Shown here: positions 1-64,000 of the stretch, in pieces | Position numbering within the stretch: the first letter of the stretch is position 1 | How the letters are laid out: each line of letters begins with the position of its first letter | From: Gemmatimonadota bacterium | Lineage (GTDB): Bacteria; Latescibacterota; UBA2968; UBA8231 | DNA: 64,000 nucleotides | NCBI GenBank assembly: GCA_018672475.1 | Contig: JABHFS010000154.1 | Coordinates: forward strand, 9,640-73,639 | Direction: 5' to 3' | Notes under the pieces: generated by a model | Seen by the model: only the letters and a program-made list of their open reading frames with translations | Told to the model about the DNA's origin: nothing | The model's database searches: none | Position numbers and translations under genes: made by a program

Positions 1-1
1 C

Positions 2-541
2 GTCGAATCGCGCGACAATGGATTGACCTGGCATACTATCGCGGAGATCTCCATGTTTCCAGATGCTGCGCCGAGTGATCCGCAGGGCATGCGCTATTTG
101 GGCGAACCCCATGTGGTAGAGGTGGCCGACGGGCACCTGCTCGGTATGGCTCGCCACGAGGAGCAGCCCTATGTGGAAGGGCGTGAGACGGGGCGGCTAT
201 GGCAGTTTGAGTCGCTGGACGGGGGGCATAGCTGGAGCGAGCCGCGCGAGACGGAGATACTCGGGAAACCGCCGCATCTTCTGAGGTTAAAAGATGGCCG
301 TATCGTTGTAACGTATGGGTATAGACATGCGCCCTACGGGCAGCGCGCCTGTATCTCCGAAGATGGCGGTAATACGTGGGACTACAAAAACGAAGTTGTG
401 CTACGCGCCGATGGACCCAATAACGATCTGGGCTATCCGGCGACGGTGGAGTGCGCCGATGGCACTCTGCTGAGTGCGTATTATCAACGGCAAGCGCCCG
501 AAGAAAAGCCCTGTCTGATGACGACGCGCTGGCAAATTTAA
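2..541 (+). CDS. BNR/Asp-box repeat glycosidase (sialidase-like), C-terminal part; 5' end truncated by window edge
   Basis: The frame is open from nt 2. Asp-box motifs S-x-D-x-G-x-T/S-W recur three times (SRDNGLTW, SLDGGHSW, SEDGGNTW). Confidence 0.6.
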   Translation, partial: VESRDNGLTWHTIAEISMFPDAAPSDPQGMRYLGEPHVVEVADGHLLGMARHEEQPYVEGRETGRLWQFESLDGGHSWSEPRETEILGKPPHLLRLKDGRIVVTYGYRHAPYGQRACISEDGGNTWDYKNEVVLRADGPNNDLGYPATVECADGTLLSAYYQRQAPEEKPCLMTTRWQI

Positions 542-841
542 AAATAAAAGTGTTTACTCTGGTTGACGGTCACCGTCACTGGGTGATGCTGTTCGATCTG
601 GTCCAGCGATCACCGAGATCGCGCTGCTCCTTACGTCTGCACACGAAGACACCACCCAATACGACCCTGGCGAAAGACAGCCCTTTCAATGCCGCTGTTT
701 TTCCACGGCTCCAGCTTGCATATAAGCTATTGGGGGATCGTCTGGCTATCGACAAAGACAGCCCCCATGCCTCCTTGCAATACAGTGGTTATACAGCCGT
801 GCAGATCGGGGCAATCGGCGAATAGTTCTACCCAGTCCATG

Positions 842-2293
842 CTAATGCCGCCCGGCTTTGTCATCCTGATCTGCGTGCCAGGTATCGAGTTCCTGTTTTA
901 GCGTGGCGATATTCGGTGCAAAACGCGGCTGGTCGAGCTGATTTTTTTCTTCCCAGGGATCGTTCTGCAGATCGTAAAACTCGTATACGGCTTCGGCGCC
1001 GCTGCCTTCGCGCATTAGCTTGCCGTCGTCGCGCACGACAAAGGACTGCTTGCCCTTCTTCCACAAAGTGCGATTGTCCCACATTTCGGTCTGGCCCGAC
1101 CATAAGGGGGTCAAGTCGCGCGACTCGGCATCTGCCGGTACGGTCGCGCCGGCTGCCGTTAAGCAGGTGGCAAAGAGGTCAATATTACTGACGTTGAGGG
1201 CGCAGGTTTTGGGTTGTTGTGCTACTCGCGGGTCGCGCACGATTAAGGGCACGTGCGTCGGGCCTTCGTAGGGCAGGCCCTTGTAAAACGAGCGGTATTG
1301 GCCACCGAATTCGCCGTGGTCGGCCGAAAAAATGACCAGCGTGTCGTCGGCCAGGCCTTCTTCTTGCAATGTCTGCAATAACTGGCCGACGCCGTGGTCG
1401 ATCATTGCCACGTAGCCGTAGTAGGCCGAGAGGATCTTGCGATAGGTGGTCTCGTCCCAACCCGATTCATCGCGGCGCTGGCGCCAGGCCATATGCGCCG
1501 AGTTGCGAAAGATCGGTTTGTCCTCCACTCCGTGGTAGAAGTCCGGTGGCAGCGGGATCTCGTCGGGTGGGTAGAGTTGGTCCCAGGGCTCCGGGCACAA
1601 GAAGGGTTGGTGGGGGCCGAAGAAAGAGCAATTGAGGAAGAAGGGCCGGTCTTTTTGGCGTTCATGGCGCAGGTAATGGATCGATTCGCGCACCGCCCAA
1701 GAGGCCTCGTGGTGCTCTTCGTCGACAAAGTTGCTGCCCAGCATAAAGCGCAACTCGTCGGTGTGCTGGCAGGCCTCGTCTTCGGTGAAGAGGCGCACGG
1801 CTTCTGAGGGTTTCTCGGCGTAGGCGGTTTCCCGCAAATAGCGCAGATAGGCCGAGTCCTCGGCCTCCTCCGACGAATAATTGGTATAGGGCGCGTCGTG
1901 CCGACGCATATAGCGGAAACCGAAATCGCGGTGCATGGGTTTGAGGTGGAGTTTGCCGACTAGGGCGGTGTCATAGTTGTTTTGCGCCAGGTATTCGGGC
2001 AGCACCGGCAGGTCGGGCGGCATCAGGGTGGTTTGGTTGCCCTGCATGCCGTGCGTATCGGCGTAATAACCGGTAAAAAGCGATGCGCGTGCTGGGCCGC
2101 AGGCCATCGTAGGGCAATAGGTGCGGGAAAAGAGCGTGCCCTGTGCGGCAAGCGCATCCAAGTGCGGTGTCTGCACCACGGGATGCCCTAGGGTGCCTAG
2201 GCAATCGTGGCGAAACTGATCGCTGAGAATGAAGAGGATATTCACGGGGAACAGACGCGCAAGATAGATGAGCCACTGCCATACTGCATGCAT
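842..2293 (-). CDS. sulfatase (arylsulfatase family, formylglycine-dependent)
   Basis: 483-aa ORF. N-terminal NILFILSDQFRHD is followed by the C-x-P-x-R sulfatase signature (CGPARASLFTGYY) and sulfatase-like length and architecture. Confidence 0.85.
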   Translation of the reverse strand: MHAVWQWLIYLARLFPVNILFILSDQFRHDCLGTLGHPVVQTPHLDALAAQGTLFSRTYCPTMACGPARASLFTGYYADTHGMQGNQTTLMPPDLPVLPEYLAQNNYDTALVGKLHLKPMHRDFGFRYMRRHDAPYTNYSSEEAEDSAYLRYLRETAYAEKPSEAVRLFTEDEACQHTDELRFMLGSNFVDEEHHEASWAVRESIHYLRHERQKDRPFFLNCSFFGPHQPFLCPEPWDQLYPPDEIPLPPDFYHGVEDKPIFRNSAHMAWRQRRDESGWDETTYRKILSAYYGYVAMIDHGVGQLLQTLQEEGLADDTLVIFSADHGEFGGQYRSFYKGLPYEGPTHVPLIVRDPRVAQQPKTCALNVSNIDLFATCLTAAGATVPADAESRDLTPLWSGQTEMWDNRTLWKKGKQSFVVRDDGKLMREGSGAEAVYEFYDLQNDPWEEKNQLDQPRFAPNIATLKQELDTWHADQDDKAGRH

Positions 2294-2381
2294 AGCCTCC
2301 CTTGGGTGTTTATGGATGGGGAAAGGTTAAGGATATGGCGGGCCGGCGGCAAATTCGCTCGGCGACATTTTGCGATAGCCC

Positions 2382-3023
2382 CTAGTTTCTCAGCTCTTCC
2401 ATGTCGGCCAGTATTTCATCGAGTTTTTTCATTATATTGCCGTAGACCAGCTTCATATCGAAGCGGTAGAGCGCTGGCGCGGTGAGGGCTATAATCCCCG
2501 TGCAGGCGACGGCTGCTAATGCCCAGTAGACGGGCACGCCGTCTACTAGATAGATCTCGGGGCGGATTTCGATCACCTTCTTCAGCATCTTTTCGCCGTG
2601 GTGCGAAAACCATAGTCCCAATACGATGCCGACAAAAAGCACGGGATAGAAAAAGCGGTATATCATCGAAAAGCGGGCGATATTGCCTTTCAGCCAGTTG
2701 TTGAACGCCTTGATATATTCGTAACTATTGACGCCCTTATCGATGGCTTCCAGGCTACGCAAATCCCGCTTGCCGACCACGACTAGCAGGGCGAATAGCG
2801 TGAACAAGGTCGCGCCGACATAGGGCAGCCCGACCGCGACGCAGGTGATGAGCGCCACGATTGCGAAGGCCGCGAGAGCCCGCAGGTTTATTTTGAACAT
2901 GTGGGTCATCTTGTCGACGATATTGCTCGATTTTTGATTGTAGAGGTCGTTGAGCTTGGGAGCTATTGGCGCCTTGTCGTCTAGAAAGCCCTCTTGCCAA
3001 ATCGCTTCAATGGCCTTTTCCAT
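2382..3023 (-). CDS. multi-pass membrane protein, possible anti-sigma factor partner of the upstream ECF sigma
   Basis: 213 aa with several hydrophobic helices. It lies directly downstream of the sigma-factor gene with a 1-nt gap. Confidence 0.45.
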   Translation of the reverse strand: MEKAIEAIWQEGFLDDKAPIAPKLNDLYNQKSSNIVDKMTHMFKINLRALAAFAIVALITCVAVGLPYVGATLFTLFALLVVVGKRDLRSLEAIDKGVNSYEYIKAFNNWLKGNIARFSMIYRFFYPVLFVGIVLGLWFSHHGEKMLKKVIEIRPEIYLVDGVPVYWALAAVACTGIIALTAPALYRFDMKLVYGNIMKKLDEILADMEELRN

Positions 3024-3024
3024 T

Positions 3025-3390
3025 TTAATACAGTTTCCTCAAGCGGTCTTTAATGCGTGTGATGCGCACACCGATATTGTTGGCGTTAGTTCCGGTGATT
3101 TCGGCGATCTCCTGGTATGACTTTTCTTCCAAATAGAGTAGGATCACGCCCCTGTCAACTTCGGATAGCTGCCGGATGGCGTCGTAGAGCTTGTTGATTG
3201 GCGCGTCGGCGAATGCGCGACTGTCTTCGCTAGCTTCGGCCGGTAGGTAATCCGAGGCGAAACGTTGGTGGGCGTTCTTTTTCTTCTTCATCAAGGTCAG
3301 GCATACGTTCAAGGACAATTTATAGATCCAGGTCGACCATTCGGATTGCTCGCGAAAATTATCGCTGCTGCGCCAAATCTGCAGGCACAC
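3025..3390 (-). CDS. ECF-type RNA polymerase sigma factor (sigma-70 family)
   Basis: Region 2 (QEVCLQIWRSSDNFREQSEWSTWIYKLSLNVCL) and region 4 HTH (SYQEIAEITGTNANNIGVRITRIKDRLRKL) are recognisable. No in-frame ATG precedes them; the only candidate start is GTG at 3390, so the N-terminus is ambiguous and a frameshift near 3400-3500 is possible. Confidence 0.7.
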   Translation of the reverse strand: MCLQIWRSSDNFREQSEWSTWIYKLSLNVCLTLMKKKKNAHQRFASDYLPAEASEDSRAFADAPINKLYDAIRQLSEVDRGVILLYLEEKSYQEIAEITGTNANNIGVRITRIKDRLRKLY

Positions 3391-4118
3391 TTCCTGGTAA
3401 TAGTCTTCGAAGTCCTCTTGTGTATTGGTATACCCTGCAGATCTTGATGATGATCGCGGCGTAGGGCAAGATAGAGGCTAGATAAAAATCACTGCTCACA
3501 ATGTTTCGTTTCCCGTTGTTTTTTCTTGGTTAGTGGCAGCAAGCGGTGATTTATTACACCTACGCTTAGATTTTTTTGCGGTTTTTCTTTTGTTGGTAAA
3601 AGGCTATTGCTAGTGAAAATTGGGCGCGGGTATTGTCGTATCGGGGGCAGGCGGCGGCAATATATGTGGGCAGGGCATGGGCAGTGTTGGGGCAATTGTA
3701 CGAGATGATGTTGTGAAGGTCGAGAGAAAACGACGGTAGAAGTGAAATCCGCCCTGCTAACTCAGTAGCAAGTCTACTCGCTTAAACCCGTTTTAATCTG
3801 CCCCGAAGAATGGACTTCAATCGTGGTTATCTGCGGGGTATCGGCCAGCAGTCGCGCGTCATCGAGGAAAAAAGCCCCGGCCAGATGGCCTTCGATACCG
3901 ATCGACTCGATGAGGTCGATTTGGTCCGGAAATCCAGTATTGCAGTAGGTGTCGAGTATACTGAAGGGCTTGAAGGGAATCTCCATCAACTGCTATATCG
4001 CGATGCGCGAAATCGAGCCGGTATTTGTGGTTGGTGCGGGCTAGGTCCACGCCTAACTCGTCGACAAGGAGCGTTTAGTTGGTATTCGAACGGCGGATAT
4101 CCGGCATACCCCTCTAAT

Positions 4119-5723
4119 TTAGTCTGTAAGTCCGGCGGCGTGGCGACCAGCGGCCGGGTCACCGGCGGCGTAATAGGTGCCCTGGTCGGCGAGCAGCATG
4201 ACGGGCGTACCGATGGGGCCGCTCTTGGCTTCGACCGCGTGGCCGCGTTGCGCGAGTTGCTCACGGACGTTTTGTTCGACGGTTTCGCTGATGGTCAGGG
4301 AGCCGACTGCTGCGAAGGTCTGGTCGCGGTCGGGATTGGGGTCGAAGGAGTCCTGGTGATGCTGGGTGGCGAAGCGCGGGGCTATGACGGCCTCGGCGGG
4401 CCCCATGCCGAATTCGATATGGTCGAGTAGCAGGCATAGCGCCGTCTGGTCCTGCAGGTCACCGCCGGCGACACTGATGGCGAGCACGGGCTTGCCGTCT
4501 TTGAGCACCATGGTCGGGGTCAGGGTGATGCGCGGGCGTTTGCCGGCGGCGATGCAATTGGGGTGGCCGGGCGTAGTGTTGAGGCTGCGCAGACGATTGC
4601 CATACGAGACGCCGGTGGTGCCGCTGCCGCCGGGGTGGTAGACATTGGCGCTGGGCGTGGCCGAGACGACCATGCCGTTGCGGTCGGCGATGACGCAGGT
4701 GGTCGTGCCGCCGATACCGGGTCGGAAGACGCCGTCTTCTTTTATGGCTTGCATCGCGATGGGGTCGCCGGGACGGGCTTCTAACGAGGCTTGCGCCATA
4801 TCGATGAGCGGTTGGCGCAGTTGTGTATAGGCGTCGGAGAGCAGGGCGTCGATGGGTACATCGACAAACAGCGGGTCGCCGTAGTGCGCGTCGCGGTCGG
4901 CGGTGGCTAATTTTATCGCCTCAATGGCGGCATGCACATAGTCTGCGGAAAATATGCCCATGCCCTTGAGGTCAAGATTTTCGAGCAGGCGCAGGGCTTG
5001 GCAGAGATAGGGGCCTTGCGTCCAGGTACCACACTTATAGACTTCGTAGCCTTTATAATTGACCGACACCGGGTCTTCGATCAGCGTCTGGTGGGCGGCG
5101 AGATCTTCGCGGCGCAGAAAACCCCCTTGTTCGATATAGAAGGCTTCCAGCTCTTCGGCGATATCGTTGCGCTCGGGGTGGCGGCCGTAGAAGCGGTCAC
5201 AGGCCGATTGCAGTTTTTCTTCGCGGCTGCCGCTGCTGCGTTGTTCTTCGTCGAGCATGCGTCGTAGCGTTGTAGCCAAGTTCGGGTGCCAGGCCTCCTG
5301 GCCTTTGTCGAGCAGGTTCAGGGTCGGAGCGATGATCGTCGAGAAGCTTAGGGTGCCATAGCGCTGTAAGAGGGTGATGCAGAGATCCACGACGGAGGGT
5401 ACCGGGGCCATCTTGATGTCTTTGTCGGGGATGCCGTGTTGCATATACCAGTCGATAGCCGTCTGCGAGCGCGGCGCGCGGCCCATGCCGGACAGGGATT
5501 TGACCTGGTTGCCGTCCCACAGCAGGACCGGGACTTCGCCGCCGATCGAGCAGGCGCCGTGGTCGGTGACATTGAGGGCGAGGATAGTGCCTGCGGCCGC
5601 GTCGGCGGCGTTGCCGCCCTGGTCCAGAATGCTGATGCCCGCTGCGACGGCACCGGCACCTCCTGCGGCGACGACGCCGGTTTTGCTTTCGGCCTGCCAG
5701 CCGATTTCGTCAAAATTTGCCAT
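4119..5723 (-). CDS. ggt: gamma-glutamyltransferase
   Basis: 534 aa. The GGT catalytic-threonine region (IGGTTTCVIADRNGMVVSATPS) and C-terminal small-subunit motifs align with E. coli Ggt. Confidence 0.8.
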   Translation of the reverse strand: MANFDEIGWQAESKTGVVAAGGAGAVAAGISILDQGGNAADAAAGTILALNVTDHGACSIGGEVPVLLWDGNQVKSLSGMGRAPRSQTAIDWYMQHGIPDKDIKMAPVPSVVDLCITLLQRYGTLSFSTIIAPTLNLLDKGQEAWHPNLATTLRRMLDEEQRSSGSREEKLQSACDRFYGRHPERNDIAEELEAFYIEQGGFLRREDLAAHQTLIEDPVSVNYKGYEVYKCGTWTQGPYLCQALRLLENLDLKGMGIFSADYVHAAIEAIKLATADRDAHYGDPLFVDVPIDALLSDAYTQLRQPLIDMAQASLEARPGDPIAMQAIKEDGVFRPGIGGTTTCVIADRNGMVVSATPSANVYHPGGSGTTGVSYGNRLRSLNTTPGHPNCIAAGKRPRITLTPTMVLKDGKPVLAISVAGGDLQDQTALCLLLDHIEFGMGPAEAVIAPRFATQHHQDSFDPNPDRDQTFAAVGSLTISETVEQNVREQLAQRGHAVEAKSGPIGTPVMLLADQGTYYAAGDPAAGRHAAGLTD

Positions 5724-5920
5724 GGTTAGAGCTCCTGGTCGAAGAAGGGATGCAGGGCGAGCAGTGCAATATCGCTCCGTTGTAGCAGTTTGTCGAGAAA
5801 ACAGTGTTTTGTGCCAGGCGCCGAAGGGGATGAGGATGCGCTGGCCGGGGCGCGCGTCGAGGGCGGCGCTGATTAGCGCGTAGTGGGGGGTGTTGATGTT
5901 GGTCCAGTCGCCGTATCGGA

Positions 5921-6619
5921 TTAACCTTGCCCGGCGAGCCAGCGTTTGGGGTAGTCGGTGAGCACGGCGTCGACGCCGGTCGGGGGGATTGAGTCAAAAG
6001 CGCGTTTGTCGTAGTTGGCTTCGAGGTGCATGGCGTGGACTTCAATGCCGAGCTCGTGGGCCATATCGACAAAAAGCGCGTCGATGATTCGCCAATCCAA
6101 TTGTATTATGCTGCAATCGAGGCTGTGGGTCTTTTTGAGGAATGCCGGCGTATTACGCGGATGGGGACCAAGGTGGCAACCGCTGAGCTTTGGTTGTAGA
6201 CTGCGGGCTTGTTGCCAGGTGGGCTCGTTGGTTGCGAGATAGGCGTGGTTGAGCATGGCGTGTTGGGTAATTGCGCTGACGACGGCGGGAACTAGTCTTT
6301 TATCGTCTATGGCTTTGAGGTGGACATTTATGCGCAGCGATTTGCCGAGGGCTTGGAATATCTCGCCCAGGGTAGGCACGCATTCACCGCAACCGGTGTC
6401 GAGTTGTTGCAATTCTTTTAAGGTCAACTCGGCGACGGAGCCCACGCTGTTTGTGGTGCGGTCGACATGGGCATCGTGCAGCACGACGGGATGCCCGTCG
6501 TGGGTCAGATGAACGTCGAGTTCGATACCCTGGGCACCGATTCGGGCGGCAGCGCGAAAGGCGCCCAGGGTGTTTTCGGGGTATTCGGCGAAATGGCCTC
6601 GATGGGCGAAAACCTGCAA
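5921..6619 (-). CDS. glycerophosphodiester phosphodiesterase (GDPD family)
   Basis: N-terminal VFAHRGHFAEYPENTLGAFRAA...GIELDVHLTHDGHPVVLHD is the canonical GDPD His/Arg/Glu/Asp motif. Confidence 0.8.
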   Translation of the reverse strand: MQVFAHRGHFAEYPENTLGAFRAAARIGAQGIELDVHLTHDGHPVVLHDAHVDRTTNSVGSVAELTLKELQQLDTGCGECVPTLGEIFQALGKSLRINVHLKAIDDKRLVPAVVSAITQHAMLNHAYLATNEPTWQQARSLQPKLSGCHLGPHPRNTPAFLKKTHSLDCSIIQLDWRIIDALFVDMAHELGIEVHAMHLEANYDKRAFDSIPPTGVDAVLTDYPKRWLAGQG

Positions 6620-6631
6620 TAGAATACCTGG

Positions 6632-7480
6632 TTATTCCGTTAGTCGCCCGATCGCCTCGCGTGGTCCGACCAAAATCATCCGGCCCCAAGTGATATCGTC
6701 GTCGCCATTGCCATAGATCATAAAGTGGCCGCCGTAGGAACCGCCGTCAGGGTCGGTGTGCACGATCTCCATGCTGTATTCGTCGCCAACCTGGGGGGCT
6801 TGCCAGCGGGGATCGCTTTGGCCGAAGGTCGAGGCCAGGTCGACGCGCGCTTCGAGAATAAAATCTCCCTTGCTCTTACCCCAAGGATTCATCTTTACGC
6901 TATAGTCGACGGAGGGCGCGGGGATCGGCTCTTCGATATAATTCTGCTTGGGCGCGCCGTGGCGCCACCAGGCATTTTTTGGTGTGTGTTCGGGACTGGC
7001 GGTAAAGCAGAAGGCGTTGTCGCCTTGGCCGAATTGCTCGTTGGCGGCGTCGCGCGGACCTTCCATAAACCAACAGATCGCGTCTTTGAAATACCAGCGG
7101 CTGTCGTACAACACATGTCCGTCGAAATCTTCGACCGACACCGGGTCTTCAAGGTCGTTGACATTGTCGTGGACCTCGGCGCCGAAGTAGAGATTTTTGT
7201 CGTCCCAGGCGATATAGTAGCGGGCGCTCAAGTCTTCGGAGAGGTGCGGCTCGTCGCCGTGGTCGGTAAGGCGGTTGCGGGCGCCGCGGTCGAGCGTATA
7301 GAAGGAACTCTCGGCGATACGGCGCATATCCCAGAGGCCGTCGTTGTGCGCGAGGTCCTTCCATTCAGCAAGGTCGCCGTCAATTTTGGGTGCTTCTTCT
7401 AAGAAGGGGACGTTGAGATTCATATCGGCGTAGAGGCCGAGGGGGAGTAGCAGTAGGATGGTGCACAGTGCTTTGAACAT
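6632..7480 (-). CDS. secreted CBM9/DOMON-like carbohydrate-binding domain protein
   Basis: Signal peptide MFKALCTILLLLPLGLYA. PKIDGDLAEW...YIAWDDKNLYFGAEVHD resembles the CBM9 fold signature. The true start is probably the internal Met, not the 297-aa ORF start. Confidence 0.5.
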   Translation of the reverse strand: MFKALCTILLLLPLGLYADMNLNVPFLEEAPKIDGDLAEWKDLAHNDGLWDMRRIAESSFYTLDRGARNRLTDHGDEPHLSEDLSARYYIAWDDKNLYFGAEVHDNVNDLEDPVSVEDFDGHVLYDSRWYFKDAICWFMEGPRDAANEQFGQGDNAFCFTASPEHTPKNAWWRHGAPKQNYIEEPIPAPSVDYSVKMNPWGKSKGDFILEARVDLASTFGQSDPRWQAPQVGDEYSMEIVHTDPDGGSYGGHFMIYGNGDDDITWGRMILVGPREAIGRLTE

Positions 7481-7539
7481 GGTCGGGGCTCCCTGATGAT
7501 TGGTTTGCGCTATAACGATAAACACAAGCGCTATGTCGT

Positions 7540-8286
7540 TTAGCGATAATTTTCGCCGCGGTCTTCGGGCACAAAATCCACTATCTGGCGGGCGTGTCCG
7601 AGATCGCGGTAGCCGTATTTATTGTCGGAGTTGATAAAGAAGGTGTCGAAGGGCAATTCGAGTGGAGCCTCGATACATTTTTCGATCGACTGCACGGCGT
7701 CGCGGTGGCTGCACCAGACGGCGTATTCGCGTGCTTGCGTCGGGCGATTTTCGGGGTTTACGCGGCCGAAACGCAGGCAGAGCACTGAGTAGTGGCCGGC
7801 ATCGGCGAAGGCGCGGGCCAGCTCTTCGCCCCAGACTTTGCTGGCCGCGTAGAGGCCCGCCGGGCGCAAAGGGGACTCGTGCGTGAGCATCGGCCAGGTG
7901 TCGCCGATGGCGCTGTAGTCGCCGGCGAGCAGCTCTTTGTAGGGGGTGTGTTGGCCATAGCCGCCGACGACGGAGCCGCTGCTGGCGAAGATAATGCGGC
8001 GCACGCCGGCGTTGAGGGAGGCTTCGAAGATATTTGTCGTGCCCTGGATATTGGCGTGTTGGATGGCTCGGTGGTTATTGCCGATGTGCGCGGCTAGGTG
8101 GATCACGGTGTCGATGTTTTTGAAGGCGGGCTCGATGGCTTTGAGATCGCTGATGTCGGCGCGGTGGCAAGGGATGGTGGTGAGGCGGCGGCGGTTTAGG
8201 GCACTTAGGTTGTAGCGATTTTTTAGATGCGCGATGGTGGCGGTGCCGATTAGGCCGGTGGCGCCGGTGATGAGGATGTTTTGCAT
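7540..8286 (-). CDS. NAD-dependent epimerase/dehydratase (extended SDR)
   Basis: MQNILITGATGLIGTATIAHL Rossmann motif plus a YxxxK-type SDR core. The 53-codon N-terminal extension of the listed ORF is probably not translated. Confidence 0.7.
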   Translation of the reverse strand: MQNILITGATGLIGTATIAHLKNRYNLSALNRRRLTTIPCHRADISDLKAIEPAFKNIDTVIHLAAHIGNNHRAIQHANIQGTTNIFEASLNAGVRRIIFASSGSVVGGYGQHTPYKELLAGDYSAIGDTWPMLTHESPLRPAGLYAASKVWGEELARAFADAGHYSVLCLRFGRVNPENRPTQAREYAVWCSHRDAVQSIEKCIEAPLELPFDTFFINSDNKYGYRDLGHARQIVDFVPEDRGENYR

Positions 8287-8574
8287 GGGAGGCTCGTGGT
8301 TGATGGTCTTGGTTGGCGGTGTGCCCGCTTGCTCATACCGCGCCCTGCGGGCGCCTCGCCGACCATCCCTAGTCGGCTCCGAGGGGCGGTCTAATCCGAT
8401 TTTGCAATCCTGCAAGATCGGGACAACAAACCGCTGCGGAGGCATGCCTCCAACCAGCCCTGGTAGCTGGCGAGTTTAACTGCTGGACCATATTAGTACG
8501 GAATTGCGAGGGGGGTGTCCAGCAAGTGGAATGAATTGTTGTGGGGTGGAGGTGCTTTGGCTACTATATCCGGC

Positions 8575-9846
8575 ATGCGATGTATAAAGGTTATAGGCGC
8601 GTTGTGCTTGTTGTTGTCTGTCGGTTGTCAGTCCAGTGGTGAGCGCGCGCCTGGCGAACCCGTGCCGGTCTCGATATGGATGTTTGGGGGTTCTACTGAG
8701 CAGAATGCCTGGGTGCGGCGGGCGGTGGATGGGTTTAATGCATCGCAAAGTGAGATCGTCGCTGACTTTGAGGCGAAGGATTGGGCGACGCAGCGGGAGA
8801 GTTTGATTACCTCGACGATCGCCGGGGCCGGGCCAGATATTATTCGTGTGCACCATATGTACTCGGTGGAATTTGGCGAGTTGGGCGGTTTGTATGCGCT
8901 GGATAATTTTGTGGATTTTCCCGCGGTCAAAGAGCGGGTATTGGATAATTTGTGGGACTATGTTTCGTATGATGATAGGCCCTATGGACTGCCGACCCTG
9001 GTGCTGCCCTTTGTGCTGGCGGTGAATCAGGATTTACTCGATCGGCATGGGCTGGATATTCCGCTGACCTGGGAAGACATGATGGCGATGGGGCCGGTGC
9101 TCAAAGAGAGCGGGGTGCATGCTTTTACCATACCGGCCGGGGCCAATCAGGATGCGGCCTATCGTTTTTTGCCGATGTTTTACAAAGCTGGTGGGCGGGT
9201 GTTCAACGAAGATTGGACCAAGGCGGCGTTTAACGGGCCGGCGGGTTTGGCGACATTAGAATATCTGGTGTCGATGAAAGACCAGGGTTTTATGCCGCCG
9301 GCGTGTGCGGCCTATGCCGACGATGAGAATAAGGCGATGTGGTGTACGGAGAAGGCCGCGCTGACGATCGAAGGACCGTGGTGGCAGACGGTATTGGGCA
9401 ATATGTACGACTTTCCTCTGGAGAAGATGCGCCTGGTCAAGCTGCCGGGGCCGGCGGTGCCGGTGGGGCCGCATCCACCGAAGACCCTGCTCGATATGGT
9501 GATGGTGTCGATTACCGGTTATTCGCCGGTGCCCGAAGAGGCGTGGACCGTGCTTAAGGCGCTATGGCTCGAAGATCCGCAGTGGCGCGAGCCCAATCCG
9601 ATGATGGGCGGCTTGCCCGCGCTGAAGGTCGCCTACGGGCCGGATGTGGAATCTAAATTTATCGACGGCGAGGTGCTGGCGGCGGCTGGGCAGAATGGCT
9701 TGGCTTGGCCGGCGCACCCGGCGATTACTCAGATTCAGCGCTCGATGGCGGATGCGTTGAATATGGCGATGAGTGGGGCGCTTGAGCCCCAGGAGGCGCT
9801 CGATCAGGCGGCGGCAGAGGTTGATGAGATTTTACTGGAGTATTAA
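8575..9846 (+). CDS. ABC transporter substrate-binding protein (CUT1 sugar family), lipoprotein
   Basis: Lipobox LSVGCQ and extracellular solute-binding family 1 architecture. It is paralogous to the next gene. Confidence 0.8.
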   Translation: MRCIKVIGALCLLLSVGCQSSGERAPGEPVPVSIWMFGGSTEQNAWVRRAVDGFNASQSEIVADFEAKDWATQRESLITSTIAGAGPDIIRVHHMYSVEFGELGGLYALDNFVDFPAVKERVLDNLWDYVSYDDRPYGLPTLVLPFVLAVNQDLLDRHGLDIPLTWEDMMAMGPVLKESGVHAFTIPAGANQDAAYRFLPMFYKAGGRVFNEDWTKAAFNGPAGLATLEYLVSMKDQGFMPPACAAYADDENKAMWCTEKAALTIEGPWWQTVLGNMYDFPLEKMRLVKLPGPAVPVGPHPPKTLLDMVMVSITGYSPVPEEAWTVLKALWLEDPQWREPNPMMGGLPALKVAYGPDVESKFIDGEVLAAAGQNGLAWPAHPAITQIQRSMADALNMAMSGALEPQEALDQAAAEVDEILLEY

Positions 9847-9910
9847 GTGCGCATTTTCCCTTTGAAGGATGCGTAATAATCCTTGTTGTTCGTCCCCCCG
9901 TCCCTTAGTT

Positions 9911-10000
9911 ATGTTGTTGAAAAAAATACTACTCCCACTATTTATAACCCTTGCAGTCAGTGCCTTCTGTCCTTTATATATACTGCTATTATGTCATTGA
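9911..10000 (+). repeat. partial duplication of the substrate-binding protein 2 start / signal-peptide coding segment (29-codon uORF MLLKKILLPLFITLAVSAFCPLYILLLCH)
   Basis: Nt 9911-9950 and 9991-10030 align at about 32/40 identity (atgttgttgaaaaaaatactact... vs atgtcattgaaaaaaatactact...). Confidence 0.5.
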
Positions 10001-11259
10001 AAAAAATACTACTTCCATTGCTTATAATCCTGGCTGGTTGCGGCGGGGAGGATGGGCCCCGTCCCAATGAGCCGACTACGGTCGTGCTGTGGGAATTTGG
10101 TGGGGTGCCGGGTTTGCGTGATTGGGTGCAACAAGCCGTCGAGGAGTTTAACACCAGTCGCTCCGATATCCAGATCGAATTGGAGTTTCGCGATTGGGCG
10201 ACGCAGCGCGAGAGCTTAATCAGCACGACGATCGTCGGCGATGGGCCGGATGTGGTGCGGGTGCACCACAAATACTCGGTGGAATTCGGCGAGTTGGGCG
10301 GTCTGTATCCGCTGGATAATTTCCCCGATTTCCCCCAGGTCAAAGAGCGCGTGCTCGACAATGTCTGGGAACTGGTCGAATACGAAGGCAAGCACTATGG
10401 CCTGCCGGTGACGATGCTGCCCTTCGTGCTGGCGGTCAATACCGATATTATGGCCAAGAAGGGGCTCGACACGCCTCAGACCTGGGAAGAGATGCTGGCA
10501 TTGGGGCCGGAGTTTGCCGGCTCGGGCGTCGATCTTTTTACTATGCCGGGTGGGGTTAATCTGGATACGGCCTATCGCTTCTTGCCACTTTTGTACAAGG
10601 CCGGTGGGCGGGTCTTTAACGAGGATTGGACCAAGGCGGCGTTTAATGGTCCAGCCGGATTGGCGGCGTTGGAGTTTTTGATGGCGATGAAGAACCAGGG
10701 CTATATGCCTCCGGGCAGTGCGGCCTATGCCTTTGATGAGAATGCGGCGCATTGGGCCACGGGTCGCGCGGCGTTCTCTATTGAAGGGCCGTGGTGGCAG
10801 GATATCGTGCACGGCAATTACGAATTCGATCTGAAGAATTTGGCGTTGGCGCAGGTGCCGCGGCCGGCCGAGCACATCGGCCCGCACGAGTCACGGACAT
10901 TGCTCGATGTGATTATGGTGTCGATCACCGGCTATAGCAAGGTGCCCAATGAGGCTTGGGAGGTGATTAAGGCATTGGATCTGGACCACGAGGTTTGGCG
11001 TAACCCCAATCCAACTATGGGCGGGATCCCGACGCTGAAGGCAGCCTATGCCGAAGGCGTGCAATCCGATTATATCAATTTGGATCAGTTGGCCGAGGCC
11101 GGCGCCAATGGGTTGGGTTGGCCCGGACATCCCGCCGTGACCCAAGTCCAGCGCTATATCGCCGACGCGGTCAATATGGCGCTGACCGGCACGATGAGTC
11201 CCAAGGAGGCGCTGGACTTTGCCGCCGAAGAAGTAAACGAGGTTCTACTTGACTACTAG
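9991..11259 (+). CDS. ABC transporter substrate-binding protein (CUT1 sugar family), lipoprotein; tandem paralog
   Basis: Lipobox ILAGCGG. By eye it is about 65-70% identical to the upstream substrate-binding protein over long stretches (HHxYSVEFGELGGLY..LDNF.DFP.VKERVLDN). Confidence 0.8.
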   Translation: MSLKKILLPLLIILAGCGGEDGPRPNEPTTVVLWEFGGVPGLRDWVQQAVEEFNTSRSDIQIELEFRDWATQRESLISTTIVGDGPDVVRVHHKYSVEFGELGGLYPLDNFPDFPQVKERVLDNVWELVEYEGKHYGLPVTMLPFVLAVNTDIMAKKGLDTPQTWEEMLALGPEFAGSGVDLFTMPGGVNLDTAYRFLPLLYKAGGRVFNEDWTKAAFNGPAGLAALEFLMAMKNQGYMPPGSAAYAFDENAAHWATGRAAFSIEGPWWQDIVHGNYEFDLKNLALAQVPRPAEHIGPHESRTLLDVIMVSITGYSKVPNEAWEVIKALDLDHEVWRNPNPTMGGIPTLKAAYAEGVQSDYINLDQLAEAGANGLGWPGHPAVTQVQRYIADAVNMALTGTMSPKEALDFAAEEVNEVLLDY

Positions 11260-12157
11260 TACGAATAATATGCGCAGAAACATGACGCCGTATTATTTCT
11301 TGTTGCCGGCGATGCTGGTCCTAGCGGTGATCATTCTCTACCCGGTCGTTAGTAACCTGATAATGAGCGTTTATAAGGTAAAGCTCTTTCGTGGGGCCGG
11401 TGACGAATTTATCGGCATGACGAACTACGCCAAGCTCTTGGGCAGCCGCACGTTCGTTAATAGCATCTGGAGTTCGGTGCGTTTTACGGTGTATTCGCTG
11501 CCGGTGGCTTTTGTGTTGGGTCTGGGCATGGCGTTGATCTTTAATGAGATTAAGAAATACCGGCCGGTTTTCACGGGCTTCCTGCTGGTGCCCTGGGCCA
11601 TCGCCCCGGTGGTCACCGGTTATATGTGGCGCTGGCTTTTCCACGACACTTTCGGCCTGGTCAACTACGCGCTATTGAGTCTGGGTATTATCGACGCCAA
11701 TATCCCGTGGCTGGCTCAGCCGGATACTGCGGTCGGCGCGGTAGTCGTCGCAAATGTCTGGCGCTTTATGCCTTATATCACCATCATGCTCTTGGCGGGT
11801 TTGCAAGGGGTCTCGACTGAGCTATACGAGGCGGCGCATGTCGACGGGGCCAATATCTTCGAGCGTTTTTTCCACGTGACCTTGCCGCAGCTCAAACACG
11901 TGATCGGGGTGGTTTTCCTCTTCGCCACGATCTGGATGGTCAACGACTTTGCGCTGATCTTCATTATGACCGAAGGCGGCCCGGCCAAGGCGACGCAGGT
12001 GGTACCGATCACAGTCTATCGCATCGCCTTCGAGCATTTGCGCCTGGGCAAGGGCGCGGCGGCGGCACTGATCCTGCTACTCTTTCTGTTGTCGATGAGC
12101 ATGCTCTTTATCCGCGTACTCTTCCGCGAGCAGAGGAAAAAAGCCGATGCGAGTTAA
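11249..12157 (+). CDS. ABC transporter permease (MalF/UgpA-like)
   Basis: Six TM helices with an EAA-type loop (EAAHVDGANIFERFFHVTLPQL). Confidence 0.85.
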   Translation: MTTSTNNMRRNMTPYYFLLPAMLVLAVIILYPVVSNLIMSVYKVKLFRGAGDEFIGMTNYAKLLGSRTFVNSIWSSVRFTVYSLPVAFVLGLGMALIFNEIKKYRPVFTGFLLVPWAIAPVVTGYMWRWLFHDTFGLVNYALLSLGIIDANIPWLAQPDTAVGAVVVANVWRFMPYITIMLLAGLQGVSTELYEAAHVDGANIFERFFHVTLPQLKHVIGVVFLFATIWMVNDFALIFIMTEGGPAKATQVVPITVYRIAFEHLRLGKGAAAALILLLFLLSMSMLFIRVLFREQRKKADAS

Positions 12158-12986
12158 GACGCAGGCCAAGATCCGCACCTGGTTGGCCTATGGCTTGGGC
12201 GGCACATTCGTATTCGCGCTGGTGTTGCCGTTGATCTGGGTGGTAACGACTTCGGTCAGGCCACTTTCCGAGATGACGCAGACACCGCCGTTGATTTTCC
12301 CGCGTTCGATCACCTTCGACGCCTATGTCGATCTGTGGGATACGGGTCCCTTCGCGAAATATTTCATAAATAGCGTGGTGATCTCCTTTTCGACAGCGCT
12401 GATCGCCCTGATCTTTAGCATTTGCGCCGCCTATGCCTTCGCGCGTTTTCGTTTTAAGGGCGCGACCTTGCTGCTGATGGTAGTGGTGATGTCGCAGATG
12501 TTGCCGGGCTCGTCGATTCTGATCCCGCTGTTTCAGGTGATCCGCGCGATGGGGTTGCTCGATACACATGTGGGCATGGTGCTGATCTATACGGGTTTCG
12601 CCATCCCGTTCTGTACCTGGTTGCTCAACGGTTATTTCCGCGCGATCCCGGTCGATCTTGAACAGGCGGCGTTGATCGACGGATGCAATCGGCTAGAACT
12701 GCTCTATATGATTATTTTGCCGCTGGCGGCGCCGGCCATCGTCGCGGTGGGCACGTTCGCTTTTCTGCTTTCCTGGAATGAGTTTTTGTTCGCCTTTGTC
12801 TTTACTAAATCTCAGGCGTTGACAATTCCGGTCGGGTTGCGGGCGGCATTTTTGGGGCAGTACGTCAATAAATACGATCAGTTGTTTGCGGCTTCGTTGA
12901 TCTTTAGTTTGCCGCCGATCGCTTTGTTTGTGGGGTTGCAGCGGTATTTTGTGCAAGGGTTGACAGCAGGGGCGGTGAAGGAGTAA
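12147..12986 (+). CDS. ABC transporter permease (MalG/UgpE-like)
   Basis: EAA motif (EQAALIDGCNRLELLYMIILPLAAPA). The start overlaps the upstream permease gene. Confidence 0.85.
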   Translation: MRVKTQAKIRTWLAYGLGGTFVFALVLPLIWVVTTSVRPLSEMTQTPPLIFPRSITFDAYVDLWDTGPFAKYFINSVVISFSTALIALIFSICAAYAFARFRFKGATLLLMVVVMSQMLPGSSILIPLFQVIRAMGLLDTHVGMVLIYTGFAIPFCTWLLNGYFRAIPVDLEQAALIDGCNRLELLYMIILPLAAPAIVAVGTFAFLLSWNEFLFAFVFTKSQALTIPVGLRAAFLGQYVNKYDQLFAASLIFSLPPIALFVGLQRYFVQGLTAGAVKE

Positions 12987-13005
12987 ATCTGGGGTGCGCC
13001 TCGTG

Positions 13006-13033
13006 CTGCGGGCTGACCGCGGCAGGTATTTTT
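13006..13033 (+). terminator. weak candidate intrinsic terminator after the permease operon
   Basis: Short GC stem (ctgcgg..ccgcggcag) followed by gtattttt. Confidence 0.3.
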
Positions 13034-13954
13034 CAATCCCCCAGGCCGTCGCCCCTCGCAGCGCTTGTGCGCTGACTCACCACAATCCTGCCCGAACCGA
13101 GGCCCTACGTGGCTCGGACCTCATACCCCCCCCTTAAACACTGGCCGCGGCCACCCCCTCCGCTGGGCCAATGCATGAGCTGAGGGTTTTCAGAGATATC
13201 CTAGTGTATCACTTTTTATATTTTGTGATGCACTAAGCCGTAGTAGACCCCTCTTTTATAGCAAGAAGCTTCTGGCCCGCGTCCCGCCATACTCGCCTTT
13301 GCGGAATTGTTAAATACCCTTGAACGCAAGCAACTGGTTTGAATTCAGCAAAAGAGACGGTAAGAAAACTATATGCCCACACTGGATTGGATCGGAAAAA
13401 ACTGTAGCCAAACACCATAAGGATGTGCCTTCTCGGTGTTTGGAGCCGGTAGCAGAACGCACCCCCCGGCAGCGATGTCCACAGTGCAGACAAAGGGCTA
13501 TTTTTTCACCTCTTGAGTTGGATGATGCGAGCGTAGCGATCAGTAAAAATACCCAACAATTTCGATGAGGCGGTAAAACCAGGAAAAGCAAAGAGCGCTC
13601 GTATGGACTCAGGGGGCATCGCGTTTTCCTATATCGAAAAATAAAACCGTTTCTTTCTGTCACAACATGAATAAATCTACTACTATTTCAGGATAACGCT
13701 TTGATTTACATTGGTTTTACCCACACGTTTCCGCGTAGACCCAATTTTATATCTACGCCTCGCCGTACGGAGCTGTAAAAGTTTTTGCAATGATCGCGGA
13801 ACGGGTGAAGGTGGCGGCGCCATCCGCCGAGCAGCACGTTGCGGATTGTTTGCAAGCAGACGTTCGTTTTGGGATACCGCTGGGGCATATAAATATTTAC
13901 GGGGGAATAGACCGTACTTTTACCGAGCTTAGCTTTTAATCGGAGAATTTAACA

Positions 13955-14941
13955 ATGTTAAAGAAACTGCTGCTGTTTTCCTTTGTCGCGCTTATGGCCT
14001 GCGGGCAAGAGGAAAGCGGGCCGAAAAAAATAAAAATCGGCTATGTGATCAACTTTATGTCGCACGAGTGGTACCAAAATATCAGTAAGTCGGCCATCGC
14101 GCGCGCGGCGGAGTTGGATGTCGAACTGCTCGTCGCGGATGCTAACCTCGATGTCGCGGCACAGATTTCTAAGGCCGAGAATTTTCTCGCGCAGGGCGTC
14201 GACGTGTTGATCTTGTCACCGGTCGACGCCAAGGCAATGGGGCCGATCGTGCGCCAGGCTAAGGAGGTCGGCGCGCGCGTCTTCACCGAGTCGAACCCGG
14301 TGCCAGGCGCCGACAGCTATGTCGGAATCGACAACCACGTCGGCGGAGTTAAGGCGGGGGAGTGGTTTGTCGAATATGCCAGGGAGAAGGGGATCGAGCC
14401 CAAGATCCTGGTGATCGGCTTGCCGAACTTTGAGGATTGCCGGCAAAGGGTCGACGGCTTTAAGGAGGCGCTCGAAAAGGGGGGTATGGCCTATGAGATC
14501 GTGCAGGAGGTCGATGGACAGGGGATGAAGGAGAAGGCGTTCAAGGCGGCGCAGGACGCGCTGACGGCGAACCCGCAGATCAATGTGATCTACGGGATCA
14601 ACGACGATTCGACGACCGGCGGTATGGCGGCCTATAAGGCGGCGGGCCTAGACGAGTCGAAGTTGACGGCCATTGGTTTTGGTTTTGAGGGCACGGTGGG
14701 GCAGGCGGCGTTGACCGGCGATACGACCTACCGGGCGGCGCTGGCGATGTTTCCCAATTTTGTTGGCGCGTCTTTGGTCGACGCGGCGGTGAAACTGGCC
14801 AAGGGCGAAGAGTTGCCGCCGCATTACGAGACGCCGACTATCGTGCTTACCCGCGATAATATCGATCAGTTCTACGATCGCAGCACCGAGCCGCCTTTTG
14901 CATTGAAGACGGACGCGGTGCGGGCGATGATGCCAAAATGA
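13955..14941 (+). CDS. periplasmic sugar-binding protein (RbsB/LacI-family fold, CUT2 ABC)
   Basis: Signal peptide plus periplasmic-binding-protein type I pattern (KIGYVINFMSHEWYQNI..., GVDVLILSPVD). Confidence 0.8.
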   Translation: MLKKLLLFSFVALMACGQEESGPKKIKIGYVINFMSHEWYQNISKSAIARAAELDVELLVADANLDVAAQISKAENFLAQGVDVLILSPVDAKAMGPIVRQAKEVGARVFTESNPVPGADSYVGIDNHVGGVKAGEWFVEYAREKGIEPKILVIGLPNFEDCRQRVDGFKEALEKGGMAYEIVQEVDGQGMKEKAFKAAQDALTANPQINVIYGINDDSTTGGMAAYKAAGLDESKLTAIGFGFEGTVGQAALTGDTTYRAALAMFPNFVGASLVDAAVKLAKGEELPPHYETPTIVLTRDNIDQFYDRSTEPPFALKTDAVRAMMPK

Positions 14942-15921
14942 GCAAGATTTTTTCACGGATTTTTCACAGTGAGCAGGCCGGTTTGTTATTGGCGTTGCTC
15001 GTGCTCTGTTTGGTTATTTCGCTGCTGTCGCCAGTTTTTTTCACCGCGATTAATATCAAGAACGTGCTGCGTGACGCCTCGCTGATCGCCATCGCCGGAA
15101 TCGGTATGGTGATGATTATCCTACTCGGTGAGATCGATTTGAGCGTCGGCTCGACGCAGGCGGTGGCTGGGGTCATTGCGGTGGCGGTGCTCAACCAGAT
15201 GGACAGCGTGTGGTGGGCGTTATTGGCGGCGCTATTGGCCGGGGCATTAGTGGGTTTGTGCAATGGGCTGCTGGTGACCAAGGCGGGCATTAATTCGTTG
15301 ATCGCGACGCTGGGCACTATGGCGATTTTGCGCGGCGGGGCGATGGTCAGCACCCAGGCGGTGTCGATCCAGGGCAAGGTCGAAGGTTTTGTCGAGGTGG
15401 GCACTGGGTATTTGGGGCCGGTGCCAATACCGGTGTTATTGGCCTTCTTGCTTTTTGGACTATTCTATTACGTGCTGCACCATACGATTCTCGGCCGGTA
15501 TATATACGCTATCGGCGGCAATATTCAGGCGGCCCGGCTTTCGGGTTTGGCCGTCGACCGCACGCGAGTTCTGGTTTATGTGATCGGTGGGGTGCTGGCG
15601 GCGTTGAGCGCTTTTATTTTGGCCTCGCGGCTCAACTCCGGGCAACCGAACGCGGGTTTGGGTTTTGAGTTACAGGTCATCGCGGCGGTGATCCTCGGCG
15701 GTATTAGTTTGACCGGCGGGATCGGGACTTTGGGTGGGGCCTTTATCGGGATTCTGATCTTGACGGTGCTCTCCAATGGTTTGGTACTGCTCAATGTGTC
15801 GTCCTTTTACCACGATATTGCGCGCGGCGCGGTGATTATCCTGGCGGTATATCTCGATACTCGGCGCAAGCAGAGTTTGCTGCGGCGTCTGTTGGCGCCC
15901 CCATCCGAAAGCAATTCATGA
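14938..15921 (+). CDS. ABC sugar permease (RbsC-like)
   Basis: Branched-chain/ribose permease family topology. ATGA overlap with the upstream substrate-binding-protein gene. Confidence 0.85.
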   Translation: MSKIFSRIFHSEQAGLLLALLVLCLVISLLSPVFFTAINIKNVLRDASLIAIAGIGMVMIILLGEIDLSVGSTQAVAGVIAVAVLNQMDSVWWALLAALLAGALVGLCNGLLVTKAGINSLIATLGTMAILRGGAMVSTQAVSIQGKVEGFVEVGTGYLGPVPIPVLLAFLLFGLFYYVLHHTILGRYIYAIGGNIQAARLSGLAVDRTRVLVYVIGGVLAALSAFILASRLNSGQPNAGLGFELQVIAAVILGGISLTGGIGTLGGAFIGILILTVLSNGLVLLNVSSFYHDIARGAVIILAVYLDTRRKQSLLRRLLAPPSESNS

Positions 15922-17408
15922 CGCCATTAGTTGAGCTCGTCGGTATCCACAAGCGCTTTCCTGGGGTCTATGCACTCAAGGGCGTGGACTTCGACGTGCG
16001 GGCCGGCGAGGTGCACGCGCTGGTCGGCGAAAATGGCGCGGGCAAGAGCACGTTGATAAAGGTCGCGGCCGGGGTGCATGATTTCGAAAAGGGCAGCTAC
16101 CGTATCGCGGGGCAGGCGGTGGATATCCGCCATCCGCGCCAGGCCCTCGACGAGGGTATCGCGGTGGTCTACCAGGAGTTGGAATTGGTCTTGTCGTTGT
16201 CGGTGGCGGAGAATCTATTCTTCGGGCGCTTGCCGCACGATCGCGGTGGCCGGGTGCGTTGGGGCGAGCTCTACGACGAGTCGGAGAAGCTATTGGCGGA
16301 GGTCGGGCTGGAGGTCGATCCCAAGACCAAGGTTGGGCACTTGGGCGTGGCGGCGCAGCAATTGGTCGAGATCGCGCGGGCGTTGTCGTTTGCGGCCAAG
16401 GTGATCATTATGGACGAGCCGACCTCGGCGCTGAGCCCGCGTGAGATCGAGAAACTCTTTGTGCTGGTTGCCCGGCTCAAGGCGCGCGGCGTGGGGCTGG
16501 TCTATGTCTCGCACAAGCTCGACGAGATTATGGCGTTGGCCGACCGAGTCACGGTCTTGCGCGACGGGCAGCGGGTCGCCTGCAAAGAGACCGTCGACCT
16601 CGATGAAGATCGATTGATCGAACTGATGGTCGGGCGCGAGTTGGGGCAGGGTTTTCCCGCCGCCGGGCGCGAGCCGGGTGAAAACGTGTTGGAGGTGCAG
16701 GGGCTGACGACGGATCAGGTGCAGGATATTTCTTTCCGGGTTTGTGCGGGGGAGATCGTTGGTTTTTCTGGATTGATGGGTGCGGGCCGTACCGAATTGG
16801 CGAGGGGCTTGATGGGGGTGGACCGGCGGTTGGCCGGTTCGGTGGTGATTGCGGGGGTGCCGGTGCCGGCTAATAAACCGCCGGCGGCGCGGAATTTGGG
16901 GCTTGGGTTGGTGCCGGAAGATCGGCGGGCAGACGGGGTTTTTGCGCAATTGAGCGTGCGCGAGAACACGAGTGTGGCAGCGCTGGAACAATTCTGCCGT
17001 CTGGGGTATGTGCAGGGTGGGCTTGAGCGGCGGCAAGTGGGCGGGCTGGTGGAGCGGCTCAAGGTGCGCACGCCGGACCAGGAACAGGAGATGGCCAAGC
17101 TCAGTGGCGGCAATCAGCAGAAGGCACTATTGGCCCGTTGGCTGTTAAAAGAAAACCTCAAAGTGTTGCTGATCGACGAGCCGACTCGGGGTATCGATGT
17201 CGGCGCCAAGGCCGAGATTTACCAATTGTTGGACGAATTGGCGCGCGGTGGTTTGGCGGTGGTATTGCTCTCGTCGGAAATGCCGGAGATACTAGGGCTA
17301 TGTGATCGAATTTACGTGATGAGCCAAGGGCGGATCGCCGCCGAATACGGGCGGGCGGAGGCCACGCCGGAAAAGCTTCTGGCCAGTGCCTTGCCGAATG
17401 TATATTGA
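15918..17408 (+). CDS. sugar ABC ATP-binding protein with duplicated ABC domains (RbsA-like)
   Basis: Two Walker A sites (GENGAGKST / GLMGAGRTE) and two signature motifs (LSGGNQQK). Confidence 0.9.
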   Translation: MTPLVELVGIHKRFPGVYALKGVDFDVRAGEVHALVGENGAGKSTLIKVAAGVHDFEKGSYRIAGQAVDIRHPRQALDEGIAVVYQELELVLSLSVAENLFFGRLPHDRGGRVRWGELYDESEKLLAEVGLEVDPKTKVGHLGVAAQQLVEIARALSFAAKVIIMDEPTSALSPREIEKLFVLVARLKARGVGLVYVSHKLDEIMALADRVTVLRDGQRVACKETVDLDEDRLIELMVGRELGQGFPAAGREPGENVLEVQGLTTDQVQDISFRVCAGEIVGFSGLMGAGRTELARGLMGVDRRLAGSVVIAGVPVPANKPPAARNLGLGLVPEDRRADGVFAQLSVRENTSVAALEQFCRLGYVQGGLERRQVGGLVERLKVRTPDQEQEMAKLSGGNQQKALLARWLLKENLKVLLIDEPTRGIDVGAKAEIYQLLDELARGGLAVVLLSSEMPEILGLCDRIYVMSQGRIAAEYGRAEATPEKLLASALPNVY

Positions 17409-17427
17409 ACTCTATGGAGCGGAATAG

Positions 17428-18084
17428 ATGAACGACGGGCAAGAGGGCACAGTGCGGGTATTGCTCAAAGACCAGGCCTATGAGAATCTGAAAAAGCTCA
17501 TTCTCGAAGAGGTGTTCGCGCCGGGGACAGTTCTCTCCGAGCGGCAATTGGCGGCGCGGTTGGATATGAGCAAGACCCCGATCCTCTCGGCGTTAGAGCG
17601 GCTGGAGACGGAGGGGTTTGTCGCGGTGTCGCCGGAGCAGGGGATCGTAGTAAGGGAACCGTCGTTGCGCGAGATCGTTGACCTCTTCGATATTCGCATC
17701 GCGTTGGAGGTTTTTGTAGTGCAGTCGATCGCCGGGCGACTGAACTCCGAGCAGATTAGTCGGCTACAGGCCAACTTGCAGCCGCAAGCCCGGGCCGCGC
17801 AAGCTAAGGATTTGGTTGAGTGTACGCGTTTGGACGCGGATTTTCATTTGCTGCTCTGCGAGTTTTTAGATAACCGAGAGATTCTGCAGGTGATGCGCGG
17901 GTTGCGCGACAAACTGTATCTGGTGGTGCTGGGGTTGGTGCGGTCGGATACGGGGCGGCTGATGATCAGCTATGGGGAACATGAGGCGATTGTCGAGGCG
18001 GTGGTGAAGGGGCAAGGTGAGGAGGCGGCTAGGCGGTCGAAGGAGCATTTGGAATATGGTAAGAACTTTTTAGTAACGCGGTAG
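17428..18084 (+). CDS. GntR-family transcriptional regulator (FadR/FCD subfamily)
   Basis: N-terminal wHTH (LSERQLAARLDMSKTPILSALERLETEGFV) plus a C-terminal FCD-like helical domain. Confidence 0.85.
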   Translation: MNDGQEGTVRVLLKDQAYENLKKLILEEVFAPGTVLSERQLAARLDMSKTPILSALERLETEGFVAVSPEQGIVVREPSLREIVDLFDIRIALEVFVVQSIAGRLNSEQISRLQANLQPQARAAQAKDLVECTRLDADFHLLLCEFLDNREILQVMRGLRDKLYLVVLGLVRSDTGRLMISYGEHEAIVEAVVKGQGEEAARRSKEHLEYGKNFLVTR

Positions 18085-18196
18085 CTAATGGTCGCAGGTC
18101 CTTGCGGGAAACTTCCTGTGTGGGCGAACATTTTGCAGCTATGTATTCGACTTACGACGGAGATATCAGTAAGATATTTCGCAAAAAGGAGGGCAT

Positions 18197-20110
18197 ATGC
18201 CGTCTAAAAAAGTACTCTGCCATGGCGTGGAGGATATGGCGGAGCGGATACAGTTACGGGTGGGGGCGTTGTCGATGATTTTTGAACCGCAATTGGGCTT
18301 TTTGCGCTATATGACTTATGGGGGCAAGGAGATTTTGCGCGGGGTGTATGCGGCGGTGCGTGATCGCAACTGGGGTACGATCGAGCCGCGGGTGAGCATG
18401 GTGGAGTTGCAAGAAGAGGACGAGGGGTTTGTGCTTTCGTTTGATGTTGAGTGCATAAGTGGGGATGTGGATTTTTTCTGGCGGGGGAGAATCGTCGGTG
18501 AGCCGGGGCGGGTGGAGTTTTCGCTGGATGGGATTGCACGAAAGAGTTTTTCCCGTAATCGACTGGGTTTTTCCGTGTTGCATCCGGCAGAGTGCGCAGG
18601 GCTCGCGTGCCGGGTGGGAAAGGTGGACGGCACGGTAGAGGAGGGTGTGTTTCCGCTATTGATATCACCGCACCAGCCCTTTATGGACATGAAGAGCATC
18701 GCGCACGAGGTCGACGGAGTACGGAGCGAGATCACTTTCGCTGGGGATATCTTTGAGATGGAGGACCAGCGCAATTGGACCGATGCTTCGTATAAGACCT
18801 ATTGTACGCCGCTGGCATTGCCCTTTCCGGTCGATGTGGCAGAAGGCGAGGTGATCCAGCAGACGATTGTGATTGAGGTCGAGGGGACAACGGATATCGT
18901 TGATGAGGATCGGGGGTGCGTATTATTGGCGGTGGAGTCGATTGGCGGGGAGAACTTGATGCATATCGGCTTGGGTCTCGCTAGTGACGCGGGGGAGTTG
19001 AGCGAGGTCGAGTTGGCGCGATTACGCGCGTTGAATTTGTCGCATCTGCGTGTGGATTTGCACTTGGCCGAGCAGGGGTGGCAGACTGTGCTGGCCCGTG
19101 CATGGCGGGAAGCCGAGGCTTTGGCCATTGGGCTTGAAGTAGCGATTTTTGTCAGCGATGCGGCGGCGAGGCAACTGGCGGAGCTGGCCGGGGCATTGGA
19201 TGGGGTGGATATTTGTCGAATACTGGTTTTTCACGAAGATGAGAAATCCACGACGGCGGGGTGGGTGAACTTGGCGCGGGAGTATTTGAGCGGGTTGCAG
19301 GTGCCCATCGGCGCGGGCAGTAACGACTATTTTACCGAACTCAACCGCGAGCGGCCGCCGGTTGAGGTGTTGGATTTGGTCAGTTATTCGCTCAACCCGC
19401 AGGTGCACGCCTTTGATGACGTTTCACTGGCTGAAACGCTTATGATGCAGATGGTAGTAGCGCATAGCGCGCGACAGTTTTGCGGCGATTTGCCGCTTTG
19501 CGTGTCGCCTGTGACGCTATTACCGCGTTTTAACCCCAATGTCACCGGCGCGGAGCCCGAGCCGGGTCCAGGCGATTTACCGCCGCAAGTTGACGTGCGG
19601 CAGATGTCGCTTTTTGGCGCGGGGTGGACGGCGCTCAGCCTGAAGTATTTGGCTTTGCGGGGGGTGGCGAGCAGCACTTATTACGAGACGAGCGGTTGGC
19701 GCGGGGTAATGGAACGCGCGGAAGGCTCGGCGCTGCCGGAGGTTTTTCAGTCGATCGCCGGGGCCGTCTTTCCGCTCTACCACGTATTGGCCGATGTGGG
19801 CGAATATGCGGGTGGCAAGGTCTTTCCGGTGCATACTAGTGACCTGTTGCGGGTCGACGGAGTGGCGTTGGTCAAGGGCGAGCGGCGGCGGCTTTTGCTG
19901 GTCAATCTGACGGGGGAGACCGTGGCGGTACAGATCTCGGGTTGGACTGGGGCGGCGTATGTGGTGCAGCTCGACGAACGCAATGTCGAGCGGGCGATGA
20001 GCGAGCCCGAGGTGTTTCGCGCGGAGCAGGGGGTGCGGTATGTGCGAGTCGAGTCGCTTGATCTGTTGCCCTATGCGGTGACGCGTGTCGATTTGGAGGT
20101 GGATTCGTGA
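18197..20110 (+). CDS. conserved-looking protein of unknown function (637 aa)
   Basis: Long ORF with coding-like composition in the same orientation as the flanking operon. No family was recognised by eye; the central part has TIM-barrel-like alternation. Confidence 0.6.
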   Translation: MPSKKVLCHGVEDMAERIQLRVGALSMIFEPQLGFLRYMTYGGKEILRGVYAAVRDRNWGTIEPRVSMVELQEEDEGFVLSFDVECISGDVDFFWRGRIVGEPGRVEFSLDGIARKSFSRNRLGFSVLHPAECAGLACRVGKVDGTVEEGVFPLLISPHQPFMDMKSIAHEVDGVRSEITFAGDIFEMEDQRNWTDASYKTYCTPLALPFPVDVAEGEVIQQTIVIEVEGTTDIVDEDRGCVLLAVESIGGENLMHIGLGLASDAGELSEVELARLRALNLSHLRVDLHLAEQGWQTVLARAWREAEALAIGLEVAIFVSDAAARQLAELAGALDGVDICRILVFHEDEKSTTAGWVNLAREYLSGLQVPIGAGSNDYFTELNRERPPVEVLDLVSYSLNPQVHAFDDVSLAETLMMQMVVAHSARQFCGDLPLCVSPVTLLPRFNPNVTGAEPEPGPGDLPPQVDVRQMSLFGAGWTALSLKYLALRGVASSTYYETSGWRGVMERAEGSALPEVFQSIAGAVFPLYHVLADVGEYAGGKVFPVHTSDLLRVDGVALVKGERRRLLLVNLTGETVAVQISGWTGAAYVVQLDERNVERAMSEPEVFRAEQGVRYVRVESLDLLPYAVTRVDLEVDS

Positions 20111-20408
20111 GTGGTCTGAGAAGTGGGTTGGTCGGTTGCGCTGGGCGCCGATTATGAGTTGACGGTGGTGCGGGGAGCCCGAGGTGCACAAGCAGCGAGT
20201 ACCGCCGCTCGAGCGGGCTTGGAGCGAAGCGCCGGGCACGGCGATACAGAGATAGCGTGGTCGCTGACCCAACAGCATTGCGTCGACGCGTTGCGGGCGG
20301 GAGAGTCGCCCGAGACTTCTGCAGCCGATAACTTGCGCACGTTAGAATGGGTCTTCGGCGCCTATGTATCCGCGGCAACGGGTCTGCCTTATCGTATGGG
20401 AGAATCAA

Positions 20409-21662
20409 ATGGCGACTGAACGCGTCATAGCGACGTATCTGATCGAAACGCCGTATTCGCTACAAGAAGCGGCAGAGGTATTGGCCGGTGAGCAGTCGAG
20501 TGGGACTTTTGTTTCAGTGCCGGGGGAGACCGATGAATTGCGGGAAAGATTCCGGGCGAGATTGGAATCGCTGCAAGAATTAGAGCCGGTGGCCGAGCCG
20601 AGTTTGCCCGGGGGAAAAGTGCCGGAGGGTGTTGCCCAATATCGCCGGGCGCGGATTGAGGTTTCCTTTTCCCTGGAGAATATGGGGGTTAACTTGCCGA
20701 CGCTTGTCGCCACGGTGGCGGGCAATCTTTTTGAGCTGCGCGAGTTTTCCGGGCTCAAGTTATTGGATATAGAACTACCGCAGGATTTTGTTGCCCGCTA
20801 TCCGGGTCCACAATTCGGCATCGCGGGCACCAGGCAATTGGCCGGGGTGGAAGCACGACCGTTGATTGGTACTATCGTCAAACCGAGTGTGGGGCTGAGT
20901 CCGGCGCAGACGGCTGAGTTGGCCGGGGAGTTGGCCGGGGCGGGCATCGATTTTATTAAAGACGACGAATTGATGGCCGACCCGCCGCACTCTCCACTCA
21001 AAGAGCGGGTAGAGGCGGTGATGAAGGTCCTCAATAAGCACGCCGATAAGACGGGAAAGAAGGTGATGTATGCCTTTAATATCAGCGATTCGCTGGAGGC
21101 AATGTATCGCCACCACGATATCGTGCAGGCGGCGAGTGGCACCTGCGTGATGGTCAGTTTGAACAGTGTGGGGTTGGCGGGGGTCGAGGCTTTGCGTGGC
21201 CGGGCGAGTTTGCCGATCCACGGGCACCGTAATGGTTGGGGCATGTTGAACCGGCACCCGGCGTTGGGTATTGAGTTTACGGCCTATCAGAAGCTGTGGC
21301 GTCTGGCCGGTGTCGACCATCTGCACGTCAATGGTCTGCAGAACAAATTCTCCGAATCCGACGAGTCGGTAGTGCGTTCGATCAAGGCCTGTCTCGAACC
21401 CTTCTTGGGGGGGTATCATCTGATGCCGGTGATCTCCTCGGGACAATGGGGTGGCCAGGCGCCGGAGACCTATCAATTGACCAAGACGGTCGATCTGATG
21501 TATCTGGCCGGTGGCGGCATGATGGCGCACCCCGGGGGGCCGGCGGCGGGTTGTGCGGCGATCCGCCAGGCGTGGGCGGCGGCGGTTAAGGGGGTCGAAC
21601 TCGCCGACTATGCCCGCGAACACGAAGAGCTACGGCTCTCAATTGAGAAATTTGGAGGCTGA
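20409..21662 (+). CDS. RuBisCO-like protein (form IV RLP, RuBisCO large-subunit homolog)
   Basis: GTIVKPSVGLS (RuBisCO KPKLGLS), DFIKDDE (K201/D203/E204), IHGHRNGW (H294/R295), DHLHVNGLQNKF (K334 loop 6) and LAGGGMMAHPGG (C-terminal phosphate site). RBS gggaga 7 nt upstream. No rbcS, prk or cbb genes nearby. Confidence 0.85.
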   Translation: MATERVIATYLIETPYSLQEAAEVLAGEQSSGTFVSVPGETDELRERFRARLESLQELEPVAEPSLPGGKVPEGVAQYRRARIEVSFSLENMGVNLPTLVATVAGNLFELREFSGLKLLDIELPQDFVARYPGPQFGIAGTRQLAGVEARPLIGTIVKPSVGLSPAQTAELAGELAGAGIDFIKDDELMADPPHSPLKERVEAVMKVLNKHADKTGKKVMYAFNISDSLEAMYRHHDIVQAASGTCVMVSLNSVGLAGVEALRGRASLPIHGHRNGWGMLNRHPALGIEFTAYQKLWRLAGVDHLHVNGLQNKFSESDESVVRSIKACLEPFLGGYHLMPVISSGQWGGQAPETYQLTKTVDLMYLAGGGMMAHPGGPAAGCAAIRQAWAAAVKGVELADYAREHEELRLSIEKFGG

Positions 21663-22597
21663 TGAACTATCGCAAGGCAGTGCGCGCGGGGATCGAGTTG
21701 TCGCAGGTGGGTTTGGGCTGTAACCGTTTGGGAGAAGAAGGCAAGGACGATCGGCATTGGATCGATTTGGTACAACGCGCAGTCGAATTGCGGATTAATA
21801 TTTTTGATACGGCGCAAGGGTATGGCGGCGGTCGCAGCGAGCAGATCTTGGGCCAGGCCCTGGGCAATCGCGACGACGTGTATGTGGCGAGCAAGATCGG
21901 CCATAGCGAGGGGGGCTTTACGCCGGAAGAAATGGCGCGGAAAATCGAGATGAGCCTGACCCGGCTCCAACGGGATCGTGTCGATATACTGCAATTGCAC
22001 AGCCCGAGCCGCGAGGAACTCGAGCGTTATGATTGGGCCGAGGGCATGCAGCGGTTGCAGGATGCGGGCAAGGTCGGTTTTAAGGCGATGGCGTTGGATT
22101 CAGTCGAGTCGGCGGTGTGGCTGATCCGGCAGGATGTCGTCGATTTTATGCAGATCACCTATAACATTTTTGATATCGAGGCCGAGCACGAGCTCTTTGC
22201 CTTGGCCGAAGAAAAGGGAGTGGCGTTGCTGTGTCGTTTGCCGCTCGCGCAGGGAGTGCTGACGGGTAAATTTTCGCCCGGGCGGGATATGGGCGATCAT
22301 CGCGCGCGCTTTTCGGGGCCGCGGTTGGCCGCCAGGGTTGAAATGGCCGAGACGCTCAGACCATTGGCTGAGGCCTATCCCGGCGGGATGACGCGGTTGG
22401 CACACGATTTCAGCTTAGGGCCTGTCGCGACGACCTGTATTATCCCCGGCGCGCGGGATGTGGTGCAATTGGAGGAGAATACGGCGGCGGGCGAGGGCAC
22501 GGGTGTCGATGCGGCCACACGGGCCGAGGTCGAGCAATTGCGCCGGACTTGGGGTGAGTGGGCGGGCGGGTATTGGTTCCCGCAACAGCCGGCGTAA
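21662..22597 (+). CDS. aldo/keto reductase
   Basis: AKR signature (IFDTAQGYGGGRSEQILGQAL) and the start overlaps the RLP stop codon. Confidence 0.85.
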   Translation: MNYRKAVRAGIELSQVGLGCNRLGEEGKDDRHWIDLVQRAVELRINIFDTAQGYGGGRSEQILGQALGNRDDVYVASKIGHSEGGFTPEEMARKIEMSLTRLQRDRVDILQLHSPSREELERYDWAEGMQRLQDAGKVGFKAMALDSVESAVWLIRQDVVDFMQITYNIFDIEAEHELFALAEEKGVALLCRLPLAQGVLTGKFSPGRDMGDHRARFSGPRLAARVEMAETLRPLAEAYPGGMTRLAHDFSLGPVATTCIIPGARDVVQLEENTAAGEGTGVDAATRAEVEQLRRTWGEWAGGYWFPQQPA

Positions 22598-23964
22598 TGG
22601 ATCTGCGGCTCGGTTTTTACGGTGATGATTTTACCGGCTCGACCGATGCGTTGGAGGCGCTAAGCACGGCGGGTTTGCGCACGGTGCTTTTTATTGAGCC
22701 GCCGACTGCGGAACAGTTGGCGCGTTTTCCGGGTTTAGAGGCGGTAGGAGTAGCGGGGCGCACGCGTTCGTTGGCGACGGGGGATATTTCGGCTGAACTC
22801 AGGCCGGTTTTTGCGCGTTTCGCCGAGTTGGGCTGTCCGCTGGTTCACTACAAAACCTGTTCGACCTTTGATTCTTCGCCCGAGGTAGGCAGTATCGGGC
22901 GGGCTATTGATGTGGGGCAGGAGATTTTTGCCTCGCCATTTGTGCCACTGGTCGTGGGCGCACCGGTGTTGCAGCGCTTTTGTGTCTTCGGCAATCTCTT
23001 TGCGCGCTCGGGGCTCGATAGCGAGATCTTTCGCCTGGACCGGCACCCGACGATGCGCCAGCATCCGGTTACGCCGATGCACGAAGCGGATCTGCGCTTG
23101 CACCTTGGGCGGCAGACCGAGCGGCAGATCGGGCTTTTTGATGTGCAGGCGCTTGCTTTATCGCAACGCGAAAGGGAGGTGGCACTCGACGCTCTATTGG
23201 CCGAAGGCGCGGAGATCGTGCTATTCGATGTATTGACCGATGAGCACTTGCAGCGCATTGGTCAATTGCTTTCCACGCGGGCGGAGCCCGGTAAGACCTT
23301 ATTCGTCGCCGGGTCGTCGGGGATCGAATATGCGTTGTGCCAATATTGGGGGGTGGGTAATTCGCAACTCCCGGCCGGCGGCGCAGCGGTGGATCATGCG
23401 CTGGTGGTGTCGGGCAGTTGTTCGCCGGTGACCGAGCGACAGATCGCGCGGGCGCTGACCAAGGGCTTTGCCGGTGTAGCGGCCGATACGGCACTTTTGG
23501 TCCAAGGCGGACCGGTAGCGGAGGCCGAGACGGCGCGCTTGGTGGTGGAGAGTTTAAAGGCGCTCGAAGCGGGAAAAAGTCCCTTGGTGCATACGGCTCT
23601 GGGGCCTGCAGACGAACGAATCGGTGCGACGGCGGCGAAACTTCAGGCGATGGGCTATGATCTCTTAGATCTCAAGTTGAAAAGCGGCGAGATCTTCGGT
23701 CGGGTGCTTGGCAATATAGTGCAGACGATTTTTGCGGGCACGGGGCTTCGTCGCGCGTGTGTAGCCGGCGGTGACACTTCGACCTATGCGGCGCGGCAAT
23801 TGCGCATCGAAGCTCTGGAGATGGTCGGGCCGATGGCGCCGGGCTCGCCGCTGTGTCGGGTTTCCGCAGCGAACGGAGTAATCGACGGAGCTGAAATCAC
23901 GTTTAAAGGTGGCCAGGTGGGGCGCGACGACTTTTTTACTTCTGTATTGAAAGGAAAACCATGA
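22597..23964 (+). CDS. four-carbon acid-sugar kinase family protein (DUF1537 N-domain + DUF2090 C-domain; OtnK/OiaK-like)
   Basis: N-terminal LGFYGDDFTGSTDALEAL motif typical of DUF1537 kinases. The start is coupled to the AKR stop by a taATGg overlap. Confidence 0.8.
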   Translation: MDLRLGFYGDDFTGSTDALEALSTAGLRTVLFIEPPTAEQLARFPGLEAVGVAGRTRSLATGDISAELRPVFARFAELGCPLVHYKTCSTFDSSPEVGSIGRAIDVGQEIFASPFVPLVVGAPVLQRFCVFGNLFARSGLDSEIFRLDRHPTMRQHPVTPMHEADLRLHLGRQTERQIGLFDVQALALSQREREVALDALLAEGAEIVLFDVLTDEHLQRIGQLLSTRAEPGKTLFVAGSSGIEYALCQYWGVGNSQLPAGGAAVDHALVVSGSCSPVTERQIARALTKGFAGVAADTALLVQGGPVAEAETARLVVESLKALEAGKSPLVHTALGPADERIGATAAKLQAMGYDLLDLKLKSGEIFGRVLGNIVQTIFAGTGLRRACVAGGDTSTYAARQLRIEALEMVGPMAPGSPLCRVSAANGVIDGAEITFKGGQVGRDDFFTSVLKGKP

Positions 23965-24803
23965 CAGATAAAACAACGGTAGCTATTTTCGGCGCGGCCG
24001 GCAGTATGGGGACGCGTTCTTCGAATGCGCTCAAAAACGATTTGGTCTATGATGTGCTCTATGTGGAGGCTGGCAAGGAGGGAATGGCTCGGTTGCGCGA
24101 GCGGGGTGTGGAGCCGACAGAGCAGGCGGTGGCGCTCAAACAGGCTGAAGTGATCGTGCTGGCGGTGCCCGACGCGCTGATCGCTACTGTCGCTGCCGAG
24201 ATTGTGCCCGAGATGCAGAGCGGGGCGATGCTGATTGGGCTTGATCCGGCTGCACCACATGCTGGGCGTCTGCCCGAGCGCCAGGACGTGAGCTATTTCT
24301 TTTCACACCCTTCGCACCCGCCGATCTTCAACGACGAGACGGAAGCCGAGGCGCGCAGGGATTTTTTTGGCGGTGTGGCGAAGCAGTCGATCGTCAGCGC
24401 CCTATTGCAGGGGCCGGAAGAAGATTATGCCAAGGGCGAGGTGATCGCCAGCAAGCTCTTCGGGCCGATCCTGCGTTCGCACCGGATCAGCATCGAGCAG
24501 ATGGCGATCTTGGAGCCAGCGCTTTCCGAGACGGTGACGGCGACCTGTTTGACGGTGATCCGCGAGGCGCTGGACGAGGCGGTCAAGAGGGGTGTGCCGG
24601 CCGAGGCGGCGCGGGATTTCCTTTTGGGCCACCTCAACGTCGAGCTGGCGATTCTCTTCGACGAGATCGACTGGGAGTTGTCGGACGGGGCGAAGGAGGC
24701 GGTCGCCGACGCGATGCCGGTTATTTTCCAGCCGGATTGGAAGAAGGTCTTTGATGCCGAGCAGCTACTGGTGTCTACACGCAAGATCACTGAGATCAAA
24801 TAG
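23961..24803 (+). CDS. NAD(P)-binding dehydrogenase (6-phosphogluconate/3-hydroxyisobutyrate dehydrogenase-like Rossmann fold)
   Basis: VAIFGAAGSMG glycine-rich motif followed by AEVIVLAVPD. ATGA overlap with the kinase gene. The C-terminal half is divergent. Confidence 0.55.
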   Translation: MTDKTTVAIFGAAGSMGTRSSNALKNDLVYDVLYVEAGKEGMARLRERGVEPTEQAVALKQAEVIVLAVPDALIATVAAEIVPEMQSGAMLIGLDPAAPHAGRLPERQDVSYFFSHPSHPPIFNDETEAEARRDFFGGVAKQSIVSALLQGPEEDYAKGEVIASKLFGPILRSHRISIEQMAILEPALSETVTATCLTVIREALDEAVKRGVPAEAARDFLLGHLNVELAILFDEIDWELSDGAKEAVADAMPVIFQPDWKKVFDAEQLLVSTRKITEIK

Positions 24804-24811
24804 GCGAGGTT

Positions 24812-25909
24812 ATGAAAGAGACGATATTGCAGTTCGGTGGTGGCAAGTTCCTGCGCTCCTTTGCTGATTTCTTCGTGCACGAGGCCAACCAAGCCGGGCA
24901 GGAGGTCGGACAGGTCGTGGTGGTGCAATCGACCGATAGTCCACGCGCGCAGTGGCTCAACGCGCAGCAGGGGAAATACCAGGTTTTGGTGCGTGGGTTG
25001 GTGGAAGGCGGACAGGTCGATGAGGCGCGGGAGATCGCTAGTATCAGCCGGGCGTTGGTCGCGAGCCAGCAATGGCCCGAAGTGCTGCAGGTGGCGAGAT
25101 CGGCCGATTTGCGGTGGATCGTCTCGAATGTGACTGAGGCGGGTTATGGTCTCGATGCGGGAGATGTGATCGAGGCGCCGCGTAGCTTTCCTGCCAAGCT
25201 AACGGCGGTGCTCAAGGCGCGTTTTGACGCGGATTTGCCGGGGTTGCCGATTTTGCCCTGCGAATTGATTGCGGAGAATGGCGAGCGATTATTGGAATTA
25301 GTGTTGCAACAGGTGGCGCATTGGAAACTAGAAGATAAATTCGTCGATTGGCTGGGTGGCCAATGTATCTGGCCGAACGCGTTGGTCGACCGCATTGTCA
25401 GCTCGCCGCCCGACGATCATCCGCTGCTGGCGGCGGATCCGTTGCTGGCAGTGGCTGAGCCCTTTGCGCTGTGGGCGATTGAGGAATTCGAAGGTGTAGA
25501 CCTCTTTGAGCATCCGGCGATAAAACTCGTCGACGATGTAGAACCCTATGCGCTGCGCAAGGTGCGGATTTTGAATGGCGCGCATCAGGCATTGGTCTGC
25601 CGCGCGTTAAATCGCTTCGCGACGGTGCGCGAGGCGCTGGCCGACGCGGAGACCGAGGCTTGGTTGCAACAGTTGCTGGCCGCAGAGATCGTGCCGGTGG
25701 TTGATGCGCGTGTCGAGGGGGCTTCGGCTTTTGCCCAGGAAACGATGCAGCGTTTCGCCAATCCTTTCCTCGACCACAAGCTGAGCGATATCGCCGTCTA
25801 TCACGAGCAGAAGATCGAGACGCGGTTGATGCCGACTTATCGCGAATACAAGCAGCACTTTGGTCAAGAGCCGGTGTTACTGAGCGAGATTCTCAAGCCC
25901 TTTTTGTAG
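24812..25909 (+). CDS. mannitol dehydrogenase family oxidoreductase (altronate/tagaturonate reductase UxaB-like), shorter than UxaB
   Basis: Blocks align with E. coli UxaB: ILQFGGGKFLRSF, RWIVSNVTEAG, ILPCELIAENGERLLELVL, NALVDRIV, KVRILNGAHQALV. Confidence 0.75.
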   Translation: MKETILQFGGGKFLRSFADFFVHEANQAGQEVGQVVVVQSTDSPRAQWLNAQQGKYQVLVRGLVEGGQVDEAREIASISRALVASQQWPEVLQVARSADLRWIVSNVTEAGYGLDAGDVIEAPRSFPAKLTAVLKARFDADLPGLPILPCELIAENGERLLELVLQQVAHWKLEDKFVDWLGGQCIWPNALVDRIVSSPPDDHPLLAADPLLAVAEPFALWAIEEFEGVDLFEHPAIKLVDDVEPYALRKVRILNGAHQALVCRALNRFATVREALADAETEAWLQQLLAAEIVPVVDARVEGASAFAQETMQRFANPFLDHKLSDIAVYHEQKIETRLMPTYREYKQHFGQEPVLLSEILKPFL

Positions 25910-26075
25910 TATTTTCCCGTAGAGCCGAACGGAAAGCGCTAAGAATTTTTTTCCAATATCTGCGGATAAGTGGGGGCGGTGGGCTGTGTCGATCCCCTCC
26001 GCTCAGCCAGCTTTTGGGATGAGGGAGGGGAGGCCGAGCGGTAGTACGCGCAAACAGCGGAATCTTAAACGCTTC

Positions 26076-26378
26076 TTAGGCTTCGGTGTATGGCTTGTAA
26101 TCGATTTCTATAAAGTCGGCGACCTCGGGGATCCAGCGGGTTTCGACGAACTGCACGTGTAGCGGATGTGCGTTGTAGGTTTGATAGTCTTCCTCTGAAG
26201 CGAATTCCATCGACAGGCCAAAGTCGTAATTGTTCTTTTTGCTGGTCTGACGCAGAGCCTCGAAGTTTTTTACCACCGGAATATCTGTGGCCAGTTTTTG
26301 CGCTGAGCGAAGGAAGTCGAGCTCGGCCTCGGATCCTGCGGCGTGTTTGAGTTTGAAGACTACGGTGTGGCGAATCAT
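26076..26378 (-). CDS. Dabb (stress-responsive dimeric alpha/beta-barrel) domain protein
   Basis: 100 aa: MIRHTVVFKLK...NAHPLHVQFVE, the typical Dabb pattern. Confidence 0.7.
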   Translation of the reverse strand: MIRHTVVFKLKHAAGSEAELDFLRSAQKLATDIPVVKNFEALRQTSKKNNYDFGLSMEFASEEDYQTYNAHPLHVQFVETRWIPEVADFIEIDYKPYTEA

Positions 26379-26447
26379 CTATTCCCTTTTGGTTGTCGTG
26401 GACGCGGTTAAAAAGAAGGTGTGGGCCACGCGATAGGTGAGGATCCT

Positions 26448-27575
26448 TTAGACGACCTGTTCTAAGACCTCGGTGAAATTGGCGACTGTGCGCTCGACGT
26501 TTTGCAGTTTGTCGAGGCCGAAGAGCCCGAGACGAAAGGTCTGGAAACCTTCGGGCTCGTCGCACTGCAGCGGCACGCCGGCGGCGATCTGCAGGCCGTT
26601 GGCGGCAAATTTCTTGCCCGTTTGTATCTCGCCGTCTTCGGTATAACAGACGACGACGCCCGGGGCCTGAAAACCTTCGGCAGCGACGCTCTTGACGCCT
26701 TTGTCGGTGAGCGCTGCGCGGATCTTATCCCCGAGCTCTTGCTGTTGTTGGCGTACGGTGTCGAAGCCTATGGCTTCGATTTCGCCCATCACCTTGTGAA
26801 AGGTGGCCAATGCGTCGGTGGGCATGGTCGCGTGGTAGGCGTGGCCGCCATTCTCGTAGGCCTCCATGATCGATAGCCATTTACCGAGGTCACAGGCGAA
26901 GCTGCTGCTGGTGGTGCTGTTAATTTTTTCGCGCGCGGCGGCATTGAGCATGACTAGCCCGCAACAGGGCGAGCCGCTCCAGCCCTTTTGCGGCGCGCTG
27001 ATCAAGATGTCGACGCCGGAAGCTTCCATGTCGACCCATAGCGCGCCCGAGGCGATGCAGTCGAGCACGAACAAACCACCCGCAGCGTGCACGGCGTCAG
27101 CTACCTGGCGGATATAGTCGTCGGGCAGGATGATGCCAGCGGAGGTTTCGACGTGCGGGGCGAAGACCATATCCGGCTTTTCGCTTTGGATCGTCTGCAC
27201 AACCTCCTCGATGGGGGCGGGGGCGAAGGCCGCCTGCGGGCCGTCTTCTACGGGACGGGCTTTCAAGACGGTGGTGCTCGCGGGAATGTTGCCCATATCG
27301 AGGATCTGGCTCCAGCGGAAACTGAAAAAACCATTGCGGATGACCAGGCATTTTTTATCGTTGGCGAACTGGCGGGCGACCGCTTCCATGCCGTAGGTGC
27401 CGCTGCCGGGCACGATGGCGACGGCTTTGGCGTTGTAGACCTTTTTGAGGGTGGCGGAAATATCCCGCATCGACCCTTGGAACGATTGCGACATATGGTT
27501 GAGCGCGCGGTCGGTGAAGACCACGGAGTATTCTAACAGTCCATCGGGGTCGACGTCGGGTAATAAGCCTGGCAT
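26448..27575 (-). CDS. class V aminotransferase (serine-pyruvate / alanine-glyoxylate aminotransferase family)
   Basis: PLP fold-type I with a QK lysine motif (ILISAPQKGWSGSPCCGLV), as in SGAT/AGXT enzymes. Confidence 0.85.
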   Translation of the reverse strand: MPGLLPDVDPDGLLEYSVVFTDRALNHMSQSFQGSMRDISATLKKVYNAKAVAIVPGSGTYGMEAVARQFANDKKCLVIRNGFFSFRWSQILDMGNIPASTTVLKARPVEDGPQAAFAPAPIEEVVQTIQSEKPDMVFAPHVETSAGIILPDDYIRQVADAVHAAGGLFVLDCIASGALWVDMEASGVDILISAPQKGWSGSPCCGLVMLNAAAREKINSTTSSSFACDLGKWLSIMEAYENGGHAYHATMPTDALATFHKVMGEIEAIGFDTVRQQQQELGDKIRAALTDKGVKSVAAEGFQAPGVVVCYTEDGEIQTGKKFAANGLQIAAGVPLQCDEPEGFQTFRLGLFGLDKLQNVERTVANFTEVLEQVV

Positions 27576-27616
27576 GTTAGCCTCTTTCTAATAGTTGTAT
27601 TGGTATGATAAGCATA

Positions 27617-27650
27617 GAATGTCGGTGTTTATGAATCCGGTGCAACGCCT
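27617..27650. repeat. 34-bp direct repeat, copy 1 (in the aminotransferase / TPR divergent intergenic region)
   Basis: gaatgtcggtgtttatgaatccggtgcaacgcct. It shares a 14-mer (ccggtgcaacgcct), a 9-mer (cggtgttta) and a 5-mer in register with copy 2. Confidence 0.7.
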
Positions 27651-27767
27651 ATTATTGAGTAATATATCGCTTTTATTGTTCTTTATAAATGGTATATGTT
27701 TTTCACCCGGGAATATTTGGTCGAGTTCGCTGTGACGCTTATCCGTCCATAGCGTATACTTTCATTT

Positions 27768-30593
27768 ATGGTATCTGCATCACTCGACAAAAACGATTGC
27801 TTGCGCCTGCGCGAGACGCGCCCGGTCTGGGCGATCTATGCTCTCGTACTGGCTTTAGTCGCCGCGTTCTTCTTTGCCGACTTGCGCGACTTCCTGCAAC
27901 GGACTGATGATGCCGATGTTTTTCGCGCGCACGAGGCCATCAGAGGCGACTTCTCATTTTTTCTATCGCCCGAAAAACCCATGGCCTCGGGGCGCATCGT
28001 CGACGAGTTCGCGCTCTATCTGGTCTATTTGTTCTGTGGCAACGATCCGGGTGCTTTTCATCTGTTGGCCGCAATTGTACACGCGATGGCCAGCTTTGCC
28101 CTGGCTTTTGCCTTTCGGCGTTTGGGCGCGGATATGGCAACCAGTCTCGTCGGCGGTCTGCTCTTTTTATGCAATATCGCGCATGTCGAAACGGTGCAGT
28201 GGATCTCGGCGCTTGAATATCCCTTTGCCGTGCTCAATATCTCCTGTACGCTGTGTGTATACGCCAGCTATATCGAGGGTCGTCGCCGTGCGCTATTGCT
28301 ATTTTTTTATGGTGCTGTGCTGCTCTGCGCATTGACGCACTTCGTCTCGGTGCTGGTCCTGCCGTTGTGCTTGTTGTGGGGCTGGTGGCGTGGTGGGGCG
28401 ATAGTGGAAAGGGCCAAGGAATTGGCGCCGCTTTTGCTGTTGTTGCCGCCGGTGCTCTTTTTCGTCTTCGGTCTCACCGGTAGCCATACGACGACTTCGG
28501 TGGCATTGCATGCTTTACTGAATCAGTCGGTAGTGCTCTTGTTCGCCGATAGCGCAGGTTCCCTTTTATGGTTGTTGGGGCGTCTGCTGTCTTTGGCGCA
28601 CTGGGTCTCTGTGGTGCCGGGCGAGCGGGCGATGGTGGAGTTGTGGTTGGGTGGAGCCGTGTTGTTGCTTTTGCTGTGGGGCATATGGAAGGGGCGGACG
28701 GAGGTGCAGATATGGGGGCTGTGGACCTTGTTGTTTACGGTGCCCTTTGTGCCGGCCGTGGCCGTACACGCTGGTATCGCACGCTACGTCTATCTGGCCA
28801 CAGCCGGCTCGTCCTTTCTCATCGCCTGGGCATTGGTGCACGCCAGTAGCCGGCTGGGGCGGCGTGGTCTGCCTATCGGAGGAGTTGTTTTACTAGGAGT
28901 TGTCGCCTCGAGCTATGTCGCGGAGGATCGCATTGCTAACCTGACGCGATACCATACTGGGCGTTTTTTTGTTGTGGACGCGGATCCGCGGGTCGGGATG
29001 TCGCTTATTGACCAGGCACTGGAAATCGACCGCAGTCTGATCCCGGTGGCCGAAGCCCATTTATATTTGCTTGACGGCGCACTCCGGGCGGGGGTCGATT
29101 ATGAGGAGATCTTGCGGCGCGGCTTGCACGAATTACCGGAAGATCAGGATCTCCGTTTGGCGGCGCAACTGAGCGCGCAATTTGCGGGCATGGCAGAGAG
29201 GGATGACTTGGCTCGACTGCAGGCAGAGTATGCTACGGGTGAAAAGGTCTTTGCGCATCGGGTCGCTATTTTGAGCCAGCATTTTGGCAACTACTACACC
29301 GAGCGCGGTGAGTTCGCTCATGCCGTGCAGGCGTATCGCACCTCTTTGCATTATAGCATATCTGCACCGACTAATGCGAATACGGCCATGCGCTTGATCG
29401 AGAGCCAGCGCCGAAATGGCCGTTATGAAGAAGCTGTCGCCACCGTTGAAAAAGTCTGGATGCTGTACCAGGACGCCCCGGATTTTCTCTATTTAGCCGC
29501 ATTGTGTCTGCTGGAAGCAGGGGATCTCGACAAGGCGCAAAACGCCATTGAGCGCGGTTTGAGCCTGACGCCCACGGCCAATTTCTATGCGTTGGAGGGC
29601 GAAATATGGGCGCAGCGCGGTTTGTATGAGCGAGCCGCCGAGGCCTATCGCCACGCCATTTCCGTCGTTCCGCAAACCCCCGATCCCTTTTTGCTACTGG
29701 CGCGGCTGCACCGTGAACAAGGTGATATGGCGAGCGCTGTCGAGGTGTTGGAAAGAGCCATCGGCGTCTATCCGGATGCGGCGTTGGTATGGTATAATCT
29801 CGGCAATATCCGCCATGCGCTCGGCCGCAACGAGGAGGCTGCAATGGCGTATGGACACGCGGCGCGCTTGAACCCGGATCACGCCCAGGCCCACGCCAAT
29901 CTGGGCTTGCTGCTGGCCGGCTTGGGGCGCGGGGACGAAGCGGAAGCGGCGTTGCGTCGCGCGATTGCCGCACAACCCGAAAGCCCCGTATTCCACCATG
30001 AGTTGGGCATGTTAGTCCAGGAGCGCGGCGATAGGCAAATGGCGCTCGCCGAGTTGGAACAGGCGGTGCACTTGCAATCGCAAGATTTCGCGACTTACAC
30101 AGTACTGGCCCGCCTCTACCTAGATGCAAATCAGCACGAAAAGGCGCTGGCCGCCTATGTGCATTTTGTGCACGGTGATTGGAGGGCGGTTGCCGGCAGC
30201 GACTACGTGCGCGCGGGTATCGATTTGCAGGCATTGGGCGCAGGCGACCTGGCCGCCGAGGCTTACCGCCATGCGCTGGAGCGTGATAGCGGCGATGCGG
30301 CGGCGCGTATAAATCTGGGTTGGTTGTCGTATGAGCGCGGGGATTATGACAAGGCGATAGAGCAATACGAACATGTCTTGGCGAGGGAGGAAAATGCTAC
30401 GGCACAATTTAATTTGGGCCTGGCCCTCCTGGCGCGAGGTGACCTGGGCAGGGCGCGTGCGGCCTACGAGGAAGGGGTGGAGCTCTTCGGCGCACAGGAA
30501 GCGGTGCGCATTGGCGCGGTAGAAGATTTGCGCGCACTCACCGGGCACAATACAGAGGCGGCGGTGTTGTTGCGTCAACATTGGCCTCGCTGA
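27768..30593 (+). CDS. integral membrane protein with a polytopic N-terminal domain and a C-terminal tetratricopeptide-repeat region
   Basis: About 11 hydrophobic helices in the first 400 aa, then multiple 34-aa TPR units (AxxYRxAL...NLG motifs). Confidence 0.75.
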   Translation: MVSASLDKNDCLRLRETRPVWAIYALVLALVAAFFFADLRDFLQRTDDADVFRAHEAIRGDFSFFLSPEKPMASGRIVDEFALYLVYLFCGNDPGAFHLLAAIVHAMASFALAFAFRRLGADMATSLVGGLLFLCNIAHVETVQWISALEYPFAVLNISCTLCVYASYIEGRRRALLLFFYGAVLLCALTHFVSVLVLPLCLLWGWWRGGAIVERAKELAPLLLLLPPVLFFVFGLTGSHTTTSVALHALLNQSVVLLFADSAGSLLWLLGRLLSLAHWVSVVPGERAMVELWLGGAVLLLLLWGIWKGRTEVQIWGLWTLLFTVPFVPAVAVHAGIARYVYLATAGSSFLIAWALVHASSRLGRRGLPIGGVVLLGVVASSYVAEDRIANLTRYHTGRFFVVDADPRVGMSLIDQALEIDRSLIPVAEAHLYLLDGALRAGVDYEEILRRGLHELPEDQDLRLAAQLSAQFAGMAERDDLARLQAEYATGEKVFAHRVAILSQHFGNYYTERGEFAHAVQAYRTSLHYSISAPTNANTAMRLIESQRRNGRYEEAVATVEKVWMLYQDAPDFLYLAALCLLEAGDLDKAQNAIERGLSLTPTANFYALEGEIWAQRGLYERAAEAYRHAISVVPQTPDPFLLLARLHREQGDMASAVEVLERAIGVYPDAALVWYNLGNIRHALGRNEEAAMAYGHAARLNPDHAQAHANLGLLLAGLGRGDEAEAALRRAIAAQPESPVFHHELGMLVQERGDRQMALAELEQAVHLQSQDFATYTVLARLYLDANQHEKALAAYVHFVHGDWRAVAGSDYVRAGIDLQALGAGDLAAEAYRHALERDSGDAAARINLGWLSYERGDYDKAIEQYEHVLAREENATAQFNLGLALLARGDLGRARAAYEEGVELFGAQEAVRIGAVEDLRALTGHNTEAAVLLRQHWPR

Positions 30594-30600
30594 GCGTTGG

Positions 30601-30634
30601 GAATGCCGGTGTTTACGCGCCCGGTGCAACGCCT
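30601..30634. repeat. 34-bp direct repeat, copy 2 (immediately 3' of the TPR gene, overlapping the 3' end of the convergent hydrolase gene)
   Basis: gaatgccggtgtttacgcgcccggtgcaacgcct. Confidence 0.7.
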
Positions 30635-31206
30635 GATTTGCGGATCTGCGCCAAGCCCTCTTCGAGCCAGCCGGTGTTCCAGTGGTGTTTTATTTTTGCT
30701 CGAGGCAGAAAGATATGCTCAAGGCCGGTTTTGCACAGGGCTTGCGAGAATAGGTGCATTTCCGCGTGGAAGCTTTCGCCTGAAATCAATATCAGCGAAT
30801 GCGTCGGCGGCATAGCGGCTTGGAATGCCGTTATGGTATGCAGTGGCAGGTCCTGTTGCCATGCTGCGTCGTTTGCGTAGAATGGTTCGGTGCCCCACGG
30901 GGGCAACTGGTAGCGGACGACCGGGGAGTCGAAGATGATGGTGCCGGCGACGCGTTCGGGCATCGCCCGGGCGATATGCCAGGCGCCGAGACCCGACTTG
31001 CTGAAACCGACCAAGACGATCTCGCTGAGTCCGAGGGCTTCAATTTGCGCGATCGTCTCTTTGCAGACGGTCTCGTTATACCAGACCATTTTCGGAAAAC
31101 GGATCTGGTGGACTACGGCGTCAGGATAGGCCTCGATGTGCATCGGGGCCGTACCGTAGGTGGTGTCGTCCGGCTCTGTCGCCGGCAGGATAACGAGATT
31201 AGGCAT
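30613..31206 (-). CDS. alpha/beta-hydrolase-like protein
   Basis: GFSKSG (G-x-S-x-G nucleophile elbow) in a 197-aa protein. Confidence 0.5.
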   Translation of the reverse strand: MPNLVILPATEPDDTTYGTAPMHIEAYPDAVVHQIRFPKMVWYNETVCKETIAQIEALGLSEIVLVGFSKSGLGAWHIARAMPERVAGTIIFDSPVVRYQLPPWGTEPFYANDAAWQQDLPLHTITAFQAAMPPTHSLILISGESFHAEMHLFSQALCKTGLEHIFLPRAKIKHHWNTGWLEEGLAQIRKSGVAPGA

Positions 31207-31519
31207 AGGGCTTCTTCGTTGGTGTTTATCAGGTCCGGATGGACTGCGAGAGATTGCAGTGCTTTACTTGCTGTCATGGTCATGGCCATGGCTGTATGGA
31301 TTCACTGGCATGGGTGTGGAAAACTAATGCGGTGCTCAGGTGTCGCCTGGCTTTATTTTGCAGGGCGAAAAACAAGGGCCTTGAGGAAAAACAGCGGGTA
31401 GACGAGTGGGAACACATTGGGCAACCACCAGAAAAAGTCAAAATCCAGGCGGATGGCCTAAACCGACAGCGCCTGCAGGCCAGAACGGGACGTCAACACC
31501 AGCGAAACCGAGCCCAATT

Positions 31520-31831
31520 CTATGCATCGGTCATCGTCGCGCCGCCGCGCTTGCTCAGGGTCGGCGGTATGAGCATCTTGCGCCGCTCGCCGACCCGCAT
31601 GCCGACGATCCTTCGTCGACCCCGGCGATGACCTATTGGCCGCCGCGCGTGCTGTAGAGTGCACCCGTCGGTAAAAGTCGCACCCTCGTGGATAGACACG
31701 TGCTGGCTTGCGCGGGCGGCGGGTCCGGACCCCTTGGTGATTACAGTATAGGAGAGCCCGGACTCTGTGGAAAAGGTCTTGCCCGAACCCACGCAGCCGG
31801 CGACGAGTAATAGCAAGGCCAACGCCCTCAT
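31520..31831 (-). pseudogene. FKBP-type peptidyl-prolyl isomerase lipoprotein, apparently frameshifted
   Basis: Lipoprotein signal MRALALLLLVAGC and an FKBP start (GLSYTVITKGSGPAARASQHVSIHEGATFTDG). Later FKBP motifs occur in other frames (VIAGVDEG in +2; IVGMRVGERRKMLIPP in +1) with an in-frame TAG between them. Confidence 0.4.
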
Positions 31832-32790
31832 TTTTTCTCGATAATCTCTGCTGCCTCAATCCGGTCGACAAGAGCGACCGAGTGCACCACGTCGCGGATA
31901 TCGGTGAGCGGCTGGGTGTTGTTGTTGACGCTGTCGATAAAGTGCTCGTGCATATGCAACAGGCCTTCGTAGGCCGGTATGTCGTTTTCTTCGACACCGT
32001 CGACTTCCCAACCGCCGAGCTTGCGCACCTGATTGTCCTCGTGGATCTCGATACCTTCGGGGATATGCATATAGCAGCCGATGCCGACGCCGTGCAACTC
32101 GGAGCGGATGACTCGGCCGCCGGAGGCGCGGTTGCCGAACATTACACCGGTGGCGTCGTTGTCGAAGCGCACCATCGCGGTGTAGTGGCTAAAACCCTCG
32201 CCGCCGAACTTGTCCTGGTAGGCGGTGACCTCGGTCGGCTCGCCCCCGGCCATATAGCGCAGCAGGTCGACGACGTGGATCAGGTCATTCCACAAGGTGG
32301 TGGTGAATTCTTGGCCATTGGCGAAGAGCTGCTTGTTGAAGGTGGTCGTCGCCAGTGAGACGGGGCCTTTGGCATTGACCAGCCGCATCGCTTCGCGGGT
32401 GACGGCAGTGTGGCGGCGTTGCAGGCCGACCGCGACCCAGACATTGTGCTTCTCTGCCGCTTCGAGGATCTGGCGGGTCTCGTCGCTGTTGGCGCCGGTC
32501 GGTTTTTCGATAAAGAGGTGTTTGCCGGCGGCGATGCAGTCGAGCACCGGTTGCAATAGCCACTTCTCGTGCATGACGCAATAGACGATATCGGGGTCGA
32601 TCTCGTCGAGCATCGTGCGGTGGTCTTTGTAGGTGCGCTCGAAACCGTATTTTCCGACGACTTGCTTTAAGCGCTCATCGTCCAATTCGCAGACGGCGGC
32701 CATCTCGACCCGGTCGGCGAGGCGATGGACCGTGGGATAGTGGGCTTGTAGCCCGCGTCCGCCGGCGCCGATAAATCCCGCTTTTAACAT
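31828..32790 (-). CDS. Gfo/Idh/MocA family oxidoreductase
   Basis: MLKAGFIGAGGRG Rossmann start and a family-typical C-terminal alpha/beta domain. Confidence 0.85.
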   Translation of the reverse strand: MLKAGFIGAGGRGLQAHYPTVHRLADRVEMAAVCELDDERLKQVVGKYGFERTYKDHRTMLDEIDPDIVYCVMHEKWLLQPVLDCIAAGKHLFIEKPTGANSDETRQILEAAEKHNVWVAVGLQRRHTAVTREAMRLVNAKGPVSLATTTFNKQLFANGQEFTTTLWNDLIHVVDLLRYMAGGEPTEVTAYQDKFGGEGFSHYTAMVRFDNDATGVMFGNRASGGRVIRSELHGVGIGCYMHIPEGIEIHEDNQVRKLGGWEVDGVEENDIPAYEGLLHMHEHFIDSVNNNTQPLTDIRDVVHSVALVDRIEAAEIIEKK

Positions 32791-32794
32791 TGCA

Positions 32795-33622
32795 TTACTC
32801 CTTTGTGCGCAGGTTGTTAAAGAAGCGCACGTCGATGCGTGCCAGGTCGATGACGGTTTCGACGGTCTCGCCGCTGTACTCGCTGTGGAAGCTGACGGGG
32901 CCTTTGAAGTCGAGGCGTTCGAGGGTGGCGATTAGAGCCGGCCAATCGCCGAATCCTTGGCCGAGGCGCATTACGCCGACGGAGGGAGGACCCTGTTTGG
33001 TACTGCCGAGGGGGCGTTGGTGGATCAGGTCCTTGAAGGCCAACAGGCTCAAATATTCTTTGACGATATCGAGGGCCATTTCGATCGGCTCGCCGCAAAT
33101 CGAGAGGTGGCCCGGGTCGGCGAAGATGCCGACGTGCTGCGGGTCGCAGTCCTTGACGATATTCATCGCGGCGCAGGAGTTGAGGCCCATGGATTTGCCC
33201 GAGTGGTTGTGCACGACGGTTTTGACGCCGTGTTTGGCCGATAGTGCCTGGAAACCTTCCATATAGCCGCGAATCTTGTCGAGCTGGTCCCAATAGCCTT
33301 TTTCGGGCTCCCAGTACCAGTAGCCGAGTTTGACATGACCAACACCGGCTTCACCCATCGCGGCGTAGTAGGCCTCGGCATAGTCGATATCGGGGCGGTT
33401 GAAATCGCCCGGGGCGGTGACCAAGGGGATCGACAGACCCTGGTCGGCGAAGCGTTTGGCGGCTTCGGGCAAGGCGGTAGCAATATTACCGGGGTTGACA
33501 GGGTAGCCGTCGCGTACACAAAGGTCGGCTCCCTGCACGCCGACCGATTGCAAGGCGTCGATGATGCCCGGCACGTCCAAGCCCTCCAAATGCTTGGTGA
33601 ACATGATATAGGTCAGGTCCAT
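32795..33622 (-). CDS. sugar phosphate isomerase/epimerase (xylose isomerase-like TIM barrel)
   Basis: 275 aa with a TIM-barrel pattern. Conserved H, D and E metal ligands are spaced as in AP-endonuclease-2/xylose-isomerase-like proteins. Confidence 0.75.
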   Translation of the reverse strand: MDLTYIMFTKHLEGLDVPGIIDALQSVGVQGADLCVRDGYPVNPGNIATALPEAAKRFADQGLSIPLVTAPGDFNRPDIDYAEAYYAAMGEAGVGHVKLGYWYWEPEKGYWDQLDKIRGYMEGFQALSAKHGVKTVVHNHSGKSMGLNSCAAMNIVKDCDPQHVGIFADPGHLSICGEPIEMALDIVKEYLSLLAFKDLIHQRPLGSTKQGPPSVGVMRLGQGFGDWPALIATLERLDFKGPVSFHSEYSGETVETVIDLARIDVRFFNNLRTKE

Positions 33623-33705
33623 AAATTAGCTCCTTTTGGGTTTGACAGATCGGGGTAATGGTAGCAAAATAACAGAGTGGTGTAAACGGTATAGACGGAG
33701 AAACT

Positions 33706-34632
33706 ATGGAAGCGATCAAGATGGAATCGGGCCCGGAGATTGCGGTGCCCAAAATACTCGACGACGAGCAAGTGCAGTTTTTTATCGAGAACGGGTATCT
33801 GGTGGTGCCGGACTTGATGGAAGAAGCTGAACTGGATGAACTTAAAGCGGACCTGGTTGCCGTGGCGCGCGGCGGCTACGAGTGCGAGAATATCGAGCCG
33901 GTCGACTCCGCTTTGAGCGACCAAGAGGTCTTGGAGACGATTCTCTGTATTCACCAGCCGCATCATATCAGCTCGGTGATCGAAAAATACGTCCGCCACC
34001 CCAAGATCTGCGGGATCCTGAGCCAGATCACCGCCGCGCATTTGCCCTTCTGGGATGGCAGCGTCAAGTGTATGCAGTCGATGTATTTTGTTAAACCGCC
34101 GAATTTCCAAGGGCAGGCCTGGCACCAGGACGAAGTCTATATCCCGACGAGGGATCGCTCGCTGATTGGCGCCTGGATCGCGGTCGACGACGCGACGGTC
34201 GAAAATGGCTGCCTCTACGTGGTGCCGGGCTCGAATCGTTCGGGGTATCTCTATCCGCAGCACACGCACGAAAACCCCGACGAGTTCGATTTTGCGCCCG
34301 AGAGTTATGGTTTTGACGAGAGCGTTGAAATTCCCGTCGAGGTCAAGGCGGGTGCGTTGGTCTTTTTTAACGGCTATTTGTTACACCGCTCATATAAGAA
34401 TCGCGGCGACACTTATCGCCGGGTGTTGGTTAATCACTACTGCAATGCTTGGAGTCTGCTGCCTTGGAGTATTGAGGAGGGTGAGCGGCCGGCGAATGCG
34501 GATAGGCGCAATGTGTTGCCGGTAGCTGGGACCGACCCGTATGCCTGGAAAGGGTATCAGACGTCGACGAAGTCGGTGGGGTTGCGGCATTGTAAGGCGA
34601 TTGATGAGGTGCGGGCGAGCCGCGGAGAGTAG
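33706..34632 (+). CDS. phytanoyl-CoA dioxygenase (PhyH) family Fe(II)/2-oxoglutarate oxygenase
   Basis: N-terminal FFIENGYLVVPDLM...EL..LK motif and an H-x-D...H facial triad (WHQDEVY...LHRS). Confidence 0.8.
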   Translation: MEAIKMESGPEIAVPKILDDEQVQFFIENGYLVVPDLMEEAELDELKADLVAVARGGYECENIEPVDSALSDQEVLETILCIHQPHHISSVIEKYVRHPKICGILSQITAAHLPFWDGSVKCMQSMYFVKPPNFQGQAWHQDEVYIPTRDRSLIGAWIAVDDATVENGCLYVVPGSNRSGYLYPQHTHENPDEFDFAPESYGFDESVEIPVEVKAGALVFFNGYLLHRSYKNRGDTYRRVLVNHYCNAWSLLPWSIEEGERPANADRRNVLPVAGTDPYAWKGYQTSTKSVGLRHCKAIDEVRASRGE

Positions 34633-34904
34633 AGCGTTGGTGCGGTGGACGGCGAATTATAGGTATTACCGTCGCTCATTCTCTGAACACATCCTGTGTT
34701 CCTGCGAGGGCTATCCGCCTACGCCGCTTCCTGCGGCTATCGGGGGATAGAAATCCTTTCGGTAATTCCCTCAAATACCCCTCAGCTAACTCTGGGAGTA
34801 GAAGGGCAGAGAACGAAAAAGAGGGCTATTCGTAGCGTAATAAAAATAATCTACTCTTTCCAGTGTGCACACCAGAGGACGCTCCCCTGTTAAGGAGAAT
34901 CGCC

Positions 34905-36107
34905 ATGAGTCGGAAACTGCGCGTCGCAGCGATCTGCACTATTTATTATCCGATGTCACACGCCGACGCCATCGTTACAAAATTTCTCAAGGGCATGTCC
35001 ACCGACGAAGGTTTCTTCGCGCCTGAGGTCGAGGTGGTCTCGATGTATATCGACCATGTGCTCGAAAGCGATATCGGCGTCGGGTTGGCCCAAGCGCATG
35101 GCGTGCCGATTCATCCGAGCATTCGCCGCGCGCTGCATGCTGGGGCCGACGAACTCAATGTCGACGCGGTGCTGTTGGTCGGTGAGCACGGCGATTATCC
35201 GTGGAATGAGCGCGGTCGGCATATGTATCCTCGGCGCTATTTTTTTGAGCAGATCGCTGGGGTCTTCGCCGAGAGTGGGCGTTCGGTGCCGGTGTTTAGC
35301 GATAAACATTTTGCCTACGATTTTCGCGACGCGCAGTGGATGTGGGATCGCGCGGTAGAGTTGGGGATTCCGCTGATGGCCGGGTCCTGTTTACCGCTCG
35401 CCTGGCGTCGGCCTTGGTTGGAATACGCGTTGGATACGCCCGTAGAAGCGGCGTTGGCGGTCGGTTATGGTGGGATCGAGGCCTATGGTTATCATACGAT
35501 CGAGACGCTATTGTGCATGGTCGAGCGGCGGCCGGGCGGTGAGACCGGGGTGACAGCGGTGCAGTGTTTGGAAGGGGATGCGGTCTGGCAAGCCCGCGAC
35601 GAGGGGTTGTGGTCGGCCGAATTGGCCGAGGCAGCCTGCGCTGCGGTCGAGGACAAGCAGGACGGGGCGATGGAGGAACACGCGGCAAAACCGGCGGTCT
35701 TTCTGATCGAACACCGCGATGGATTGCGCACGGCCTGTTTGATGGTCAATGGCTATGTCCGGCATTGGTCTTATGCCGGCCGGGTCGCTGGTGCGGTCGA
35801 AGCGACGGAGTGTTTCCTGCAACCCGACGGGCCCGGTGCTAACTTCGGCTACCTGAACCTCAATATCCAGCGTTTCTTCGCTACGGGCCGTGCCCCCTAT
35901 CCACCGGAGCGCACCTTATTGGCAACGGGCATAATCGACGCGGCGATGAACTCGCGCCACGAGGGGCAGCGCAGAGTCGATACGCCGCATCTGGATATCG
36001 CGTATCGATCGTATGAAGAATTGCCTGCGCGTCCGTTGGGGCCGCGTCCGACGGGGGCGTGTTTGCAGCGCGATGCGCCGGATTTGTTAATCGAATGGCG
36101 GTCTTGA
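34905..36107 (+). CDS. hypothetical protein
   Basis: Long ORF with an AAGGAG RBS 8 nt upstream of the ATG at 34905. No family recognised. Confidence 0.5.
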   Translation: MSRKLRVAAICTIYYPMSHADAIVTKFLKGMSTDEGFFAPEVEVVSMYIDHVLESDIGVGLAQAHGVPIHPSIRRALHAGADELNVDAVLLVGEHGDYPWNERGRHMYPRRYFFEQIAGVFAESGRSVPVFSDKHFAYDFRDAQWMWDRAVELGIPLMAGSCLPLAWRRPWLEYALDTPVEAALAVGYGGIEAYGYHTIETLLCMVERRPGGETGVTAVQCLEGDAVWQARDEGLWSAELAEAACAAVEDKQDGAMEEHAAKPAVFLIEHRDGLRTACLMVNGYVRHWSYAGRVAGAVEATECFLQPDGPGANFGYLNLNIQRFFATGRAPYPPERTLLATGIIDAAMNSRHEGQRRVDTPHLDIAYRSYEELPARPLGPRPTGACLQRDAPDLLIEWRS

Positions 36108-36144
36108 CCGTGTTTCTTTAATGGGTGAATGAAAGCATGGTGGT

Positions 36145-37377
36145 ATGAGGCAACTGAAACCGAGGGAAAAGGGGTATGAAGAAGGGCTGGCGGCTGGGCG
36201 GGCGATCGTCGGCAAGTGGCGGCCAAGTTCGACCAGTCGGCTGGAAAACTGGATACTAGCGACAAGGGAAGCGCCGACGATTATCTGTGAGGATCGCGAT
36301 TTCGCGGAAGCTATGGGTGATTTACAGCGTTTGCATCAAGAGGACCTACCGGTGCTCGCGACGGATTTGCACCGGCACAAGATGGACGCGTTGCCCGATT
36401 TGAAGATATTCCCCGAGTTGGCGGGCATGGACCAGTATCTCGACGAAGAGGCCAAGGGATTTGCGGTGGGGGCGGGGATCGATGTCGGCGAGGTACTGTT
36501 GGACCGCTACTGCGAGGAGATCTACCTCGATATCGCGAGGGGCTATGGGCTGACGGTGGCGCAGTGTTCGGAATACTGGTTTCCCGAGACGCCGAATGGC
36601 CCGTTGTTGGGCAAGGGGTGGGACGATGCGATGGCTTGGTATCGCGAAACGCCCTTTGCGCTGCCTTCGACCGATCGAGGCGAGCCGGCGGTAGACGAAA
36701 TTCCGCCCCAGGCCGAGGGGCTGGGCTATCGCTGTGGTGGTTCGGGCAACGAAGTCGGTTTGTGCATCAGCATCGGCGGTGGGGCTGTATATGAGTACGA
36801 GGCGAAACCGGACAGGGTGCTTTTTCCGGTGCCGGTCAACGACCTGGTCCTGCGTTCCTGTGCCACGGTCTACGAGGCGGTCGAGATGCTGATCCGCTAC
36901 AATAGCTATTGGGGGCCGTGCAACCTCGTGGTCGGCGACGCGCAAGGCCGGGGGGCGCTCTTTGAAAAGTCGCGTTATACCTATGCCGTGCGCATGAGTG
37001 GTCGCAATGTGCTGATTACGACCTATGGCGGTTGCGAGGAAGAGGATATGCGCGCGCTCTGCGACACGAGTACCGCTTTGTTCGTGTACTACGAGCGGCG
37101 GTTGCAGGTGATGAAGGAGATCGTCGCCGAGGCGGAAGCCGGGGAAGGATTGGATCTGGACGTCTATTGGCGGTCGATTCTCCACCACGACGAAGAGGCA
37201 CCTGGTTGCACGCATCAGGAGACCCGGCCGGAGGGTATCGAGTTGTTTACCTTCGGCGCTTATGCGCATTTGCCGCGCGAGGGGCGGAGTTTGGCGAGGA
37301 CCTTGGCACGGGTAGACGGTGGGCTGCGCTATGGGTGCGAGACGCCGGCGGTGGAAAGCCGCTGGCGATTTACCTGA
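36145..37377 (+). CDS. hypothetical protein (possibly Ntn-hydrolase/peptidase C45-like)
   Basis: 410-aa ORF located 38 nt after the preceding gene. A Cys-rich glycine loop (GYRCGGSGNEVGLC) is present. The functional call is speculative. Confidence 0.45.
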   Translation: MRQLKPREKGYEEGLAAGRAIVGKWRPSSTSRLENWILATREAPTIICEDRDFAEAMGDLQRLHQEDLPVLATDLHRHKMDALPDLKIFPELAGMDQYLDEEAKGFAVGAGIDVGEVLLDRYCEEIYLDIARGYGLTVAQCSEYWFPETPNGPLLGKGWDDAMAWYRETPFALPSTDRGEPAVDEIPPQAEGLGYRCGGSGNEVGLCISIGGGAVYEYEAKPDRVLFPVPVNDLVLRSCATVYEAVEMLIRYNSYWGPCNLVVGDAQGRGALFEKSRYTYAVRMSGRNVLITTYGGCEEEDMRALCDTSTALFVYYERRLQVMKEIVAEAEAGEGLDLDVYWRSILHHDEEAPGCTHQETRPEGIELFTFGAYAHLPREGRSLARTLARVDGGLRYGCETPAVESRWRFT

Positions 37378-37387
37378 GGAGAGGTGC

Positions 37388-37571
37388 ATGTCGATTGAAA
37401 CACAGCTCGACCGTTTTCGCGACCAGGGCTTTTTTGTCGCCGATAATCTGGTGGAGCCTGCGCCAGTGGCGGGAGGACGAGCTGCCGGAGAAGGAAGTGG
37501 ACGAATGCTATGCCTGGCGACCGGCCGACAAGATTCGCGAGACGTTACCGGAGAAGATGCAACTTTATTAG
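37388..37571 (+). pseudogene. PhyH-family dioxygenase N-terminal fragment (~60 codons) with a 1-nt frameshift
   Basis: MSIETQLDRFRDQGFFVADNLVEPA reads as the PhyH N-terminal motif (compare FFIENGYLVVPDLMEEAEL). After a +1 shift near 37455 the reading continues as WREDELPEKEVDECYA... and stops at 37571. Confidence 0.4.
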
Positions 37572-37610
37572 GACCGCTGGCGGTCGTTGCAGCTGGTGTG
37601 ATGTAATCGC

Positions 37611-38366
37611 TTAATGGGTCGGGGTGAAGCGGCAGACTCCGTCAAAGGAGACGCGCAGGCGGGGGTCGCTTTCATAGGGCCAGGGATTATACGAACGGGG
37701 GATGTAGTGTCCGGCCCAGCTGTGGCGGAAGGAACCCGGCTCAAGGATTGGGCCGCCGCGGTGGATCAGCCGGCCGTCGAAGAAGACCACGTCGCCTTTT
37801 TGCGCTTCGACCGAGATTTCGGGCAGGCCGTTCTGTTCGAATAGCGCGTCGAAGGTGTCTTCCTGGTTCCAGCCGTGCCAGCGCCCCTTGCTGCCGTCGA
37901 CGTCCTCCCTGAAATCTTGCTTGTGTATCAGCGGTTTCTTGTGCGATCCGACCTGGATCGCGATGCTGCCGTTTTGCGCGTTGACCTGTTGCAGTGCGAC
38001 CCAGGCCGACATACAGCCGGGCAAGTAGAACGCGTCCTGGTGCCGGCGTTGCTCTGAGCCCTGGTAGAAATACATGCTCTGCACTCCGTCGGGCTCTTCG
38101 CCCAATAGGGTCTGTAGCGGTTGGCGCAGGCGGGCGTCGAGCATCCAGGCGAGGCCGAGCGGGTGGTGCAGGTTGCGGCTGATCACGCGATTCCAGTCGT
38201 CGGGCTCGCGGGGGCCGAAACCTTCAATCTGGATGCGGCCGGCGTGCACATCCAGCATATGGCGCACGAACTCGTCGCATTCGGCGGCGGTATAGGCACC
38301 GGCGAGGGTGGTATAGCCGTCGCGCTCGTATTGCAAGAGATGGTCTGGCGTTAATGTGATGGACAT
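37611..38366 (-). CDS. phytanoyl-CoA dioxygenase (PhyH) family oxygenase
   Basis: LLQYERDGYTTLAGAYTAAECDEF... and H-x-D facial-triad context (RRHQDAFY). Confidence 0.8.
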   Translation of the reverse strand: MSITLTPDHLLQYERDGYTTLAGAYTAAECDEFVRHMLDVHAGRIQIEGFGPREPDDWNRVISRNLHHPLGLAWMLDARLRQPLQTLLGEEPDGVQSMYFYQGSEQRRHQDAFYLPGCMSAWVALQQVNAQNGSIAIQVGSHKKPLIHKQDFREDVDGSKGRWHGWNQEDTFDALFEQNGLPEISVEAQKGDVVFFDGRLIHRGGPILEPGSFRHSWAGHYIPRSYNPWPYESDPRLRVSFDGVCRFTPTH

Positions 38367-38407
38367 GGTTGTGGACCTTTCGGTGGTGTTGCGAGTCTTC
38401 TAAAGGC

Positions 38408-39214
38408 TTAGGCGTTTGATCCCTGAGTGATGGCATCGGTCGCCTGCAGCGCGTCGCGATAGCCATTCGTCAGCGCGCCCAACTCATGGCTGCAGTTGAA
38501 CCAGCGCCCGCCCTTTTCCGCGACGCGGCGCATCGATTCGCCCGGGCCGACCGCGGTGCCCATGGTCTTGCCATTTTTGGCGGCTGCGGCACGGACTCGG
38601 TCGAAGGCGATCTGCACCGGCTCGCTTTCGATGTGGACCCCTTCGCGTTCGACCCCGTAGCTATGCGCCAGGTCACTCGGTCCGACGAAGAGCAGGTCGA
38701 TGCCTTCGACGGCGGCGATGGCTTCGACATTGTCGACCCCGGCGACATCTTCGATCATCACCCCGAGCAAGGTTTCCGTATTAGCCCGGTCGGCGTAATG
38801 CACGAAATCGAGTGTGCCATAGCGTGAATCGCGCCCGCCGCCGACGCCTCTCAGGCCCAGCGGTCGGAACTTGGCCATTTGCACGAATTCGCGCGCTTCG
38901 TCCGCGCTTCCACAATGCGGCCAGACCAATCCGTTGGCGCCTATCTCTAAAGGCTTGATGACCTGGTTATAGGGCCCTTTGGGGATGCGGACGACCACGT
39001 CGAGGTCGACGGTACGCGCTGCCAGGACCATTGCCGATAGCGCGACGAGGTCGAGATGGGAATGCTCCATGTCGATCCAGGCGCAACCGAAGCCGGCCTG
39101 GGCGATGATTTCGACGACAGCGGGGTCGAAGACCCGGTTAATTTCGGCGACCTTTATGGTTTGGCCGCTGAGCATGGCGGCTTTGGTTTTATTGGTTCTG
39201 AAGTCTTCGGTCAT
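38408..39214 (-). CDS. HpcH/HpaI family aldolase (2-keto-3-deoxy acid aldolase)
   Basis: GCAWIDMEHSHLD...VVRIP...LDFGANGLVWPHC pattern of the HpcH/HpaI/citrate-lyase-beta family. Confidence 0.85.
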   Translation of the reverse strand: MTEDFRTNKTKAAMLSGQTIKVAEINRVFDPAVVEIIAQAGFGCAWIDMEHSHLDLVALSAMVLAARTVDLDVVVRIPKGPYNQVIKPLEIGANGLVWPHCGSADEAREFVQMAKFRPLGLRGVGGGRDSRYGTLDFVHYADRANTETLLGVMIEDVAGVDNVEAIAAVEGIDLLFVGPSDLAHSYGVEREGVHIESEPVQIAFDRVRAAAAKNGKTMGTAVGPGESMRRVAEKGGRWFNCSHELGALTNGYRDALQATDAITQGSNA

Positions 39215-39284
39215 GGTGGCTCCGTAGTGAGGCGGGATAGCGATCTTCCCGATTGCGGGGACCGGGGCGAGTTGGCGAGGTGGA

Positions 39285-40073
39285 TCAAGATGGCATATTT
39301 ACTAGGTCGCCACCGATGTTTTCGTCACGGAAGAGTTGTTGGGCTCTTGGCGATAATCCGTCATAGGTCGCCTGGGGAATGCTGACCGATGGATAATGCG
39401 TCTTGAGCCAGCGCTGTGCGTAGATCATTGCCATATTGGGGCGGGCGTTGTCGGAGCGGTTGGGCGTCCCGCGATGCCATAGGCGCAAATCGCGGATCAA
39501 CAGGGAACCGGCGGGCATCAGCACTTCTTCGCTTTGCATCAACGGCGCTAACGTGGCCATATCGGTGCCGGGTGCGGTCAAGTGGGTGCCGGGCCAGATC
39601 TCGATAGGGCCGTTGTCGGTGTGAAAATCGACCAGTGGGATATTGAAGCCGATATTGTAGGTGGGCACCGCCAGGCCGGTTTCGGGAAAGAGCGGATGGG
39701 TATCGGCGTGCACAGCCTGGTATTCGGACCCGTACAAGGGAGTATCCGAAGCGAAATAGGTACAGACGCAGTCGTTGCCGACGATCGCTTCGACTATCGC
39801 TAATACAAAGGGGTTTTCGATAACGCGCGGGTCGATGAATGGTTCGGCAAAGGGCAGGTGCATCTGGTAACGGTTGCTGCCGCGGTTTTGCTCGGTGCTG
39901 GCGATATGCGCGTTGAAGACCTGCATGAATTCGGCGTGCATTGCCGCTATGAGGTCGGGCGGCAGGACGTTCTCGAAGAGCACGTAGCCATTGCTTTTGA
40001 AATGTTGTACGGAGAGGTTAAGCGTTTCGGGGTTTAGGGTGTTGCTGGCGAGTTCGGTTGCGCTGAGTTGCAT
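39285..40073 (-). CDS. phytanoyl-CoA dioxygenase (PhyH) family oxygenase
   Basis: FKSNGYVLFENVLPPDLIAAMHAEF... plus the HADTHP facial-triad region. The start is placed at the MQLSATE methionine. Confidence 0.8.
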   Translation of the reverse strand: MQLSATELASNTLNPETLNLSVQHFKSNGYVLFENVLPPDLIAAMHAEFMQVFNAHIASTEQNRGSNRYQMHLPFAEPFIDPRVIENPFVLAIVEAIVGNDCVCTYFASDTPLYGSEYQAVHADTHPLFPETGLAVPTYNIGFNIPLVDFHTDNGPIEIWPGTHLTAPGTDMATLAPLMQSEEVLMPAGSLLIRDLRLWHRGTPNRSDNARPNMAMIYAQRWLKTHYPSVSIPQATYDGLSPRAQQLFRDENIGGDLVNMPS

Positions 40074-40304
40074 GGGGCCTCGTTGGTGTCGATTGCGTCT
40101 TATGATAATTAACTGTTTCTCAGCCCACAAGTACCGCGATTGGAAGTGGGAATGGAGAATGGTATATTACGATTTTTAACGATTTATCCGTCTACAAATA
40201 CAGGGATTTATAGGGGGGGGGATTGACCATGGCCGAATACGATAGGCAATTGTTTCCCAACCCGCGGGCACAGGAGTTTTCTGGCGTATGGTCCCGAGCA
40301 ATAG

Positions 40305-40685
40305 GAGAGACTAAACCAGGACGCTTTTGCCGCGGCCAAGGCCGAAACTACCCGTTGGCCGGGCTATGAACAGACGCCGTTGATTGCGCTCGATGGGCTG
40401 GTGGCCACAAAAGGAGTTGGTGCTTTGTGGTGCAAACACGAGGGGTTTCGCTTTGGGATCGGGAGTTTTAAGCCGACGGGGCCGACCTATGCGATGTTGA
40501 CAGTGTTGAAGGGGGAGGTGCAAAAGGCCACTGGATTACAGAACGTGGATACGCGGGATATTGTGGTGACGGCGGCGACAGAGCGGGCGACCGACCCGGA
40601 GGTGTATCGGGCGATTGTCGGGCGAGAGGCAGATGAAGTGATGGCCATAGGTTCTATCGGGAATCACGAAGGTTGCAGAATGTAG
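40305..40685 (+). pseudogene. diaminopropionate ammonia-lyase-like (PLP fold-type II) gene relic, N- and C-terminally truncated
   Basis: PGYEQTPLIALDGLVATKGVGALWCKHEGFRFGIGSFKPTG...GSIGNHEG aligns with E. coli YgeX residues ~40-135 (GYRPTPLCALDDLANLFGVKKILVKDESKRFGLNAFKMLG...DGNHGRG). There is no ATG start, and a stop follows the GNHEG motif. Confidence 0.5.
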
Positions 40686-40713
40686 AAGCCCGCCTCGATC
40701 GACCCGCCTCCTC

Positions 40714-41709
40714 TCAGTATTCCAGCAGGACCTTGCCGGTCTGGCCGGCGGCCATCATGCGGAAGGCCTCGGGGGCTTCCGCGAAGGGGAAGCGATGGGT
40801 GATCAGGCGGTCAACGGCCAACCCCCCACGATAGAGTTCGAGCATGGCCGGAAATTGGCCGAAGTGATAGTACCAGGACCCGAGCGCGGTGATATCGCGG
40901 CGGATAAAGTCGGCGCTCGGGGAAAGCTCTATGGCGGGTTGCTCGCCGTTGAAGGCCACGGTGCCGGCGGTGCGCACGGCGGCGAAACATTGTTTGGCGC
41001 TTTCGGGGCGTCCGGCCGCCTCAATACAGACGTCGGCGCCACGACCCGCGGTCAGTTCGCGGATGGCTGCGACGGGGTCCAGGTCTTTGCTGGCTTGCAA
41101 TACATGAGCCGCGCCGAGTTCCCCGGCGAACTCCAGGCGTTTGGCAACGACATCGACGGCGATTACTTGGCGGCCGAGATGGCTGTGCAATAGGGCATTG
41201 CCTAGGCCGATCGGGCCCATGCCAAAGATCGCGACGGATTCGATCGGCTCATTCTTAAGTTTGGTGGAGGTGTGGTAAGGCACGCCGAAGCCGTCCCCGG
41301 AAATTAACAGACCCACTTCCCAGGAAAGCTCGTCGGGCAGCAGATGGCAGGCGTTGGCCTTGGTGATGAAATACTCGGCGTGCATGCTGTTGTGTGTGAC
41401 TAGGTCGGGGCAGTAGGTATATTGGCCTTTGGCGCAGTAGGTGCATGCGCCGCAGCCGGCGACCGCGCTGACGCCGACGCGCTGTCCCTCTTTGAGTTGA
41501 GTGACATCGGGGCCGAGTTGTGCGACGATGCCGGCGGACTCGTGACCCGTATTGCCCATCTGCATGCCGGCGCCGTGGTAGGGTTTTAGTTCGCTGCCGC
41601 AGAGGGCGGAGACTTGCGTTTGAATCAGGACCTCGCCGGGACCGGGTGCGGGGGCGGGGGTGTCGATACAGACGACGGTGGATTGGCCTGGCATTTGCAA
41701 TGATCGCAT
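40714..41709 (-). CDS. zinc-dependent alcohol dehydrogenase (MDR; threonine/sorbitol dehydrogenase-like)
   Basis: GHE catalytic Zn motif (NTGHESAGIV), structural Zn cysteines (CGACTYC), and GxGxxG (GMGPIGLG). Confidence 0.85.
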   Translation of the reverse strand: MRSLQMPGQSTVVCIDTPAPAPGPGEVLIQTQVSALCGSELKPYHGAGMQMGNTGHESAGIVAQLGPDVTQLKEGQRVGVSAVAGCGACTYCAKGQYTYCPDLVTHNSMHAEYFITKANACHLLPDELSWEVGLLISGDGFGVPYHTSTKLKNEPIESVAIFGMGPIGLGNALLHSHLGRQVIAVDVVAKRLEFAGELGAAHVLQASKDLDPVAAIRELTAGRGADVCIEAAGRPESAKQCFAAVRTAGTVAFNGEQPAIELSPSADFIRRDITALGSWYYHFGQFPAMLELYRGGLAVDRLITHRFPFAEAPEAFRMMAAGQTGKVLLEY

Positions 41710-41712
41710 AGC

Positions 41713-42708
41713 TTATAGTTCCAGGGGGAGTTCGGTGGCGAGGTTTATGGGGCGTTTTTGCGCGATTGATCGTTTGATCGCCGCCTCGACTTGCAACTCC
41801 TGCAGGCCGGCTAGCCCGGGCACGGGCGGCGGTTGGCCCTGGCGCAGCGATTCGAGATAGGCGAGGATGGACTTGACGAAGGAGGCGTCATACTGGTCCC
41901 AGCGCGAGCGGTCGCGGGCGATGGCGTGTGTTTCGTGGCGGCCGCTGTGGTGGTCGAGTACTTCCATATCCCCGTCGAGGTCGCGGATGTGGATGCGGCC
42001 CTTTTCGAAGTTGAAGGTCAATTCGAGCAGCGGCAAGGTCCAGTCCAACATCGAAGTGCCGATCAGGGTGCCGGTGGCGTCCTGCCCGGTGCGGAAGGCG
42101 GCGGTAACGTCTTGGGCGGCCATGCGTTCGCCGCGCACGTTTTGGCTTTGCAGGGCGGTGAGTTCGACGATGGGGTCGGCGAAGTGGTGCACGAGGTCGA
42201 TAGCGTGGCTCCAGCAGGCGTAGTGCACCAACCCGGTGATATTGACCGCGTGGCCAAAATGGCGCTCGGCGATCAGCTCTTTGGCTTTGAGCGGCTGGTC
42301 GAAGAAGCGGTAGTTGAAGATCATCGCCGTTTCGCAGTCTTGCGCGGCGGCTTGCTGTAACAGGGCACGGGCTTCGGTGAAGTCCTCTTCGCGCACGTCT
42401 TCCTGGCCATTGGCGGCAACCAGCGGTTTTTCAAAAAATAGCCGTTTGGGTTTCAGTTCGAGCAGCGCTTGCGCTGTGGCGAGGCGTTCGCTTTCGCGGG
42501 TCAGAACGAAGATCGAATCTGGCGCCCAGGCGACAAGGGCCGCGAGCGAGTCGAATACGTCGCCGCCGAATTCCGCGGCGACCGCGTCGGCTTTCTCCTT
42601 GGTGCGGTTGTAGTAGCCTAACTGGACGTCTTCCTGGCCTGCCAGGCACGGGATGTAATTTCGCTTGGCGACGTTGCCGGTACCGACTATGCCGATTTTC
42701 AATGTCAT
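41713..42708 (-). CDS. Gfo/Idh/MocA family oxidoreductase
   Basis: MTLKIGIVGTGNVAKRNYIPCL N-terminus. The listed 433-aa ORF carries a 102-aa N-terminal extension that is probably not translated. Confidence 0.85.
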   Translation of the reverse strand: MTLKIGIVGTGNVAKRNYIPCLAGQEDVQLGYYNRTKEKADAVAAEFGGDVFDSLAALVAWAPDSIFVLTRESERLATAQALLELKPKRLFFEKPLVAANGQEDVREEDFTEARALLQQAAAQDCETAMIFNYRFFDQPLKAKELIAERHFGHAVNITGLVHYACWSHAIDLVHHFADPIVELTALQSQNVRGERMAAQDVTAAFRTGQDATGTLIGTSMLDWTLPLLELTFNFEKGRIHIRDLDGDMEVLDHHSGRHETHAIARDRSRWDQYDASFVKSILAYLESLRQGQPPPVPGLAGLQELQVEAAIKRSIAQKRPINLATELPLEL

Positions 42709-42834
42709 GGTAGTTATTCCCCGTGGTTGAAGTGGCTCGAATATAGATCTATTATCCCGGCGATTCAATAAGGCTTGTCGATCCTTCGGATATTTTTCTA
42801 TACTTGTCGCACATCCACCAACAGGAGCAGCAGA

Positions 42835-43539
42835 ATGATACCATTGGACTATGGGCGTTCGTTTTTGATCGGCAAGGCGCCGGATAACAAAGTGCGGTTT
42901 TGGGTTGAATCGAGGACGCGGATCATTGACGAGGCGTCGGGGCAGTTTGAGGACTATGTACAGGTCGGTTCGTGCAAGAGCGAGCATACCTTCGCAGAAA
43001 AGGACCTGTTGCACGAAGACAATTACGATTTTCTCCCCGTATTCGGTCCCGAATGGTCGGTCATCTATCGGCGTCCCGCCGCGTTGAGCGAAAACTATCG
43101 GGAAATTCGCCGGTCAGTGGAGTGGTGGGACGGACAGAAATACCATTTGCTCGAAGGCAAGGATGTCGAGGAATTGACGAGTAATGAGGCGATTCGCGAG
43201 GCGACCTACGACTTCGCGCCGATCGTCACCCAGACCGAGGTATGGAACAAGGATACGGGTTTGCGGGCTATTATCGAATGTCCGGTCAAGACGATGAACA
43301 CTAAACGCGAAGGCGATATCTACCAGGTTGACACCGGCCCTGTGGCTTTTCCCGATTTAAGCCAGCGTTATGATCGCCACGTTGATAGTCTCTCGCTGGC
43401 CTATGTCGTCTTTAATGCGCCGGGCTTCGCTGATTTCGTGTTAGAAGCCCCGACCGCGGTGGGCAGCGAACAGGTCCACCACTATTCTAAGATAATATCG
43501 TTGGACGCTGAGAATCGCGTCTATGCGGTGCGTGGCTGA
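42835..43539 (+). CDS. hypothetical protein
   Basis: 235-aa ORF directly upstream of, and probably co-transcribed with, the enolase-superfamily gene. No family recognised. Confidence 0.5.
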   Translation: MIPLDYGRSFLIGKAPDNKVRFWVESRTRIIDEASGQFEDYVQVGSCKSEHTFAEKDLLHEDNYDFLPVFGPEWSVIYRRPAALSENYREIRRSVEWWDGQKYHLLEGKDVEELTSNEAIREATYDFAPIVTQTEVWNKDTGLRAIIECPVKTMNTKREGDIYQVDTGPVAFPDLSQRYDRHVDSLSLAYVVFNAPGFADFVLEAPTAVGSEQVHHYSKIISLDAENRVYAVRG

Positions 43540-43573
43540 ATATACATTTATAGTAGAGTGTAAAGGGGATATT

Positions 43574-44662
43574 GTGAAAATCACTGCGGTAAAAACGATT
43601 CCGATCGATAGGGCGCGTCACGGGGTTTTGGGCTATCTGGTCACTGTCGAGACCGACGAGGGCATCGTGGGTTTAGGGGAAGTCGCGGCGGATTGCCATC
43701 CGGCGACCGTTGCCTTCGCCATTCGCGGGATGGATCTGGTAGGGCGCGACCCGATGGCGATCGAGGCGCTATGGCAGACTTTCTACCAGCAGCAATTCTG
43801 GCGCGGCGGGCCGATTTGGACCAGCGCGATCAGCGGGGTAGAGCAGGCGCTGTGGGATATCAAGGGTAAGGCCTTAGGCGTGCCGGTATATCAGTTGTTA
43901 GGCGGCAAGTTGCGGGAGGAGATTCCGCTGTATACACATACGCTCTTTGGCAACCAGTCTCCGGGCGAATTTGCTACATCGGCGCGCGAGGCGGTGGCGT
44001 TGGGTTTTAAGGCGGTGAAATTTGACCCGCTGGGTTTGGCACAGCAGCGGATGGATATCGGCGAGATGCGTTTGGCGGTGGAGCGGGTTAGGGCGACCCG
44101 TGCGGCCGTCGGCGACGACGTGGATATTTTAATCGAAGGCCACGGTAGGCTCAGCCCCAATACGGCGATCCGTATGGCGCGTATGTTCGAGGAGTTCAAC
44201 CCCTTCTTTTTTGAAGAGCCGGTGCCGCCGGAGAATGTCGACGAGATGGCCAAGGTCGCCGCGGCGATCAATATTCCGGTCGCCGCCGGGGAGCGGCTGT
44301 ACACCCGTTGGAGTTTTCGCGAATTGCTGGAAAAACAGGCCGTCGATTATATACAGCCGGACCTGTGCCATTGCGGCGGCTTTTACGAAGGGCACAAGAT
44401 TGCGACATTAGCTGAGACCTATCATATTCGCGTTTTACCGCACAATCCGAATGGCCCGATCTCGACGTTGGTCGGGGTGCATCTCGGCGCCTGCACCGCC
44501 AATTTCGAGATGTTGGAATATCCACGTCAACCGGAGGACCGGGTGGTGGTCCTGAAGAATATGCCGGTGGTTGAACATGGTGCGATCCGGGTGCCGGAGG
44601 GACCGGGTTGGGGGGTAGAAATTGATGAAGAGGCGTTGGCGGAGTTTAGTCCGGAGGTGTAA
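43574..44662 (+). CDS. enolase-superfamily dehydratase (mandelate racemase/muconate lactonising enzyme family; D-galactonate dehydratase-like)
   Basis: VKITAVKTIPI...VETDEGIVGLGE...EQALWDIKGKALGVPVYQLLGG N-terminal capping domain, plus barrel-domain metal-ligand context (KFDPLG...EEP...E). GTG start with an aaagggga RBS. Confidence 0.85.
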   Translation: MKITAVKTIPIDRARHGVLGYLVTVETDEGIVGLGEVAADCHPATVAFAIRGMDLVGRDPMAIEALWQTFYQQQFWRGGPIWTSAISGVEQALWDIKGKALGVPVYQLLGGKLREEIPLYTHTLFGNQSPGEFATSAREAVALGFKAVKFDPLGLAQQRMDIGEMRLAVERVRATRAAVGDDVDILIEGHGRLSPNTAIRMARMFEEFNPFFFEEPVPPENVDEMAKVAAAINIPVAAGERLYTRWSFRELLEKQAVDYIQPDLCHCGGFYEGHKIATLAETYHIRVLPHNPNGPISTLVGVHLGACTANFEMLEYPRQPEDRVVVLKNMPVVEHGAIRVPEGPGWGVEIDEEALAEFSPEV

Positions 44663-44918
44663 GAGGCCGTCTTTGGCGGGGTTGTTTATTGGGTTTAAAA
44701 CGCTCAGGGCGATCCGATCAAGCCTATTGCATCGAGTACCGTGCCAATTTTTTCGACCTCTTCGTCCGTCGACGCCAAGGCCGGCGCGCGCAAATGCCGC
44801 GAGGCGATCCCAAGGTAGGGGAAAAACGTTTAGGCTTCCAGCGCGCGAGTTGATCGCATTGGGATTAAGCAGCAAATTATTCTGGGTGAAAACTTCATCG
44901 TACGGACGGGGAATCTAG

Positions 44919-45743
44919 ATGTTATTTACCGACGCGGAAATCGAACAATACAAAGAGCAGGGTTATCTACAGGGACCGCGCGTATTTTCCGATGGGCAGA
45001 TCGTCGTTTTGCAGCAGCACATCGACGAGATCCTCGACGGACGGGTCGACTTCCCCAAACACCTGATGGGCGAGACCATCGAGCAATCTGGTGCCAAGGG
45101 GCAATTGCCCTCGGTCAAGGTGGTCAATCTGTTTCGCCACGATCCGGTTTTCGCCGAAGTGGTCGACAATGTTGGAATCGGCGAGCTGGCGCATCAATTG
45201 ATGCAGGGGCCGGTACGGCTATGGGAAGACCAGATGATCTACAAGCCCTCGTTCGACGAGCGCACGGTGTTGGCCTGGCACCAAGACTATACGTATTGGG
45301 ACCACGTGGGGCCGGCCGATATGGGCACCTGCTGGATCGCGTTAGAGGACGCGACAGTCGACAATGGCTGTATGCACGTGGTGCCGGGCAGCCACCGCTG
45401 GGATCTCGATTATACGCGTGAGGACGTCGATGGCAGCGACCCGGACTGGCTGTTGAAGCGGCCGGATATTCCGGTCGGCGCGGATCTTGCACCGGTGGCC
45501 TGCGAGGTTGCGGCCGGGCATTGCCATTTTCACCACTGTAAGACATTTCACGGCTCCTTCGGCAATCGCACCGCCGACGCTCGCCGCAGTTATATCATGC
45601 ACCTGATGCCCGGCAATACCCGGCGTCTGGGCGACAACTGGAACGAACGCCAAGGTGATGTCGAAATCGTGCCGGTCGGCGCGGTGCTTGAGGGCGCGAC
45701 CTATCCCGAGTTGAAAACTGCGGCGTCGCAGGATTCAGCATAA
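44919..45743 (+). CDS. phytanoyl-CoA dioxygenase (PhyH) family oxygenase
   Basis: FTDAEIEQYKEQGYLQGPRVF... plus the WHQDYTYW (H-x-D) and C-terminal His context. Confidence 0.8.
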   Translation: MLFTDAEIEQYKEQGYLQGPRVFSDGQIVVLQQHIDEILDGRVDFPKHLMGETIEQSGAKGQLPSVKVVNLFRHDPVFAEVVDNVGIGELAHQLMQGPVRLWEDQMIYKPSFDERTVLAWHQDYTYWDHVGPADMGTCWIALEDATVDNGCMHVVPGSHRWDLDYTREDVDGSDPDWLLKRPDIPVGADLAPVACEVAAGHCHFHHCKTFHGSFGNRTADARRSYIMHLMPGNTRRLGDNWNERQGDVEIVPVGAVLEGATYPELKTAASQDSA

Positions 45744-45766
45744 CCTGCTACTACGGAATTTTAATC

Positions 45767-47050
45767 ATGAGCGTTGATTCAATTGAAATGCAAGCACTGC
45801 AAAAACCCCTCGATGTTACGGTCGCGGTGCCCGGTTCGAAAAGCTATACCAACCGGGCGTTATTGGTCGCGGCCTTGGCCGAGGGGGAGTCGTCGCTTAC
45901 AGGCGCGCTTTTCAGCGATGACACCGACTATATGGTCCAGTCGTTGCGCAAGCTCGGTGTCGCGGTGGAGGCGGACCCGGCGACGGCTCGTTTCGTCGTG
46001 CCCGGCAATGGCGGGAAGATTCCGGTCGACAAAGCTGAGCTCTATATTGGGAATTCGGGCACTACTTCTCGGTCAATCATCAGCTATGTCGCACTCGGTG
46101 ACGGGACCTTCGTCGTCGATGGCGATGAACCGATGCGCACGAGTCGCCCGATCTCCGATTTGCTTGAGGCGCTCGGCCGTTTAGGGGTCGACGCGCGTTC
46201 GCGCTTTGACAATGGCTGCCTGCCGGTCGAGGTGCGGGCGCGGGGTTTTAAAGGAGGTACAACACAGCTTGATGCCAGCAAGAGCAGCCAGTTCCTCACC
46301 TCGTTGATGCTCGCCGGTCCGCATACGCAAGAAGGGCTCGATATCGAAATGCTCGGAGAGTACAAGACCCAGTATATCGATATCACCATGGCGGTGATGC
46401 GGGCGTTCGGGGCCGAGGTCGAGCATGAGAATTACCGGCGTTTTCGCATCGCCGGCGGCCAGTGTTATCAAGCGCGGGACTATGCGATCGAGCCGGACGC
46501 CTCAAACGCCTCGTATTTCTTTGCCGCCGCCGCGCTGACGGGCGGGCGAGTGCGCGTCGACGATATAACCGCTGATTCGGCGCAAGGTGATATCCGCTTC
46601 GTCGACGTACTCGAGCAAATGGGTTGCACGGTGAACCGCGACGACAAGGGGATTGAAGTTATCGGGCCGAAAAAACTCAAGGGCATCGACGTCGACATGA
46701 AGGCGATTTCCGATACCTCCCTGACGCTGGCGGCGATTGCACCCTTTGCCGAAGGCCCCGTACATATCCGCAATGTCGAGCATTCGCGCTGGCAGGAGAC
46801 CGATCGAGTCGCCGCGATGGCCACCGAGTTGCGGCGTCTCGGCGTCGAAGTCGAGGAGCACCAGGACGGGATATCGGTTAGTCCTTCGCAACCGCAGCCC
46901 GCCGCTGTCGACACCTATGAAGATCATCGCGTGGCGATGAGTTTTGCGCTGATTGGGCTGAAGGTGCCGGGTATTCGCATCAATAATCCGGGGTGCGTCA
47001 GCAAGACTTTTCCGACGTATTTTGAGGTTTGGCAGGCGTTGAGGAACTAG
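45767..47050 (+). CDS. aroA: 3-phosphoshikimate 1-carboxyvinyltransferase (EPSP synthase) homolog
   Basis: LPGSKSYTNRALL, GNSGTTSR, DASNASYFFAAAAL, RWQETDRVAAMATELRRLGVEVEE and YEDHRVAMSFALIGL all match E. coli AroA blocks. Confidence 0.8.
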   Translation: MSVDSIEMQALQKPLDVTVAVPGSKSYTNRALLVAALAEGESSLTGALFSDDTDYMVQSLRKLGVAVEADPATARFVVPGNGGKIPVDKAELYIGNSGTTSRSIISYVALGDGTFVVDGDEPMRTSRPISDLLEALGRLGVDARSRFDNGCLPVEVRARGFKGGTTQLDASKSSQFLTSLMLAGPHTQEGLDIEMLGEYKTQYIDITMAVMRAFGAEVEHENYRRFRIAGGQCYQARDYAIEPDASNASYFFAAAALTGGRVRVDDITADSAQGDIRFVDVLEQMGCTVNRDDKGIEVIGPKKLKGIDVDMKAISDTSLTLAAIAPFAEGPVHIRNVEHSRWQETDRVAAMATELRRLGVEVEEHQDGISVSPSQPQPAAVDTYEDHRVAMSFALIGLKVPGIRINNPGCVSKTFPTYFEVWQALRN

Positions 47051-47057
47051 GTGGGTT

Positions 47058-48089
47058 ATGGGAATAAGGGGTAGGTGGGTAAAGGAAGAGGGTTGGCGGT
47101 TGGTCGGGTCGCGGCTTCTCGATCGCGCCAAATTGCAGGCGCCGGGCATCATACGCGTGCCCGGGGGAGGTTTTCGTCTGTTCTATACTGCGGTCGGCCC
47201 CGCAAAGCCCTTCCCTACATGTCAGGGGTATATCCTCAGTGCTTTTTCTGAGGACGGAATTTCGTTTGAACCGGAGCCGGGTATCCGCGTAGCGCCGCAA
47301 CCGGGGCTTGCGCATATGGCGCTGCGGGTGATTGCTCCAGCAGTTACTCCGTGTGAGGGCGGTCGTTGGCGTATGTATTTTGAAGCGCGTGGGGCCGCTA
47401 CGGAACCTATGGTAATTTGTAGCGCTATCTCCGATGATATGTTGGATTGGCAGCACGAGCCGGGCATTCGGCTCCAGGGCCCGGGCAGTGTGCGGGCGCC
47501 GCGTTATTTGTCGCTGGCTGATGGCCGGGGGCGTTTGTATTGTTGTGGAATAGAATACGGAACGGGTGGTCCAGCGGGTGGTGAAGTCTTGTCCGAAGGT
47601 ATCTTGAGTGCGCATAGCGAAGATGGTTTGCATTTCGAGCTTGAGTTGGGTTATCGGTTGCAGCCGCTTGCTATCGAGTGCGAATCGGGTGGTTTTTCGG
47701 CGGCGGAAGTGGTGCCTCCGACAGGGACCGACGATGATTGGGCTATGGTCTATTCGGCTTGGCAGGATGTGTCGCCGGGTGCGGTGGTGCCGGTGCATCC
47801 GAGCCGTGACAGCGCTCTCAGCGAGGATTTCGCCGCCGCGTCTATCGCGTCGGATATGGCGGGTTTCCGCTCGCGGATCTATACGGCTTTTTCGCGCGAT
47901 GGTGCGGTGTGGGAACGAGGCAATTGCGTGGTTGAGGGCGCCGGATATGGCGAAGAGGGCGTGGATGCAGTGCATGCCGAGGATATGTCGCTGCTTGCGT
48001 TGGGTGGGGGCATGTATCGGATGTATTATGCCGCCTGCGACAAGGATGGCCACTGGGGAGTCGCCAGTGCAGTGATGGAAGCCGAGTGA
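47058..48089 (+). CDS. BNR/Asp-box repeat beta-propeller protein (predicted glycosidase/sialidase-like)
   Basis: Four spaced S-x-D-x-x-x-F/W-E repeats (SEDGISFEPEPG, SDDMLDWQHEPG, SEDGLHFELELG, SRDGAVWERG). Confidence 0.5.
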   Translation: MGIRGRWVKEEGWRLVGSRLLDRAKLQAPGIIRVPGGGFRLFYTAVGPAKPFPTCQGYILSAFSEDGISFEPEPGIRVAPQPGLAHMALRVIAPAVTPCEGGRWRMYFEARGAATEPMVICSAISDDMLDWQHEPGIRLQGPGSVRAPRYLSLADGRGRLYCCGIEYGTGGPAGGEVLSEGILSAHSEDGLHFELELGYRLQPLAIECESGGFSAAEVVPPTGTDDDWAMVYSAWQDVSPGAVVPVHPSRDSALSEDFAAASIASDMAGFRSRIYTAFSRDGAVWERGNCVVEGAGYGEEGVDAVHAEDMSLLALGGGMYRMYYAACDKDGHWGVASAVMEAE

Positions 48090-48137
48090 ACCGGTTAGCT
48101 ATTTTTTGGCTAGGTGATAACGATAGGGGAAATACTC

Positions 48138-49715
48138 ATGGCAAAACTTGACGAGGTCAATGACCGGGATATCGCTGCGGCGATTCGGTTGGGCTGTCGG
48201 ACGATGCAGAATGTGTTTAACGCCGATGACGACGGAGTGCCTTTTTTCCGCTCACTTATCGAGCCTGAGACGCTGTTGGCGCACAGCGAGTACCACAGCG
48301 AGTCACACGTGCCCGGGCGGCATCTGAATGCGTTATTGAACGCCGAGGATGTGTTAGGCATTTCGCTAGACGAACAGGCGGTAGATAACCATCGCCGTGC
48401 GACCTTGTTATCCTATAGCGGGCCAGTTGCGTTGCCGATGAATCGCCACGAAGTCGGTGGTCCGCTGGTTAATTTTTGCCCGCACAATTTGCGCGAAGGT
48501 TTCCACGCGCTCTATGCGCTGGCAAAATACCGCGACGACGCCGAGGCGCGCGAACTGGCCGAGCGCAGCATCGCGGATATCGGCAAGTTGTGGAGCCCAG
48601 ACGGCGGTTGGGATTTGCCAGCGATAAAAGATCTCGGGATCGATTATATGGACTCCAGGGGTTTTATACAGAGCGAGGGGCGAATGCTCGGTCCGTTGGT
48701 CAAGTACTACCGCGCCACTGGCTACGCACCGGCGCTCGAATTGGCGTTGGCGTTGAAGGAGAAGGCCGTAGATGAGTTCTATCTCGCCGATGGCAGTTTC
48801 GACCAGCAGCGTTTCGATACTTCGCATAGCCATTCGATCACCTGCGTGCTGTCATCGCTGGCGCAATTGGCCGATTTGCTCGGCGACGGCGCGCTGATGC
48901 TGCAGGTCATGGCCTTTTGTGAAGATGGCCTGTGGGCGATACGCGACGAACTGGGTTGGTCGTGTGAATCGACAGTGCAGGAGGACAGCGACCACGGCGA
49001 GGCCAATAATTCCGGCGATATACTAGAGACGGCGCTGATTTTAGGGCGCTGGGGTTTTACCGAGTACTATCACGATGCCGAGCGCATATTGCGCGGCCAT
49101 CTGCTGCCGTCGCAAGTGCGCGATACCTCGTTTATCATCGATCCGCCGAACCCCGACGGCGTCGATGGGTTGCGCGATGTGGCCGACCGCCATCTGGGCT
49201 CGTACGGTTTCCCGGCACCCTATGGCCACAAGTCGGTCGGCAAAGGCCGGGGCAATCTCTCGTTTAATATGGATATCGTCGGCGGCACGGTAGCTTCGTT
49301 ATGCGAGGCGTATCGCGAAGTGGTGCGCCAAGAGGTGACAGGCCATTGGGTCAATATGCTTTTCGACCACGAGACGGACGCGGTGCGGGTGCGGTCGCCC
49401 TATGGAGGCGGTGGGCTGACGGTTGAAGTGCTGAAAGCCGGACCGCTCTTCGTGCGAATTCCGCCGTGGGTCGATCGGGCCAAATTAAAGGTCGAAGGTA
49501 CCGGCGGGCCGCCGAACTGGAGCGACGACTATTTGTTTATTTCGCAACCTACGGTAAGGCAGCCGATTCGTATAAACTTCCCGCTGGAAGATCAAGACCT
49601 GGTGCTCTCAGAGCGTCTTCATATCCGGCCTATCCGCGTGCGGATGCGTGGCGACGTGGTGGTCGCTATGGATGACTTTGCGGCGGCGCTGACGTTTTTT
49701 GACGCTTATGAGTAG
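48138..49715 (+). CDS. hypothetical protein (possibly an (alpha/alpha)6-barrel glycosidase-like fold)
   Basis: 526-aa ORF with an agggga RBS. No confident family assignment. Confidence 0.45.
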   Translation: MAKLDEVNDRDIAAAIRLGCRTMQNVFNADDDGVPFFRSLIEPETLLAHSEYHSESHVPGRHLNALLNAEDVLGISLDEQAVDNHRRATLLSYSGPVALPMNRHEVGGPLVNFCPHNLREGFHALYALAKYRDDAEARELAERSIADIGKLWSPDGGWDLPAIKDLGIDYMDSRGFIQSEGRMLGPLVKYYRATGYAPALELALALKEKAVDEFYLADGSFDQQRFDTSHSHSITCVLSSLAQLADLLGDGALMLQVMAFCEDGLWAIRDELGWSCESTVQEDSDHGEANNSGDILETALILGRWGFTEYYHDAERILRGHLLPSQVRDTSFIIDPPNPDGVDGLRDVADRHLGSYGFPAPYGHKSVGKGRGNLSFNMDIVGGTVASLCEAYREVVRQEVTGHWVNMLFDHETDAVRVRSPYGGGGLTVEVLKAGPLFVRIPPWVDRAKLKVEGTGGPPNWSDDYLFISQPTVRQPIRINFPLEDQDLVLSERLHIRPIRVRMRGDVVVAMDDFAAALTFFDAYE

Positions 49716-49935
49716 GCGCTATATGTGCGAACCCCCGCGTATCTTACCCGCCGTCGCAGGCGACTAGGATCTGTTGCAACTCCAACGGATAGTGCGACCG
49801 AGTTAAGCCCGCGCCGAATTCGTCAGGTGCGACCAGCAGTGTGGTACGCCGGATACGAGGGCGTTGTAAAACCCCATCAGCGATGGGTCAAAAGAAGGCT
49901 CATGTGCGACTAGGTCTATTGCGTTTGCTCCGGGT

Positions 49936-51186
49936 TTAGTTCGCTGTTTCAGGTGCGACGGTATAGCGCATGTCGTGAAAACGTCCGGCGAGGGATTTGA
50001 CACGCATTGCGACTTGGCGGGGTTCCTCGCCTTGCAACGCGGCGGCTATACAGTCGGCGATGTCGCCCGCGTCTTCCGGGTCCATACCCGTGCGGGTGAG
50101 TTCCTGTACGCCCATACGCAGCCCGTGACTGCCCATTTCGTCGGGCACATCGGCGCCACCGGCGATAATACCGCAGGACTCTAGGCGGTCGGCTACGGCT
50201 TTGCTTTCACCAAATTCGCCAATGGCCAGAATCAGCGTGTGTGATTCGCTGAAGCCCAAATCGGCACCGAGCAGGCGGATGCCCCGGTCGTCCAACGCTT
50301 GGCCCAGGGCTTTGGCGTTGGTGATAATGGCTGCGGCGTGTTCGCTGCCGTAGGTGCGCCATTCCCAAAAGGTCGCTGCCAGCGCCGGCAGGCGGCCGAG
50401 GTGGTGGTTGCTGGCGATCAAGGGGGCGAGGGCCGGGCCGATCAGGGCGGCGCGCTCGCGTTTGTTCGTTAGGATCAGGCCGCCTTGCGGCCCCGCAAAT
50501 GTTTTATGGGTGCTCGAGACGATGACGTCGGCGCCTTCGGCGAGCGGATTCTGGAAGCGGCCACCGGCGATAAGGCCGAGCACGTGGGCGGCGTCGTAGA
50601 TAAGATGGGCGCCGGGGCTATGGCGGTCTAACGCTTGGCGTAGCGCCTCTACGGGCTGCGGGAAGAGGAAGATACCCGAGCCGATAATGAGCATTTGCGG
50701 TTTGTGTTCGGCGATGAGGTCCACCGTCGCTTCGAGATCGATATTGGAGCGCATAGCGTCCCAGGGGATCGATAGGGAATTTAGATCGATCCGTAGATTC
50801 GATTGCGCGAGTTTGTGGGCGTAACGATGGCCATTGTCGACTTCGAGGACCGTGTTGCCCGGTTGGCCCAAGCCGAAGGTGGCGGCTAGCCCGGCGACGT
50901 TGCCCGAGAGCGGACGCAAGTCGATGTGGGCGGCGCCGAAGAGTTCGCGCCCGAGTCGGTGCGCGTATTCTTCGATTTCCGCGATATAGCGATTGCCCTG
51001 GTAGTGGCGGTCCTGCAGGTCGATGCCGATATAGTTGCCGTAGCGCCGCTGTAGGTCTTCACTGATCAGGCCTTCGACTAGCGGGCTCGGGATATTCTCC
51101 GAGGCGATGAGGTTGAGGCTGTCGGCGCGGTAGATGCAGTGTTGCGCGAGTAGAGATTTGAGCGGCTGTAGCTCGTCGGGTAGCAT
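49936..51186 (-). CDS. serine hydroxymethyltransferase-family PLP enzyme (divergent SHMT/aldolase paralog)
   Basis: LIASENIPSPLV (GlyA LIASENYTSP) and the PLP-lysine block VIVSSTHKTFAGPQGGLIL (GlyA TTTTHKTLAGPRGGLIL). The GYPGKRYYGG region is not conserved, so it is probably not the housekeeping glyA. Confidence 0.75.
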   Translation of the reverse strand: MLPDELQPLKSLLAQHCIYRADSLNLIASENIPSPLVEGLISEDLQRRYGNYIGIDLQDRHYQGNRYIAEIEEYAHRLGRELFGAAHIDLRPLSGNVAGLAATFGLGQPGNTVLEVDNGHRYAHKLAQSNLRIDLNSLSIPWDAMRSNIDLEATVDLIAEHKPQMLIIGSGIFLFPQPVEALRQALDRHSPGAHLIYDAAHVLGLIAGGRFQNPLAEGADVIVSSTHKTFAGPQGGLILTNKRERAALIGPALAPLIASNHHLGRLPALAATFWEWRTYGSEHAAAIITNAKALGQALDDRGIRLLGADLGFSESHTLILAIGEFGESKAVADRLESCGIIAGGADVPDEMGSHGLRMGVQELTRTGMDPEDAGDIADCIAAALQGEEPRQVAMRVKSLAGRFHDMRYTVAPETAN

Positions 51187-51376
51187 GTGTTTTACTTTAT
51201 GGTAAGGGCCGTATGGTGAAAATACTTAATCTCGGCTCGTTCGAGTGTGCTAGGTTTTACTTAATTGCCAACGGCAGCGGTCGTAATAATTGTGGTCGCC
51301 TAGTCGACCGCGCGGACCTGGCGGTTGATCAAGTCGGCGAAGCAATGTATATCGCGGTTGGCATCTATGATGCCTC

Positions 51377-52258
51377 TTAGCCGGGGGTGTGCTGGCCGAT
51401 CCCCAGGCGTTCGCAGACCTGATCGAATTCGCGCTGGGTGGTTTCGTCGAGTGGCAAGGCCGGTGTGGGTTCGCGGAAGCGCGGCGTAGCGATAATGCCC
51501 TGGCGGTAGAGGATCTCCTTGTGTACCAGGCCGCCGATGCGGATTACCGGCATGATTTCTTGCAGCCAGGTTTGTTGCGCCGACTCTTCGTCGCCGGCTT
51601 GCCATTGATCCCAGGTTTTCACGAAGGCATGCGGCAGGCTCGGCCAGGGCATGGTGCCTTGTGAGCCACGGCGAAGTTCTTCGATAAGGTGGGTGCCGCT
51701 GGCCCCACCCATTACGGTGAATAACCCGGCGCTGTATTCGACGGCTTCGCCGACCTTGTGCGGCGCCGGTGCGCTTTCGACTTTGGCGTAGCGCAGATTT
51801 TCGCTTTCTTCGGCGATCTGGCGCATTAGCGGGCCGCCTAGAGCATCCCCGGCTTCTAAGAAAAAGATGGGGATATCGACGGCGTCGGAAATGGCTTTAA
51901 AATAAGCACGATGCTGCTTAGCGGTGGCCCCCGTCGGTGGTAGGCTCATTATGGCGTCGACGCCGAGGTCGGCGGCTTGTCGGCTATATTGCACCGCGAC
52001 CGCTGTTGCGGGAGAGCCTGTAGTTACCACGATCGGCACTCGCTTCGCAGTCCGGTCGATAATTATTTTGCACACTTGTAGGCGCTCGGCCTCGGTCAGC
52101 TTGGGAATTTCACTGGCGTAGGCAATGCCGAAACCGTGCACGCCTGCGTCGATGCAATAGTCGACGAGGTTTTCCAGGCTATCCTCGTCGATGCGGTCCC
52201 GCTCGTCGAAGGGGGTGACCAAGATGGGAAATACGCCGCGCATGGGTTCTGCAGTCAT
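51377..52258 (-). CDS. dihydrodipicolinate synthase / N-acetylneuraminate lyase family class I aldolase
   Basis: GVFPILVTPFDE..., GVHGFGIAYASEI and the VTTG...Y...SLPP pattern with a Schiff-base Lys context. Confidence 0.8.
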   Translation of the reverse strand: MTAEPMRGVFPILVTPFDERDRIDEDSLENLVDYCIDAGVHGFGIAYASEIPKLTEAERLQVCKIIIDRTAKRVPIVVTTGSPATAVAVQYSRQAADLGVDAIMSLPPTGATAKQHRAYFKAISDAVDIPIFFLEAGDALGGPLMRQIAEESENLRYAKVESAPAPHKVGEAVEYSAGLFTVMGGASGTHLIEELRRGSQGTMPWPSLPHAFVKTWDQWQAGDEESAQQTWLQEIMPVIRIGGLVHKEILYRQGIIATPRFREPTPALPLDETTQREFDQVCERLGIGQHTPG

Positions 52259-52478
52259 GGGCTTCTCTCTGGTATAGTAGACATAAGATGGCTACTTAGG
52301 CGTGCTGGATCAAGGTGATGCAATATCGAATATCGGCGGTGGGTAGAGTGGGGCATGGGGGTGGAGCTGAAAAAATATACTGGCGATCGGGAGAGTTGAA
52401 ACGGGTGTTGGTAGGGATTGGGGATTAATTTAAAAGAAGCCCCAGAAGCTTGAAATCGCTTCCAGGGCCTTCTTTTAA

Positions 52479-52555
52479 TGGTGGGCAATCGCAGACTTGA
52501 ACTGCGGACCTCCGGTATGTGAAACCGGCGCTCTAGCCAGCTGAGCTAATCGCCC
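52479..52555 (-). tRNA. tRNA-Val (anticodon CAC)
   Basis: 77-nt cloverleaf on the reverse strand: GGGCGAT acceptor stem, anticodon loop TTCACAT, T-loop TTCAAGT, CCA end encoded. Confidence 0.85.
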
Positions 52556-52669
52556 GAATTACGTAGGGGCAAAATATAGTACTTGCTGCGAATTAAATCA
52601 AGGGAGCTGCTAGGTATGCTGTTTGCATGTCGGCAAGACCAAGCGCCATGTCGAAATGGCATAGAAACA

Positions 52670-52697
52670 GGGCGGTGTATACCTGATTACACCGCCC
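52670..52697 (-). terminator. candidate intrinsic terminator downstream of cspA
   Basis: 10-bp GC-rich inverted repeat (gggcggtgta..tacaccgccc) followed on the minus strand by TGTTTCTAT. Confidence 0.45.
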
Positions 52698-52725
52698 TAT
52701 TTCTAATGCTAATGTCGCTAGTATA

Positions 52726-52935
52726 CTAAAGAGCGACTACGCCCTCAGCTGCGGGACCCTTCTGGCCCTGAACAACTTCAAATTCGACCTTCTGGCCGTC
52801 GGTGAGCGAGCGAAAACCCTCGCCGCGAATGGCGCTATGGTGGACGAAGACGTCGTCGCCGCTTTCGCGCTCGATAAAACCGAAGCCCTTGGCGTCGTTA
52901 AACCACTTGACGGTTCCAGTCTCGCGATCTGCCAT
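52726..52935 (-). CDS. cspA: cold-shock protein (CspA family)
   Basis: 69 aa: [15 protein letters not shown]...DVFVHHSAI, the canonical CSD RNP1/RNP2 motifs. Confidence 0.9.
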
Positions 52936-53190
52936 GATTACTATCCTTTGATGTATCGTTGGAACAGAGTGTGCCGAAAGGTTCAGGTAGGGATCGACTG
53001 ATGAAGGCTTAAAGGATAGGATCTACTTGGTAGGAAACTACTTTGGGCCTAGGTCGGAATCTACGAGCATTCGAACAACTGCCAACATGCGTAAGACGTT
53101 TCTGCAACGGTTGTAGAAACGAGATATAAACTTAATATAGATCATCTTAGAAAAAACGCAAGTCGCCAGATTATCCCGCCGACATTTACA

Positions 53191-53232
53191 TAAAAAGCGG
53201 TTGCAGGCTCCAATGCAAGAGCCTGCAACCGC
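53191..53232 (-). terminator. rho-independent terminator downstream of tRNA-Met
   Basis: Perfect 14-bp inverted repeat (gcggttgcaggctc / gagcctgcaaccgc) with an 8-nt loop, followed on the minus strand by TTTTTA. Confidence 0.7.
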
Positions 53233-53253
53233 TTGTCAGACAACGCAATGATT

Positions 53254-53330
<77 letters not shown>

Positions 53331-53368
53331 ATTTAACAAAATTAAAACTAGGGCATTTCCTAGATGGG

Positions 53369-55171
53369 TCAAGAGTTTTGTTCGGCGACAAAGGCCTGGC
53401 GTTGCCGGTTGAGCTGCACGAGTTCGGTGCTGATACGCGCGATTTCGTCCTCGTCGTTGCTGGCCGCCGCCTGCCCGAGCGCCTGGCGAGCGGCATCGAT
53501 ATGGGCTTGGTTCGACTTTTTTTGGAAATGGCGCAAATAGTCGCGCCATTGTTGTTCCGATTGTTCTTCATCAAACCCCTCGGCTTCGCATTTGGTGATC
53601 AGACGAGAGAGTGTGTCGTCGTCCAATTCATTTATCATCATGCCAACATCGATGGTTTTGTTCTCGGCATGGCGATTAAAAAGCATGCGACACAGTGCCT
53701 GGACGCGGGGGTCAGTCAGCGTTTCTATGGCGAATTCTCGAGCAGTATCCGGAATGTATTGCGGAAAATTGAGCAGTAGGCCGATGAATTCAAGTTCTAG
53801 TTTTGGAGGATCGGGAAGAGGCGCTTGTCGTGGTTCGTTTTCAATACGACGGGGCGCCCGCGGATGGCGCACCGAGGCTTTTACCTCATCGCGCAAGGCC
53901 TGTTCGTCAATGGAGAGGCGTTGTGAGACTTCGCGCAGCAACAAGTCGCGGCGAATCGCATCTTGCGGCTTGTCCAATTTAGTCAGCAATGGTTTGAATG
54001 TTTCAACGGCACGACTCTTGCCCTCGACGCTGGAAAGGTCGTGGTGCAGGGCGAGTTGTTGGAGGTAGAAGTCTAGGACGGACTGCGCGTTTTCAGCTCG
54101 CGCCAAAAGCGTGTCGGGACCGTGCTCTTGTACGAAAGTATCGGGATCGTGCTCAGGAGGCAGCGAGACGACGCGGGCGTCGATTTTAGTGCTCAAGAGT
54201 ACTTCCAGGCCGCGCATCGCGGCGGTGGAGCCCGCGGCATCACCGTCGAAGAGCAGTACGACTTTGTGTGCATAGCGGGCCAATGTGCGACAGTGGTCTT
54301 CGGTCAGCGCTGTGCCCGAGGTGGCGGCCACATGTTCGATACCAGCCTGTACCAGGCTAATCAAATCCATGTATCCTTCCACAACTATAACGCTATCCTG
54401 GCGGCGAACGGCGTCGCGAGTATCGGAAAGACCGTAGAGTACGCGCCCTTTGTGATAGATCGGTGTTTCGGGTGAATTGAGATATTTGGGTTCCTGGTCC
54501 GGCTGTAGGGCACGGGCTCCGAAGGCAATGGTGCGGTTGGAGAGGTTGGCAATGGGGAAGGTTACCCTGTCGCGGAAGCGGTCATAATGGCCGTTGCCGC
54601 TTTGGCGTGGCAGGGCGAGCCCTGCTTGCTCCATGATTTGGGGGGGTAAATCCCGATGCCCGGCGGCTTTGAGCAGGCCGTCCCATCCCGGTGTCGCGTA
54701 GCCTATGCCGAAACGCTCTATCGTTTCAGGTTCAAGTCTGCGGGCCAGTAGATACTCTCGTGCCTCTGTACCGGCTTCATCGTTGAGCAACATATGATGA
54801 AAGTATTTCTGCGCGAGATCGTTGGCTCGGTAGAGTCGATCGGCGGAATCGGCTTCTTCACGAGATGGGCCAGAGCGCTCAGGCAGATTAATGCCGGTGC
54901 GCTCAGCGAGGAATTTGACCGCCTCCATAAAGGTGACTCGGTCGACTTCCTGAAGGAACTTGAATACATTGCCTCCAACTCCACAGCCGAAGCAATGATA
55001 GATCTGGCGGTCGGGGTTGACACTGAAAGATGGAGATTTCTCGTCATGGAAAGGGCAGAGCCCAAAAAAATTCCGGCCTTTTTTACCCAGTTGCACGTGT
55101 TCGGAGACCACGTCTACAATATCGGTGGCGTCGCGAATGCGCTCGAGAATGTCTTCGGGTATGCGTGGCAT
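53369..55171 (-). CDS. dnaG: DNA primase
   Basis: Zinc-ribbon CPFHDEKSPSFSVNPDRQIYHCFGCGVGGNVFKFL, TOPRIM region (VIVVEGYMDLISL...FDGDAAG), 600 aa. Confidence 0.9.
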   Translation of the reverse strand: MPRIPEDILERIRDATDIVDVVSEHVQLGKKGRNFFGLCPFHDEKSPSFSVNPDRQIYHCFGCGVGGNVFKFLQEVDRVTFMEAVKFLAERTGINLPERSGPSREEADSADRLYRANDLAQKYFHHMLLNDEAGTEAREYLLARRLEPETIERFGIGYATPGWDGLLKAAGHRDLPPQIMEQAGLALPRQSGNGHYDRFRDRVTFPIANLSNRTIAFGARALQPDQEPKYLNSPETPIYHKGRVLYGLSDTRDAVRRQDSVIVVEGYMDLISLVQAGIEHVAATSGTALTEDHCRTLARYAHKVVLLFDGDAAGSTAAMRGLEVLLSTKIDARVVSLPPEHDPDTFVQEHGPDTLLARAENAQSVLDFYLQQLALHHDLSSVEGKSRAVETFKPLLTKLDKPQDAIRRDLLLREVSQRLSIDEQALRDEVKASVRHPRAPRRIENEPRQAPLPDPPKLELEFIGLLLNFPQYIPDTAREFAIETLTDPRVQALCRMLFNRHAENKTIDVGMMINELDDDTLSRLITKCEAEGFDEEQSEQQWRDYLRHFQKKSNQAHIDAARQALGQAAASNDEDEIARISTELVQLNRQRQAFVAEQNS

Positions 55172-55762
55172 TGCTAGGGGTCACTCTTCTTTATATATTT
55201 GGCACTGCGTTAGTGTTTTTAAGATATTCGGGCTCGCTAGCTGGGTCAAGGAAGCAAGTAGAGCATCAAAAAAATGCAATTTTGGCGTGCTGAATCACGT
55301 CTAAGATTAGTAAATACTTTAACTTACAGTCTGATTATACTTGTCTTTCACGAGCGCTAAAGGAGCGGAATACACCGTACCTTTTTTCTAAGCCAATTCA
55401 TATACTTCTTAGCGTTATCGTGTTCTATAGCTTATTCTCTTAGATCTCCCGCAAGATAGCCTCTACTCCACAAGGGATATTAGGGGCTGTTGTTGCTCTA
55501 AGTGCAGCCTCTTTGCTTAGTCTTAGCAACTTGGCGCGGAAAGGGAGGCAGTGCAGTCCGGAAGAACAAAAGAAATTGCTTGACTCTGAGGTATAATACT
55601 ATAAGTTTACGTCAATTCTCTCCCTGATTCTTAAGCTATATTTTAGTATAAAAAAACACTTTCTATTTCAGTTGTGGCCTCTGCAGGAGGTCCAAATCAA
55701 GGGCCGACTATTTCCGCGTTTGCAGGGAATAGGATCGAGCATCGATGAGGAGGAAAACGGAC

Positions 55763-57451
55763 ATGTCGAGAGGCAAAAAAGCTTTTATTACAAGCTTAGC
55801 CCTAATGGGGTTGAGTGTTTTTCTGTGCGCGAGTCCGGTTACCGCTGCGATGACAGTAAGCTCAGCGGCTGTCGGTAGCGCGGACAATCTTGCACCAGGT
55901 CCCGTTGGTACAGTAACGGCAGCGCTTGATATAGTGACCGGGAATAGTGTAAACGTCGCTTGGACTTTGGCAGCCGATGATTTTGGTCGCCAGGCTCCGG
56001 TGGGTAGCGACTTCACGTCGGACGGCGTATTTGTTAACGTCAACGATGTGGCTGGTTACAATGTCTGGCGTCAAGTAATTGGTACTACCGACCCGGTGTT
56101 GGTTGGCAGTGCTGGTGCTGGCGCGACTTCGTTTGTCGATGATACCGTCATCACGGGCGAAACCTATACCTACTTGGTGACCGTCGCTGATGGTGCCGGT
56201 AACGAGAGCAGCGCGGTTGAGTCGGACCAAGTCAATTTGGGGCCGCCGCCGACCGCTGAGGGAGAAGCACCCGCTGGATACGAAGAGGTCAAAAGTGTCA
56301 CTTTGACTTTTGACCGAGTGTTGGATTTGGAAGATGAGGTCGCGGTTGATGACTTCAAGACTGATTTTATAGCTGAGTTGGCTGCATTGCTGGGTATTGA
56401 CCCTGCGCTCATTACCATTACTGCTATCGTAGAGGGCAGTGTCATCGTTTCGTTTGAAATTGCTGGTCCGGACGCGGCGGAGGCCGTGAACGAGCTTGAG
56501 GCTGAACTTGAGGCGGATCCGACGGTTCTTTCGTCGGGCCCAGTGCTTTCGTCTGCCTCGTTCGCTTCGGGCTCGCAGGACTTGGGAGTTGCAGATATCG
56601 ACGAGGAATTGATCGATACGTTTACCTTCCTCAATAATCCCGATGATCCCAACGCGGTATTGGTAGTTACGGCTGAGATCGCAGGCACCGGCTTCTCTGT
56701 CGATGTTGCTTCTTTGAGTCTCGCCGCAGGGGAGAGTGACGGCATCGATGTGATATTCACCGCCGGTGCTGTTGGCAATCTTAACGGCGATTATGCGGGT
56801 GAATTGGTCTTAACTACCAATGATCCCAACAACCGCACTACGGTTGTTGCTTTGACCGCCTCGATTGAAGACGGGCTCGACGTTGGTGATATCTCGATTA
56901 GTGGTGCTTTCAATTTTGCTAGCATCGCGATTGGGACGACCAAAAGCCTCGATCTCACGTTGACAAATGTTGGTGATTTATTAATCACCGGTGAAATAGC
57001 TCTCAGCGGCAACGCTGCATTTACCGCTGTTGGCAGTGATGAAGACGGAAATGTCGTATCGTTGACCCAGGTGCCTTTCACCTTGGCCGGTGGGGAAGAG
57101 ATTGATATCGGGGTCGCGTTTGCACCACTGCTGGCCGAGTCATACGCTGGCACGATAACGATCACCAGTGACGATGTAGATGAGCCGACACTGACTGTTG
57201 ATCTTTCGGGTGCGGGTTTTGACCCGGGCGAGATTTCTATCTTGGTCGACGCTGATGGCAATACGATTGTCGGCGATTTTGATGCCAGCGCCACGGTTAA
57301 CTTCGATGACTTCTTCATCTTCGCCGATAACTTTGGCCAAGCGGTTTTTACTCCGGCGACTGATTTGGATGCCAGCGGTGCAGTCAACTTCGACGATTTC
57401 TTTATCTTCGCCGATAACTTTGGCAAGACCGGGACCTACGTCGGCGGTTAG
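55763..57451 (+). CDS. secreted protein with N-terminal FN3/Ig-like domain and two C-terminal dockerin-like Ca-binding repeats
   Basis: Signal peptide (KKAFITSLALMGLSVFLCASPVTAA). The C-terminus has two copies of D-x-D-A-S-G/A-x-V-N-F-D-D-F-F-I-F-A-D-N-F-G. A GAGGAGG RBS precedes the ATG at 55763. Confidence 0.65.
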   Translation: MSRGKKAFITSLALMGLSVFLCASPVTAAMTVSSAAVGSADNLAPGPVGTVTAALDIVTGNSVNVAWTLAADDFGRQAPVGSDFTSDGVFVNVNDVAGYNVWRQVIGTTDPVLVGSAGAGATSFVDDTVITGETYTYLVTVADGAGNESSAVESDQVNLGPPPTAEGEAPAGYEEVKSVTLTFDRVLDLEDEVAVDDFKTDFIAELAALLGIDPALITITAIVEGSVIVSFEIAGPDAAEAVNELEAELEADPTVLSSGPVLSSASFASGSQDLGVADIDEELIDTFTFLNNPDDPNAVLVVTAEIAGTGFSVDVASLSLAAGESDGIDVIFTAGAVGNLNGDYAGELVLTTNDPNNRTTVVALTASIEDGLDVGDISISGAFNFASIAIGTTKSLDLTLTNVGDLLITGEIALSGNAAFTAVGSDEDGNVVSLTQVPFTLAGGEEIDIGVAFAPLLAESYAGTITITSDDVDEPTLTVDLSGAGFDPGEISILVDADGNTIVGDFDASATVNFDDFFIFADNFGQAVFTPATDLDASGAVNFDDFFIFADNFGKTGTYVGG

Positions 57452-57491
57452 TATTCAGTAAGCATAGGCTTTATGGCTTTGCTTATCTTAT

Positions 57492-57531
57492 AAAAAAAAC
57501 GCGATGCCTAATTAGGCATCGCGTTTTTTGT
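57492..57531. terminator. strong bidirectional rho-independent terminator
   Basis: AAAAAAAA-cgcgatgcctaa|ttaggcatcgcg-TTTTTT: a perfect palindromic stem flanked by an A-run and a T-run. Confidence 0.85.
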
Positions 57532-57633
57532 TCTCTAAAAACTGCTTGACCCAGGGCAAGCAAACGGCTTAGATTTAAGGCCAATATCAATTTACGTCCT
57601 GTACTCCCATCCTTTCCTTACAAGGAGGGCATT

Positions 57634-58683
57634 GTGAAGAAACTTACGATTCTCATCGCGTTGGCGGCCTTTTGCGCTGTTCCCGTGACGGCGCAGTTGG
57701 CTACTTCTGGAGCCGTCGCCGCCATTGACAATATTCCTCCCGCACCGGTAACCGAGCTACAAGCCCTAGTGGCCTCTGGTAGCGATACGAGGACCGTAGC
57801 ACTCACGTGGGCGCTGTCGGCCGATGACGCCCGGTCTTTTACGACCTTTGGTGGCCAAATTGTACCGACCGGTGATGTGCGGGGTTATCGCGTTTATCGC
57901 CAGCAAGAAGAAGGCGTTGAAGAATTGGTCGCTACGTTGGGCGCGGGTGTATCTGAGTTTGTCGACGATGTTGTCATTGAAGGGGCTTCTTATATATATG
58001 ATGTTAGACCCTTCGATTCAGATAACGAGACGAATGTCGATGTAATACCTGGCTCTACTGAAGATTTGGCCCGGATCGTGCTAGTCGGTGGGGCTTCCGA
58101 AGTCGTTGTCGAAACTAGGATTGAAGGTGAATTGACTTTTGATAGCAACCTAGATCTTCAGGATCCGGAAGCTGTAACTATCTTCACTGATGAGTTTATA
58201 CGGCAATTGGCCGAGGCGCTCGGGATCGATCCTAGTCGGATTATCATCACCGATATTCAACAGGGCAGTATTGTCGTCTCGTTCCAAATCGCCGGTGGTG
58301 TCGACAATTTCCCCAACGAGCCCACGCCAGTAGATGCATTGGTTGAGTTGAAACGGCAGGTACAGGAGACACAAGATCTCTTTGTAACACTGGCCCCGCT
58401 TCTGGCCTTTGTCGATCAGTCGTCGACGGTGCTAGTGCCGGTAACGGTTCCAGTTGATGCCGATGGCAATGCGATTTTCGGATGGTTTACCCGCGAAGGT
58501 GATGCGGTTGATTTCGACGATTTCTTTCTCTTTGCCGATAATTTTGGTAAGAGCGAGGGCGATGTTGGTTACGATCCGCTCTTCGATATTTCGCCGAATG
58601 GTGCAGTTGATTTCGATGATTTTTTCCGTTTTGCTGATGATTTTGGCAAGGTTGTCGCTAACGCTCTCAGTATACAGGGTTAG
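57634..58683 (+). CDS. secreted paralog: FN3-like N-domain plus two dockerin-like repeats
   Basis: GTG start with an AAGGAGGG RBS. Signal peptide KKLTILIALAAFCAVPVTAQ. The C-terminus carries AVDFDDFFLFADNFG and AVDFDDFFRFADDFG. The N-domain shares motifs with the upstream gene (LTWALSADD, VRGYRVYRQ). Confidence 0.65.
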   Translation: MKKLTILIALAAFCAVPVTAQLATSGAVAAIDNIPPAPVTELQALVASGSDTRTVALTWALSADDARSFTTFGGQIVPTGDVRGYRVYRQQEEGVEELVATLGAGVSEFVDDVVIEGASYIYDVRPFDSDNETNVDVIPGSTEDLARIVLVGGASEVVVETRIEGELTFDSNLDLQDPEAVTIFTDEFIRQLAEALGIDPSRIIITDIQQGSIVVSFQIAGGVDNFPNEPTPVDALVELKRQVQETQDLFVTLAPLLAFVDQSSTVLVPVTVPVDADGNAIFGWFTREGDAVDFDDFFLFADNFGKSEGDVGYDPLFDISPNGAVDFDDFFRFADDFGKVVANALSIQG

Positions 58684-58703
58684 CTTTAGCCAATATAGTT
58701 AAA

Positions 58704-58745
58704 CGTAAGGACCGTGCTTATCTCAGCGCGGTCCTTACGTTTAAT
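58704..58745 (+). terminator. candidate intrinsic terminator
   Basis: 11-bp stem (cgtaaggaccg...cggtccttacg) followed by TTTAAT. Confidence 0.5.
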
Positions 58746-59122
58746 GGCAAAAGAGCTTGACAAAGCAAGGGTTCCTCTATAATTTTCTTTAAGTACACTA
58801 CATGCTGTTCGGTTGTACATTCCCTTTCTCAAAGCAGATGATCCAACCCGGTGGCTACAGTATAGACTGGTGGTTCATTCCGCTCTAAATCCACTCGCTC
58901 TTTAAGTCTTATCAATCTCACGACAATCCTTCTGCAGCTATCCTTTAAAATCTAATCAAGGCGCGTTGCATGCCTAGGTTCCGACGTTTTTGCTGCGTCG
59001 TCGCGTTCCGATACTAATTTTACTCTCGCATTTTTTCAAATACTTATTGGTGTTGCATTGGGACTAGATGTCCGTGTTGGCATCCCCCGCACCTTAACCG
59101 TTAGAAAGGTAGCAAGGAAGAA

Positions 59123-60397
59123 ATGCCGCCTGAGAACGATACACAAAAAATGAACATCGTCGAGCTCCAGCGCATGAATATCCTGGACTTACAGGAGCTG
59201 GCCAAGAAATTGGAAGTTTCTGAGTTCACTGTCCTGCGCAAGCAAGAGCTGATCTTTGCCATCCTCAAGCACCAGACCGAGCGCAGTGGGTTGATTTTTG
59301 CCCAGGGAACTTTGGAAGTGTTGGAGGAGGGGTTCGGCTTTTTGCGTTCGCCGAGCTATAACTATCTTCCCGGGCCCGACGATATTTACGTTTCGCACTC
59401 GCAGATAAAGCGATTCAGTTTGCGCACTGGGGATACGATTTCCGGTCAGATTCGTCCGCCAAAAAATGACGAGAAGTATTTCGCGCTCTTGCGGGTCGAG
59501 GCGATCAATTTCGACGATCCGGAAGTGACGAAGAGCAAGACGATCTTCGAGAATTTGACCGCCTTGCATCCGACGGACCGTTTCAAACTGGAGCACGATC
59601 CGAAGGATATGACCACGCGGATTCTCGATCTGCTATCGCCGATCGGCAAAGGCCAGCGCGGTCTGATCGTCGCACCGCCCTTTACCGGCAAGACGGTGCT
59701 GCTGCAGAAGATCGCCAACGCCATTACTACGAACCATCCAGAGGCGGTTCTCATCGTGTTACTTATCGACGAGCGCCCCGAGGAAGTCACCGACATGCTG
59801 CGTTCGGTTAATGGTGAAGTCGTTAGCTCGACCTTCGACGAACCGGCTACGCGGCACGTGCAGGTGGCGGAGATGGTGATCGAGAAGGCACGGCGTCTTG
59901 TCGAGCACAAACGCGACGTGGTCGTCCTGCTCGACAGTATCACCCGCTTGGCGCGGGCCTACAATACGGTGACGCCGCACTCCGGACGGATTCTCACCGG
60001 TGGTGTCGATTCGACGGCTTTGCAGTGGCCGCGGCGCTTTTTCGCTGCCGCTCGCAATCTCGAAGAAGGCGGTAGCCTTACGATTGTCGCCACGGCGCTT
60101 ATCGAAACCGGTAGCCGAATGGACGAGGTGATCTTCGAGGAATTCAAGGGTACCGGCAACATGCAGGTGCAATTGGATCGTCGGTTGAGCAATCGCCGCG
60201 TTTATCCGGCGGTCGACGTAACCGCGACCAGTACTCGTAAAGAAGAGCTGTTGCTCTCGGAGTTCGAGTTGAACCGCTCGTGGGTTTTGCGCCGCATTCT
60301 TAACCAGATGGGGGTCATCGAAGGCATGGAATTTCTGCAGGAGCGCATGAGGGGCTCCAAGTCCAACGAGGAATTCCTCAAGGCGATGAACGACTAA
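59123..60397 (+). CDS. rho: transcription termination factor Rho
   Basis: N-terminal RNA-binding domain ([12 protein letters not shown]), Walker A (APPFTGKT), Q- and R-loop regions; 424 aa. Confidence 0.95.
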
Positions 60398-60475
60398 CAG
60401 CCTTGCTTTTTTGCGGTTAGACCCTATTTTATCTAGCTCTTAGACAAGAACTTTAGTTGGTAGAGGAGTGTAAAG

Positions 60476-60799
60476 GTGAAAACGGATATCCATCCCGAGT
60501 ATCAAACGGTCATTTTTCTCGATACGAGCTGTGACCACAAGATTCTATCGCGTTCGACTATCCAGTCCGAAGAGATGATGGAATGGGAAGATGGCAACTC
60601 CTATCCGGTGGTCCGGGTAGAAATTAGCTCGGCTTCGCATCCTTTCTACACGGGCAAGAAGCAGTTGATTATGGATCGCGGTGGGCGTATCGAACAGTTC
60701 AATCGCCGCTATGGCGGTGCCGAGGAGGCGACTGAGGGCGCCACCGAAGAAGCGGCAACCGAAGGCGGAGAGGAAACGGCGGCCGAAGCTCAGGCTTAG
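60476..60799 (+). CDS. rpmE: 50S ribosomal protein L31 with an acidic C-terminal extension
   Basis: [12 protein letters not shown]...HPFYTGKKQ...[11 protein letters not shown]. Only one Cys is present (type-B-like). The tail [27 protein letters not shown] is unusual. Confidence 0.85.
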
Positions 60800-60817
60800 C
60801 TACACCCATTTGACGAT

Positions 60818-60861
60818 AAGGTGGTAAGATCCTCTTGCAAAAGAGGTCTTACCACCTTTTT
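60818..60861 (+). terminator. strong rho-independent terminator after rpmE
   Basis: 18-bp stem aaggtggtaagatcctctt-gcaa-aagaggtcttaccacctt followed by TTTTT. Confidence 0.85.
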
Positions 60862-60876
60862 CGTGTACGAGGCCCC

Positions 60877-61872
60877 ATGGACAGGGAACAACTCACTGAG
60901 GACCTGCCGGTCGGCGGCCAAGCGGTCATCGAGGGGGTAATGATGCGGGTACCGGGTAAGATCGTCACCGCGGTGCGCGCGTCCGACCAGGAGATCGTGC
61001 TACGCGAAGAAGAATACGATTCCCTGTCACGGCGTTATCGCATATTGAATTTGCCCATATTGCGCGGTGCCGTTTCTTTTTTTGAGATGATGATAATCGG
61101 TCTCAAGGCGCTCAATTTTTCCGCTGATGTTGCGATGCAATACAGCGAGGAAGAGCAGGGGAATGCGGCGGCGGGCGAGAGTCTTGTGGGGCGGGAGACA
61201 GGGGTGCGGGAGAATGGTTGGAAGGAGCAGGCGGCGTTAGGTGCAACACTGGTCTTTTCGCTCGGATTGGGCATCGGCCTGTTTTTCTTTTTGCCCCTAT
61301 TGGTCGCGCAATTCCTCGGTTTGCAGCAGAACGCCCTGGAATTCAACCTGGTAGCAGGGGCGGTGCGGACGACCTTGCTCGTCCTCTATATGTGGACGAT
61401 CAGCCAATGGCGCGAGATCCAACGCGTTTTCCAGTACCACGGTGCTGAGCACAAGAGTATCTTTACTTTGGAGGCCGGTGCCGAACTGACGGTGGCGGCG
61501 GCGCGGGGTTTTGGTCGGTTGCATCCGCGTTGCGGGACCAGTTTTATGCTGATTGTCGTGCTTTTCGCGATTGCGGTTTTCGCCTGTGTCGATTCGCTCT
61601 TCGTCGTTGTTTTCGGGCATACTCAGAGTCTCTTTGAGCGTTTTGCCACCCATTTTTCACTATTGCCCTTTATTGCTGGGATCAGCTTCGAATTGCTCAA
61701 GATTTCGGGCAAGAAGCGCAATCACCCCTTGACCCGGGTGCTGATTGCTCCGGGTCTTTGGTTGCAGCGTATTACGACCCGCGAGCCTGATGACGACCAG
61801 TTGGAGGTCGCGTTGGTGGCTTTGCGCTGTGTCCTTGGCGAAGAGGCCAAGGCGGTTCAAGTTATAGATTGA
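60877..61872 (+). CDS. DUF1385 family membrane protein (YqhQ-like), the conserved upstream partner of prfA-prmC
   Basis: AVIEGVMMRVPGKIVTAVR... and HGAEHK motifs. The start is placed after the terminator hairpin at the MDREQ methionine. Confidence 0.7.
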   Translation: MDREQLTEDLPVGGQAVIEGVMMRVPGKIVTAVRASDQEIVLREEEYDSLSRRYRILNLPILRGAVSFFEMMIIGLKALNFSADVAMQYSEEEQGNAAAGESLVGRETGVRENGWKEQAALGATLVFSLGLGIGLFFFLPLLVAQFLGLQQNALEFNLVAGAVRTTLLVLYMWTISQWREIQRVFQYHGAEHKSIFTLEAGAELTVAAARGFGRLHPRCGTSFMLIVVLFAIAVFACVDSLFVVVFGHTQSLFERFATHFSLLPFIAGISFELLKISGKKRNHPLTRVLIAPGLWLQRITTREPDDDQLEVALVALRCVLGEEAKAVQVID

Positions 61873-61882
61873 GGTAGGTGCC

Positions 61883-62962
61883 ATGCTGGATAAATTGAGC
61901 CAATACGAACGACGCTACGAAGACCTGAGTGCGCAGATGTCCGATCCGGCGATCACCAAGAATCCGGCTTTGTATCAGAAACTGGCGCGGGAATTGGGCG
62001 ATTTGCAGGAGCTGATCGATGTTGCGGCCAAATACCGCGAAGCGCATGGGCAACTGGCCGAAGCTGAGGAGATCATTGCCGACGGTAGCGAGCCGGACCT
62101 GGTCGAATTGGCCGAGGTCGAGCGCGACGAGTTGCAAGGGGAAGTCGCGCGTATGGAAGAAGAGCTCAAGGTGTTGCTTGTCCCCAAGGATCCCAACGAC
62201 GGTCGCAACGCGATTATCGAGATCCGTGCAGGAGCTGGCGGTGATGAGGCGGGGCTTTTTGCCAGCAATCTTTACCGGATGTATCATCGTTTCGCCGAGC
62301 GCAATAGTTTGAAGATCGAAGAACTGTCCTCCAGCCAGAATCCGGCGGGTGGTTTTAAGGAAGCGGTGTTTATGGTGTCGGGGAAAGGGGCTTTCGGTCA
62401 GCTCAAATTTGAGAGCGGGGTGCACCGCGTGCAGCGCGTTCCCAAAACCGAGGCCTCGGGTCGGATTCACACCTCGGCGGCTTCAGTGGCAGTGCTGCCC
62501 GAAGCCGAGGACGTGGAAGTGGATATCGCAACGGAGGATCTCAAGATCGAGGTCTATCGCTCTAGTGGCCCGGGCGGCCAAAGTGTCAATACGACTGATT
62601 CAGCGGTAAAAATTACGCATGAACCCACCGGTTTGGTCGTTTCATGTCAGGACGAGAAGTCGCAGCTAAAAAATAAGAATAAGGCCTTGAAAATCCTCCG
62701 CGCCCGGCTATTCGATAAGATTCAAGCCGAACAGAAAGCCAAACGTGACGCGACGCGCGCCGGTCAAATCGGCAGTGGCGATCGCAGCGCCAAGATCCGC
62801 ACTTATAATTTCCCCCAGGGGCGGGTCACTGATCACCGGATTACTTTGTCGCTTTATCGTCTAGAGGAAGTTCTCGACGGCGATTTCGGCGAATTCGTGC
62901 AGCAGTTGGCTCTGGCCGCGCAAGAGGATGCGTTGGAGACGGCCAGTGCAACGGCCGACTAA
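61883..62962 (+). CDS. prfA: peptide chain release factor 1
   Basis: PxT-type recognition region, GGQ motif (SGPGGQSVNTTDSAVKITHEPTG), 359 aa. Confidence 0.95.
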   Translation: MLDKLSQYERRYEDLSAQMSDPAITKNPALYQKLARELGDLQELIDVAAKYREAHGQLAEAEEIIADGSEPDLVELAEVERDELQGEVARMEEELKVLLVPKDPNDGRNAIIEIRAGAGGDEAGLFASNLYRMYHRFAERNSLKIEELSSSQNPAGGFKEAVFMVSGKGAFGQLKFESGVHRVQRVPKTEASGRIHTSAASVAVLPEAEDVEVDIATEDLKIEVYRSSGPGGQSVNTTDSAVKITHEPTGLVVSCQDEKSQLKNKNKALKILRARLFDKIQAEQKAKRDATRAGQIGSGDRSAKIRTYNFPQGRVTDHRITLSLYRLEEVLDGDFGEFVQQLALAAQEDALETASATAD

Positions 62963-62971
62963 CTGACGGCG

Positions 62972-63838
62972 ATGAGCCAGCGCGCCTGGAAGCTGCTCGA
63001 GATTCTCGAGGAAACGACTCGTTTCTTTGATTCAAGAGATATGGAAAACGGCCGCTTGCAGGCCGAACTTCTGTTGGCGGCCATTCTGGACATCAAACGC
63101 CTCGACCTCTATCTGCAATTCGAACGCCTTCTGCTCGCCGATGAAGTAGACCTCTACCGCGATTATGTACGCCAACGGTTACAGCGTGTTCCGGTGCAGT
63201 ATATCGTTGGCGTGGCCGCTTTCCGCAATTTAGAGCTCAGCGTAACCCCCGATGTGTTGATACCGCGCCCCGAGACCGAAATATTGGTCGATGTGGCGTT
63301 GCAATATCTGCCGGATGGAGGCCGGGTGCTCGATCTGTGTTGTGGGTCGGGGGCGATCGCCTTGTCCTTGGCTCAAGAGGCGGCCACCGCGCAAGTCGTC
63401 GCCGCGGATATATCGGAGGCCGCGCTAAAGGTGGCCAAAGCTAATGGTGTAAGCCATGAGTTGCAGGAACGCGTCGAGTGGTTTTGCGGCGATTTCTTTG
63501 CGCCGCTCGCAGGAGCAGCACCATTCGATATTGTCGTTTGCAATCCGCCCTATGTGCGTCATGGGGATTTGGCGTGTCTCGAACCGGAAGTGCAAGACCA
63601 CGAACCCCATCTGGCCTTGGATGGGGGGGAGGACGGTCTGGACTGTTATCGTCGGATCGTGCAGGAAGCACCTGGGTTTATCCGCCCTGGAGGCTATCTG
63701 CTCATGGAAGTCGGCGAAGGGCAAAGTACAGCGGTTGAAGCGCTACTTGCGCAGGTTGCATCCTTCTCCGAGGTTCAGACGAAACCCGATTTGAACGAAG
63801 TACCGCGAGTCGTCGTTGCGCGTATTTCTTCTTCCTAA
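62972..63838 (+). CDS. prmC: release factor glutamine N5-methyltransferase
   Basis: SAM-binding LDLCCGSGAIAL and NPPY motif (VCNPPYV). Confidence 0.9.
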   Translation: MSQRAWKLLEILEETTRFFDSRDMENGRLQAELLLAAILDIKRLDLYLQFERLLLADEVDLYRDYVRQRLQRVPVQYIVGVAAFRNLELSVTPDVLIPRPETEILVDVALQYLPDGGRVLDLCCGSGAIALSLAQEAATAQVVAADISEAALKVAKANGVSHELQERVEWFCGDFFAPLAGAAPFDIVVCNPPYVRHGDLACLEPEVQDHEPHLALDGGEDGLDCYRRIVQEAPGFIRPGGYLLMEVGEGQSTAVEALLAQVASFSEVQTKPDLNEVPRVVVARISSS

Positions 63839-63852
63839 ACGGATAAAAAACC

Positions 63853-64000
63853 ATGGCCAAAAAAAGCCGTTCCGTCTATGTATGCCAATCCTGTGGCCAA
63901 AACGCCGCGCGCTGGTTTGGGCGTTGCGCCGCTTGCAGCGAGTGGAATACTTGTGTCGAAGAGCGGCCGCAGGAGGTCGATAAGCGTCGCGAGCATCTCG
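63853..64000 (+). CDS. radA: DNA repair protein RadA, N-terminal zinc-finger part; 3' end outside window
   Basis: MAKKSRSVYVCQSCGQNAARWFGRCAACSEWNT matches the RadA/Sms C4 zinc ribbon. Confidence 0.7.
   Translation, partial: MAKKSRSVYVCQSCGQNAARWFGRCAACSEWNTCVEERPQEVDKRREHL

Follow-up and report, generated by a model that had tools for sequence, protein, structure and literature searches.

Organisation of the locus

The window, that is, the whole 64,000-nucleotide stretch of DNA analysed here, carries on its plus strand a ribose-type ABC importer, a GntR/FCD regulator, a 637-aa protein and further enzyme genes (Table 1). The open reading frame of the 637-aa protein comprises 637 codons with an ATG start at exactly 18197-20110, and a strong ribosome-binding site (AAGGAGG) lies 5 nt ahead of the start codon. 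The GC content of this frame by codon position (0.65/0.42/0.69) follows the same pattern as that of the flanking genes, and independent gene callers arrived at the same 637-aa call on four public contigs (L001-L004) with an identical protein, from whose gene calls the RLP start at 20409 was also taken. At least 23 contigs, spread over 36 collection blocks, carry the identical protein. Its homologs number more than 6,700 at E<=1e-5, and there are 5,272 representative clusters when a 50% identity level is used, which is far beyond chance. The 637-aa ORF is thus a real gene, as the initial annotation had it when describing a large, coding-like frame on the same strand as the importer, GntR and RLP genes, with the regulator on its 5' side and the RLP on its 3' side. 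Neither an unrelated housekeeping family nor a lack of homologs with poor codon statistics, which that annotation had named as grounds for abandoning its view, was encountered.

We also considered whether the gene might be a decaying or non-functional copy, as in the 77% relative (L089) the gene for the lactonase homolog is broken into pieces of 535 and 95 aa, and a truncated aldo-keto reductase (AKR) of 174 aa is left. The frame in the window is nevertheless intact, of full length and well equipped for translation, its product is conserved without change over the contigs mentioned above, and it keeps 42/42 of the residues that are invariant across clades (see below), so that a pseudogene was rejected and decay appears scarcely credible.

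Promoter and terminator scans of the 12.9-26.5 kb region returned nothing above shuffled expectation, and comparison with Rfam identified no RNA element within the operon or close to it. The sole clean hairpin in the scanned region lies at 13004-13024, after the upstream transporter.

Table 1. Genes of the operon and predicted features of the 637-aa protein
Feature	Position	Strand	Evidence
Periplasmic sugar-binding protein, ribose-type ABC importer (Peripla_BP_4)	13955..14941	+	PF13407, E 3.6e-44
ABC importer permease (BPD_transp_2)	14938..15921	+	PF02653, E 2.8e-41; RbsC/AraH-like in NCBIfam
ABC importer ATPase, two ATP-binding domains	15918..17408	+	PF00005, 2 stretches; AraG/RbsA-like, 568 and 545 bits
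GntR/FCD transcriptional regulator	17428..18084	+	Pfam GntR + FCD
Putative divergent D-apionate lactonase (ApnL family), 637 aa	18197..20110	+	Pfam, NF049900
RuBisCO-like protein (RLP), OiaX homolog	20409..21662	+	NF042437 (OiaX), E 8.4e-156, 518.9 bits (cutoff 700)
Aldo-keto reductase (AKR)	21662..22597	+	PF00248, E 1.6e-41
DUF1537-type four-carbon acid sugar kinase, OiaK (3-oxo-isoapionate kinase) homolog	22597..23964	+	NF042436, E 1.4e-134, 449.2 bits (cutoff 700)
PGDH_C-family NAD(P) oxidoreductase, D-apionate oxidoisomerase (ApnO) homolog	23961..24803	+	PF16896, E 2e-58
Short mannitol-dehydrogenase-family (tagaturonate-reductase-like) oxidoreductase, last operon gene	24812..25909	+	PF01232 + PF08125; NF002969, 341 bits (cutoff 359)
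Mutarotase-like N-domain of 637-aa protein	residues 1-230		AF2 model, all-beta
(beta/alpha)8 barrel, clan GH-A-type	residues ~255-500		AF2 model
C-terminal beta-sandwich	residues ~540-637		AF2 model
LRVDLHL	residues 284-290		predicted strand 283-289
AIFVSD	residues 316-321		predicted strand 312-319
ILVFHED	residues 342-348		predicted strand 339-346
IGAGSN	residues 371-376		predicted strand 371-374

OiaX and OiaK are the best NCBIfam matches of their respective genes, although both scores stay under the cutoffs. The OiaX score of the RLP far exceeds that of any RuBisCO or MtnW model in NCBIfam, and the kinase, which carries the Pfam domains SBD_N and NBD_C, scores 449.2 bits with OiaK versus 188 bits with 3-oxo-tetronate kinase. 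The ApnO homolog shares 54% identity over 275 aa with an S. meliloti pSymB protein named 'D-apionate oxidoisomerase'. The sugar-binding protein shares no more than 26% identity (over 202 aa) with that of the rhizobial apiose cluster, too low to inform, and its probable ligand is taken from context only. Homologs of ApnO, OiaK and OiaX are thus co-encoded with the 637-aa protein, as expected of a lactonase of the oxidative D-apiose pathway, whose partners would be ApnO, OiaK and an RLP (OiaX or OiaT), or else OiaC, and the link of its gene to a transporter/RLP/DUF1537 cluster proposed in the initial annotation is real.

Assignment of the 637-aa protein to the ApnL family

Although the protein had initially been described as being of unrecognisable family, precomputed Pfam matches (E<=1e-5) place all three domains Apionate_lact_N/M/C (PF25837, PF25838, PF25839), in this order, on the identical sequence, as well as on P0001. 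A Pfam scan with an older model set gave no match even at E<=10 for either the 637-aa ORF or a homolog labelled D-apionolactonase, because PF25837-9 are absent from that model set and not because the family is missing. In addition, the NCBIfam model NF049900 (D-apionate lactonase, ApnL) matched with E 1.5e-87 and 294.5 bits over profile positions 13-593 of 595, a score below the equivalog cutoff of 750 bits. Relatives likewise stay under this cutoff (350 bits for P0054 and 310 bits for P0003), and the whole clade behaves in this way, while S. meliloti ApnL passes it as a control with 834.6 bits. Homologs at 54-55% identity bear the JGI name D-apionolactonase, NCBI and UniRef call members of the canonical clade D-apionate lactonase, and P0340 represents a natural Gfo/Idh/MocA-ApnL fusion.

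BLASTP comparison with S. meliloti ApnL, for which the pSymB replicon of strain RCAM1750 (gene table from PLSDB) served as reference, revealed 33% identity (216/646, E 6e-74) in a collinear alignment of residues 12-633 with residues 14-638. The two proteins share the three-domain architecture, a similar length (637 versus 639 aa), the motifs FEMEDQRNWTD.SYKTY, YFTELNR and NPxVHAxD, and the residues R444, D466, R468 and W477. The genes of both are also found together with those for ApnO and a ribose-type ABC importer, the S. meliloti cluster consisting of ApnO, ABC importer, ApsD and ApnL. In contrast, the barrel motifs HLRVDL, FHxxEKS, YS.NP and YYETxGW of the window protein read HLxxHFD, SPSVDRQS, HCTNP and TLSTLAG in canonical ApnL, the dehydrogenase of the operon is an AKR instead of a Gfo/Idh/MocA protein, and the host is an uncultured marine bacterium, known from a MAG labelled Gemmatimonadota or Latescibacterota, instead of a rhizobium. 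The lactonase is also much more divergent from its rhizobial counterpart than ApnO is (33% versus 54% identity), which counts against the ApnL assignment, and the best plasmid-borne homologs of the RLP (58-63%) and the kinase (46-49%) are much closer than the lactonase is to rhizobial ApnL. Judged by sequence comparison, the 637-aa protein is a distant member of a catalogued family, and in this respect the finding is largely ordinary. Of the three activities initially suggested for it (lactonase, epimerase or dehydratase), lactonase is the one that matches the family.

Predicted fold and conserved residues

The AlphaFold2 (AF2) model of the 637-aa protein (pLDDT 89.9, pTM 0.91) predicts a glycosidase-like fold for the ApnL family, with a mutarotase-like N-domain followed by a clan GH-A-type barrel and a beta-sandwich. 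Both structural expectations of the initial annotation are borne out by this model, as the N-terminal part, said to be beta-rich over about 200 aa, is modelled as all-beta, and the four motifs regarded as TIM-barrel-like sit on strands of the predicted (beta/alpha)8 barrel (Table 1). The 42 residues that are invariant across the window clade and canonical ApnL are all present in the protein and include E187, E189, D190, R192, W194, D196, K200, N383, H404, R444, D466 and R468, while six barrel residues that the window clade conserves (R285, D287, H346, E349, Y397 and E497) are replaced in canonical ApnL. Sequence searches against the PDB yielded chance matches only, both with the single sequence (Hfq, E~0.8) and with a 34-sequence profile (a de novo protein, E 0.78), and no solved structure of any ApnL-family member was found. 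Our literature search on ApnL/apionolactonase likewise found nothing on structure, mechanism or defined catalytic residues, nor an assay of any member of the window clade.

If function followed the fold and not the family name, the protein could be a sugar mutarotase or a glycoside hydrolase, the latter for example freeing apiose from an apioside after its import. The model does resemble clan GH-A hydrolases with a C-terminal beta-sandwich, such as GH79 heparanase/beta-glucuronidase (5bwi), GH51 arabinofuranosidase (2vrk) and GH30 xylanases, but this is a likeness of fold and not membership, with 10-14% identity to these enzymes, 9-14% to any GH and no profile-level relation; identity to aldose 1-epimerase/galactose mutarotase-like domains (3nre, 3mwx) and to the N-domains of GH97, GH36 and GH31 is about 10%. 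Moreover, the catalytic Glu pair of clan GH-A, an acid/base after barrel strand 4 and a nucleophile after strand 7, has no conserved counterpart here: no Glu follows AF2 strand 434-439, E349 after AF2 strand 339-346 is conserved in the window clade only, and neither strand ends in an acidic residue that both clades keep. The family is named for lactone hydrolysis (EC 3.1.1.115), and its members repeatedly adjoin, and in one case are fused to, a lactone-making dehydrogenase. A glycosidase was rejected for want of a conserved catalytic Glu pair, and we regard this explanation as very improbable; the 637-aa protein would hydrolyse an ester (lactone) bond and not a glycoside.

L-Fucono-1,5-lactonases of the COG3618 amidohydrolase type and the SMP30/gluconolactonase beta-propellers hydrolyse the aldonolactone formed by a sugar 1-dehydrogenase. 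They would thus play the same pathway role as the 637-aa protein on unrelated folds, and searches of Pfam, NCBIfam and the PDB matched it to neither COG3618 nor SMP30. A reference on L-fuconolactonase is cited within PMC12994016.

Genome context in relatives and the dehydrogenase

All three nearest relatives (77%, 62% and 60%) carry lactonase, dehydrogenase, RLP, DUF1537 kinase and PGDH_C genes, and the operon arrangement is kept in P0002, P0003 and P0005. The mannitol-dehydrogenase-family gene recurs in the P0002 and P0005 clusters but in 0/80 of the more distant loci, a wider sample of 80 genome loci with 40-54% homologs of the 637-aa protein. Within this sample, tblastn detected PGDH_C genes in 19/80, RLP genes in 14/80 and OiaK genes in 12/80 loci, and neighbour clustering recovered Gfo/Idh/MocA genes in 19/80 and apiosidase-like genes (PF13204) in 8/80; a GntR/FCD gene adjoins the lactonase homolog in 16/80. 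Because only 15 of the 45 loci with full flanks carry RLP, OiaK, PGDH_C or apiosidase genes, the clade may not be isofunctional; others of these full-flank loci combine the lactonase homolog with SDR genes, or with a 2-hydroxyacid dehydrogenase and an HpcH aldolase.

No Gfo/Idh/MocA dehydrogenase of the ApsD type, the usual partner of ApnL, is encoded inside the operon. The only homolog nearby is weak (29% identity) and lies 12 kb off on the other strand at 31828-32790. In the relatives P0003 and P0005, a Gfo/Idh/MocA dehydrogenase gene adjoins the lactonase gene in the operon and there is no AKR. Among the solved relatives of the window AKR are L-galactose dehydrogenases, whose products are 1,4-lactones, and the AKR probably serves in place of ApsD as the sugar 1-dehydrogenase forming the lactone.

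These observations bear on whether the protein, as a lactonase of this family, might act on another sugar lactone, such as a pentono- or tetronolactone or a ring isomer of apionolactone, and so belong to a paralogous specificity group instead of being an ApnL ortholog. The sub-threshold NF049900 score, the residues peculiar to the clade at barrel positions 285, 287, 346, 349, 397 and 497, the many clade members beside SDR or 2-hydroxyacid dehydrogenase and HpcH aldolase genes with no RLP, OiaK or ApnO nearby, and the candidate upstream dehydrogenase being an AKR and not ApsD would all suit such an enzyme. However, for ApnO, OiaK and OiaX, homologs of which the window operon encodes, all substrates described so far stem from D-apionate. 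In the nearest relatives the lactonase occurs together with these three enzymes and a Gfo/Idh/MocA dehydrogenase, and apiosidase-like genes adjoin in eight loci of the clade. We consider a different lactone unlikely as the substrate in the window.

Proposed role in D-apiose catabolism

D-Apiose is a branched pentose of plant and seagrass cell walls, where it occurs in rhamnogalacturonan-II and apiogalacturonan. Its RLP-type catabolic pathway was worked out in Proteobacteria, the primary paper reportedly being that of Carter et al. 2018. The pathway steps and EC numbers are listed in PMC11747546 and PMC12994016, with ApnL as EC 3.1.1.115, and the lactonase of the oxidative pathway takes the second step, after a sugar 1-dehydrogenase (PMC11747546). 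The initial proposal that the 637-aa protein catalyses the first committed step does not agree with this order.

With family membership and conservation in relatives based on homology, the fold on the AF2 model and the operon make-up on gene context, we assign a probability of about 75% to the reading that the 637-aa protein is a cytoplasmic ApnL-family lactonase, which would convert D-apionolactone to D-apionate as step two of an oxidative D-apiose operon. The substrate, the part played by the AKR and the lactonase chemistry are inferred as follows. D-Apiose would be taken up by the ribose-type ABC system and oxidised at C1 to D-apionolactone by an NAD(P)+ dehydrogenase, probably the AKR, after which the 637-aa protein would hydrolyse the lactone ring to give D-apionate. 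The ApnO homolog would then form 3-oxo-isoapionate, the OiaK homolog would phosphorylate it, and the OiaX-like RLP would decarboxylate the OiaK product to L-erythrulose 1-phosphate and CO2, with the GntR/FCD protein as the probable regulator of the operon. We surmise that water is activated where the barrel has a polar pocket on its C-terminal face, lined by H283, N383, H404, R444, D466 and R468, and that the invariant N-domain segment F186-EMEDQRNWTD-SYKT-T201 may form a cap over this pocket.

Implications

The sister clade of ApnL to which the window protein belongs is very large and widespread, with members in Chloroflexota, Acidobacteriota, Poribacteria, Latescibacterota, Verrucomicrobiota and Planctomycetota. 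Considering its remodelled pocket (R285, D287, H346, E349, Y397 and E497) and its often non-apiose partners, we tentatively raise the rather doubtful possibility that it harbours lactonases of new specificity or an undescribed aldolase-type apionate route, that the AKR of the window lineage is perhaps a non-orthologous D-apiose 1-dehydrogenase, and that the family is a lactonase built on a glycosidase scaffold, with a clan GH-A-like barrel and a mutarotase-like domain. The AKR is in any case a candidate for an AKR-type apiose dehydrogenase, and the ApnL family, with its predicted glycosidase-like fold, would be a sensible choice for studies of structure and mechanism. A modest gain would be the better annotation of thousands of 'hypothetical proteins' that fall under the NCBIfam cutoff. 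If the proposed role is true, an uncultured marine bacterium catabolises D-apiose via the RLP pathway, and this pathway reaches well beyond the Proteobacteria.

Gene and family assignment

The gene for the 637-aa protein is real. Its ORF (637 codons, ATG start) is preceded by AAGGAGG and has GC contents of 0.65/0.42/0.69 at the three codon positions, matching the neighbouring genes. Gene calls on at least 23 public contigs contain the identical protein, flanked by genes in unchanged order; these contigs come from, among others, NCBI MAG GCA_018662265.1 and several marine metagenome assemblies in ENA. At E≤1e-5 the homologs number more than 6,700, and an exhaustive HMMER search with the protein yielded 5,272 clusters (50% identity), of which 2,578 have E≤1e-30. 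Composition, start context and homolog counts thus confirm the large plus-strand coding ORF described in the initial annotation.

The family, which that annotation had called unrecognisable, can be named: precomputed annotation of the identical sequence places it in the Pfam Apionate_lact family through three recent models, PF25837 (Apionate_lact_N), PF25838 (Apionate_lact_M) and PF25839 (Apionate_lact_C), and its sole NCBIfam match is NF049900, 'D-apionate lactonase ApnL' (E 1.5e-87, profile positions 13-593 of 595). The score lies below the curated equivalog cutoff (294.5 vs 750 bits); the positive control, a Sinorhizobium meliloti pSymB megaplasmid homolog retrieved by tblastn, reached 834.6 bits. 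The clade of this homolog is named 'D-apionate lactonase' in databases, and its cluster runs NAD(P)-binding protein, ribose-type ABC importer, Gfo/Idh/MocA oxidoreductase and ApnL homolog, the partner genes carrying the database names 'D-apionate oxidoisomerase' and 'D-apiose dehydrogenase'. Homology to this canonical ApnL is full-length (residues 12-633, E 6e-74). Identity to the rhizobial enzyme is only 33%, as against 54% for the ApnO homolog (PGDH_C family) of the same operon, and the best plasmid-borne homologs of its RuBisCO-like protein (RLP) and kinase are 58-63% and 46-49% identical. We therefore regard the lactonase as a divergent family member whose ApnL function is probable, not proven. 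The initial guess of a lactonase was right.

Operon organization and proposed pathway

All genes of the operon lie on the plus strand, most overlapping or closely spaced (see table). The canonical ApnL partners ApnO, OiaK and RLP are all present beside the lactonase, whereas the usual partner ApsD, the D-apiose dehydrogenase, is absent from the operon. The OiaK model fits the DUF1537 kinase best, at 449.2 bits, against 188 bits for that of 3-oxo-tetronate kinase. Promoter and terminator scans across the operon gave nothing above chance.

Table. Features of the window and of related loci
Locus	Feature	Position	Strand	Remark
Window	CUT1-type ABC system	8515-12986	+	separate, directly upstream of apiose operon
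Window	SBP_bac_1-type binding protein, CUT1-type system	8515-9846	+	gene calls
Window	SBP_bac_1-type binding protein, CUT1-type system	9883-11259	+	confirmed
Window	Hairpin	13004-13024		closes CUT1-type system
Window	Apiose operon	13955-25909	+
Window	Ribose-type ABC importer	13955-17408	+
Window	GntR/FCD regulator	17428-18084	+
Window	Lactonase homolog	18197-20110	+
Window	Lactonase-RLP gap	20111-20408		298 bp, largest in operon
Window	98-aa ORF	20123-20419	+	GTG start, in the gap
Window	RLP, OiaX-type	20409-21662	+
Window	Aldo-keto reductase (AKR)	21662-22597	+
Window	DUF1537 kinase	22597-23964	+	best model OiaK, 3-oxo-isoapionate kinase
Window	PGDH_C-family oxidoreductase	23961-24803	+	ApnO homolog
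Window	Short mannitol-dehydrogenase-family protein	24812-25909	+	365 aa, last in operon
Window	Dabb	26076-26378	-
Window	Class-V aminotransferase	26448-27575	-
Window	Weak Gfo/Idh/MocA homolog	31828-32790	-	29% identity to those beside ApnL homologs
Window	HpcH-type aldolase	38408-39214	-	32% identity
Window	tRNA	52482-52555	-
Window	tRNA	53257-53330	-
L087	Gfo/Idh/MocA (ApsD-type)	10875-11906
L088	Gfo/Idh/MocA (ApsD-type)	10937-11500
L088	Split transketolase and Ldh_2-family gene	5878-7700	-	upstream of P0005 cluster
L088	Mannitol-dehydrogenase-like	16000-17133
L089	Split lactonase	2984-4894		535 aa and 95 aa
L089	AKR	6223-6747		174 aa
L089	Mannitol-dehydrogenase-like	8978-10075
L090	RLP and kinase	9998-13323		63% and 49% identity

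Imported D-apiose would be oxidized to its lactone by an NAD(P)+-dependent 1-dehydrogenase, and the window protein, working like the sugar-acid lactonases that act after such enzymes, would most likely hydrolyse D-apionolactone to D-apionate. The lactonase would take the second step, not the first committed one as initially supposed. Its N-terminus is not signal peptide-like, so the protein is cytoplasmic. D-apionate would then pass through ApnO, OiaK and OiaX to L-erythrulose 1-phosphate and CO2. L-erythrulose 1-phosphate is the final product tied to EC 4.1.1.121. The D-apiose pathway steps appear in PMC12994016, which credits Carter et al. (2018). The importer's binding protein shares only 26% identity with its counterpart in the rhizobial apiose cluster, so the imported ligand stays putative.

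The candidate 1-dehydrogenase of the window operon is the AKR. Solved relatives of this protein include L-galactose dehydrogenases, which convert an aldose to a 1,4-lactone, and in the operons of the relatives P0003 and P0005 a Gfo/Idh/MocA dehydrogenase is present and the AKR absent. The AKR may be a non-orthologous replacement of ApsD. The mannitol-dehydrogenase-family protein, which elsewhere carries the annotation altronate dehydrogenase or tagaturonate reductase, does not fit into the apiose pathway as described; its gene recurs in two near relatives.

Two of the four public assemblies of the locus have the 98-aa ORF among their gene calls, and it has no Pfam match; the matching gap in the 77% relative measures only ~76 bp. 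Upstream, a CUT1-type system that also has two BPD_transp_1 permeases ends in the only clean terminator-like hairpin of the region, and a gap of ~930 bp with no long ORF separates it from the operon. The operon end is met convergently by genes for a Dabb (stress-responsive alpha/beta barrel) protein and an aminotransferase, both kept in the identical contigs and the latter shared with the 77% relative. At the gathering threshold, Rfam matched nothing in the 64 kb apart from two tRNAs far downstream.

Conservation in near relatives

The core operon is kept in the three closest relatives. P0002 (77% identity) has the window gene order, AKR and mannitol-dehydrogenase-like genes included; P0003 (62%) has lactonase, Gfo/Idh/MocA, RLP, kinase and PGDH_C genes in this order, as does P0005 (60%), with a short Gfo/Idh/MocA gene and, further on, a mannitol-dehydrogenase-like gene. 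The split lactonase and short AKR at the P0002 locus (L089) could stem from frameshifts, assembly errors or gene decay. Next to the P0005 cluster and divergent from it, the split transketolase (N-terminal and pyrimidine-binding/C-terminal subunits) is reminiscent of non-oxidative apiose catabolism, whose apulose-4-phosphate transketolase has two subunits.

Predicted fold and active site

An AlphaFold2 model (45 homologs; pLDDT 89.9, pTM 0.91) predicts an all-beta N-terminal domain (1-230), in line with the beta-rich N-terminus suggested initially, a (beta/alpha)8 barrel (~255-500), on whose strands all four previously quoted motifs fall, and a C-terminal beta-sandwich (~540-637). The modelled scaffold is glycosidase-like. 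In an alignment of the window clade with canonical ApnL, 42 positions are invariant, including R55, W59, R122, H129 and the segment E187-E189-D190-Q191-R192-W194-D196-K200 in the N-domain and N383, H404, R444, D466, R468 and W477 in the barrel, and no GH-A-type catalytic glutamate pair is conserved. On these grounds we propose that the C-terminal face of the barrel carries a polar pocket, which may activate water for ester hydrolysis and may be capped by the invariant N-domain loop. R285, D287, H346, E349, Y397 and E497 are conserved in the window clade only and replaced in canonical ApnL.

Genomic contexts of the wider clade

Homologs of 40-54% identity were compared at 80 loci, all from MAGs (Poribacteria, Latescibacterota, Chloroflexota, Acidobacteriota, Verrucomicrobiota, Planctomycetota and others). 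Within ±10 kb, tblastn detected PGDH_C at 19/80 loci, RLP at 14/80 and the kinase at 12/80, and neighbour clustering (±7 kb) gave Gfo/Idh/MocA proteins at 19/80, xylose-isomerase-like TIM barrels at 10/80 and apiosidase-like PF13204 proteins at 8/80. An RLP, kinase, PGDH_C or apiosidase gene occurs in 15 of the 45 flank-complete loci (at least 7 kb each side), or in 21 if Gfo/Idh/MocA and xylose-isomerase-like genes are counted too; the others have SDRs, a 2-hydroxyacid dehydrogenase with an HpcH aldolase (6 loci), or nothing recognisable. Given these mixed neighbourhoods, the apiose link is not universal in the wider clade, though strong for the protein of the window and for its close relatives.

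At L006, L014, L024, L035, L046 and L081, 2-hydroxyacid dehydrogenase and HpcH/HpaI-type aldolase genes adjoin the ApnL-family gene, and no RLP, kinase or ApnO gene lies near it; such neighbourhoods could belong to another pathway for sugar acids or to a branch of apionate metabolism not yet described. Apiosidase-like genes adjoin it at L007, L009, L018, L032, L034, L050, L070 and L078, the L007 representative also having DUF5060 and Collagen_bind_2 domains; the 64-kb window contains none. A natural Gfo/Idh/MocA-ApnL fusion, P0340 (966 aa, on an ENA contig of 79,852 bp; PF01408, PF22725 and Apionate_lact domains), provides Rosetta-stone evidence that dehydrogenase and lactonase work together. 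The closest plasmid-borne RLP and kinase (L090, Rufibacter tibetensis plasmid NZ_CP012644.1) are accompanied by an Asp/Glu-racemase-family gene in a locus for pectin degradation (GH28, pectinesterase, TonB receptor), with no ApnL-family gene within 10 kb.

Earlier descriptions exist of this family, of the pathway and of the gene-cluster logic, so the finding itself is ordinary. What remains new is a glycosidase-like scaffold for a lactonase type of which neither structure nor mechanism is on record, a large sub-threshold clade whose pocket is remodelled and whose genomic contexts are mixed, and an AKR that may stand in for ApsD.

Follow-up and report, generated by a model that had tools for sequence, protein, structure and literature searches.

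A RuBisCO-like protein operon, probably for D-apiose or D-apionate catabolism, in an uncultured bacterium

Organization of the locus

The window, i.e. the whole 64-kb stretch of DNA analysed here, harbours a 12-kb block of ten genes, all on the + strand. It starts with a ribose-type (CUT2) ABC importer, composed of a periplasmic sugar-binding protein (SBP; 13955-14941; Pfam Peripla_BP_4, 152 bits), a permease (14938-15921; Pfam BPD_transp_2) and a double ATPase with two nucleotide-binding domains (15918-17408; Pfam ABC_tran twice). A GntR/FCD transcription regulator (17428-18084; Pfam GntR and FCD) and a 637-aa ApnL-like lactonase (18197-20110; NCBIfam NF049900) follow. The lactonase gene is separated by 298 nt from the gene of a RuBisCO-like protein (RLP), a homologue of the RuBisCO large chain (20409-21662; PF00016, 233 bits; PF02788, 38 bits), and this gap contains the remnant of a gene for ApsD, a D-apiose dehydrogenase of the Gfo/Idh/MocA type (20123-20419, + strand, detected by tblastn). 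Downstream of the RLP are an aldo-keto reductase (AKR; 21662-22597; Pfam Aldo_ket_red, 143 bits), an OiaK-like DUF1537 acid-sugar kinase (22597-23964; Pfam SBD_N and NBD_C), an ApnO-like NAD-dependent enzyme (23961-24803; Pfam PGDH_C, 197 bits, and KARI_N) and a short, 365-aa oxidoreductase of the mannitol-dehydrogenase family (24812-25909; Pfam Mannitol_dh and a truncated Mannitol_dh_C).

At the junctions there are ATGA stop/start overlaps between SBP and permease, permease and ATPase, and kinase and ApnO-like gene, as well as one-base overlaps between RLP and AKR and between AKR and kinase (TGATG, TAATG). Between the ApnO-like gene and the mannitol-dehydrogenase-family gene there are 8 nt, which contain a GAGG ribosome-binding site; the latter gene is probably co-transcribed with the block. 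For the RLP the start at ATG 20409, preceded by a GGGAGA ribosome-binding site, is preferred over 20364, and the kinase has an alternative open start (GTG 22558). Thus, the preliminary description of the locus was correct as to the positions of the ten genes, their coupling by overlapping stop/start codons and the families of the RLP, the AKR, the kinase, the two dehydrogenases, the regulator and the importer. It had also noted that rbcS, prk and cbb genes are absent near the RLP, and we found none anywhere in the 64-kb window.

The best PDB relatives of the SBP are ribose-type binding proteins and the ATPase matches AraG/RbsA-like NCBIfam models below their cut-offs; the ligand can be proposed from the gene context only. 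Orthologues of the SBP with 80-92% identity are found at the same position in two related loci, L005 and L013. The SBP and its counterpart in the canonical apiose clusters are not orthologues (about 25% identity; only 24-26% for the one in the oiaX cluster of R. etli), a point against assigning the block to apiose. An FCD-type regulator, annotated as NanR, is also present in canonical apiose clusters. A shared operator motif for the GntR/FCD protein was searched for and none was found; the protein is presumed to be a repressor, which would keep the block silent until the substrate or an intermediate is present.

Lactonase, ApsD remnant and accessory oxidoreductases

The preliminary description listed the 637-aa protein as unknown, which can no longer be upheld. 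The protein matches the model of D-apionate lactonase over its entire length (NF049900, profile positions 13-593 of 595; E 1.5e-87, 294 bits), and relatives of 60-76% identity carry the precomputed Pfam domains Apionate_lact_N/M/C, including the one that is 76% identical. We thus classify it as a distant homologue of D-apionate lactonase ApnL, D-apionolactone being its putative substrate. The score is below the cut-off of 750, whereas ApnL of Microvirga and R. etli reaches 899 and 1049 bits. With these two proteins the window lactonase shares only 31-32% identity, which also speaks against the apiose assignment.

The ApsD remnant aligns with residues 250-343 of ApsD from the related locus L007 (window 20132-20416; tblastn, 45% identity, E 4e-20) and with the C-termini of ApsD from Microvirga and R. 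etli (E 4e-8 and 3e-7); the first 11 residues of L007 ApsD match weakly at 20107-20139. The remnant ORF, of 98 codons, overlaps the RLP gene by 11 nt, just as the intact ApsD gene does in L007. The D-apiose dehydrogenase gene of this locus is a decayed pseudogene. The order ApnL-ApsD-RLP-kinase-ApnO is found intact in L007, whose RLP is 79% identical, the core is common to L005, L009, L013 and L100, and annotated canonical clusters with the same parts list occur in R. etli, Shinella, Martelella and Microvirga.

The ApnO-like protein, described before as a Rossmann dehydrogenase, shares 48-54% identity with the PGDH_C proteins encoded in the clusters of R. etli, Microvirga and Cupriavidus, and gives 299 bits with PDB 5t57. 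Members from the Microvirga cluster are named D-apionate oxidoisomerase by JGI/IMG, and we assign the window protein to this family on its homology.

The AKR may substitute for ApsD, i.e. it is a candidate D-apiose 1-dehydrogenase. Its D49, Y54, K78 and H113 fit the catalytic-tetrad motifs, as motif matches only, and plant L-galactose dehydrogenase, which oxidizes an aldose at C1, is among the closest proteins of solved structure. In L100 an AKR of 66% identity is likewise encoded between RLP and kinase. A 174-aa remnant is all that is left of the AKR in L005, the closest relative, and in L006, and L013 has no AKR, so that the enzyme may be dispensable. As L013 also lacks ApnL, the clade may even import apionate directly.

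The mannitol-dehydrogenase-family protein reaches 341 bits with the NCBIfam tagaturonate reductase subfamily (cut-off 359), and its gene directly follows the ApnO-like gene in L005, L013, L009 and L100. In loci that have no RLP, homologues of 57-58% identity are located beside genes for PhyH, creatininase-family proteins and aminotransferases. Thus, the gene is probably part of an adjacent unrelated module (PhyH dioxygenases, aminotransferase) and its membership in the pathway is doubtful; the earlier view that this UxaB-like gene is a pathway-specific difference probably does not hold. Within the pathway, the AKR then remains the sole real difference from the apiose set.

Two alternatives assign a role to both oxidoreductases. 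The preliminary description concluded from the differing accessory enzymes that the block encodes a distinct, undescribed RLP-dependent route for another substrate, an aldonate or a uronate-like compound, with AKR and UxaB-like enzyme as its specific steps. The missed equivalog cut-offs, the low identity of the lactonase to ApnL (about 31%) and the unrelated binding protein would be in line with such a route, as would the presence of the same RLP clade beside other enzyme sets and the conserved neighbourhood of the mannitol-dehydrogenase-family and ApnO-like genes in four diverged loci; moreover, a 2026 paper remarks that ApnO, acting on D-erythronate, would catalyse the same reaction as a hypothetical D-erythronate 3-dehydrogenase (PMC12994016). 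However, each core gene has a counterpart in the apiose set, including the decayed ApsD in its ancestral position, the canonical order is complete in L007, and the ApnO-like and ApsD-like proteins are about 50% identical to the canonical ones across phyla. As, in addition, the partners of the mannitol-dehydrogenase family elsewhere come without an RLP and the AKR is decaying in L005, we consider a distinct route improbable.

In the second alternative the two oxidoreductases would catalyse a reductive isomerization from D-apiose via apiitol to apulose, feeding a transketolase route encoded elsewhere and running in parallel to the RLP route. Aldose reductase and polyol 2-dehydrogenase form a classic pair, a replacement of the apiose isomerase by two oxidoreductases has been proposed for Escherichia (PMC13001218), and L009 and L100 have a split transketolase beside the cluster and the mannitol-dehydrogenase-family gene. 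Yet the window contains no candidate for a transketolase or an apulose kinase, L013 and L009 have the mannitol-dehydrogenase-family gene without the AKR, and in RLP-free loci this gene is tied to PhyH and aminotransferase genes, making reductive isomerization very unlikely.

The RuBisCO-like protein and its kinase

When the RLP is aligned by HMMER and MAFFT with PDB 6hun, a genuine form III RuBisCO, its RuBisCO motifs are, as claimed before, at true RuBisCO positions. K175, K201-D203-E204, H294-R295, H327, S379, G381, G403-G404 and N123 align with 6hun; E60, T65 and the loop-6 lysine K334 are assigned by motif, 6hun being unaligned at those columns. The carbamylated-Lys/Mg site is intact and both phosphate-site glycines are retained, and K177, H298 and G380 are replaced by Ser, Trp and Ser, as expected for an RLP. 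The closest solved structure, PDB 3nwr (455 bits, about 51% identity), an RLP, presumably from Burkholderia fungorum, that was solved in structural genomics, shares the active-site pattern KPxVGLS, DFIKDDE, HxHRNG and loop-6 Lys, but it branches outside the clade of the window RLP and has Tyr at position 298 and Asn at position 177.

Carter et al., as cited in PMC6302742, described exactly two activities for the RLPs of apiose clusters, decarboxylase and transcarboxylase/hydrolase. If the first applied, the block would encode an apionate pathway in which the RLP is a plain decarboxylase with OiaX function (NCBIfam NF042437), as in the pRetNXC12e cluster of R. etli, and its product L-erythrulose 1-phosphate would be converted to erythrose 4-phosphate by isomerases whose genes lie in other parts of the genome. 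Upper pathway and kinase are indeed alike, the RLPs belong to the same broad group, and among the named NCBIfam families the window RLP matches OiaX alone, full-length and with 519 bits. This score, however, is below the cut-off of 700. True OiaX proteins reach 782-785 bits; the complete apiose sets of Microvirga and Shinella sumterensis have RLPs that score 453-472 bits. Moreover, the window RLP shares 48-50% identity over its full length with PGAP-named OiaX vs 58-60% with non-OiaX RLPs of complete apiose clusters, and in a neighbour-joining tree the window RLP falls within a large non-OiaX clade, OiaX being basal. The substitutions typical of the OiaX clade, D60, G123, Q327 and G/C379, do not occur in the window RLP, which retains E60, N123, H327 and S379 together with 99 clade members. 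E60, N123 and K334 contact the carboxyl group in RuBisCO. Finally, the 64-kb window and about 100 non-OiaX loci are devoid of homologues of LerI (TIM family) and DerI (RpiB family), both encoded within the R. etli oiaX operon, but as oiaX of Shinella and Martelella has neither of them nearby, their absence is not decisive. Overall, OiaX function is a possible but unlikely explanation.

We thus place the window RLP, by sequence comparison, outside the NCBI OiaX decarboxylase clade. Given this position, the retained RuBisCO residues and the grouping with RLPs of complete clusters, it is probably a transcarboxylase/hydrolase, i.e. OiaT-like, as judged indirectly from the comparison with OiaX proteins and non-OiaX RLPs. 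One clade member is labelled 3-oxoisoapionate-4-phosphate transcarboxylase/hydrolase by JGI. In the nomenclature of MetaCyc and UniProt the RLPs are OiaX and OiaT, and OiaC is not an RLP; the preliminary description was therefore right in linking the pair of RLP and DUF1537 kinase to D-apionate catabolism, but mistaken in calling OiaC an RLP.

The kinase scores 449 bits with the NCBIfam OiaK model (cut-off 700) vs 188 bits with the model of 3-oxo-tetronate kinase (OtnK). It is 42-45% identical to the RLP-adjacent kinases of R. etli and Microvirga, which themselves reach only 476 and 575 bits with OiaK. The equivalog cut-offs for ApnL, OiaX and OiaK are all missed, again a point against apiose. 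Pairs of same-clade RLP and DUF1537 kinase also occur with an Asp/Glu racemase family protein and an SBF symporter, or with SDR and TRAP components, so that the pair alone does not fix the substrate. In favour of apiose, further relatives of the RLP have as neighbours a split transketolase, an FGGY kinase and an isomerase, a set reminiscent of the non-oxidative apiose route.

A further alternative is a D-hamamelose-type pathway as in Ochrobactrum anthropi (Kim et al. 2018), in which, as cited in two later papers, lactonase, kinase and decarboxylating dehydrogenase feed an RLP acting as oxygenase on a ketopentitol bisphosphate (PMC10176493, PMC8914248). Superficially the two sets of parts resemble each other, both comprising a sugar dehydrogenase, a lactonase, a kinase, an RLP and a dehydrogenase with phosphogluconate-dehydrogenase C-terminal domain, and the window RLP has both phosphate-site glycines. 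Nevertheless, lactonase, ApsD remnant and ApnO-like protein specifically match apiose-cluster proteins, so that we regard hamamelose as a highly improbable substrate.

Proposed pathway and relation to known systems

Based on the ApnL homologue, the ApnO-like protein, the ApsD remnant and relatives of the L007 type with the intact set, the 12-kb block is probably an operon for the oxidative catabolism of D-apiose, a branched pentose of plants, or of its acid D-apionate, via the RLP branch of Carter et al. 2018. The ribose-type ABC system would import the sugar. D-apiose would be oxidized to D-apionolactone, ancestrally by ApsD and now perhaps by the AKR in its stead, and the lactonase would hydrolyse the lactone to D-apionate. 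The ApnO-like enzyme may then oxidize D-apionate with migration of the hydroxymethyl group, yielding 3-oxo-isoapionate, which the kinase would phosphorylate to 3-oxo-isoapionate 4-phosphate. On this beta-keto acid the RLP would most likely catalyse an intramolecular carboxyl transfer followed by hydrolysis, resulting in 3-phosphoglycerate and glycolate; plain decarboxylation to L-erythrulose 1-phosphate, as by OiaX, is less likely.

DUF1537 four-carbon acid-sugar kinase pathways, in which the 3-oxo-tetronate kinase OtnK acts with the decarboxylase OtnC, were reportedly described by Zhang et al. 2016. They share the kinase family and the general logic, i.e. an acid sugar is converted to a 3-oxo acid and phosphorylated and the beta-keto acid is broken, but the window kinase is closer to OiaK and the decarboxylation partner is an RLP, whereas Cupriavidus has the class II aldolase-like OtnC.

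The closest known system is the OiaT-type D-apionate route, whose enzyme, according to PMC6302742, was characterized from Xanthobacter autotrophicus (Carter et al. 2018, Nat Chem Biol 14:696). Common to both are ApnL, ApnO, the DUF1537 kinase OiaK, an RLP, an ABC importer for sugar and a regulator of the FCD type. The window RLP groups with those non-OiaX RLPs that Microvirga and S. sumterensis have in their complete apiose clusters (58-59% identity), E60, N123 and K334 are kept, and erythrulose-phosphate isomerases are not found nearby. The block differs in the ApsD pseudogene, the inserted AKR, the diverged lactonase, the non-orthologous binding protein, the absence of a DUF2291 gene and in its host, which belongs to an uncultured lineage, with a Gemmatimonadetes MAG as the nearest named relative, and is not a proteobacterium. 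Taken together, the preliminary claim of an undescribed route gives way to the finding of ApnL, the ApnO-like protein and the ApsD remnant, and of close relatives with the full known set. Rather than a new pathway, the block would represent a diverged copy of the D-apiose pathway described before, carried by an uncultured bacterium of marine type.

Gene content of the block and its assignment to apionate catabolism

Judging by its genes, the block at 13955-25909 represents, in diverged form, the known D-apiose/D-apionate pathway that involves a RuBisCO-like protein (RLP). All genes named in the preliminary description are present in the ORF map and in Pfam and NCBIfam scans, and their family-level annotation is correct. 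From 5' to 3', all on the + strand, these are a ribose-type ABC importer composed of a Peripla_BP_4 binding protein, a BPD_transp_2 permease and a double ABC ATPase (13955-17408; ORF map, Pfam, NCBIfam), a GntR/FCD regulator (17428-18084; ORF map, Pfam), a 637-aa protein (18197-20110; NCBIfam), the RLP, i.e. a RuBisCO large-chain homologue (20409-21662; PF00016 and PF02788), an aldo-keto reductase (AKR; 21662-22597; Pfam), a DUF1537 kinase (22597-23964; SBD_N and NBD_C), a PGDH_C/KARI_N dehydrogenase (23961-24803; Pfam) and a 365-aa mannitol-dehydrogenase-family protein (24812-25909; Pfam). The coupling of genes holds as well, with ATGA overlaps at the binding protein/permease, permease/ATPase and kinase/PGDH_C junctions and one-base overlaps at RLP/AKR and AKR/kinase. 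The PGDH_C gene and the mannitol-dehydrogenase-family gene are separated by an 8-nt gap that holds a GAGG ribosome-binding site. For the RLP, ATG 20409 is the better start, as it is preceded by GGGAGA and gives a length as in the homologues.

Promoter and terminator scans gave counts at chance level, with no terminator 3' of 25909, and a search for a shared GntR operator across the intergenic regions found none. The 10-mer CCCCTCCGCT occurs once 5' of the importer (13155) and once just 3' of the last gene of the block (25994); since chance alone would yield roughly one match of this kind in the intergenic sequence that was compared, we do not read the pair as an insertion scar. The binding protein of the importer is not orthologous to that of the annotated apiose clusters of cultured bacteria. 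The stretch directly upstream (8515-12986) encodes a second ABC importer, which comprises two binding proteins of the SBP_bac_1 family and two permeases of the BPD_transp_1 family. Before it, on the - strand, are genes whose products are an epimerase, a CBM9-like protein, a glycerophosphodiester phosphodiesterase and a gamma-glutamyltranspeptidase, and a sulfatase is encoded at 842-2293. The region around this second importer is a general carbohydrate-utilisation island.

The 637-aa protein, previously listed as unknown, matches a single NCBIfam model, that of the D-apionate lactonase ApnL (NF049900), over profile positions 13-593 of 595 (E = 1.5e-87). Its score of 294 bits is far under the cut-off of 750, which is exceeded by the proteins from R. 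etli (1049 bits) and Microvirga (899 bits), and it is only 31-32% identical to ApnL from the annotated clusters. Its closer relatives (60-76% identity) bear the Pfam domains Apionate_lact_N/M/C. Pfam returned nothing for the window protein even at E = 1, nor for R. etli ApnL, the Pfam copy used being one without PF25837-9.

The kinase has the SBD_N and NBD_C domains of two-domain DUF1537 proteins and scores highest on the model of the 3-oxo-isoapionate kinase OiaK (NF042436; 449 bits, versus 188 for the 3-oxo-tetronate kinase OtnK and 62 for DtnK). It stays below the OiaK cut-off of 700 bits, which we regard as uninformative, since the R. etli kinase directly 3' of the PGAP-named oiaX gene (13260-14594 of the pRetNXC12e locus; 476 bits) and the Microvirga kinase (11254-12645 of its locus; 575 bits) fall short too, both being annotated simply as "four-carbon acid sugar kinase family protein". 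The PGDH_C protein fits the architecture of the D-apionate oxidoisomerase ApnO (Rossmann fold plus PGDH_C, about 280 aa) and its position beside kinase and RLP. It shares 48-54% identity with the PGDH_C proteins found in the apiose clusters of R. etli, Microvirga and Cupriavidus, and members of the Microvirga cluster carry the JGI/IMG name "D-apionate oxidoisomerase". NCBIfam scans gave no match to models named ApsD, OiaC, OiaT, ApnO, AplK, AptA/B or ApsI.

Moreover, the related locus L007, whose RLP is 79% identical to that of the window, has the complete order ApnL, Gfo/Idh/MocA protein, RLP, kinase and PGDH_C protein, and the annotated clusters of cultured bacteria contain the same parts. 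On R. etli pRetNXC12e NanR, oiaX, the kinase, a triose-phosphate isomerase, an RpiB-family isomerase, the PGDH_C protein, a binding protein and DUF2291 are followed by ABC genes, the Gfo/Idh/MocA gene, a 614-aa "hypothetical" protein (the ApnL match of 1049 bits) and DhaKL. In the Shinella zoogloeoides and Martelella clusters oiaX is likewise named by PGAP, whereas Microvirga ossetica and Shinella sumterensis have the full apiose set with an RLP not named OiaX. Sequence clusters gave no protein names for L007 or for a further related locus, L009. The assignment to apionate relies on ApnL, ApnO and a remnant of the D-apiose dehydrogenase gene; the pair of RLP and DUF1537 kinase alone leaves the substrate unfixed, as it occurs with other partner sets within the same clade. 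As lactonase, PGDH_C protein and dehydrogenase remnant all match the apiose set, and the gene order of L007 is complete, the distinct, undescribed RLP route proposed in the preliminary description gives way to a known one.

Decay of the apiose dehydrogenase gene and recruited oxidoreductases

A remnant of the gene for the D-apiose dehydrogenase ApsD, a Gfo/Idh/MocA protein, lies in the 298 nt that separate the lactonase gene from the RLP gene. Residues 250-343 of the L007 enzyme match window positions 20132-20416 (45% identity, E = 4e-20 in tblastn), and a weak match to its N-terminal 11 residues lies at 20107-20139. The corresponding 98-codon ORF (20123-20419) can be matched to the enzymes from Microvirga and R. 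etli too, at their C-termini, and stops 11 nt inside the RLP gene, exactly as the intact L007 gene does. An intact ApsD is absent from the cluster, i.e. only about 94 C-terminal residues and the weak match to the 11 N-terminal ones are left. Remnants of other lengths are found in the related loci L005 (27 residues), L009 (a 187-aa ORF) and L100 (a 122-aa ORF, from a Latescibacterota MAG). Taken together, these remnants indicate that ApsD is being lost in this lineage from an operon with the ancestral order ApnL-ApsD-RLP-OiaK-ApnO. Across the clade, genes for the upper half of the pathway are being eroded, with ApsD at four deletion stages and ApnL split into two ORFs in L006 (sites: L005 11254-11778, L006 2984-4894, L013 8773-9458, L009 9377-9940 and L100 7303-7671). 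A Gfo/Idh/MocA gene on the - strand 6 kb downstream of the block (31828-32790) was considered as a relocated ApsD and rejected, its product being 21-26% identical to ApsD. A xylose-isomerase-like TIM barrel (within 31828-33622, - strand), considered as a candidate for OiaC, matched no NCBIfam model, and the S. meliloti apiose locus contains no counterpart of it.

The AKR gene between RLP and kinase genes is shared with L100 (66% identity) and reduced to a 174-aa stump in L005 and L006, and further homologues sit in unrelated contexts. D49, Y54, K78 and H113 match the motifs of the AKR tetrad (motif matches only), and plant L-galactose dehydrogenase, which is an aldose 1-dehydrogenase, is among the nearest relatives with a solved structure. 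We reasonably infer that the AKR may now oxidise apiose. Alternatively, the lineage may be moving toward direct use of apionate, since L013, a Gemmatimonadetes MAG with the nearest RLP of a named genome (83% identity), lacks both the AKR and ApnL.

The mannitol-dehydrogenase-family protein reaches 341 bits on the model of the tagaturonate reductase (UxaB) subfamily (NF002969; cut-off 359), over profile positions 16-389 of 482, and its C-terminal domain is cut short (positions 1-112 of 190 of Pfam Mannitol_dh_C). Its gene comes after the ApnO-like gene in the window, L005, L013, L009 and L100. The protein belongs to a large family with members of about 370 aa, whose neighbours in RLP-free loci are PhyH dioxygenases, creatininase-family proteins and aminotransferases. 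In the window the gene is flanked by that of a PhnW-like class V aminotransferase (26448-27575, - strand), and a PhyH gene lies at 33706-34632, its 77% identical orthologue being located directly 3' of the mannitol-dehydrogenase-family gene in L009. Because of these partners, here and in RLP-free loci, the gene is regarded as part of a neighbouring module that is possibly co-transcribed with the block. In several phyla, short proteins of this family are encoded together with PhyH-family dioxygenases, creatininase-family proteins and aminotransferases (L096-L098, L009, L100), and the window holds four PhyH paralogues, the PhnW-like aminotransferase and an HpcH aldolase, with further module coordinates at 37611-38366 (-), 39285-40130 (-) and 44919-45743.

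Repeated ApsD decay, a very diverged lactonase that is lost in L013, and the recruitment of the AKR and the short mannitol-dehydrogenase-family enzyme allow a further reading, i.e. that in this marine Gemmatimonadota/Latescibacterota-like lineage the operon may have been rewired to serve a substrate different from free D-apiose. The trio of ApnO-like enzyme, kinase and RLP would then act on another acid sugar or polyol-derived acid and would constitute an undescribed RLP route, which we consider quite improbable. Within the apionate assignment, particular to this copy are the decayed ApsD gene, the inserted AKR, a probable OiaT-type RLP and an uncultured host with apparently marine relatives.

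Family membership and likely reaction of the RuBisCO-like protein

The RLP matches PF00016 (233 bits) and PF02788 (38 bits), both above the gathering scores, and in an alignment with a genuine form III RuBisCO (PDB 6hun) the motifs noted earlier fall on the correct positions. K175, K201-D203-E204, H294-R295, H327, S379, G381, G403-G404 and N123 are kept and aligned to 6hun; E60, T65 and the loop-6 lysine K334 were assigned by motif, 6hun being unaligned or misaligned at those columns. K177, H298 and G380 are replaced by Ser, Trp and Ser, respectively. Thus, the carbamylated lysine and the metal ligands (K201, D203, E204) are retained and residue(s) for RuBP carboxylation are replaced, as in form IV proteins. 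No rbcS, prk or cbb gene lies in the 64-kb window (Pfam scans of the large ORFs, about 50 of 57).

According to PMC6302742, Carter et al. reported two RLP activities for apiose clusters, i.e. decarboxylation and transcarboxylation/hydrolysis of 3-oxo-isoapionate 4-phosphate, and characterised them in A. radiobacter K84 and X. autotrophicus. The decarboxylase OiaX yields L-erythrulose 1-phosphate and the transcarboxylase/hydrolase OiaT 3-phosphoglycerate and glycolate. Another known RLP route is the D-hamamelose pathway of Ochrobactrum anthropi, in which the RLP is reported to act as an oxygenase (Kim et al. 2018, as cited in PMC10176493 and PMC8914248). The best NCBIfam model of the window RLP is OiaX, with 519 bits and thus below the curated cut-off of 700, whereas the PGAP-named OiaX proteins from R. 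etli and Martelella reach 785 and 782 bits. The same model gives 453-472 bits for the RLPs from the complete clusters of Microvirga and Shinella sumterensis, and 454-544 bits for ten further RLPs adjoining DUF1537 kinases. The OiaX clade as named by NCBI is tight, its members being 62-100% identical to each other and all other proteins less than 50%. Identity of the window RLP to OiaX is 48-50%, as compared to 58-60% to the group outside OiaX. In a neighbour-joining tree it falls inside this latter group, in a subclade that has ApnO/ApnL/ApsD neighbourhoods throughout.

Three named OiaX sequences share D60, G123, Q325, Q327 and G/C379, a pattern that is our own, derived from these three sequences, and has no published definition. 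It is absent from the window RLP, which has E60, N123, H325, H327 and S379; E60, N123, H327 and S379 are retained by the window RLP and 99 clade members. In RuBisCO E60, N123 and K334 touch the carboxyl group, and their retention fits better with an enzyme that would transfer a carboxyl group than with a simple decarboxylase. Additionally, one clade member carries the JGI name "3-oxoisoapionate-4-phosphate transcarboxylase/hydrolase", an automatic name and weak evidence. No OiaT model was matched in NCBIfam, and tblastn of plasmids with the Microvirga RLP as query returned no Xanthobacter record.

Homologues of the isomerases that act after OiaX, LerI (TIM family; L-erythrulose 1-phosphate) and DerI (RpiB family; D-erythrulose 4-phosphate), are found neither in the 64-kb window nor in about 100 non-OiaX loci. 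Both lie inside the R. etli oiaX operon and are missing near oiaX in Shinella and Martelella, so that their absence was rejected as a discriminator between OiaX and OiaT, being informative in R. etli only. On the strength of the scores, the identities, the tree, the residues, the JGI label and, with this restriction, the missing isomerases we lean towards an OiaT-like reaction of the window RLP. An OiaX-like decarboxylation, to which its best model would point, appears less likely.

Related loci and implications for apiose utilisation

The comparison of RLP neighbourhoods covered 108 loci, drawn from metagenome contigs surrounding homologues, from 80 GTDB species genomes and from annotated plasmids. 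The commonest neighbourhood of the clade combines RLP and DUF1537 kinase with an Asp/Glu-racemase-family protein and a transporter of the SBF (bile acid:sodium symporter) family and has no ApnO-like gene, as in a Rufibacter tibetensis plasmid (L011 10001-14689), a Pirellulales MAG (L003 10001-19017) and about 60 others among L016-L091. Most loci from Bacteroidota, Verrucomicrobiota and Planctomycetota show these partners, and the module is often part of a locus for pectin degradation or has an isomerase, a split transketolase and an FGGY kinase within 10 kb. To our knowledge, this module has no description, and it may be a further RLP route. In a third type, on replicons of Rhizobium phaseoli, Burkholderia, Bradyrhizobium, Azospirillum and Cupriavidus (L093, L094, L095, L106 and L012), RLP and kinase occur with an SDR ("glucose 1-dehydrogenase"), a TRAP transporter and pyruvate kinase or enolase, mostly without an ApnO-like gene, and the glycolytic neighbours suggest 3-phosphoglycerate as the product. 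Sinorhizobium meliloti 1021 pSymB (351908-373776) has an ApnO-like gene, ABC importer genes, ApsD and ApnL, with no RLP or DUF1537 kinase within about 10 kb either side of ApnL, and may represent an RLP-independent branch of apionate degradation. On other replicons of pSymB size from S. meliloti OiaX-clade RLP genes (e.g. the homologue H90, named oiaX) are located about 40 kb from the ApnL homologue.

Nothing here is unexpected to specialists familiar with the 2018 work. The RLPs of this large clade are presently named just "RuBisCO large subunit family protein" and are thus easily taken for carbon-fixation genes in MAG surveys. Their differences from OiaX at positions 60, 123, 327 and 379 provide a testable handle on decarboxylase versus transcarboxylase/hydrolase chemistry. 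Moreover, the locus captures evolution in progress, with the Gfo/Idh/MocA gene at differing stages of deletion in four related loci and an unrelated AKR appearing.

The RLP route of D-apiose/D-apionate catabolism has so far been characterised in Proteobacteria, and the block widens it to lineages that are uncultured. The related contigs come from metagenomes and have JGI and MAG sample identifiers of marine appearance; their nearest named relatives are Gemmatimonadetes and Latescibacterota MAGs. Apiose is present in the pectins of seagrass and duckweed, and such operons may mark consumers of this apiose carbon.

Follow-up and report, generated by a model that had tools for sequence, protein, structure and literature searches.

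The open reading frame at positions 20409-21662 (+) of the window, the 64,000-nucleotide stretch of DNA analyzed here, is an intact homologue of the RuBisCO large subunit. The protein is assigned to the form IV RuBisCO-like proteins (RLPs), in a clade linked to DUF1537-family kinases, and its gene lies in an operon whose gene content points to an oxidative pathway of the D-apiose/D-apionate type; an OiaT-type transcarboxylase/hydrolase is the activity that we favor, with moderate confidence. The RLP most likely degrades a phosphorylated keto-acid derived from the plant sugar apiose, without carbon fixation. NCBI holds an identical sequence, a Gemmatimonadetes MAG protein named 'ribulose 1,5-bisphosphate carboxylase'; this is likely a mis-annotation, and the name would wrongly imply that a heterotrophic Gemmatimonadota-type MAG fixes CO2.

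The RLP gene, its fold and its active-site residues

The gene encodes 417 amino acids, and its coordinates include the stop codon. The ATG at 20409 was taken as the start, and the one at 20364 rejected, because a Shine-Dalgarno-like GGGAGA (20395-20400, +) precedes the former with a spacing of 6-7 nt and because homologues begin at the position equivalent to 20409. Antisense open reading frames over the gene (e.g., 20775-21623, -) were treated as GC-rich artefacts, and scans for promoters and terminators gave counts no higher than the shuffled expectation.

Pfam searches returned RuBisCO_large (PF00016; 233 bits, E = 7e-69) and RuBisCO_large_N (PF02788; 38 bits), both above their cut-offs, so that the N-terminal α/β domain and the C-terminal TIM-barrel domain of the superfamily are both present. 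The AlphaFold model (pLDDT 88, pTM 0.89) matched RLP and RuBisCO structures in Foldseek with TM-scores of 0.85-0.93. Its best match was 3nwr, the 'Burkholderia fungorum' RLP (TM 0.90/0.93, rmsd 2.0 Å), which was also the best hit of the PDB sequence search (E = 1e-135), and form III RuBisCOs ranked next after the RLPs among the structural matches.

The active site was compared by alignment only, passing from spinach RuBisCO numbering to that of the window RLP, with codon positions checked. Three independent alignments were used and agreed with one another: HMMER against the form III RuBisCO 6hun, MAFFT with form III representatives, and hhalign, comparing a profile of 54 family sequences with one of form III (probability 100%, E = 7e-82). 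The catalytic residues of the N-terminal domain (20490-20726, +) are E28 (E60), T33 (T65), F34 (W66), and N106 (N123). The codons of K158-P159-S160 (20880-20888, +) correspond to K175-P176-K177, with the second Lys replaced by Ser; all three alignments place S160 (codon 20886-20888) at K177, bearing out what a sequence-only reading of this DNA had proposed. K184-D185-D186-E187 (20958-20969, +) contains the equivalents of K201, the carbamate residue, and of the Mg2+ ligands D203 and E204; K184, D186, and E187 are invariant in the family and form a predicted carbamate-Mg2+ site. H273-R274-N275-G276-W277 (21225-21239, +) supplies H294 and R295 and carries Trp in place of H298, and the stretch from H304-L-H306 through K313 (21318-21347, +) keeps H325, H327, and the loop-6 Lys K334. 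S343-S344-G345-Q-W-G-G (21435-21455, +) aligns with S379-G380-G381 and the residues that follow, and G368-G369-G370 (21510-21518, +) includes the phosphate-binding glycines G403/G404 (G368/G369).

Thus, E60, T65, N123, K175, K201, D203, E204, H294, R295, H327, K334, S379 (S343), G381 (G345), and G403/G404 are kept, and the replacements are K177 to S160, H298 to W277, W66 to F34, and G380 to S344. Every residue that the earlier reading had listed by eye (K175, K201, D203, E204, H294, R295, and K334) was recovered in the three alignments; none of them places a Lys at K177 or lacks K201 or its partners. That reading also took the SGG segment to be replaced, which is correct for G380, now Ser, but not for S379 and G381, which stay (S-S-G, then Q-W-G-G); the changes of H298 to Trp and of W66 to Phe lay outside its list. 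The motif KPS[VI]GL is present in 120 of the 120 best homologues, and Ser160 is therefore a family signature. Within the 54-sequence alignment, K158, P159, S160, K184-E187, H273, R274, W277, H306, K313, S343-Q346, and G368-G370 are invariant. The altered pattern is real and not a product of chance, but it is the normal state of a large, already recognized enzyme group.

The operon and its relatives

Overlapping stop and start codons indicate that the RLP gene is part of a translationally coupled operon, in itself an ordinary catabolic one. Upstream lie a sugar ABC transporter (13955-17408, +) comprising, by Pfam, a Peripla_BP_4 binding protein (13955-14941), a permease, and a double ATPase, for which NCBIfam gave a weak RbsB-like match only, and a GntR/FCD-family regulator (17428-18084, +; Pfam); other apionate clusters are flanked by NanR-like regulators. 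The next gene (18197-20110, +) encodes a 637-residue distant homologue of the D-apionate lactonase ApnL, which scored 294 bits against the NCBIfam ApnL model (cut-off 750), with residues 15-580 covered. It shares 31-34% identity with the lactonases of other apionate clusters, among which Apionate_lact Pfam domains confirm that of locus L093 only, the rest being unnamed and recognized by cluster position. A Pfam search of the 637-residue protein gave no match; this blank is uninformative because the L093 lactonase, which has Apionate_lact_N/M/C on record, was also blank.

Downstream, the ATG of an aldo/keto reductase gene (21662-22597, +; Pfam) overlaps the RLP stop codon (TGATG). This enzyme, a candidate for the aldose 1-dehydrogenase step, is missing from the closest relative locus (L001). 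A member of the DUF1537 'four-carbon acid sugar kinase' family follows (22597-23964, +; Pfam SBD_N and NBD_C), its likely start being the ATG at 22597 that overlaps the reductase stop codon. The kinase is OiaK-like, with 449 bits against the NCBIfam OiaK model (cut-off 700), and 74 of 80 related loci have a homologue of it after the RLP; no other downstream enzyme is conserved beside the RLP-kinase pair. The adjoining ApnO-like NAD-dependent oxidoisomerase (23961-24803, +), with a PGDH_C/F420_oxidored fold by Pfam, shares full-length identity of 52% (E = 3e-88) with PDB entry 5t57, which has been named D-apionate oxidoisomerase (bioRxiv 10.1101/2020.08.24.261826). Last comes a mannitol-dehydrogenase-family oxidoreductase (24812-25909, +) near the tagaturonate-reductase subfamily (341 bits, cut-off 359), a gene that is also found 3' of ApnO in L001. 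The aldo/keto reductase and mannitol-dehydrogenase-family genes are extras and count against the proposed pathway.

The set of ApsD, ApnL, ApnO, kinase, and RLP, with an identical RLP signature, recurs in Pirellulales, Verrucomicrobia, Chloroflexi, Armatimonadetes, and Acidobacteria, as well as in Rhizobium sp. Q54, Roseibium, and Cupriavidus necator N-1, where the ApnO is the 5t57 protein itself. A metagenome contig carries the same genes, and the RLP of this complete apionate cluster matches that of the window at E60, K177, H327, and S379-S380; it falls among Xanthobacteraceae-rich matches, some of them named Ancylobacter, Starkeya, or Xanthobacteraceae.

Comparison with RuBisCO, OiaX and other RLPs

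Form III RuBisCOs (6hun, 3a12) have the same fold as the window RLP and share with it 13 of the 17 catalytic or binding positions compared, among them the carbamate-Mg triad and the loop-6 Lys. This retention of most catalytic residues, with form III as the next-best structures after the RLPs, would speak for a CO2-fixing, form III-like RuBisCO, or else for an RLP acting as a methionine-salvage enolase/isomerase; we consider such a function highly improbable. Sequence identity to form III is ~30-35%, W66 is replaced, and the full catalytic set of forms I-III is broken at K177 (S160) and H298 (W277). Scores fell well below the cut-offs of the form III model TIGR03326 (rubisco_III; 245 against 497 bits), the general large-subunit model NF003252 (230 against 438), and the models of MtnW, the DK-MTP-1-P enolase of the IV-YkrW type (NF007095, 170 against 409; TIGR03332, 128 against 514). 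Among the annotated open reading frames of the window, there is no methionine-salvage neighbor, phosphoribulokinase, or AMP-phosphorylase, and the context is catabolic, unlike that of form III RuBisCO. The earlier view that the pattern marks no carboxylase but a functionally diverged RLP is upheld by the sub-threshold RuBisCO scores, the loss of K177 and H298, and the sugar-acid catabolic operon. It had left the chemistry among enolase, isomerase, and decarboxylase types; of these, the decarboxylase-derived group (OiaX/OiaT) stands, and the MtnW scores speak against the other two. The IV-Photo and Rhodopseudomonas palustris RLP2-type proteins (1ykw, 2qyg; 27-31% identity) were likewise set aside: the window RLP keeps R295, H327, and K334, which in 2qyg are Phe, Ile, and Arg, respectively.

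The closest structure, 3nwr, resembles the window RLP at E60, N123, H327, K334, and S379-S380-G381 but differs from it in having Asn in place of K177 and Tyr in place of H298. Its closest sampled relative, from Azospirillum, has a VOC-family protein and a TRAP transporter as neighbors and no ApnO.

The best NCBIfam match of the RLP was the OiaX equivalog NF042437 (519 bits, E = 7e-156, cut-off 700), and the protein lies outside this decarboxylase equivalog. True OiaX proteins from R. etli, S. meliloti, and Paracoccus scored 784, 791, and 761 bits, and all other RLPs of the E60/N123/H327 type 416-509 bits. OiaX is a plain decarboxylase (EC 4.1.1.121) whose product is L-erythrulose 1-phosphate. 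The representative from Rhizobium etli p42f (WP_244425832.1) is ~51% identical to the window RLP over the full length. Both proteins keep K175, K201, D203, E204, H294, R295, and K334, have lost K177 (Ala or Ser in OiaX), have Trp at H298, and carry the motif xSGQWGGQAPETY; the loss of K177 and H298, common to the clade, is in keeping with a short, singly phosphorylated substrate. The two types differ at five active-site positions: the OiaX signature, derived here from seven sequences that were PGAP-named or scored >700 bits, is D60, G123, Q327, Y335, and G/C379, where the window RLP has E, N, H, F, and S. The active-site pattern did prove helpful for placing the clade, as the sequence-only reading had expected: it splits this RLP from OiaX and, judged by the alignments, joins it to a much larger DUF1537-kinase-linked clade that keeps E60, N123, H327, and S379. 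DUF1537-linked RLPs can thereby be sorted by a residue rule, E60/N123/H327/S379 for the window type against D/G/Q/G for OiaX.

The window RLP might nevertheless be the functional equivalent of OiaX on a deeper branch, with the L-erythrulose 1-phosphate isomerases encoded elsewhere in the genome, a possibility to which we give a minor but real share of belief. OiaX is, after all, its top curated family, equivalog cut-offs are strict, and the seeds of the model are proteobacterial. The loci are also alike: a DUF1537 kinase adjoins OiaX, mostly together with an ApnO homologue and a GntR/NanR regulator, and the kinase of OiaK type and the ApnO that accompany members of the OiaX family have counterparts here in the genes at 22597-23964 and 23961-24803. 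The R. etli OiaX locus contains both LerI (TIM-like) and DerI (RpiB-like) isomerases, whereas neither the 64-kb window nor any of the 80 related loci yielded a homologue of either. Both are also lacking within ~9 kb at two of the three annotated ApnO-containing OiaX loci (Paracoccus and Shinella), and because the genes can lie elsewhere, their absence discriminates weakly. Equivalence to OiaX is made less probable by the score, which clearly belongs to the lower of two modes (416-519 against 761-791 bits), and by the systematic nature of the five differences (E60/D, N123/G, H327/Q, F335/Y, S379/G); thousands of homologues of the RLP were found, and the invariance of the window-type residues across them argues that they are needed.

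Proposed reaction and alternative substrates

According to two reports (PMC6302742; bioRxiv 10.64898/2026.03.13.711244), apiose catabolism uses two RLP activities, one of them, in the former, being OiaT, the 3-oxo-isoapionate-4-phosphate transcarboxylase/hydrolase characterized in Xanthobacter autotrophicus. OiaT occupies the pathway position that is proposed for the window RLP, after ApnO and OiaK. The enzyme (EC 3.7.1.28) converts 3-oxo-isoapionate-4-phosphate and water to 3-phosphoglycerate and glycolate. RuBisCO uses E60, N123, H327, K334, and S379 for adding CO2, for hydration, and for cleaving the C-C bond; the window RLP thus appears to keep the residues that the carboxyl transfer, hydration, and cleavage of an OiaT reaction would need.

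We propose that the ABC transporter imports the sugar, which would be oxidized to a lactone, perhaps by the aldo/keto reductase, opened to the acid by the ApnL-like lactonase, and converted by the ApnO-like enzyme to a 3-oxo acid (3-oxo-isoapionate). The OiaK-like kinase would phosphorylate this acid, which would then pass to the RLP. There, the keto and hydroxyl oxygens of the substrate would be bound to a Mg2+ ion that is coordinated by carbamylated K184, by D186, and by E187, and its single phosphate would occupy the kept P1 site (G345, G368, G369, and T33). Decarboxylation of the β-keto acid would give a Mg-stabilized enediolate of the same kind as that of RuBisCO. The CO2 would then most likely be recaptured on the neighboring carbon and the adduct hydrolyzed to 3-phosphoglycerate and glycolate; recapture and hydrolysis are proposed because E28, N106, H306, K313, and S343 are kept, four of which are lost in OiaX. 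For this reason, OiaT-like chemistry seems preferable to plain decarboxylation. Against an OiaT-type enzyme, the retained residues are ancestral to the whole clade, and their role might lie in binding or in stereospecific protonation instead of carboxyl transfer. If they do mean carboxyl transfer and hydrolysis, RuBisCO-like carboxylation chemistry would be a common feature of the catabolism of plant-cell-wall sugars in many phyla.

Two further observations point toward OiaT: Xanthobacteraceae relatives (Ancylobacter, Starkeya) have RLPs like that of Rhizobium sp. Q54, and JGI labels one cluster of 57%-identical RLPs (Bradyrhizobium elkanii type, same signature) '3-oxoisoapionate-4-phosphate transcarboxylase/hydrolase'. 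This label is the sole lead to a named OiaT, as the plasmid tblastn, protein-search, and cluster matches included none from X. autotrophicus or with a Swiss-Prot name. In opposition to the OiaT-type reading, JGI names the RLP of one complete apionate cluster 'ribulose-bisphosphate carboxylase large chain'.

The substrate could be a relative of apiose because the ApnL, OiaK, and RLP homologues score below equivalog cut-offs and the binding protein of the window is no close relative of that in R. etli. More broadly, the RLP might act on another phosphorylated 3-oxo acid sugar, branched or rare, by a known or a third RLP chemistry, in a variant, non-apiose pathway. We think this rather improbable. 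It would account for pathway proteins that all score below their equivalog cut-offs, for a lactonase so distant from ApnL, for an aldo/keto reductase that replaces the usual Gfo/Idh/MocA apiose dehydrogenase, for the added mannitol-dehydrogenase-family enzyme, and for the unrelated binding protein. The opposing evidence is the 52% identity of the ApnO-like protein to a structurally characterized D-apionate oxidoisomerase, together with a combination of ApnL-like, ApnO-like, and OiaK-like proteins with an RLP that is the exact apionate set of many phyla.

RLPs with 60-66% identity and the same signature also sit in quite different cassettes; the clade therefore clearly serves several pathways, in line with another substrate for the window RLP. 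One type of cassette carries aldo/keto reductase, MBL-lactonase, SDR, and BKACE genes. In the other, from Bacteroidota, Verrucomicrobiota, and Planctomycetota, the order is RLP, DUF1537 kinase, Asp/Glu-racemase-family protein, and BASS symporter; its RLPs are 58-66% identical to that of the window, with an identical signature that includes Ser at K177, and the kinase is likewise directly 3' of the RLP. Unlike the window, this cassette lacks ApnO and has the racemase-family protein and the SBF/BASS transporter instead. It often lies within pectin (RG-II-like) glycosidase clusters and adjoins GH127 in RG-II-type loci. Isomerization of aceric acid to its ketose would give the 1-hydroxyethyl homologue of 3-oxo-isoapionate. 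The E60/N123/S177/H327 clade might hold a third, very abundant RLP function, neither OiaX nor OiaT, on phosphorylated branched 3-oxo acid sugars, the window substrate being something other than apiose and that of the sister cassette aceric acid; we rate this speculation slightly lower again. On such a reading, the aldo/keto reductase, the mannitol-dehydrogenase-family enzyme, and the distant lactonase would mark the window's operon as a variant. In window numbering, the RLPs of the racemase cassette have Tyr for His at 236, Cys for Arg at 263, and Gln for His at 304, the last position being His in ApnO-linked RLPs and Gln in the racemase-linked type.

Fold and active-site residues of the RuBisCO-like protein

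The gene for the RuBisCO-like protein (RLP, form IV) is an intact open reading frame of 417 codons plus stop at 20409-21662 on the forward strand. A longer start at ATG 20364 was disfavored, as a GGGAGA Shine-Dalgarno sequence lies just before ATG 20409 and homologs begin at the equivalent position. Both RuBisCO large-subunit domains were detected by Pfam, and the AlphaFold model, based on 54 homologs, was confident (pLDDT 88, pTM 0.89) and superposed with RLP and RuBisCO crystal structures, best with 3nwr, the RLP of 'Burkholderia fungorum' (TM 0.90/0.93). Public databases already contain the exact protein from Gemmatimonadetes MAGs, named 'ribulose 1,5-bisphosphate carboxylase'; the closest genome locus, also of a Gemmatimonadetes MAG, showed 83% identity and near-identical synteny.

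Residues were mapped by aligning the RLP with the form III enzyme 6hun (HMMER) and with representative form III sequences (MAFFT), and by aligning its family profile with a form III profile (hhalign; E 7e-82, probability 100%). All three alignments agreed, and codon positions were verified. The aligned stretches (window RLP/form III) were AGEQSSGTF/AAEESVGTW, VAGNLF/VAGNLF, GTIVKPSVGLSP/GTIVKPKVGLSP, IDFIKDDE/VDMVKDDE, PIHGHRNGWGM/PVHVHRAMHAA, VDHLHVNGLQNKF/GDQLHTGTAAGKM, PVISSGQWGG/PVASGGIHPA, and LAGGGMMAHPGG/NAGGGIHGHPWG. In spinach RuBisCO numbering, with the RLP residue in parentheses, the kept positions are E60 (E28), T65 (T33), N123 (N106), K175 (K158), K201/D203/E204 (K184/D186/E187), H294/R295 (H273/R274), H327 (H306), K334 (K313), S379 (S343), G381 (G345), and G403/G404 (G368/G369), and the replaced ones are W66 (F34), K177 (S160), H298 (W277), and G380 (S344). 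The retained residues listed by the sequence-only reading, and its Ser at K177, were thus correct. Its claim that the SGG phosphate-binding segment is replaced was overstated: the middle glycine has become Ser, but the Ser and the last glycine are kept. The H298W and W66F replacements were absent from that reading. KPS[V/I]GL occurs in all 120 of the 120 best database matches, and the catalytic residues are invariant across the 54-sequence alignment. The Ser-at-K177 pattern therefore belongs to the whole family and is the usual signature of its very large clade.

The operon around the RLP gene

Pfam and NCBIfam searches placed the RLP within a run of forward-strand genes (13955-25909): a sugar ABC transporter (13955-17408), a GntR/FCD regulator (17428-18084), a 637-aa protein (18197-20110), the RLP, an aldo-keto reductase (AKR, 21662-22597), a DUF1537 kinase (about 22597-23964), a PGDH_C-fold protein (23961-24803), and a mannitol-dehydrogenase-family enzyme (24812-25909). 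The sole family match of the 637-aa protein was the D-apionate lactonase ApnL (294 bits, cut-off 750), and the best match of the kinase was OiaK (449 bits, cut-off 700). The PGDH_C-fold protein matched PDB 5t57 (E 3e-88, 52% identity), which is the D-apionate oxidoisomerase ApnO (bioRxiv 10.1101/2020.08.24.261826); on plasmid pBB1 of Cupriavidus necator N-1, the 5t57 gene immediately precedes the genes for an RLP and a DUF1537 kinase. No Pfam family matched the 637-aa protein, which is not evidence of novelty: the lactonase of a related locus (L093, 16534-18444) was likewise unmatched here, though Apionate_lact_N/M/C (PF25837-PF25839) are on record, so the missing match is a library gap.

From the RLP through the AKR and the kinase to the ApnO-like gene, each stop codon overlaps the next start codon, which indicates that these genes form one operon. 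Its set of genes corresponds to the oxidative D-apiose route, which runs through a dehydrogenase, the lactonase ApnL, the oxidoisomerase ApnO, and the kinase OiaK to an RLP (PMC6302742, PMC12994016, bioRxiv 10.64898/2026.03.13.711244). Upstream of the operon's ribose-type ABC system lie two tandem SBP_bac_1 solute-binding proteins and two BPD_transp_1 permeases without their own ATPase (8515-12986), arranged alike in the closest relative (L001; 64-89% identity).

Separation from OiaX and neighborhoods across the clade

[quoted passage not shown] OiaX carries D60, G123, A/S177, Q327, Y335, and G/C379, whereas the window RLP has E, N, S, H, F, and S there. Of 76 full-length RLPs from the 80 related loci, 75 carried the window-type residues, as did the proteobacterial plasmid RLPs; the sole departures were Asn at K177 in an Azospirillum RLP and 3nwr. 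A survey of cluster representatives at 50% identity showed E/N/H/S to be the prevailing pattern in a large clade whose members share 39-71% identity with the window RLP; OiaX is a derived branch inside that clade. Searches yielded at least 8000 candidates passing E 1e-20, and 387 cluster representatives below 1e-30. Judged from its sequence, the window protein is a RuBisCO superfamily member that is not a carboxylase, an MtnW-type enolase, or an OiaX equivalog, which corrects its 'carboxylase' annotation. Work on apiose had already outlined the clade; the residue rule offered here divides kinase-linked RLPs into two groups.

A kinase gene comes next after the RLP gene in 74 of the 80 related loci, and beyond this pair at least three kinds of neighborhood occur. 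The ApnO-linked kind, to which the window belongs, usually includes a Gfo/Idh/MocA dehydrogenase, an ApnL homolog, a transporter, and a GntR/NanR regulator; it was seen in Pirellulales, Verrucomicrobia, Chloroflexi, Armatimonadetes, Acidobacteria, and Gemmatimonadetes, in Rhizobium sp. Q54, Roseibium, Cupriavidus, and Burkholderia, and on a 5.68-Mb metagenome contig whose RLP is among Xanthobacteraceae-rich matches. Haloarchaeal plasmids (Halomarina sp. PSR21, H74; Haloarcula sp. JP-L23, H113) carry RLPs that share 56-57% identity with the one in the apionate cluster of Rhizobium sp. Q54, so the kinase-linked clade spans the boundary between bacteria and archaea.

The second kind, mostly from Bacteroidota, Verrucomicrobiota, and Planctomycetota, is a cassette of RLP, kinase, Asp/Glu-racemase-family protein, and SBF/BASS symporter. 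The racemase-family gene follows the RLP-kinase pair in 57 related loci (within L004-L079 and L082, e.g., L039 1372-10700 and L082 8998-13689), joined by the symporter in 48, and no ApnO was found in these 57. A GH127 gene lies immediately upstream in 25 loci, and GH2, GH78(-like), GH106, DUF5703, and SASA genes occur nearby, surroundings that resemble a rhamnogalacturonan-II (RG-II) utilization locus. In a neighbor-joining tree, racemase-linked RLPs formed one large group and ApnO-linked ones, including that of the window, a basal grade; a few residues divide them, notably 304 (RuBisCO H325), His in ApnO-linked and Gln in racemase-linked RLPs. We speculate that the cassette acts on aceric acid, whose ketose isomer is a 3-oxo-isoapionate homolog; these loci may encode a pathway not yet described, for this acid or a different RG-II acid sugar. 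A full-text literature search found no paper connecting aceric acid with RuBisCO-like proteins.

The third kind (AKR, MBL-fold lactonase, SDR, BKACE, kinase, RLP) occurs in Bradyrhizobium, Agrobacterium, and Sinorhizobium fredii. PGAP also gives the OiaX name to RLPs in ApnO-less clusters of Agrobacterium salinitolerans (L094, 800-14750) and S. fredii GR64 (L096, 900-14000), which contain aldo-keto reductases, an MBL-fold 'AHL lactonase', an SDR, BKACE ('3-keto-5-aminohexanoate cleavage'), and a DUF1537 kinase; Bradyrhizobium elkanii (L083) has such a cluster, but with an RLP of the window signature. Either the OiaX name is given too broadly, or the enzyme also receives its substrate from a second pathway.

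Proposed chemistry and other genes in the window

By alignment, the RLP retains the complete carbamate-Mg triad, the general base and acid Lys (K175 equivalent), H294, the loop-6 Lys, and the P1 phosphate glycines, and has lost K177 and H298. The substrate would be 3-oxo-isoapionate 4-phosphate or a close analog, its keto and hydroxyl oxygens binding Mg2+ and its single phosphate occupying the P1 site; the loss of H298 and K177 would reflect a substrate with a shorter carbon chain and no second phosphate. Decarboxylating this beta-keto acid would give a Mg-bound enediolate. In RuBisCO, E60, N123, K334, H327, and S379 bind the carboxylate as it enters or forms and assist the hydration and cleavage steps; four of them are replaced in OiaX, and all five are invariant in the window clade.

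Two outcomes after the enediolate are known (PMC6302742). One is protonation to L-erythrulose 1-phosphate by OiaX; the other, by the transcarboxylase/hydrolase OiaT, is re-addition of CO2 to the adjacent carbon, hydration, and cleavage to 3-phosphoglycerate and glycolate. The five kept residues lead us to favor the OiaT-type outcome, to which we would give an even chance. Weaker support comes from the RLP-kinase pairs of the 80 related loci, beside which no LerI/DerI isomerase (TIM-like/RpiB-like) or other conserved downstream enzyme was found, and from the JGI name, transcarboxylase/hydrolase, of one 57%-identical RLP with the same signature. Against the OiaT-type outcome, isomerases are also missing nearby in some OiaX loci, and the retained RuBisCO residues are the ancestral state. 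We infer that the RLP works like the OiaX/OiaT pair and is a candidate OiaT ortholog.

Convergent to the operon end is a class-V aminotransferase gene (26448-27575, reverse strand), with weak best matches to PhnW/AepZ and the aspartate-glyoxylate aminotransferase BhcA, conserved at the same place in L001 (69% identity). Should glycolate be a product of the RLP, an adjoining glyoxylate aminotransferase would fit, but common descent accounts for the synteny just as well. Elsewhere, open reading frames of 351, 533, and 297 aa (46998-49715 and 6632-7525) had no Pfam match at E 1e-5, nor did Pfam match 34863-36107 and 36145-37377, which lie in a PhyH-rich stretch (33706-45743). This stretch, an unexplained catabolic island, holds four PhyH-family (phytanoyl-CoA-dioxygenase-like) genes, at 33706, 37611, 39285, and 44919, interspersed with an HpcH/HpaI aldolase, a Zn-dependent dehydrogenase, a Gfo/Idh/MocA oxidoreductase, and a mandelate-racemase/enolase-superfamily protein.
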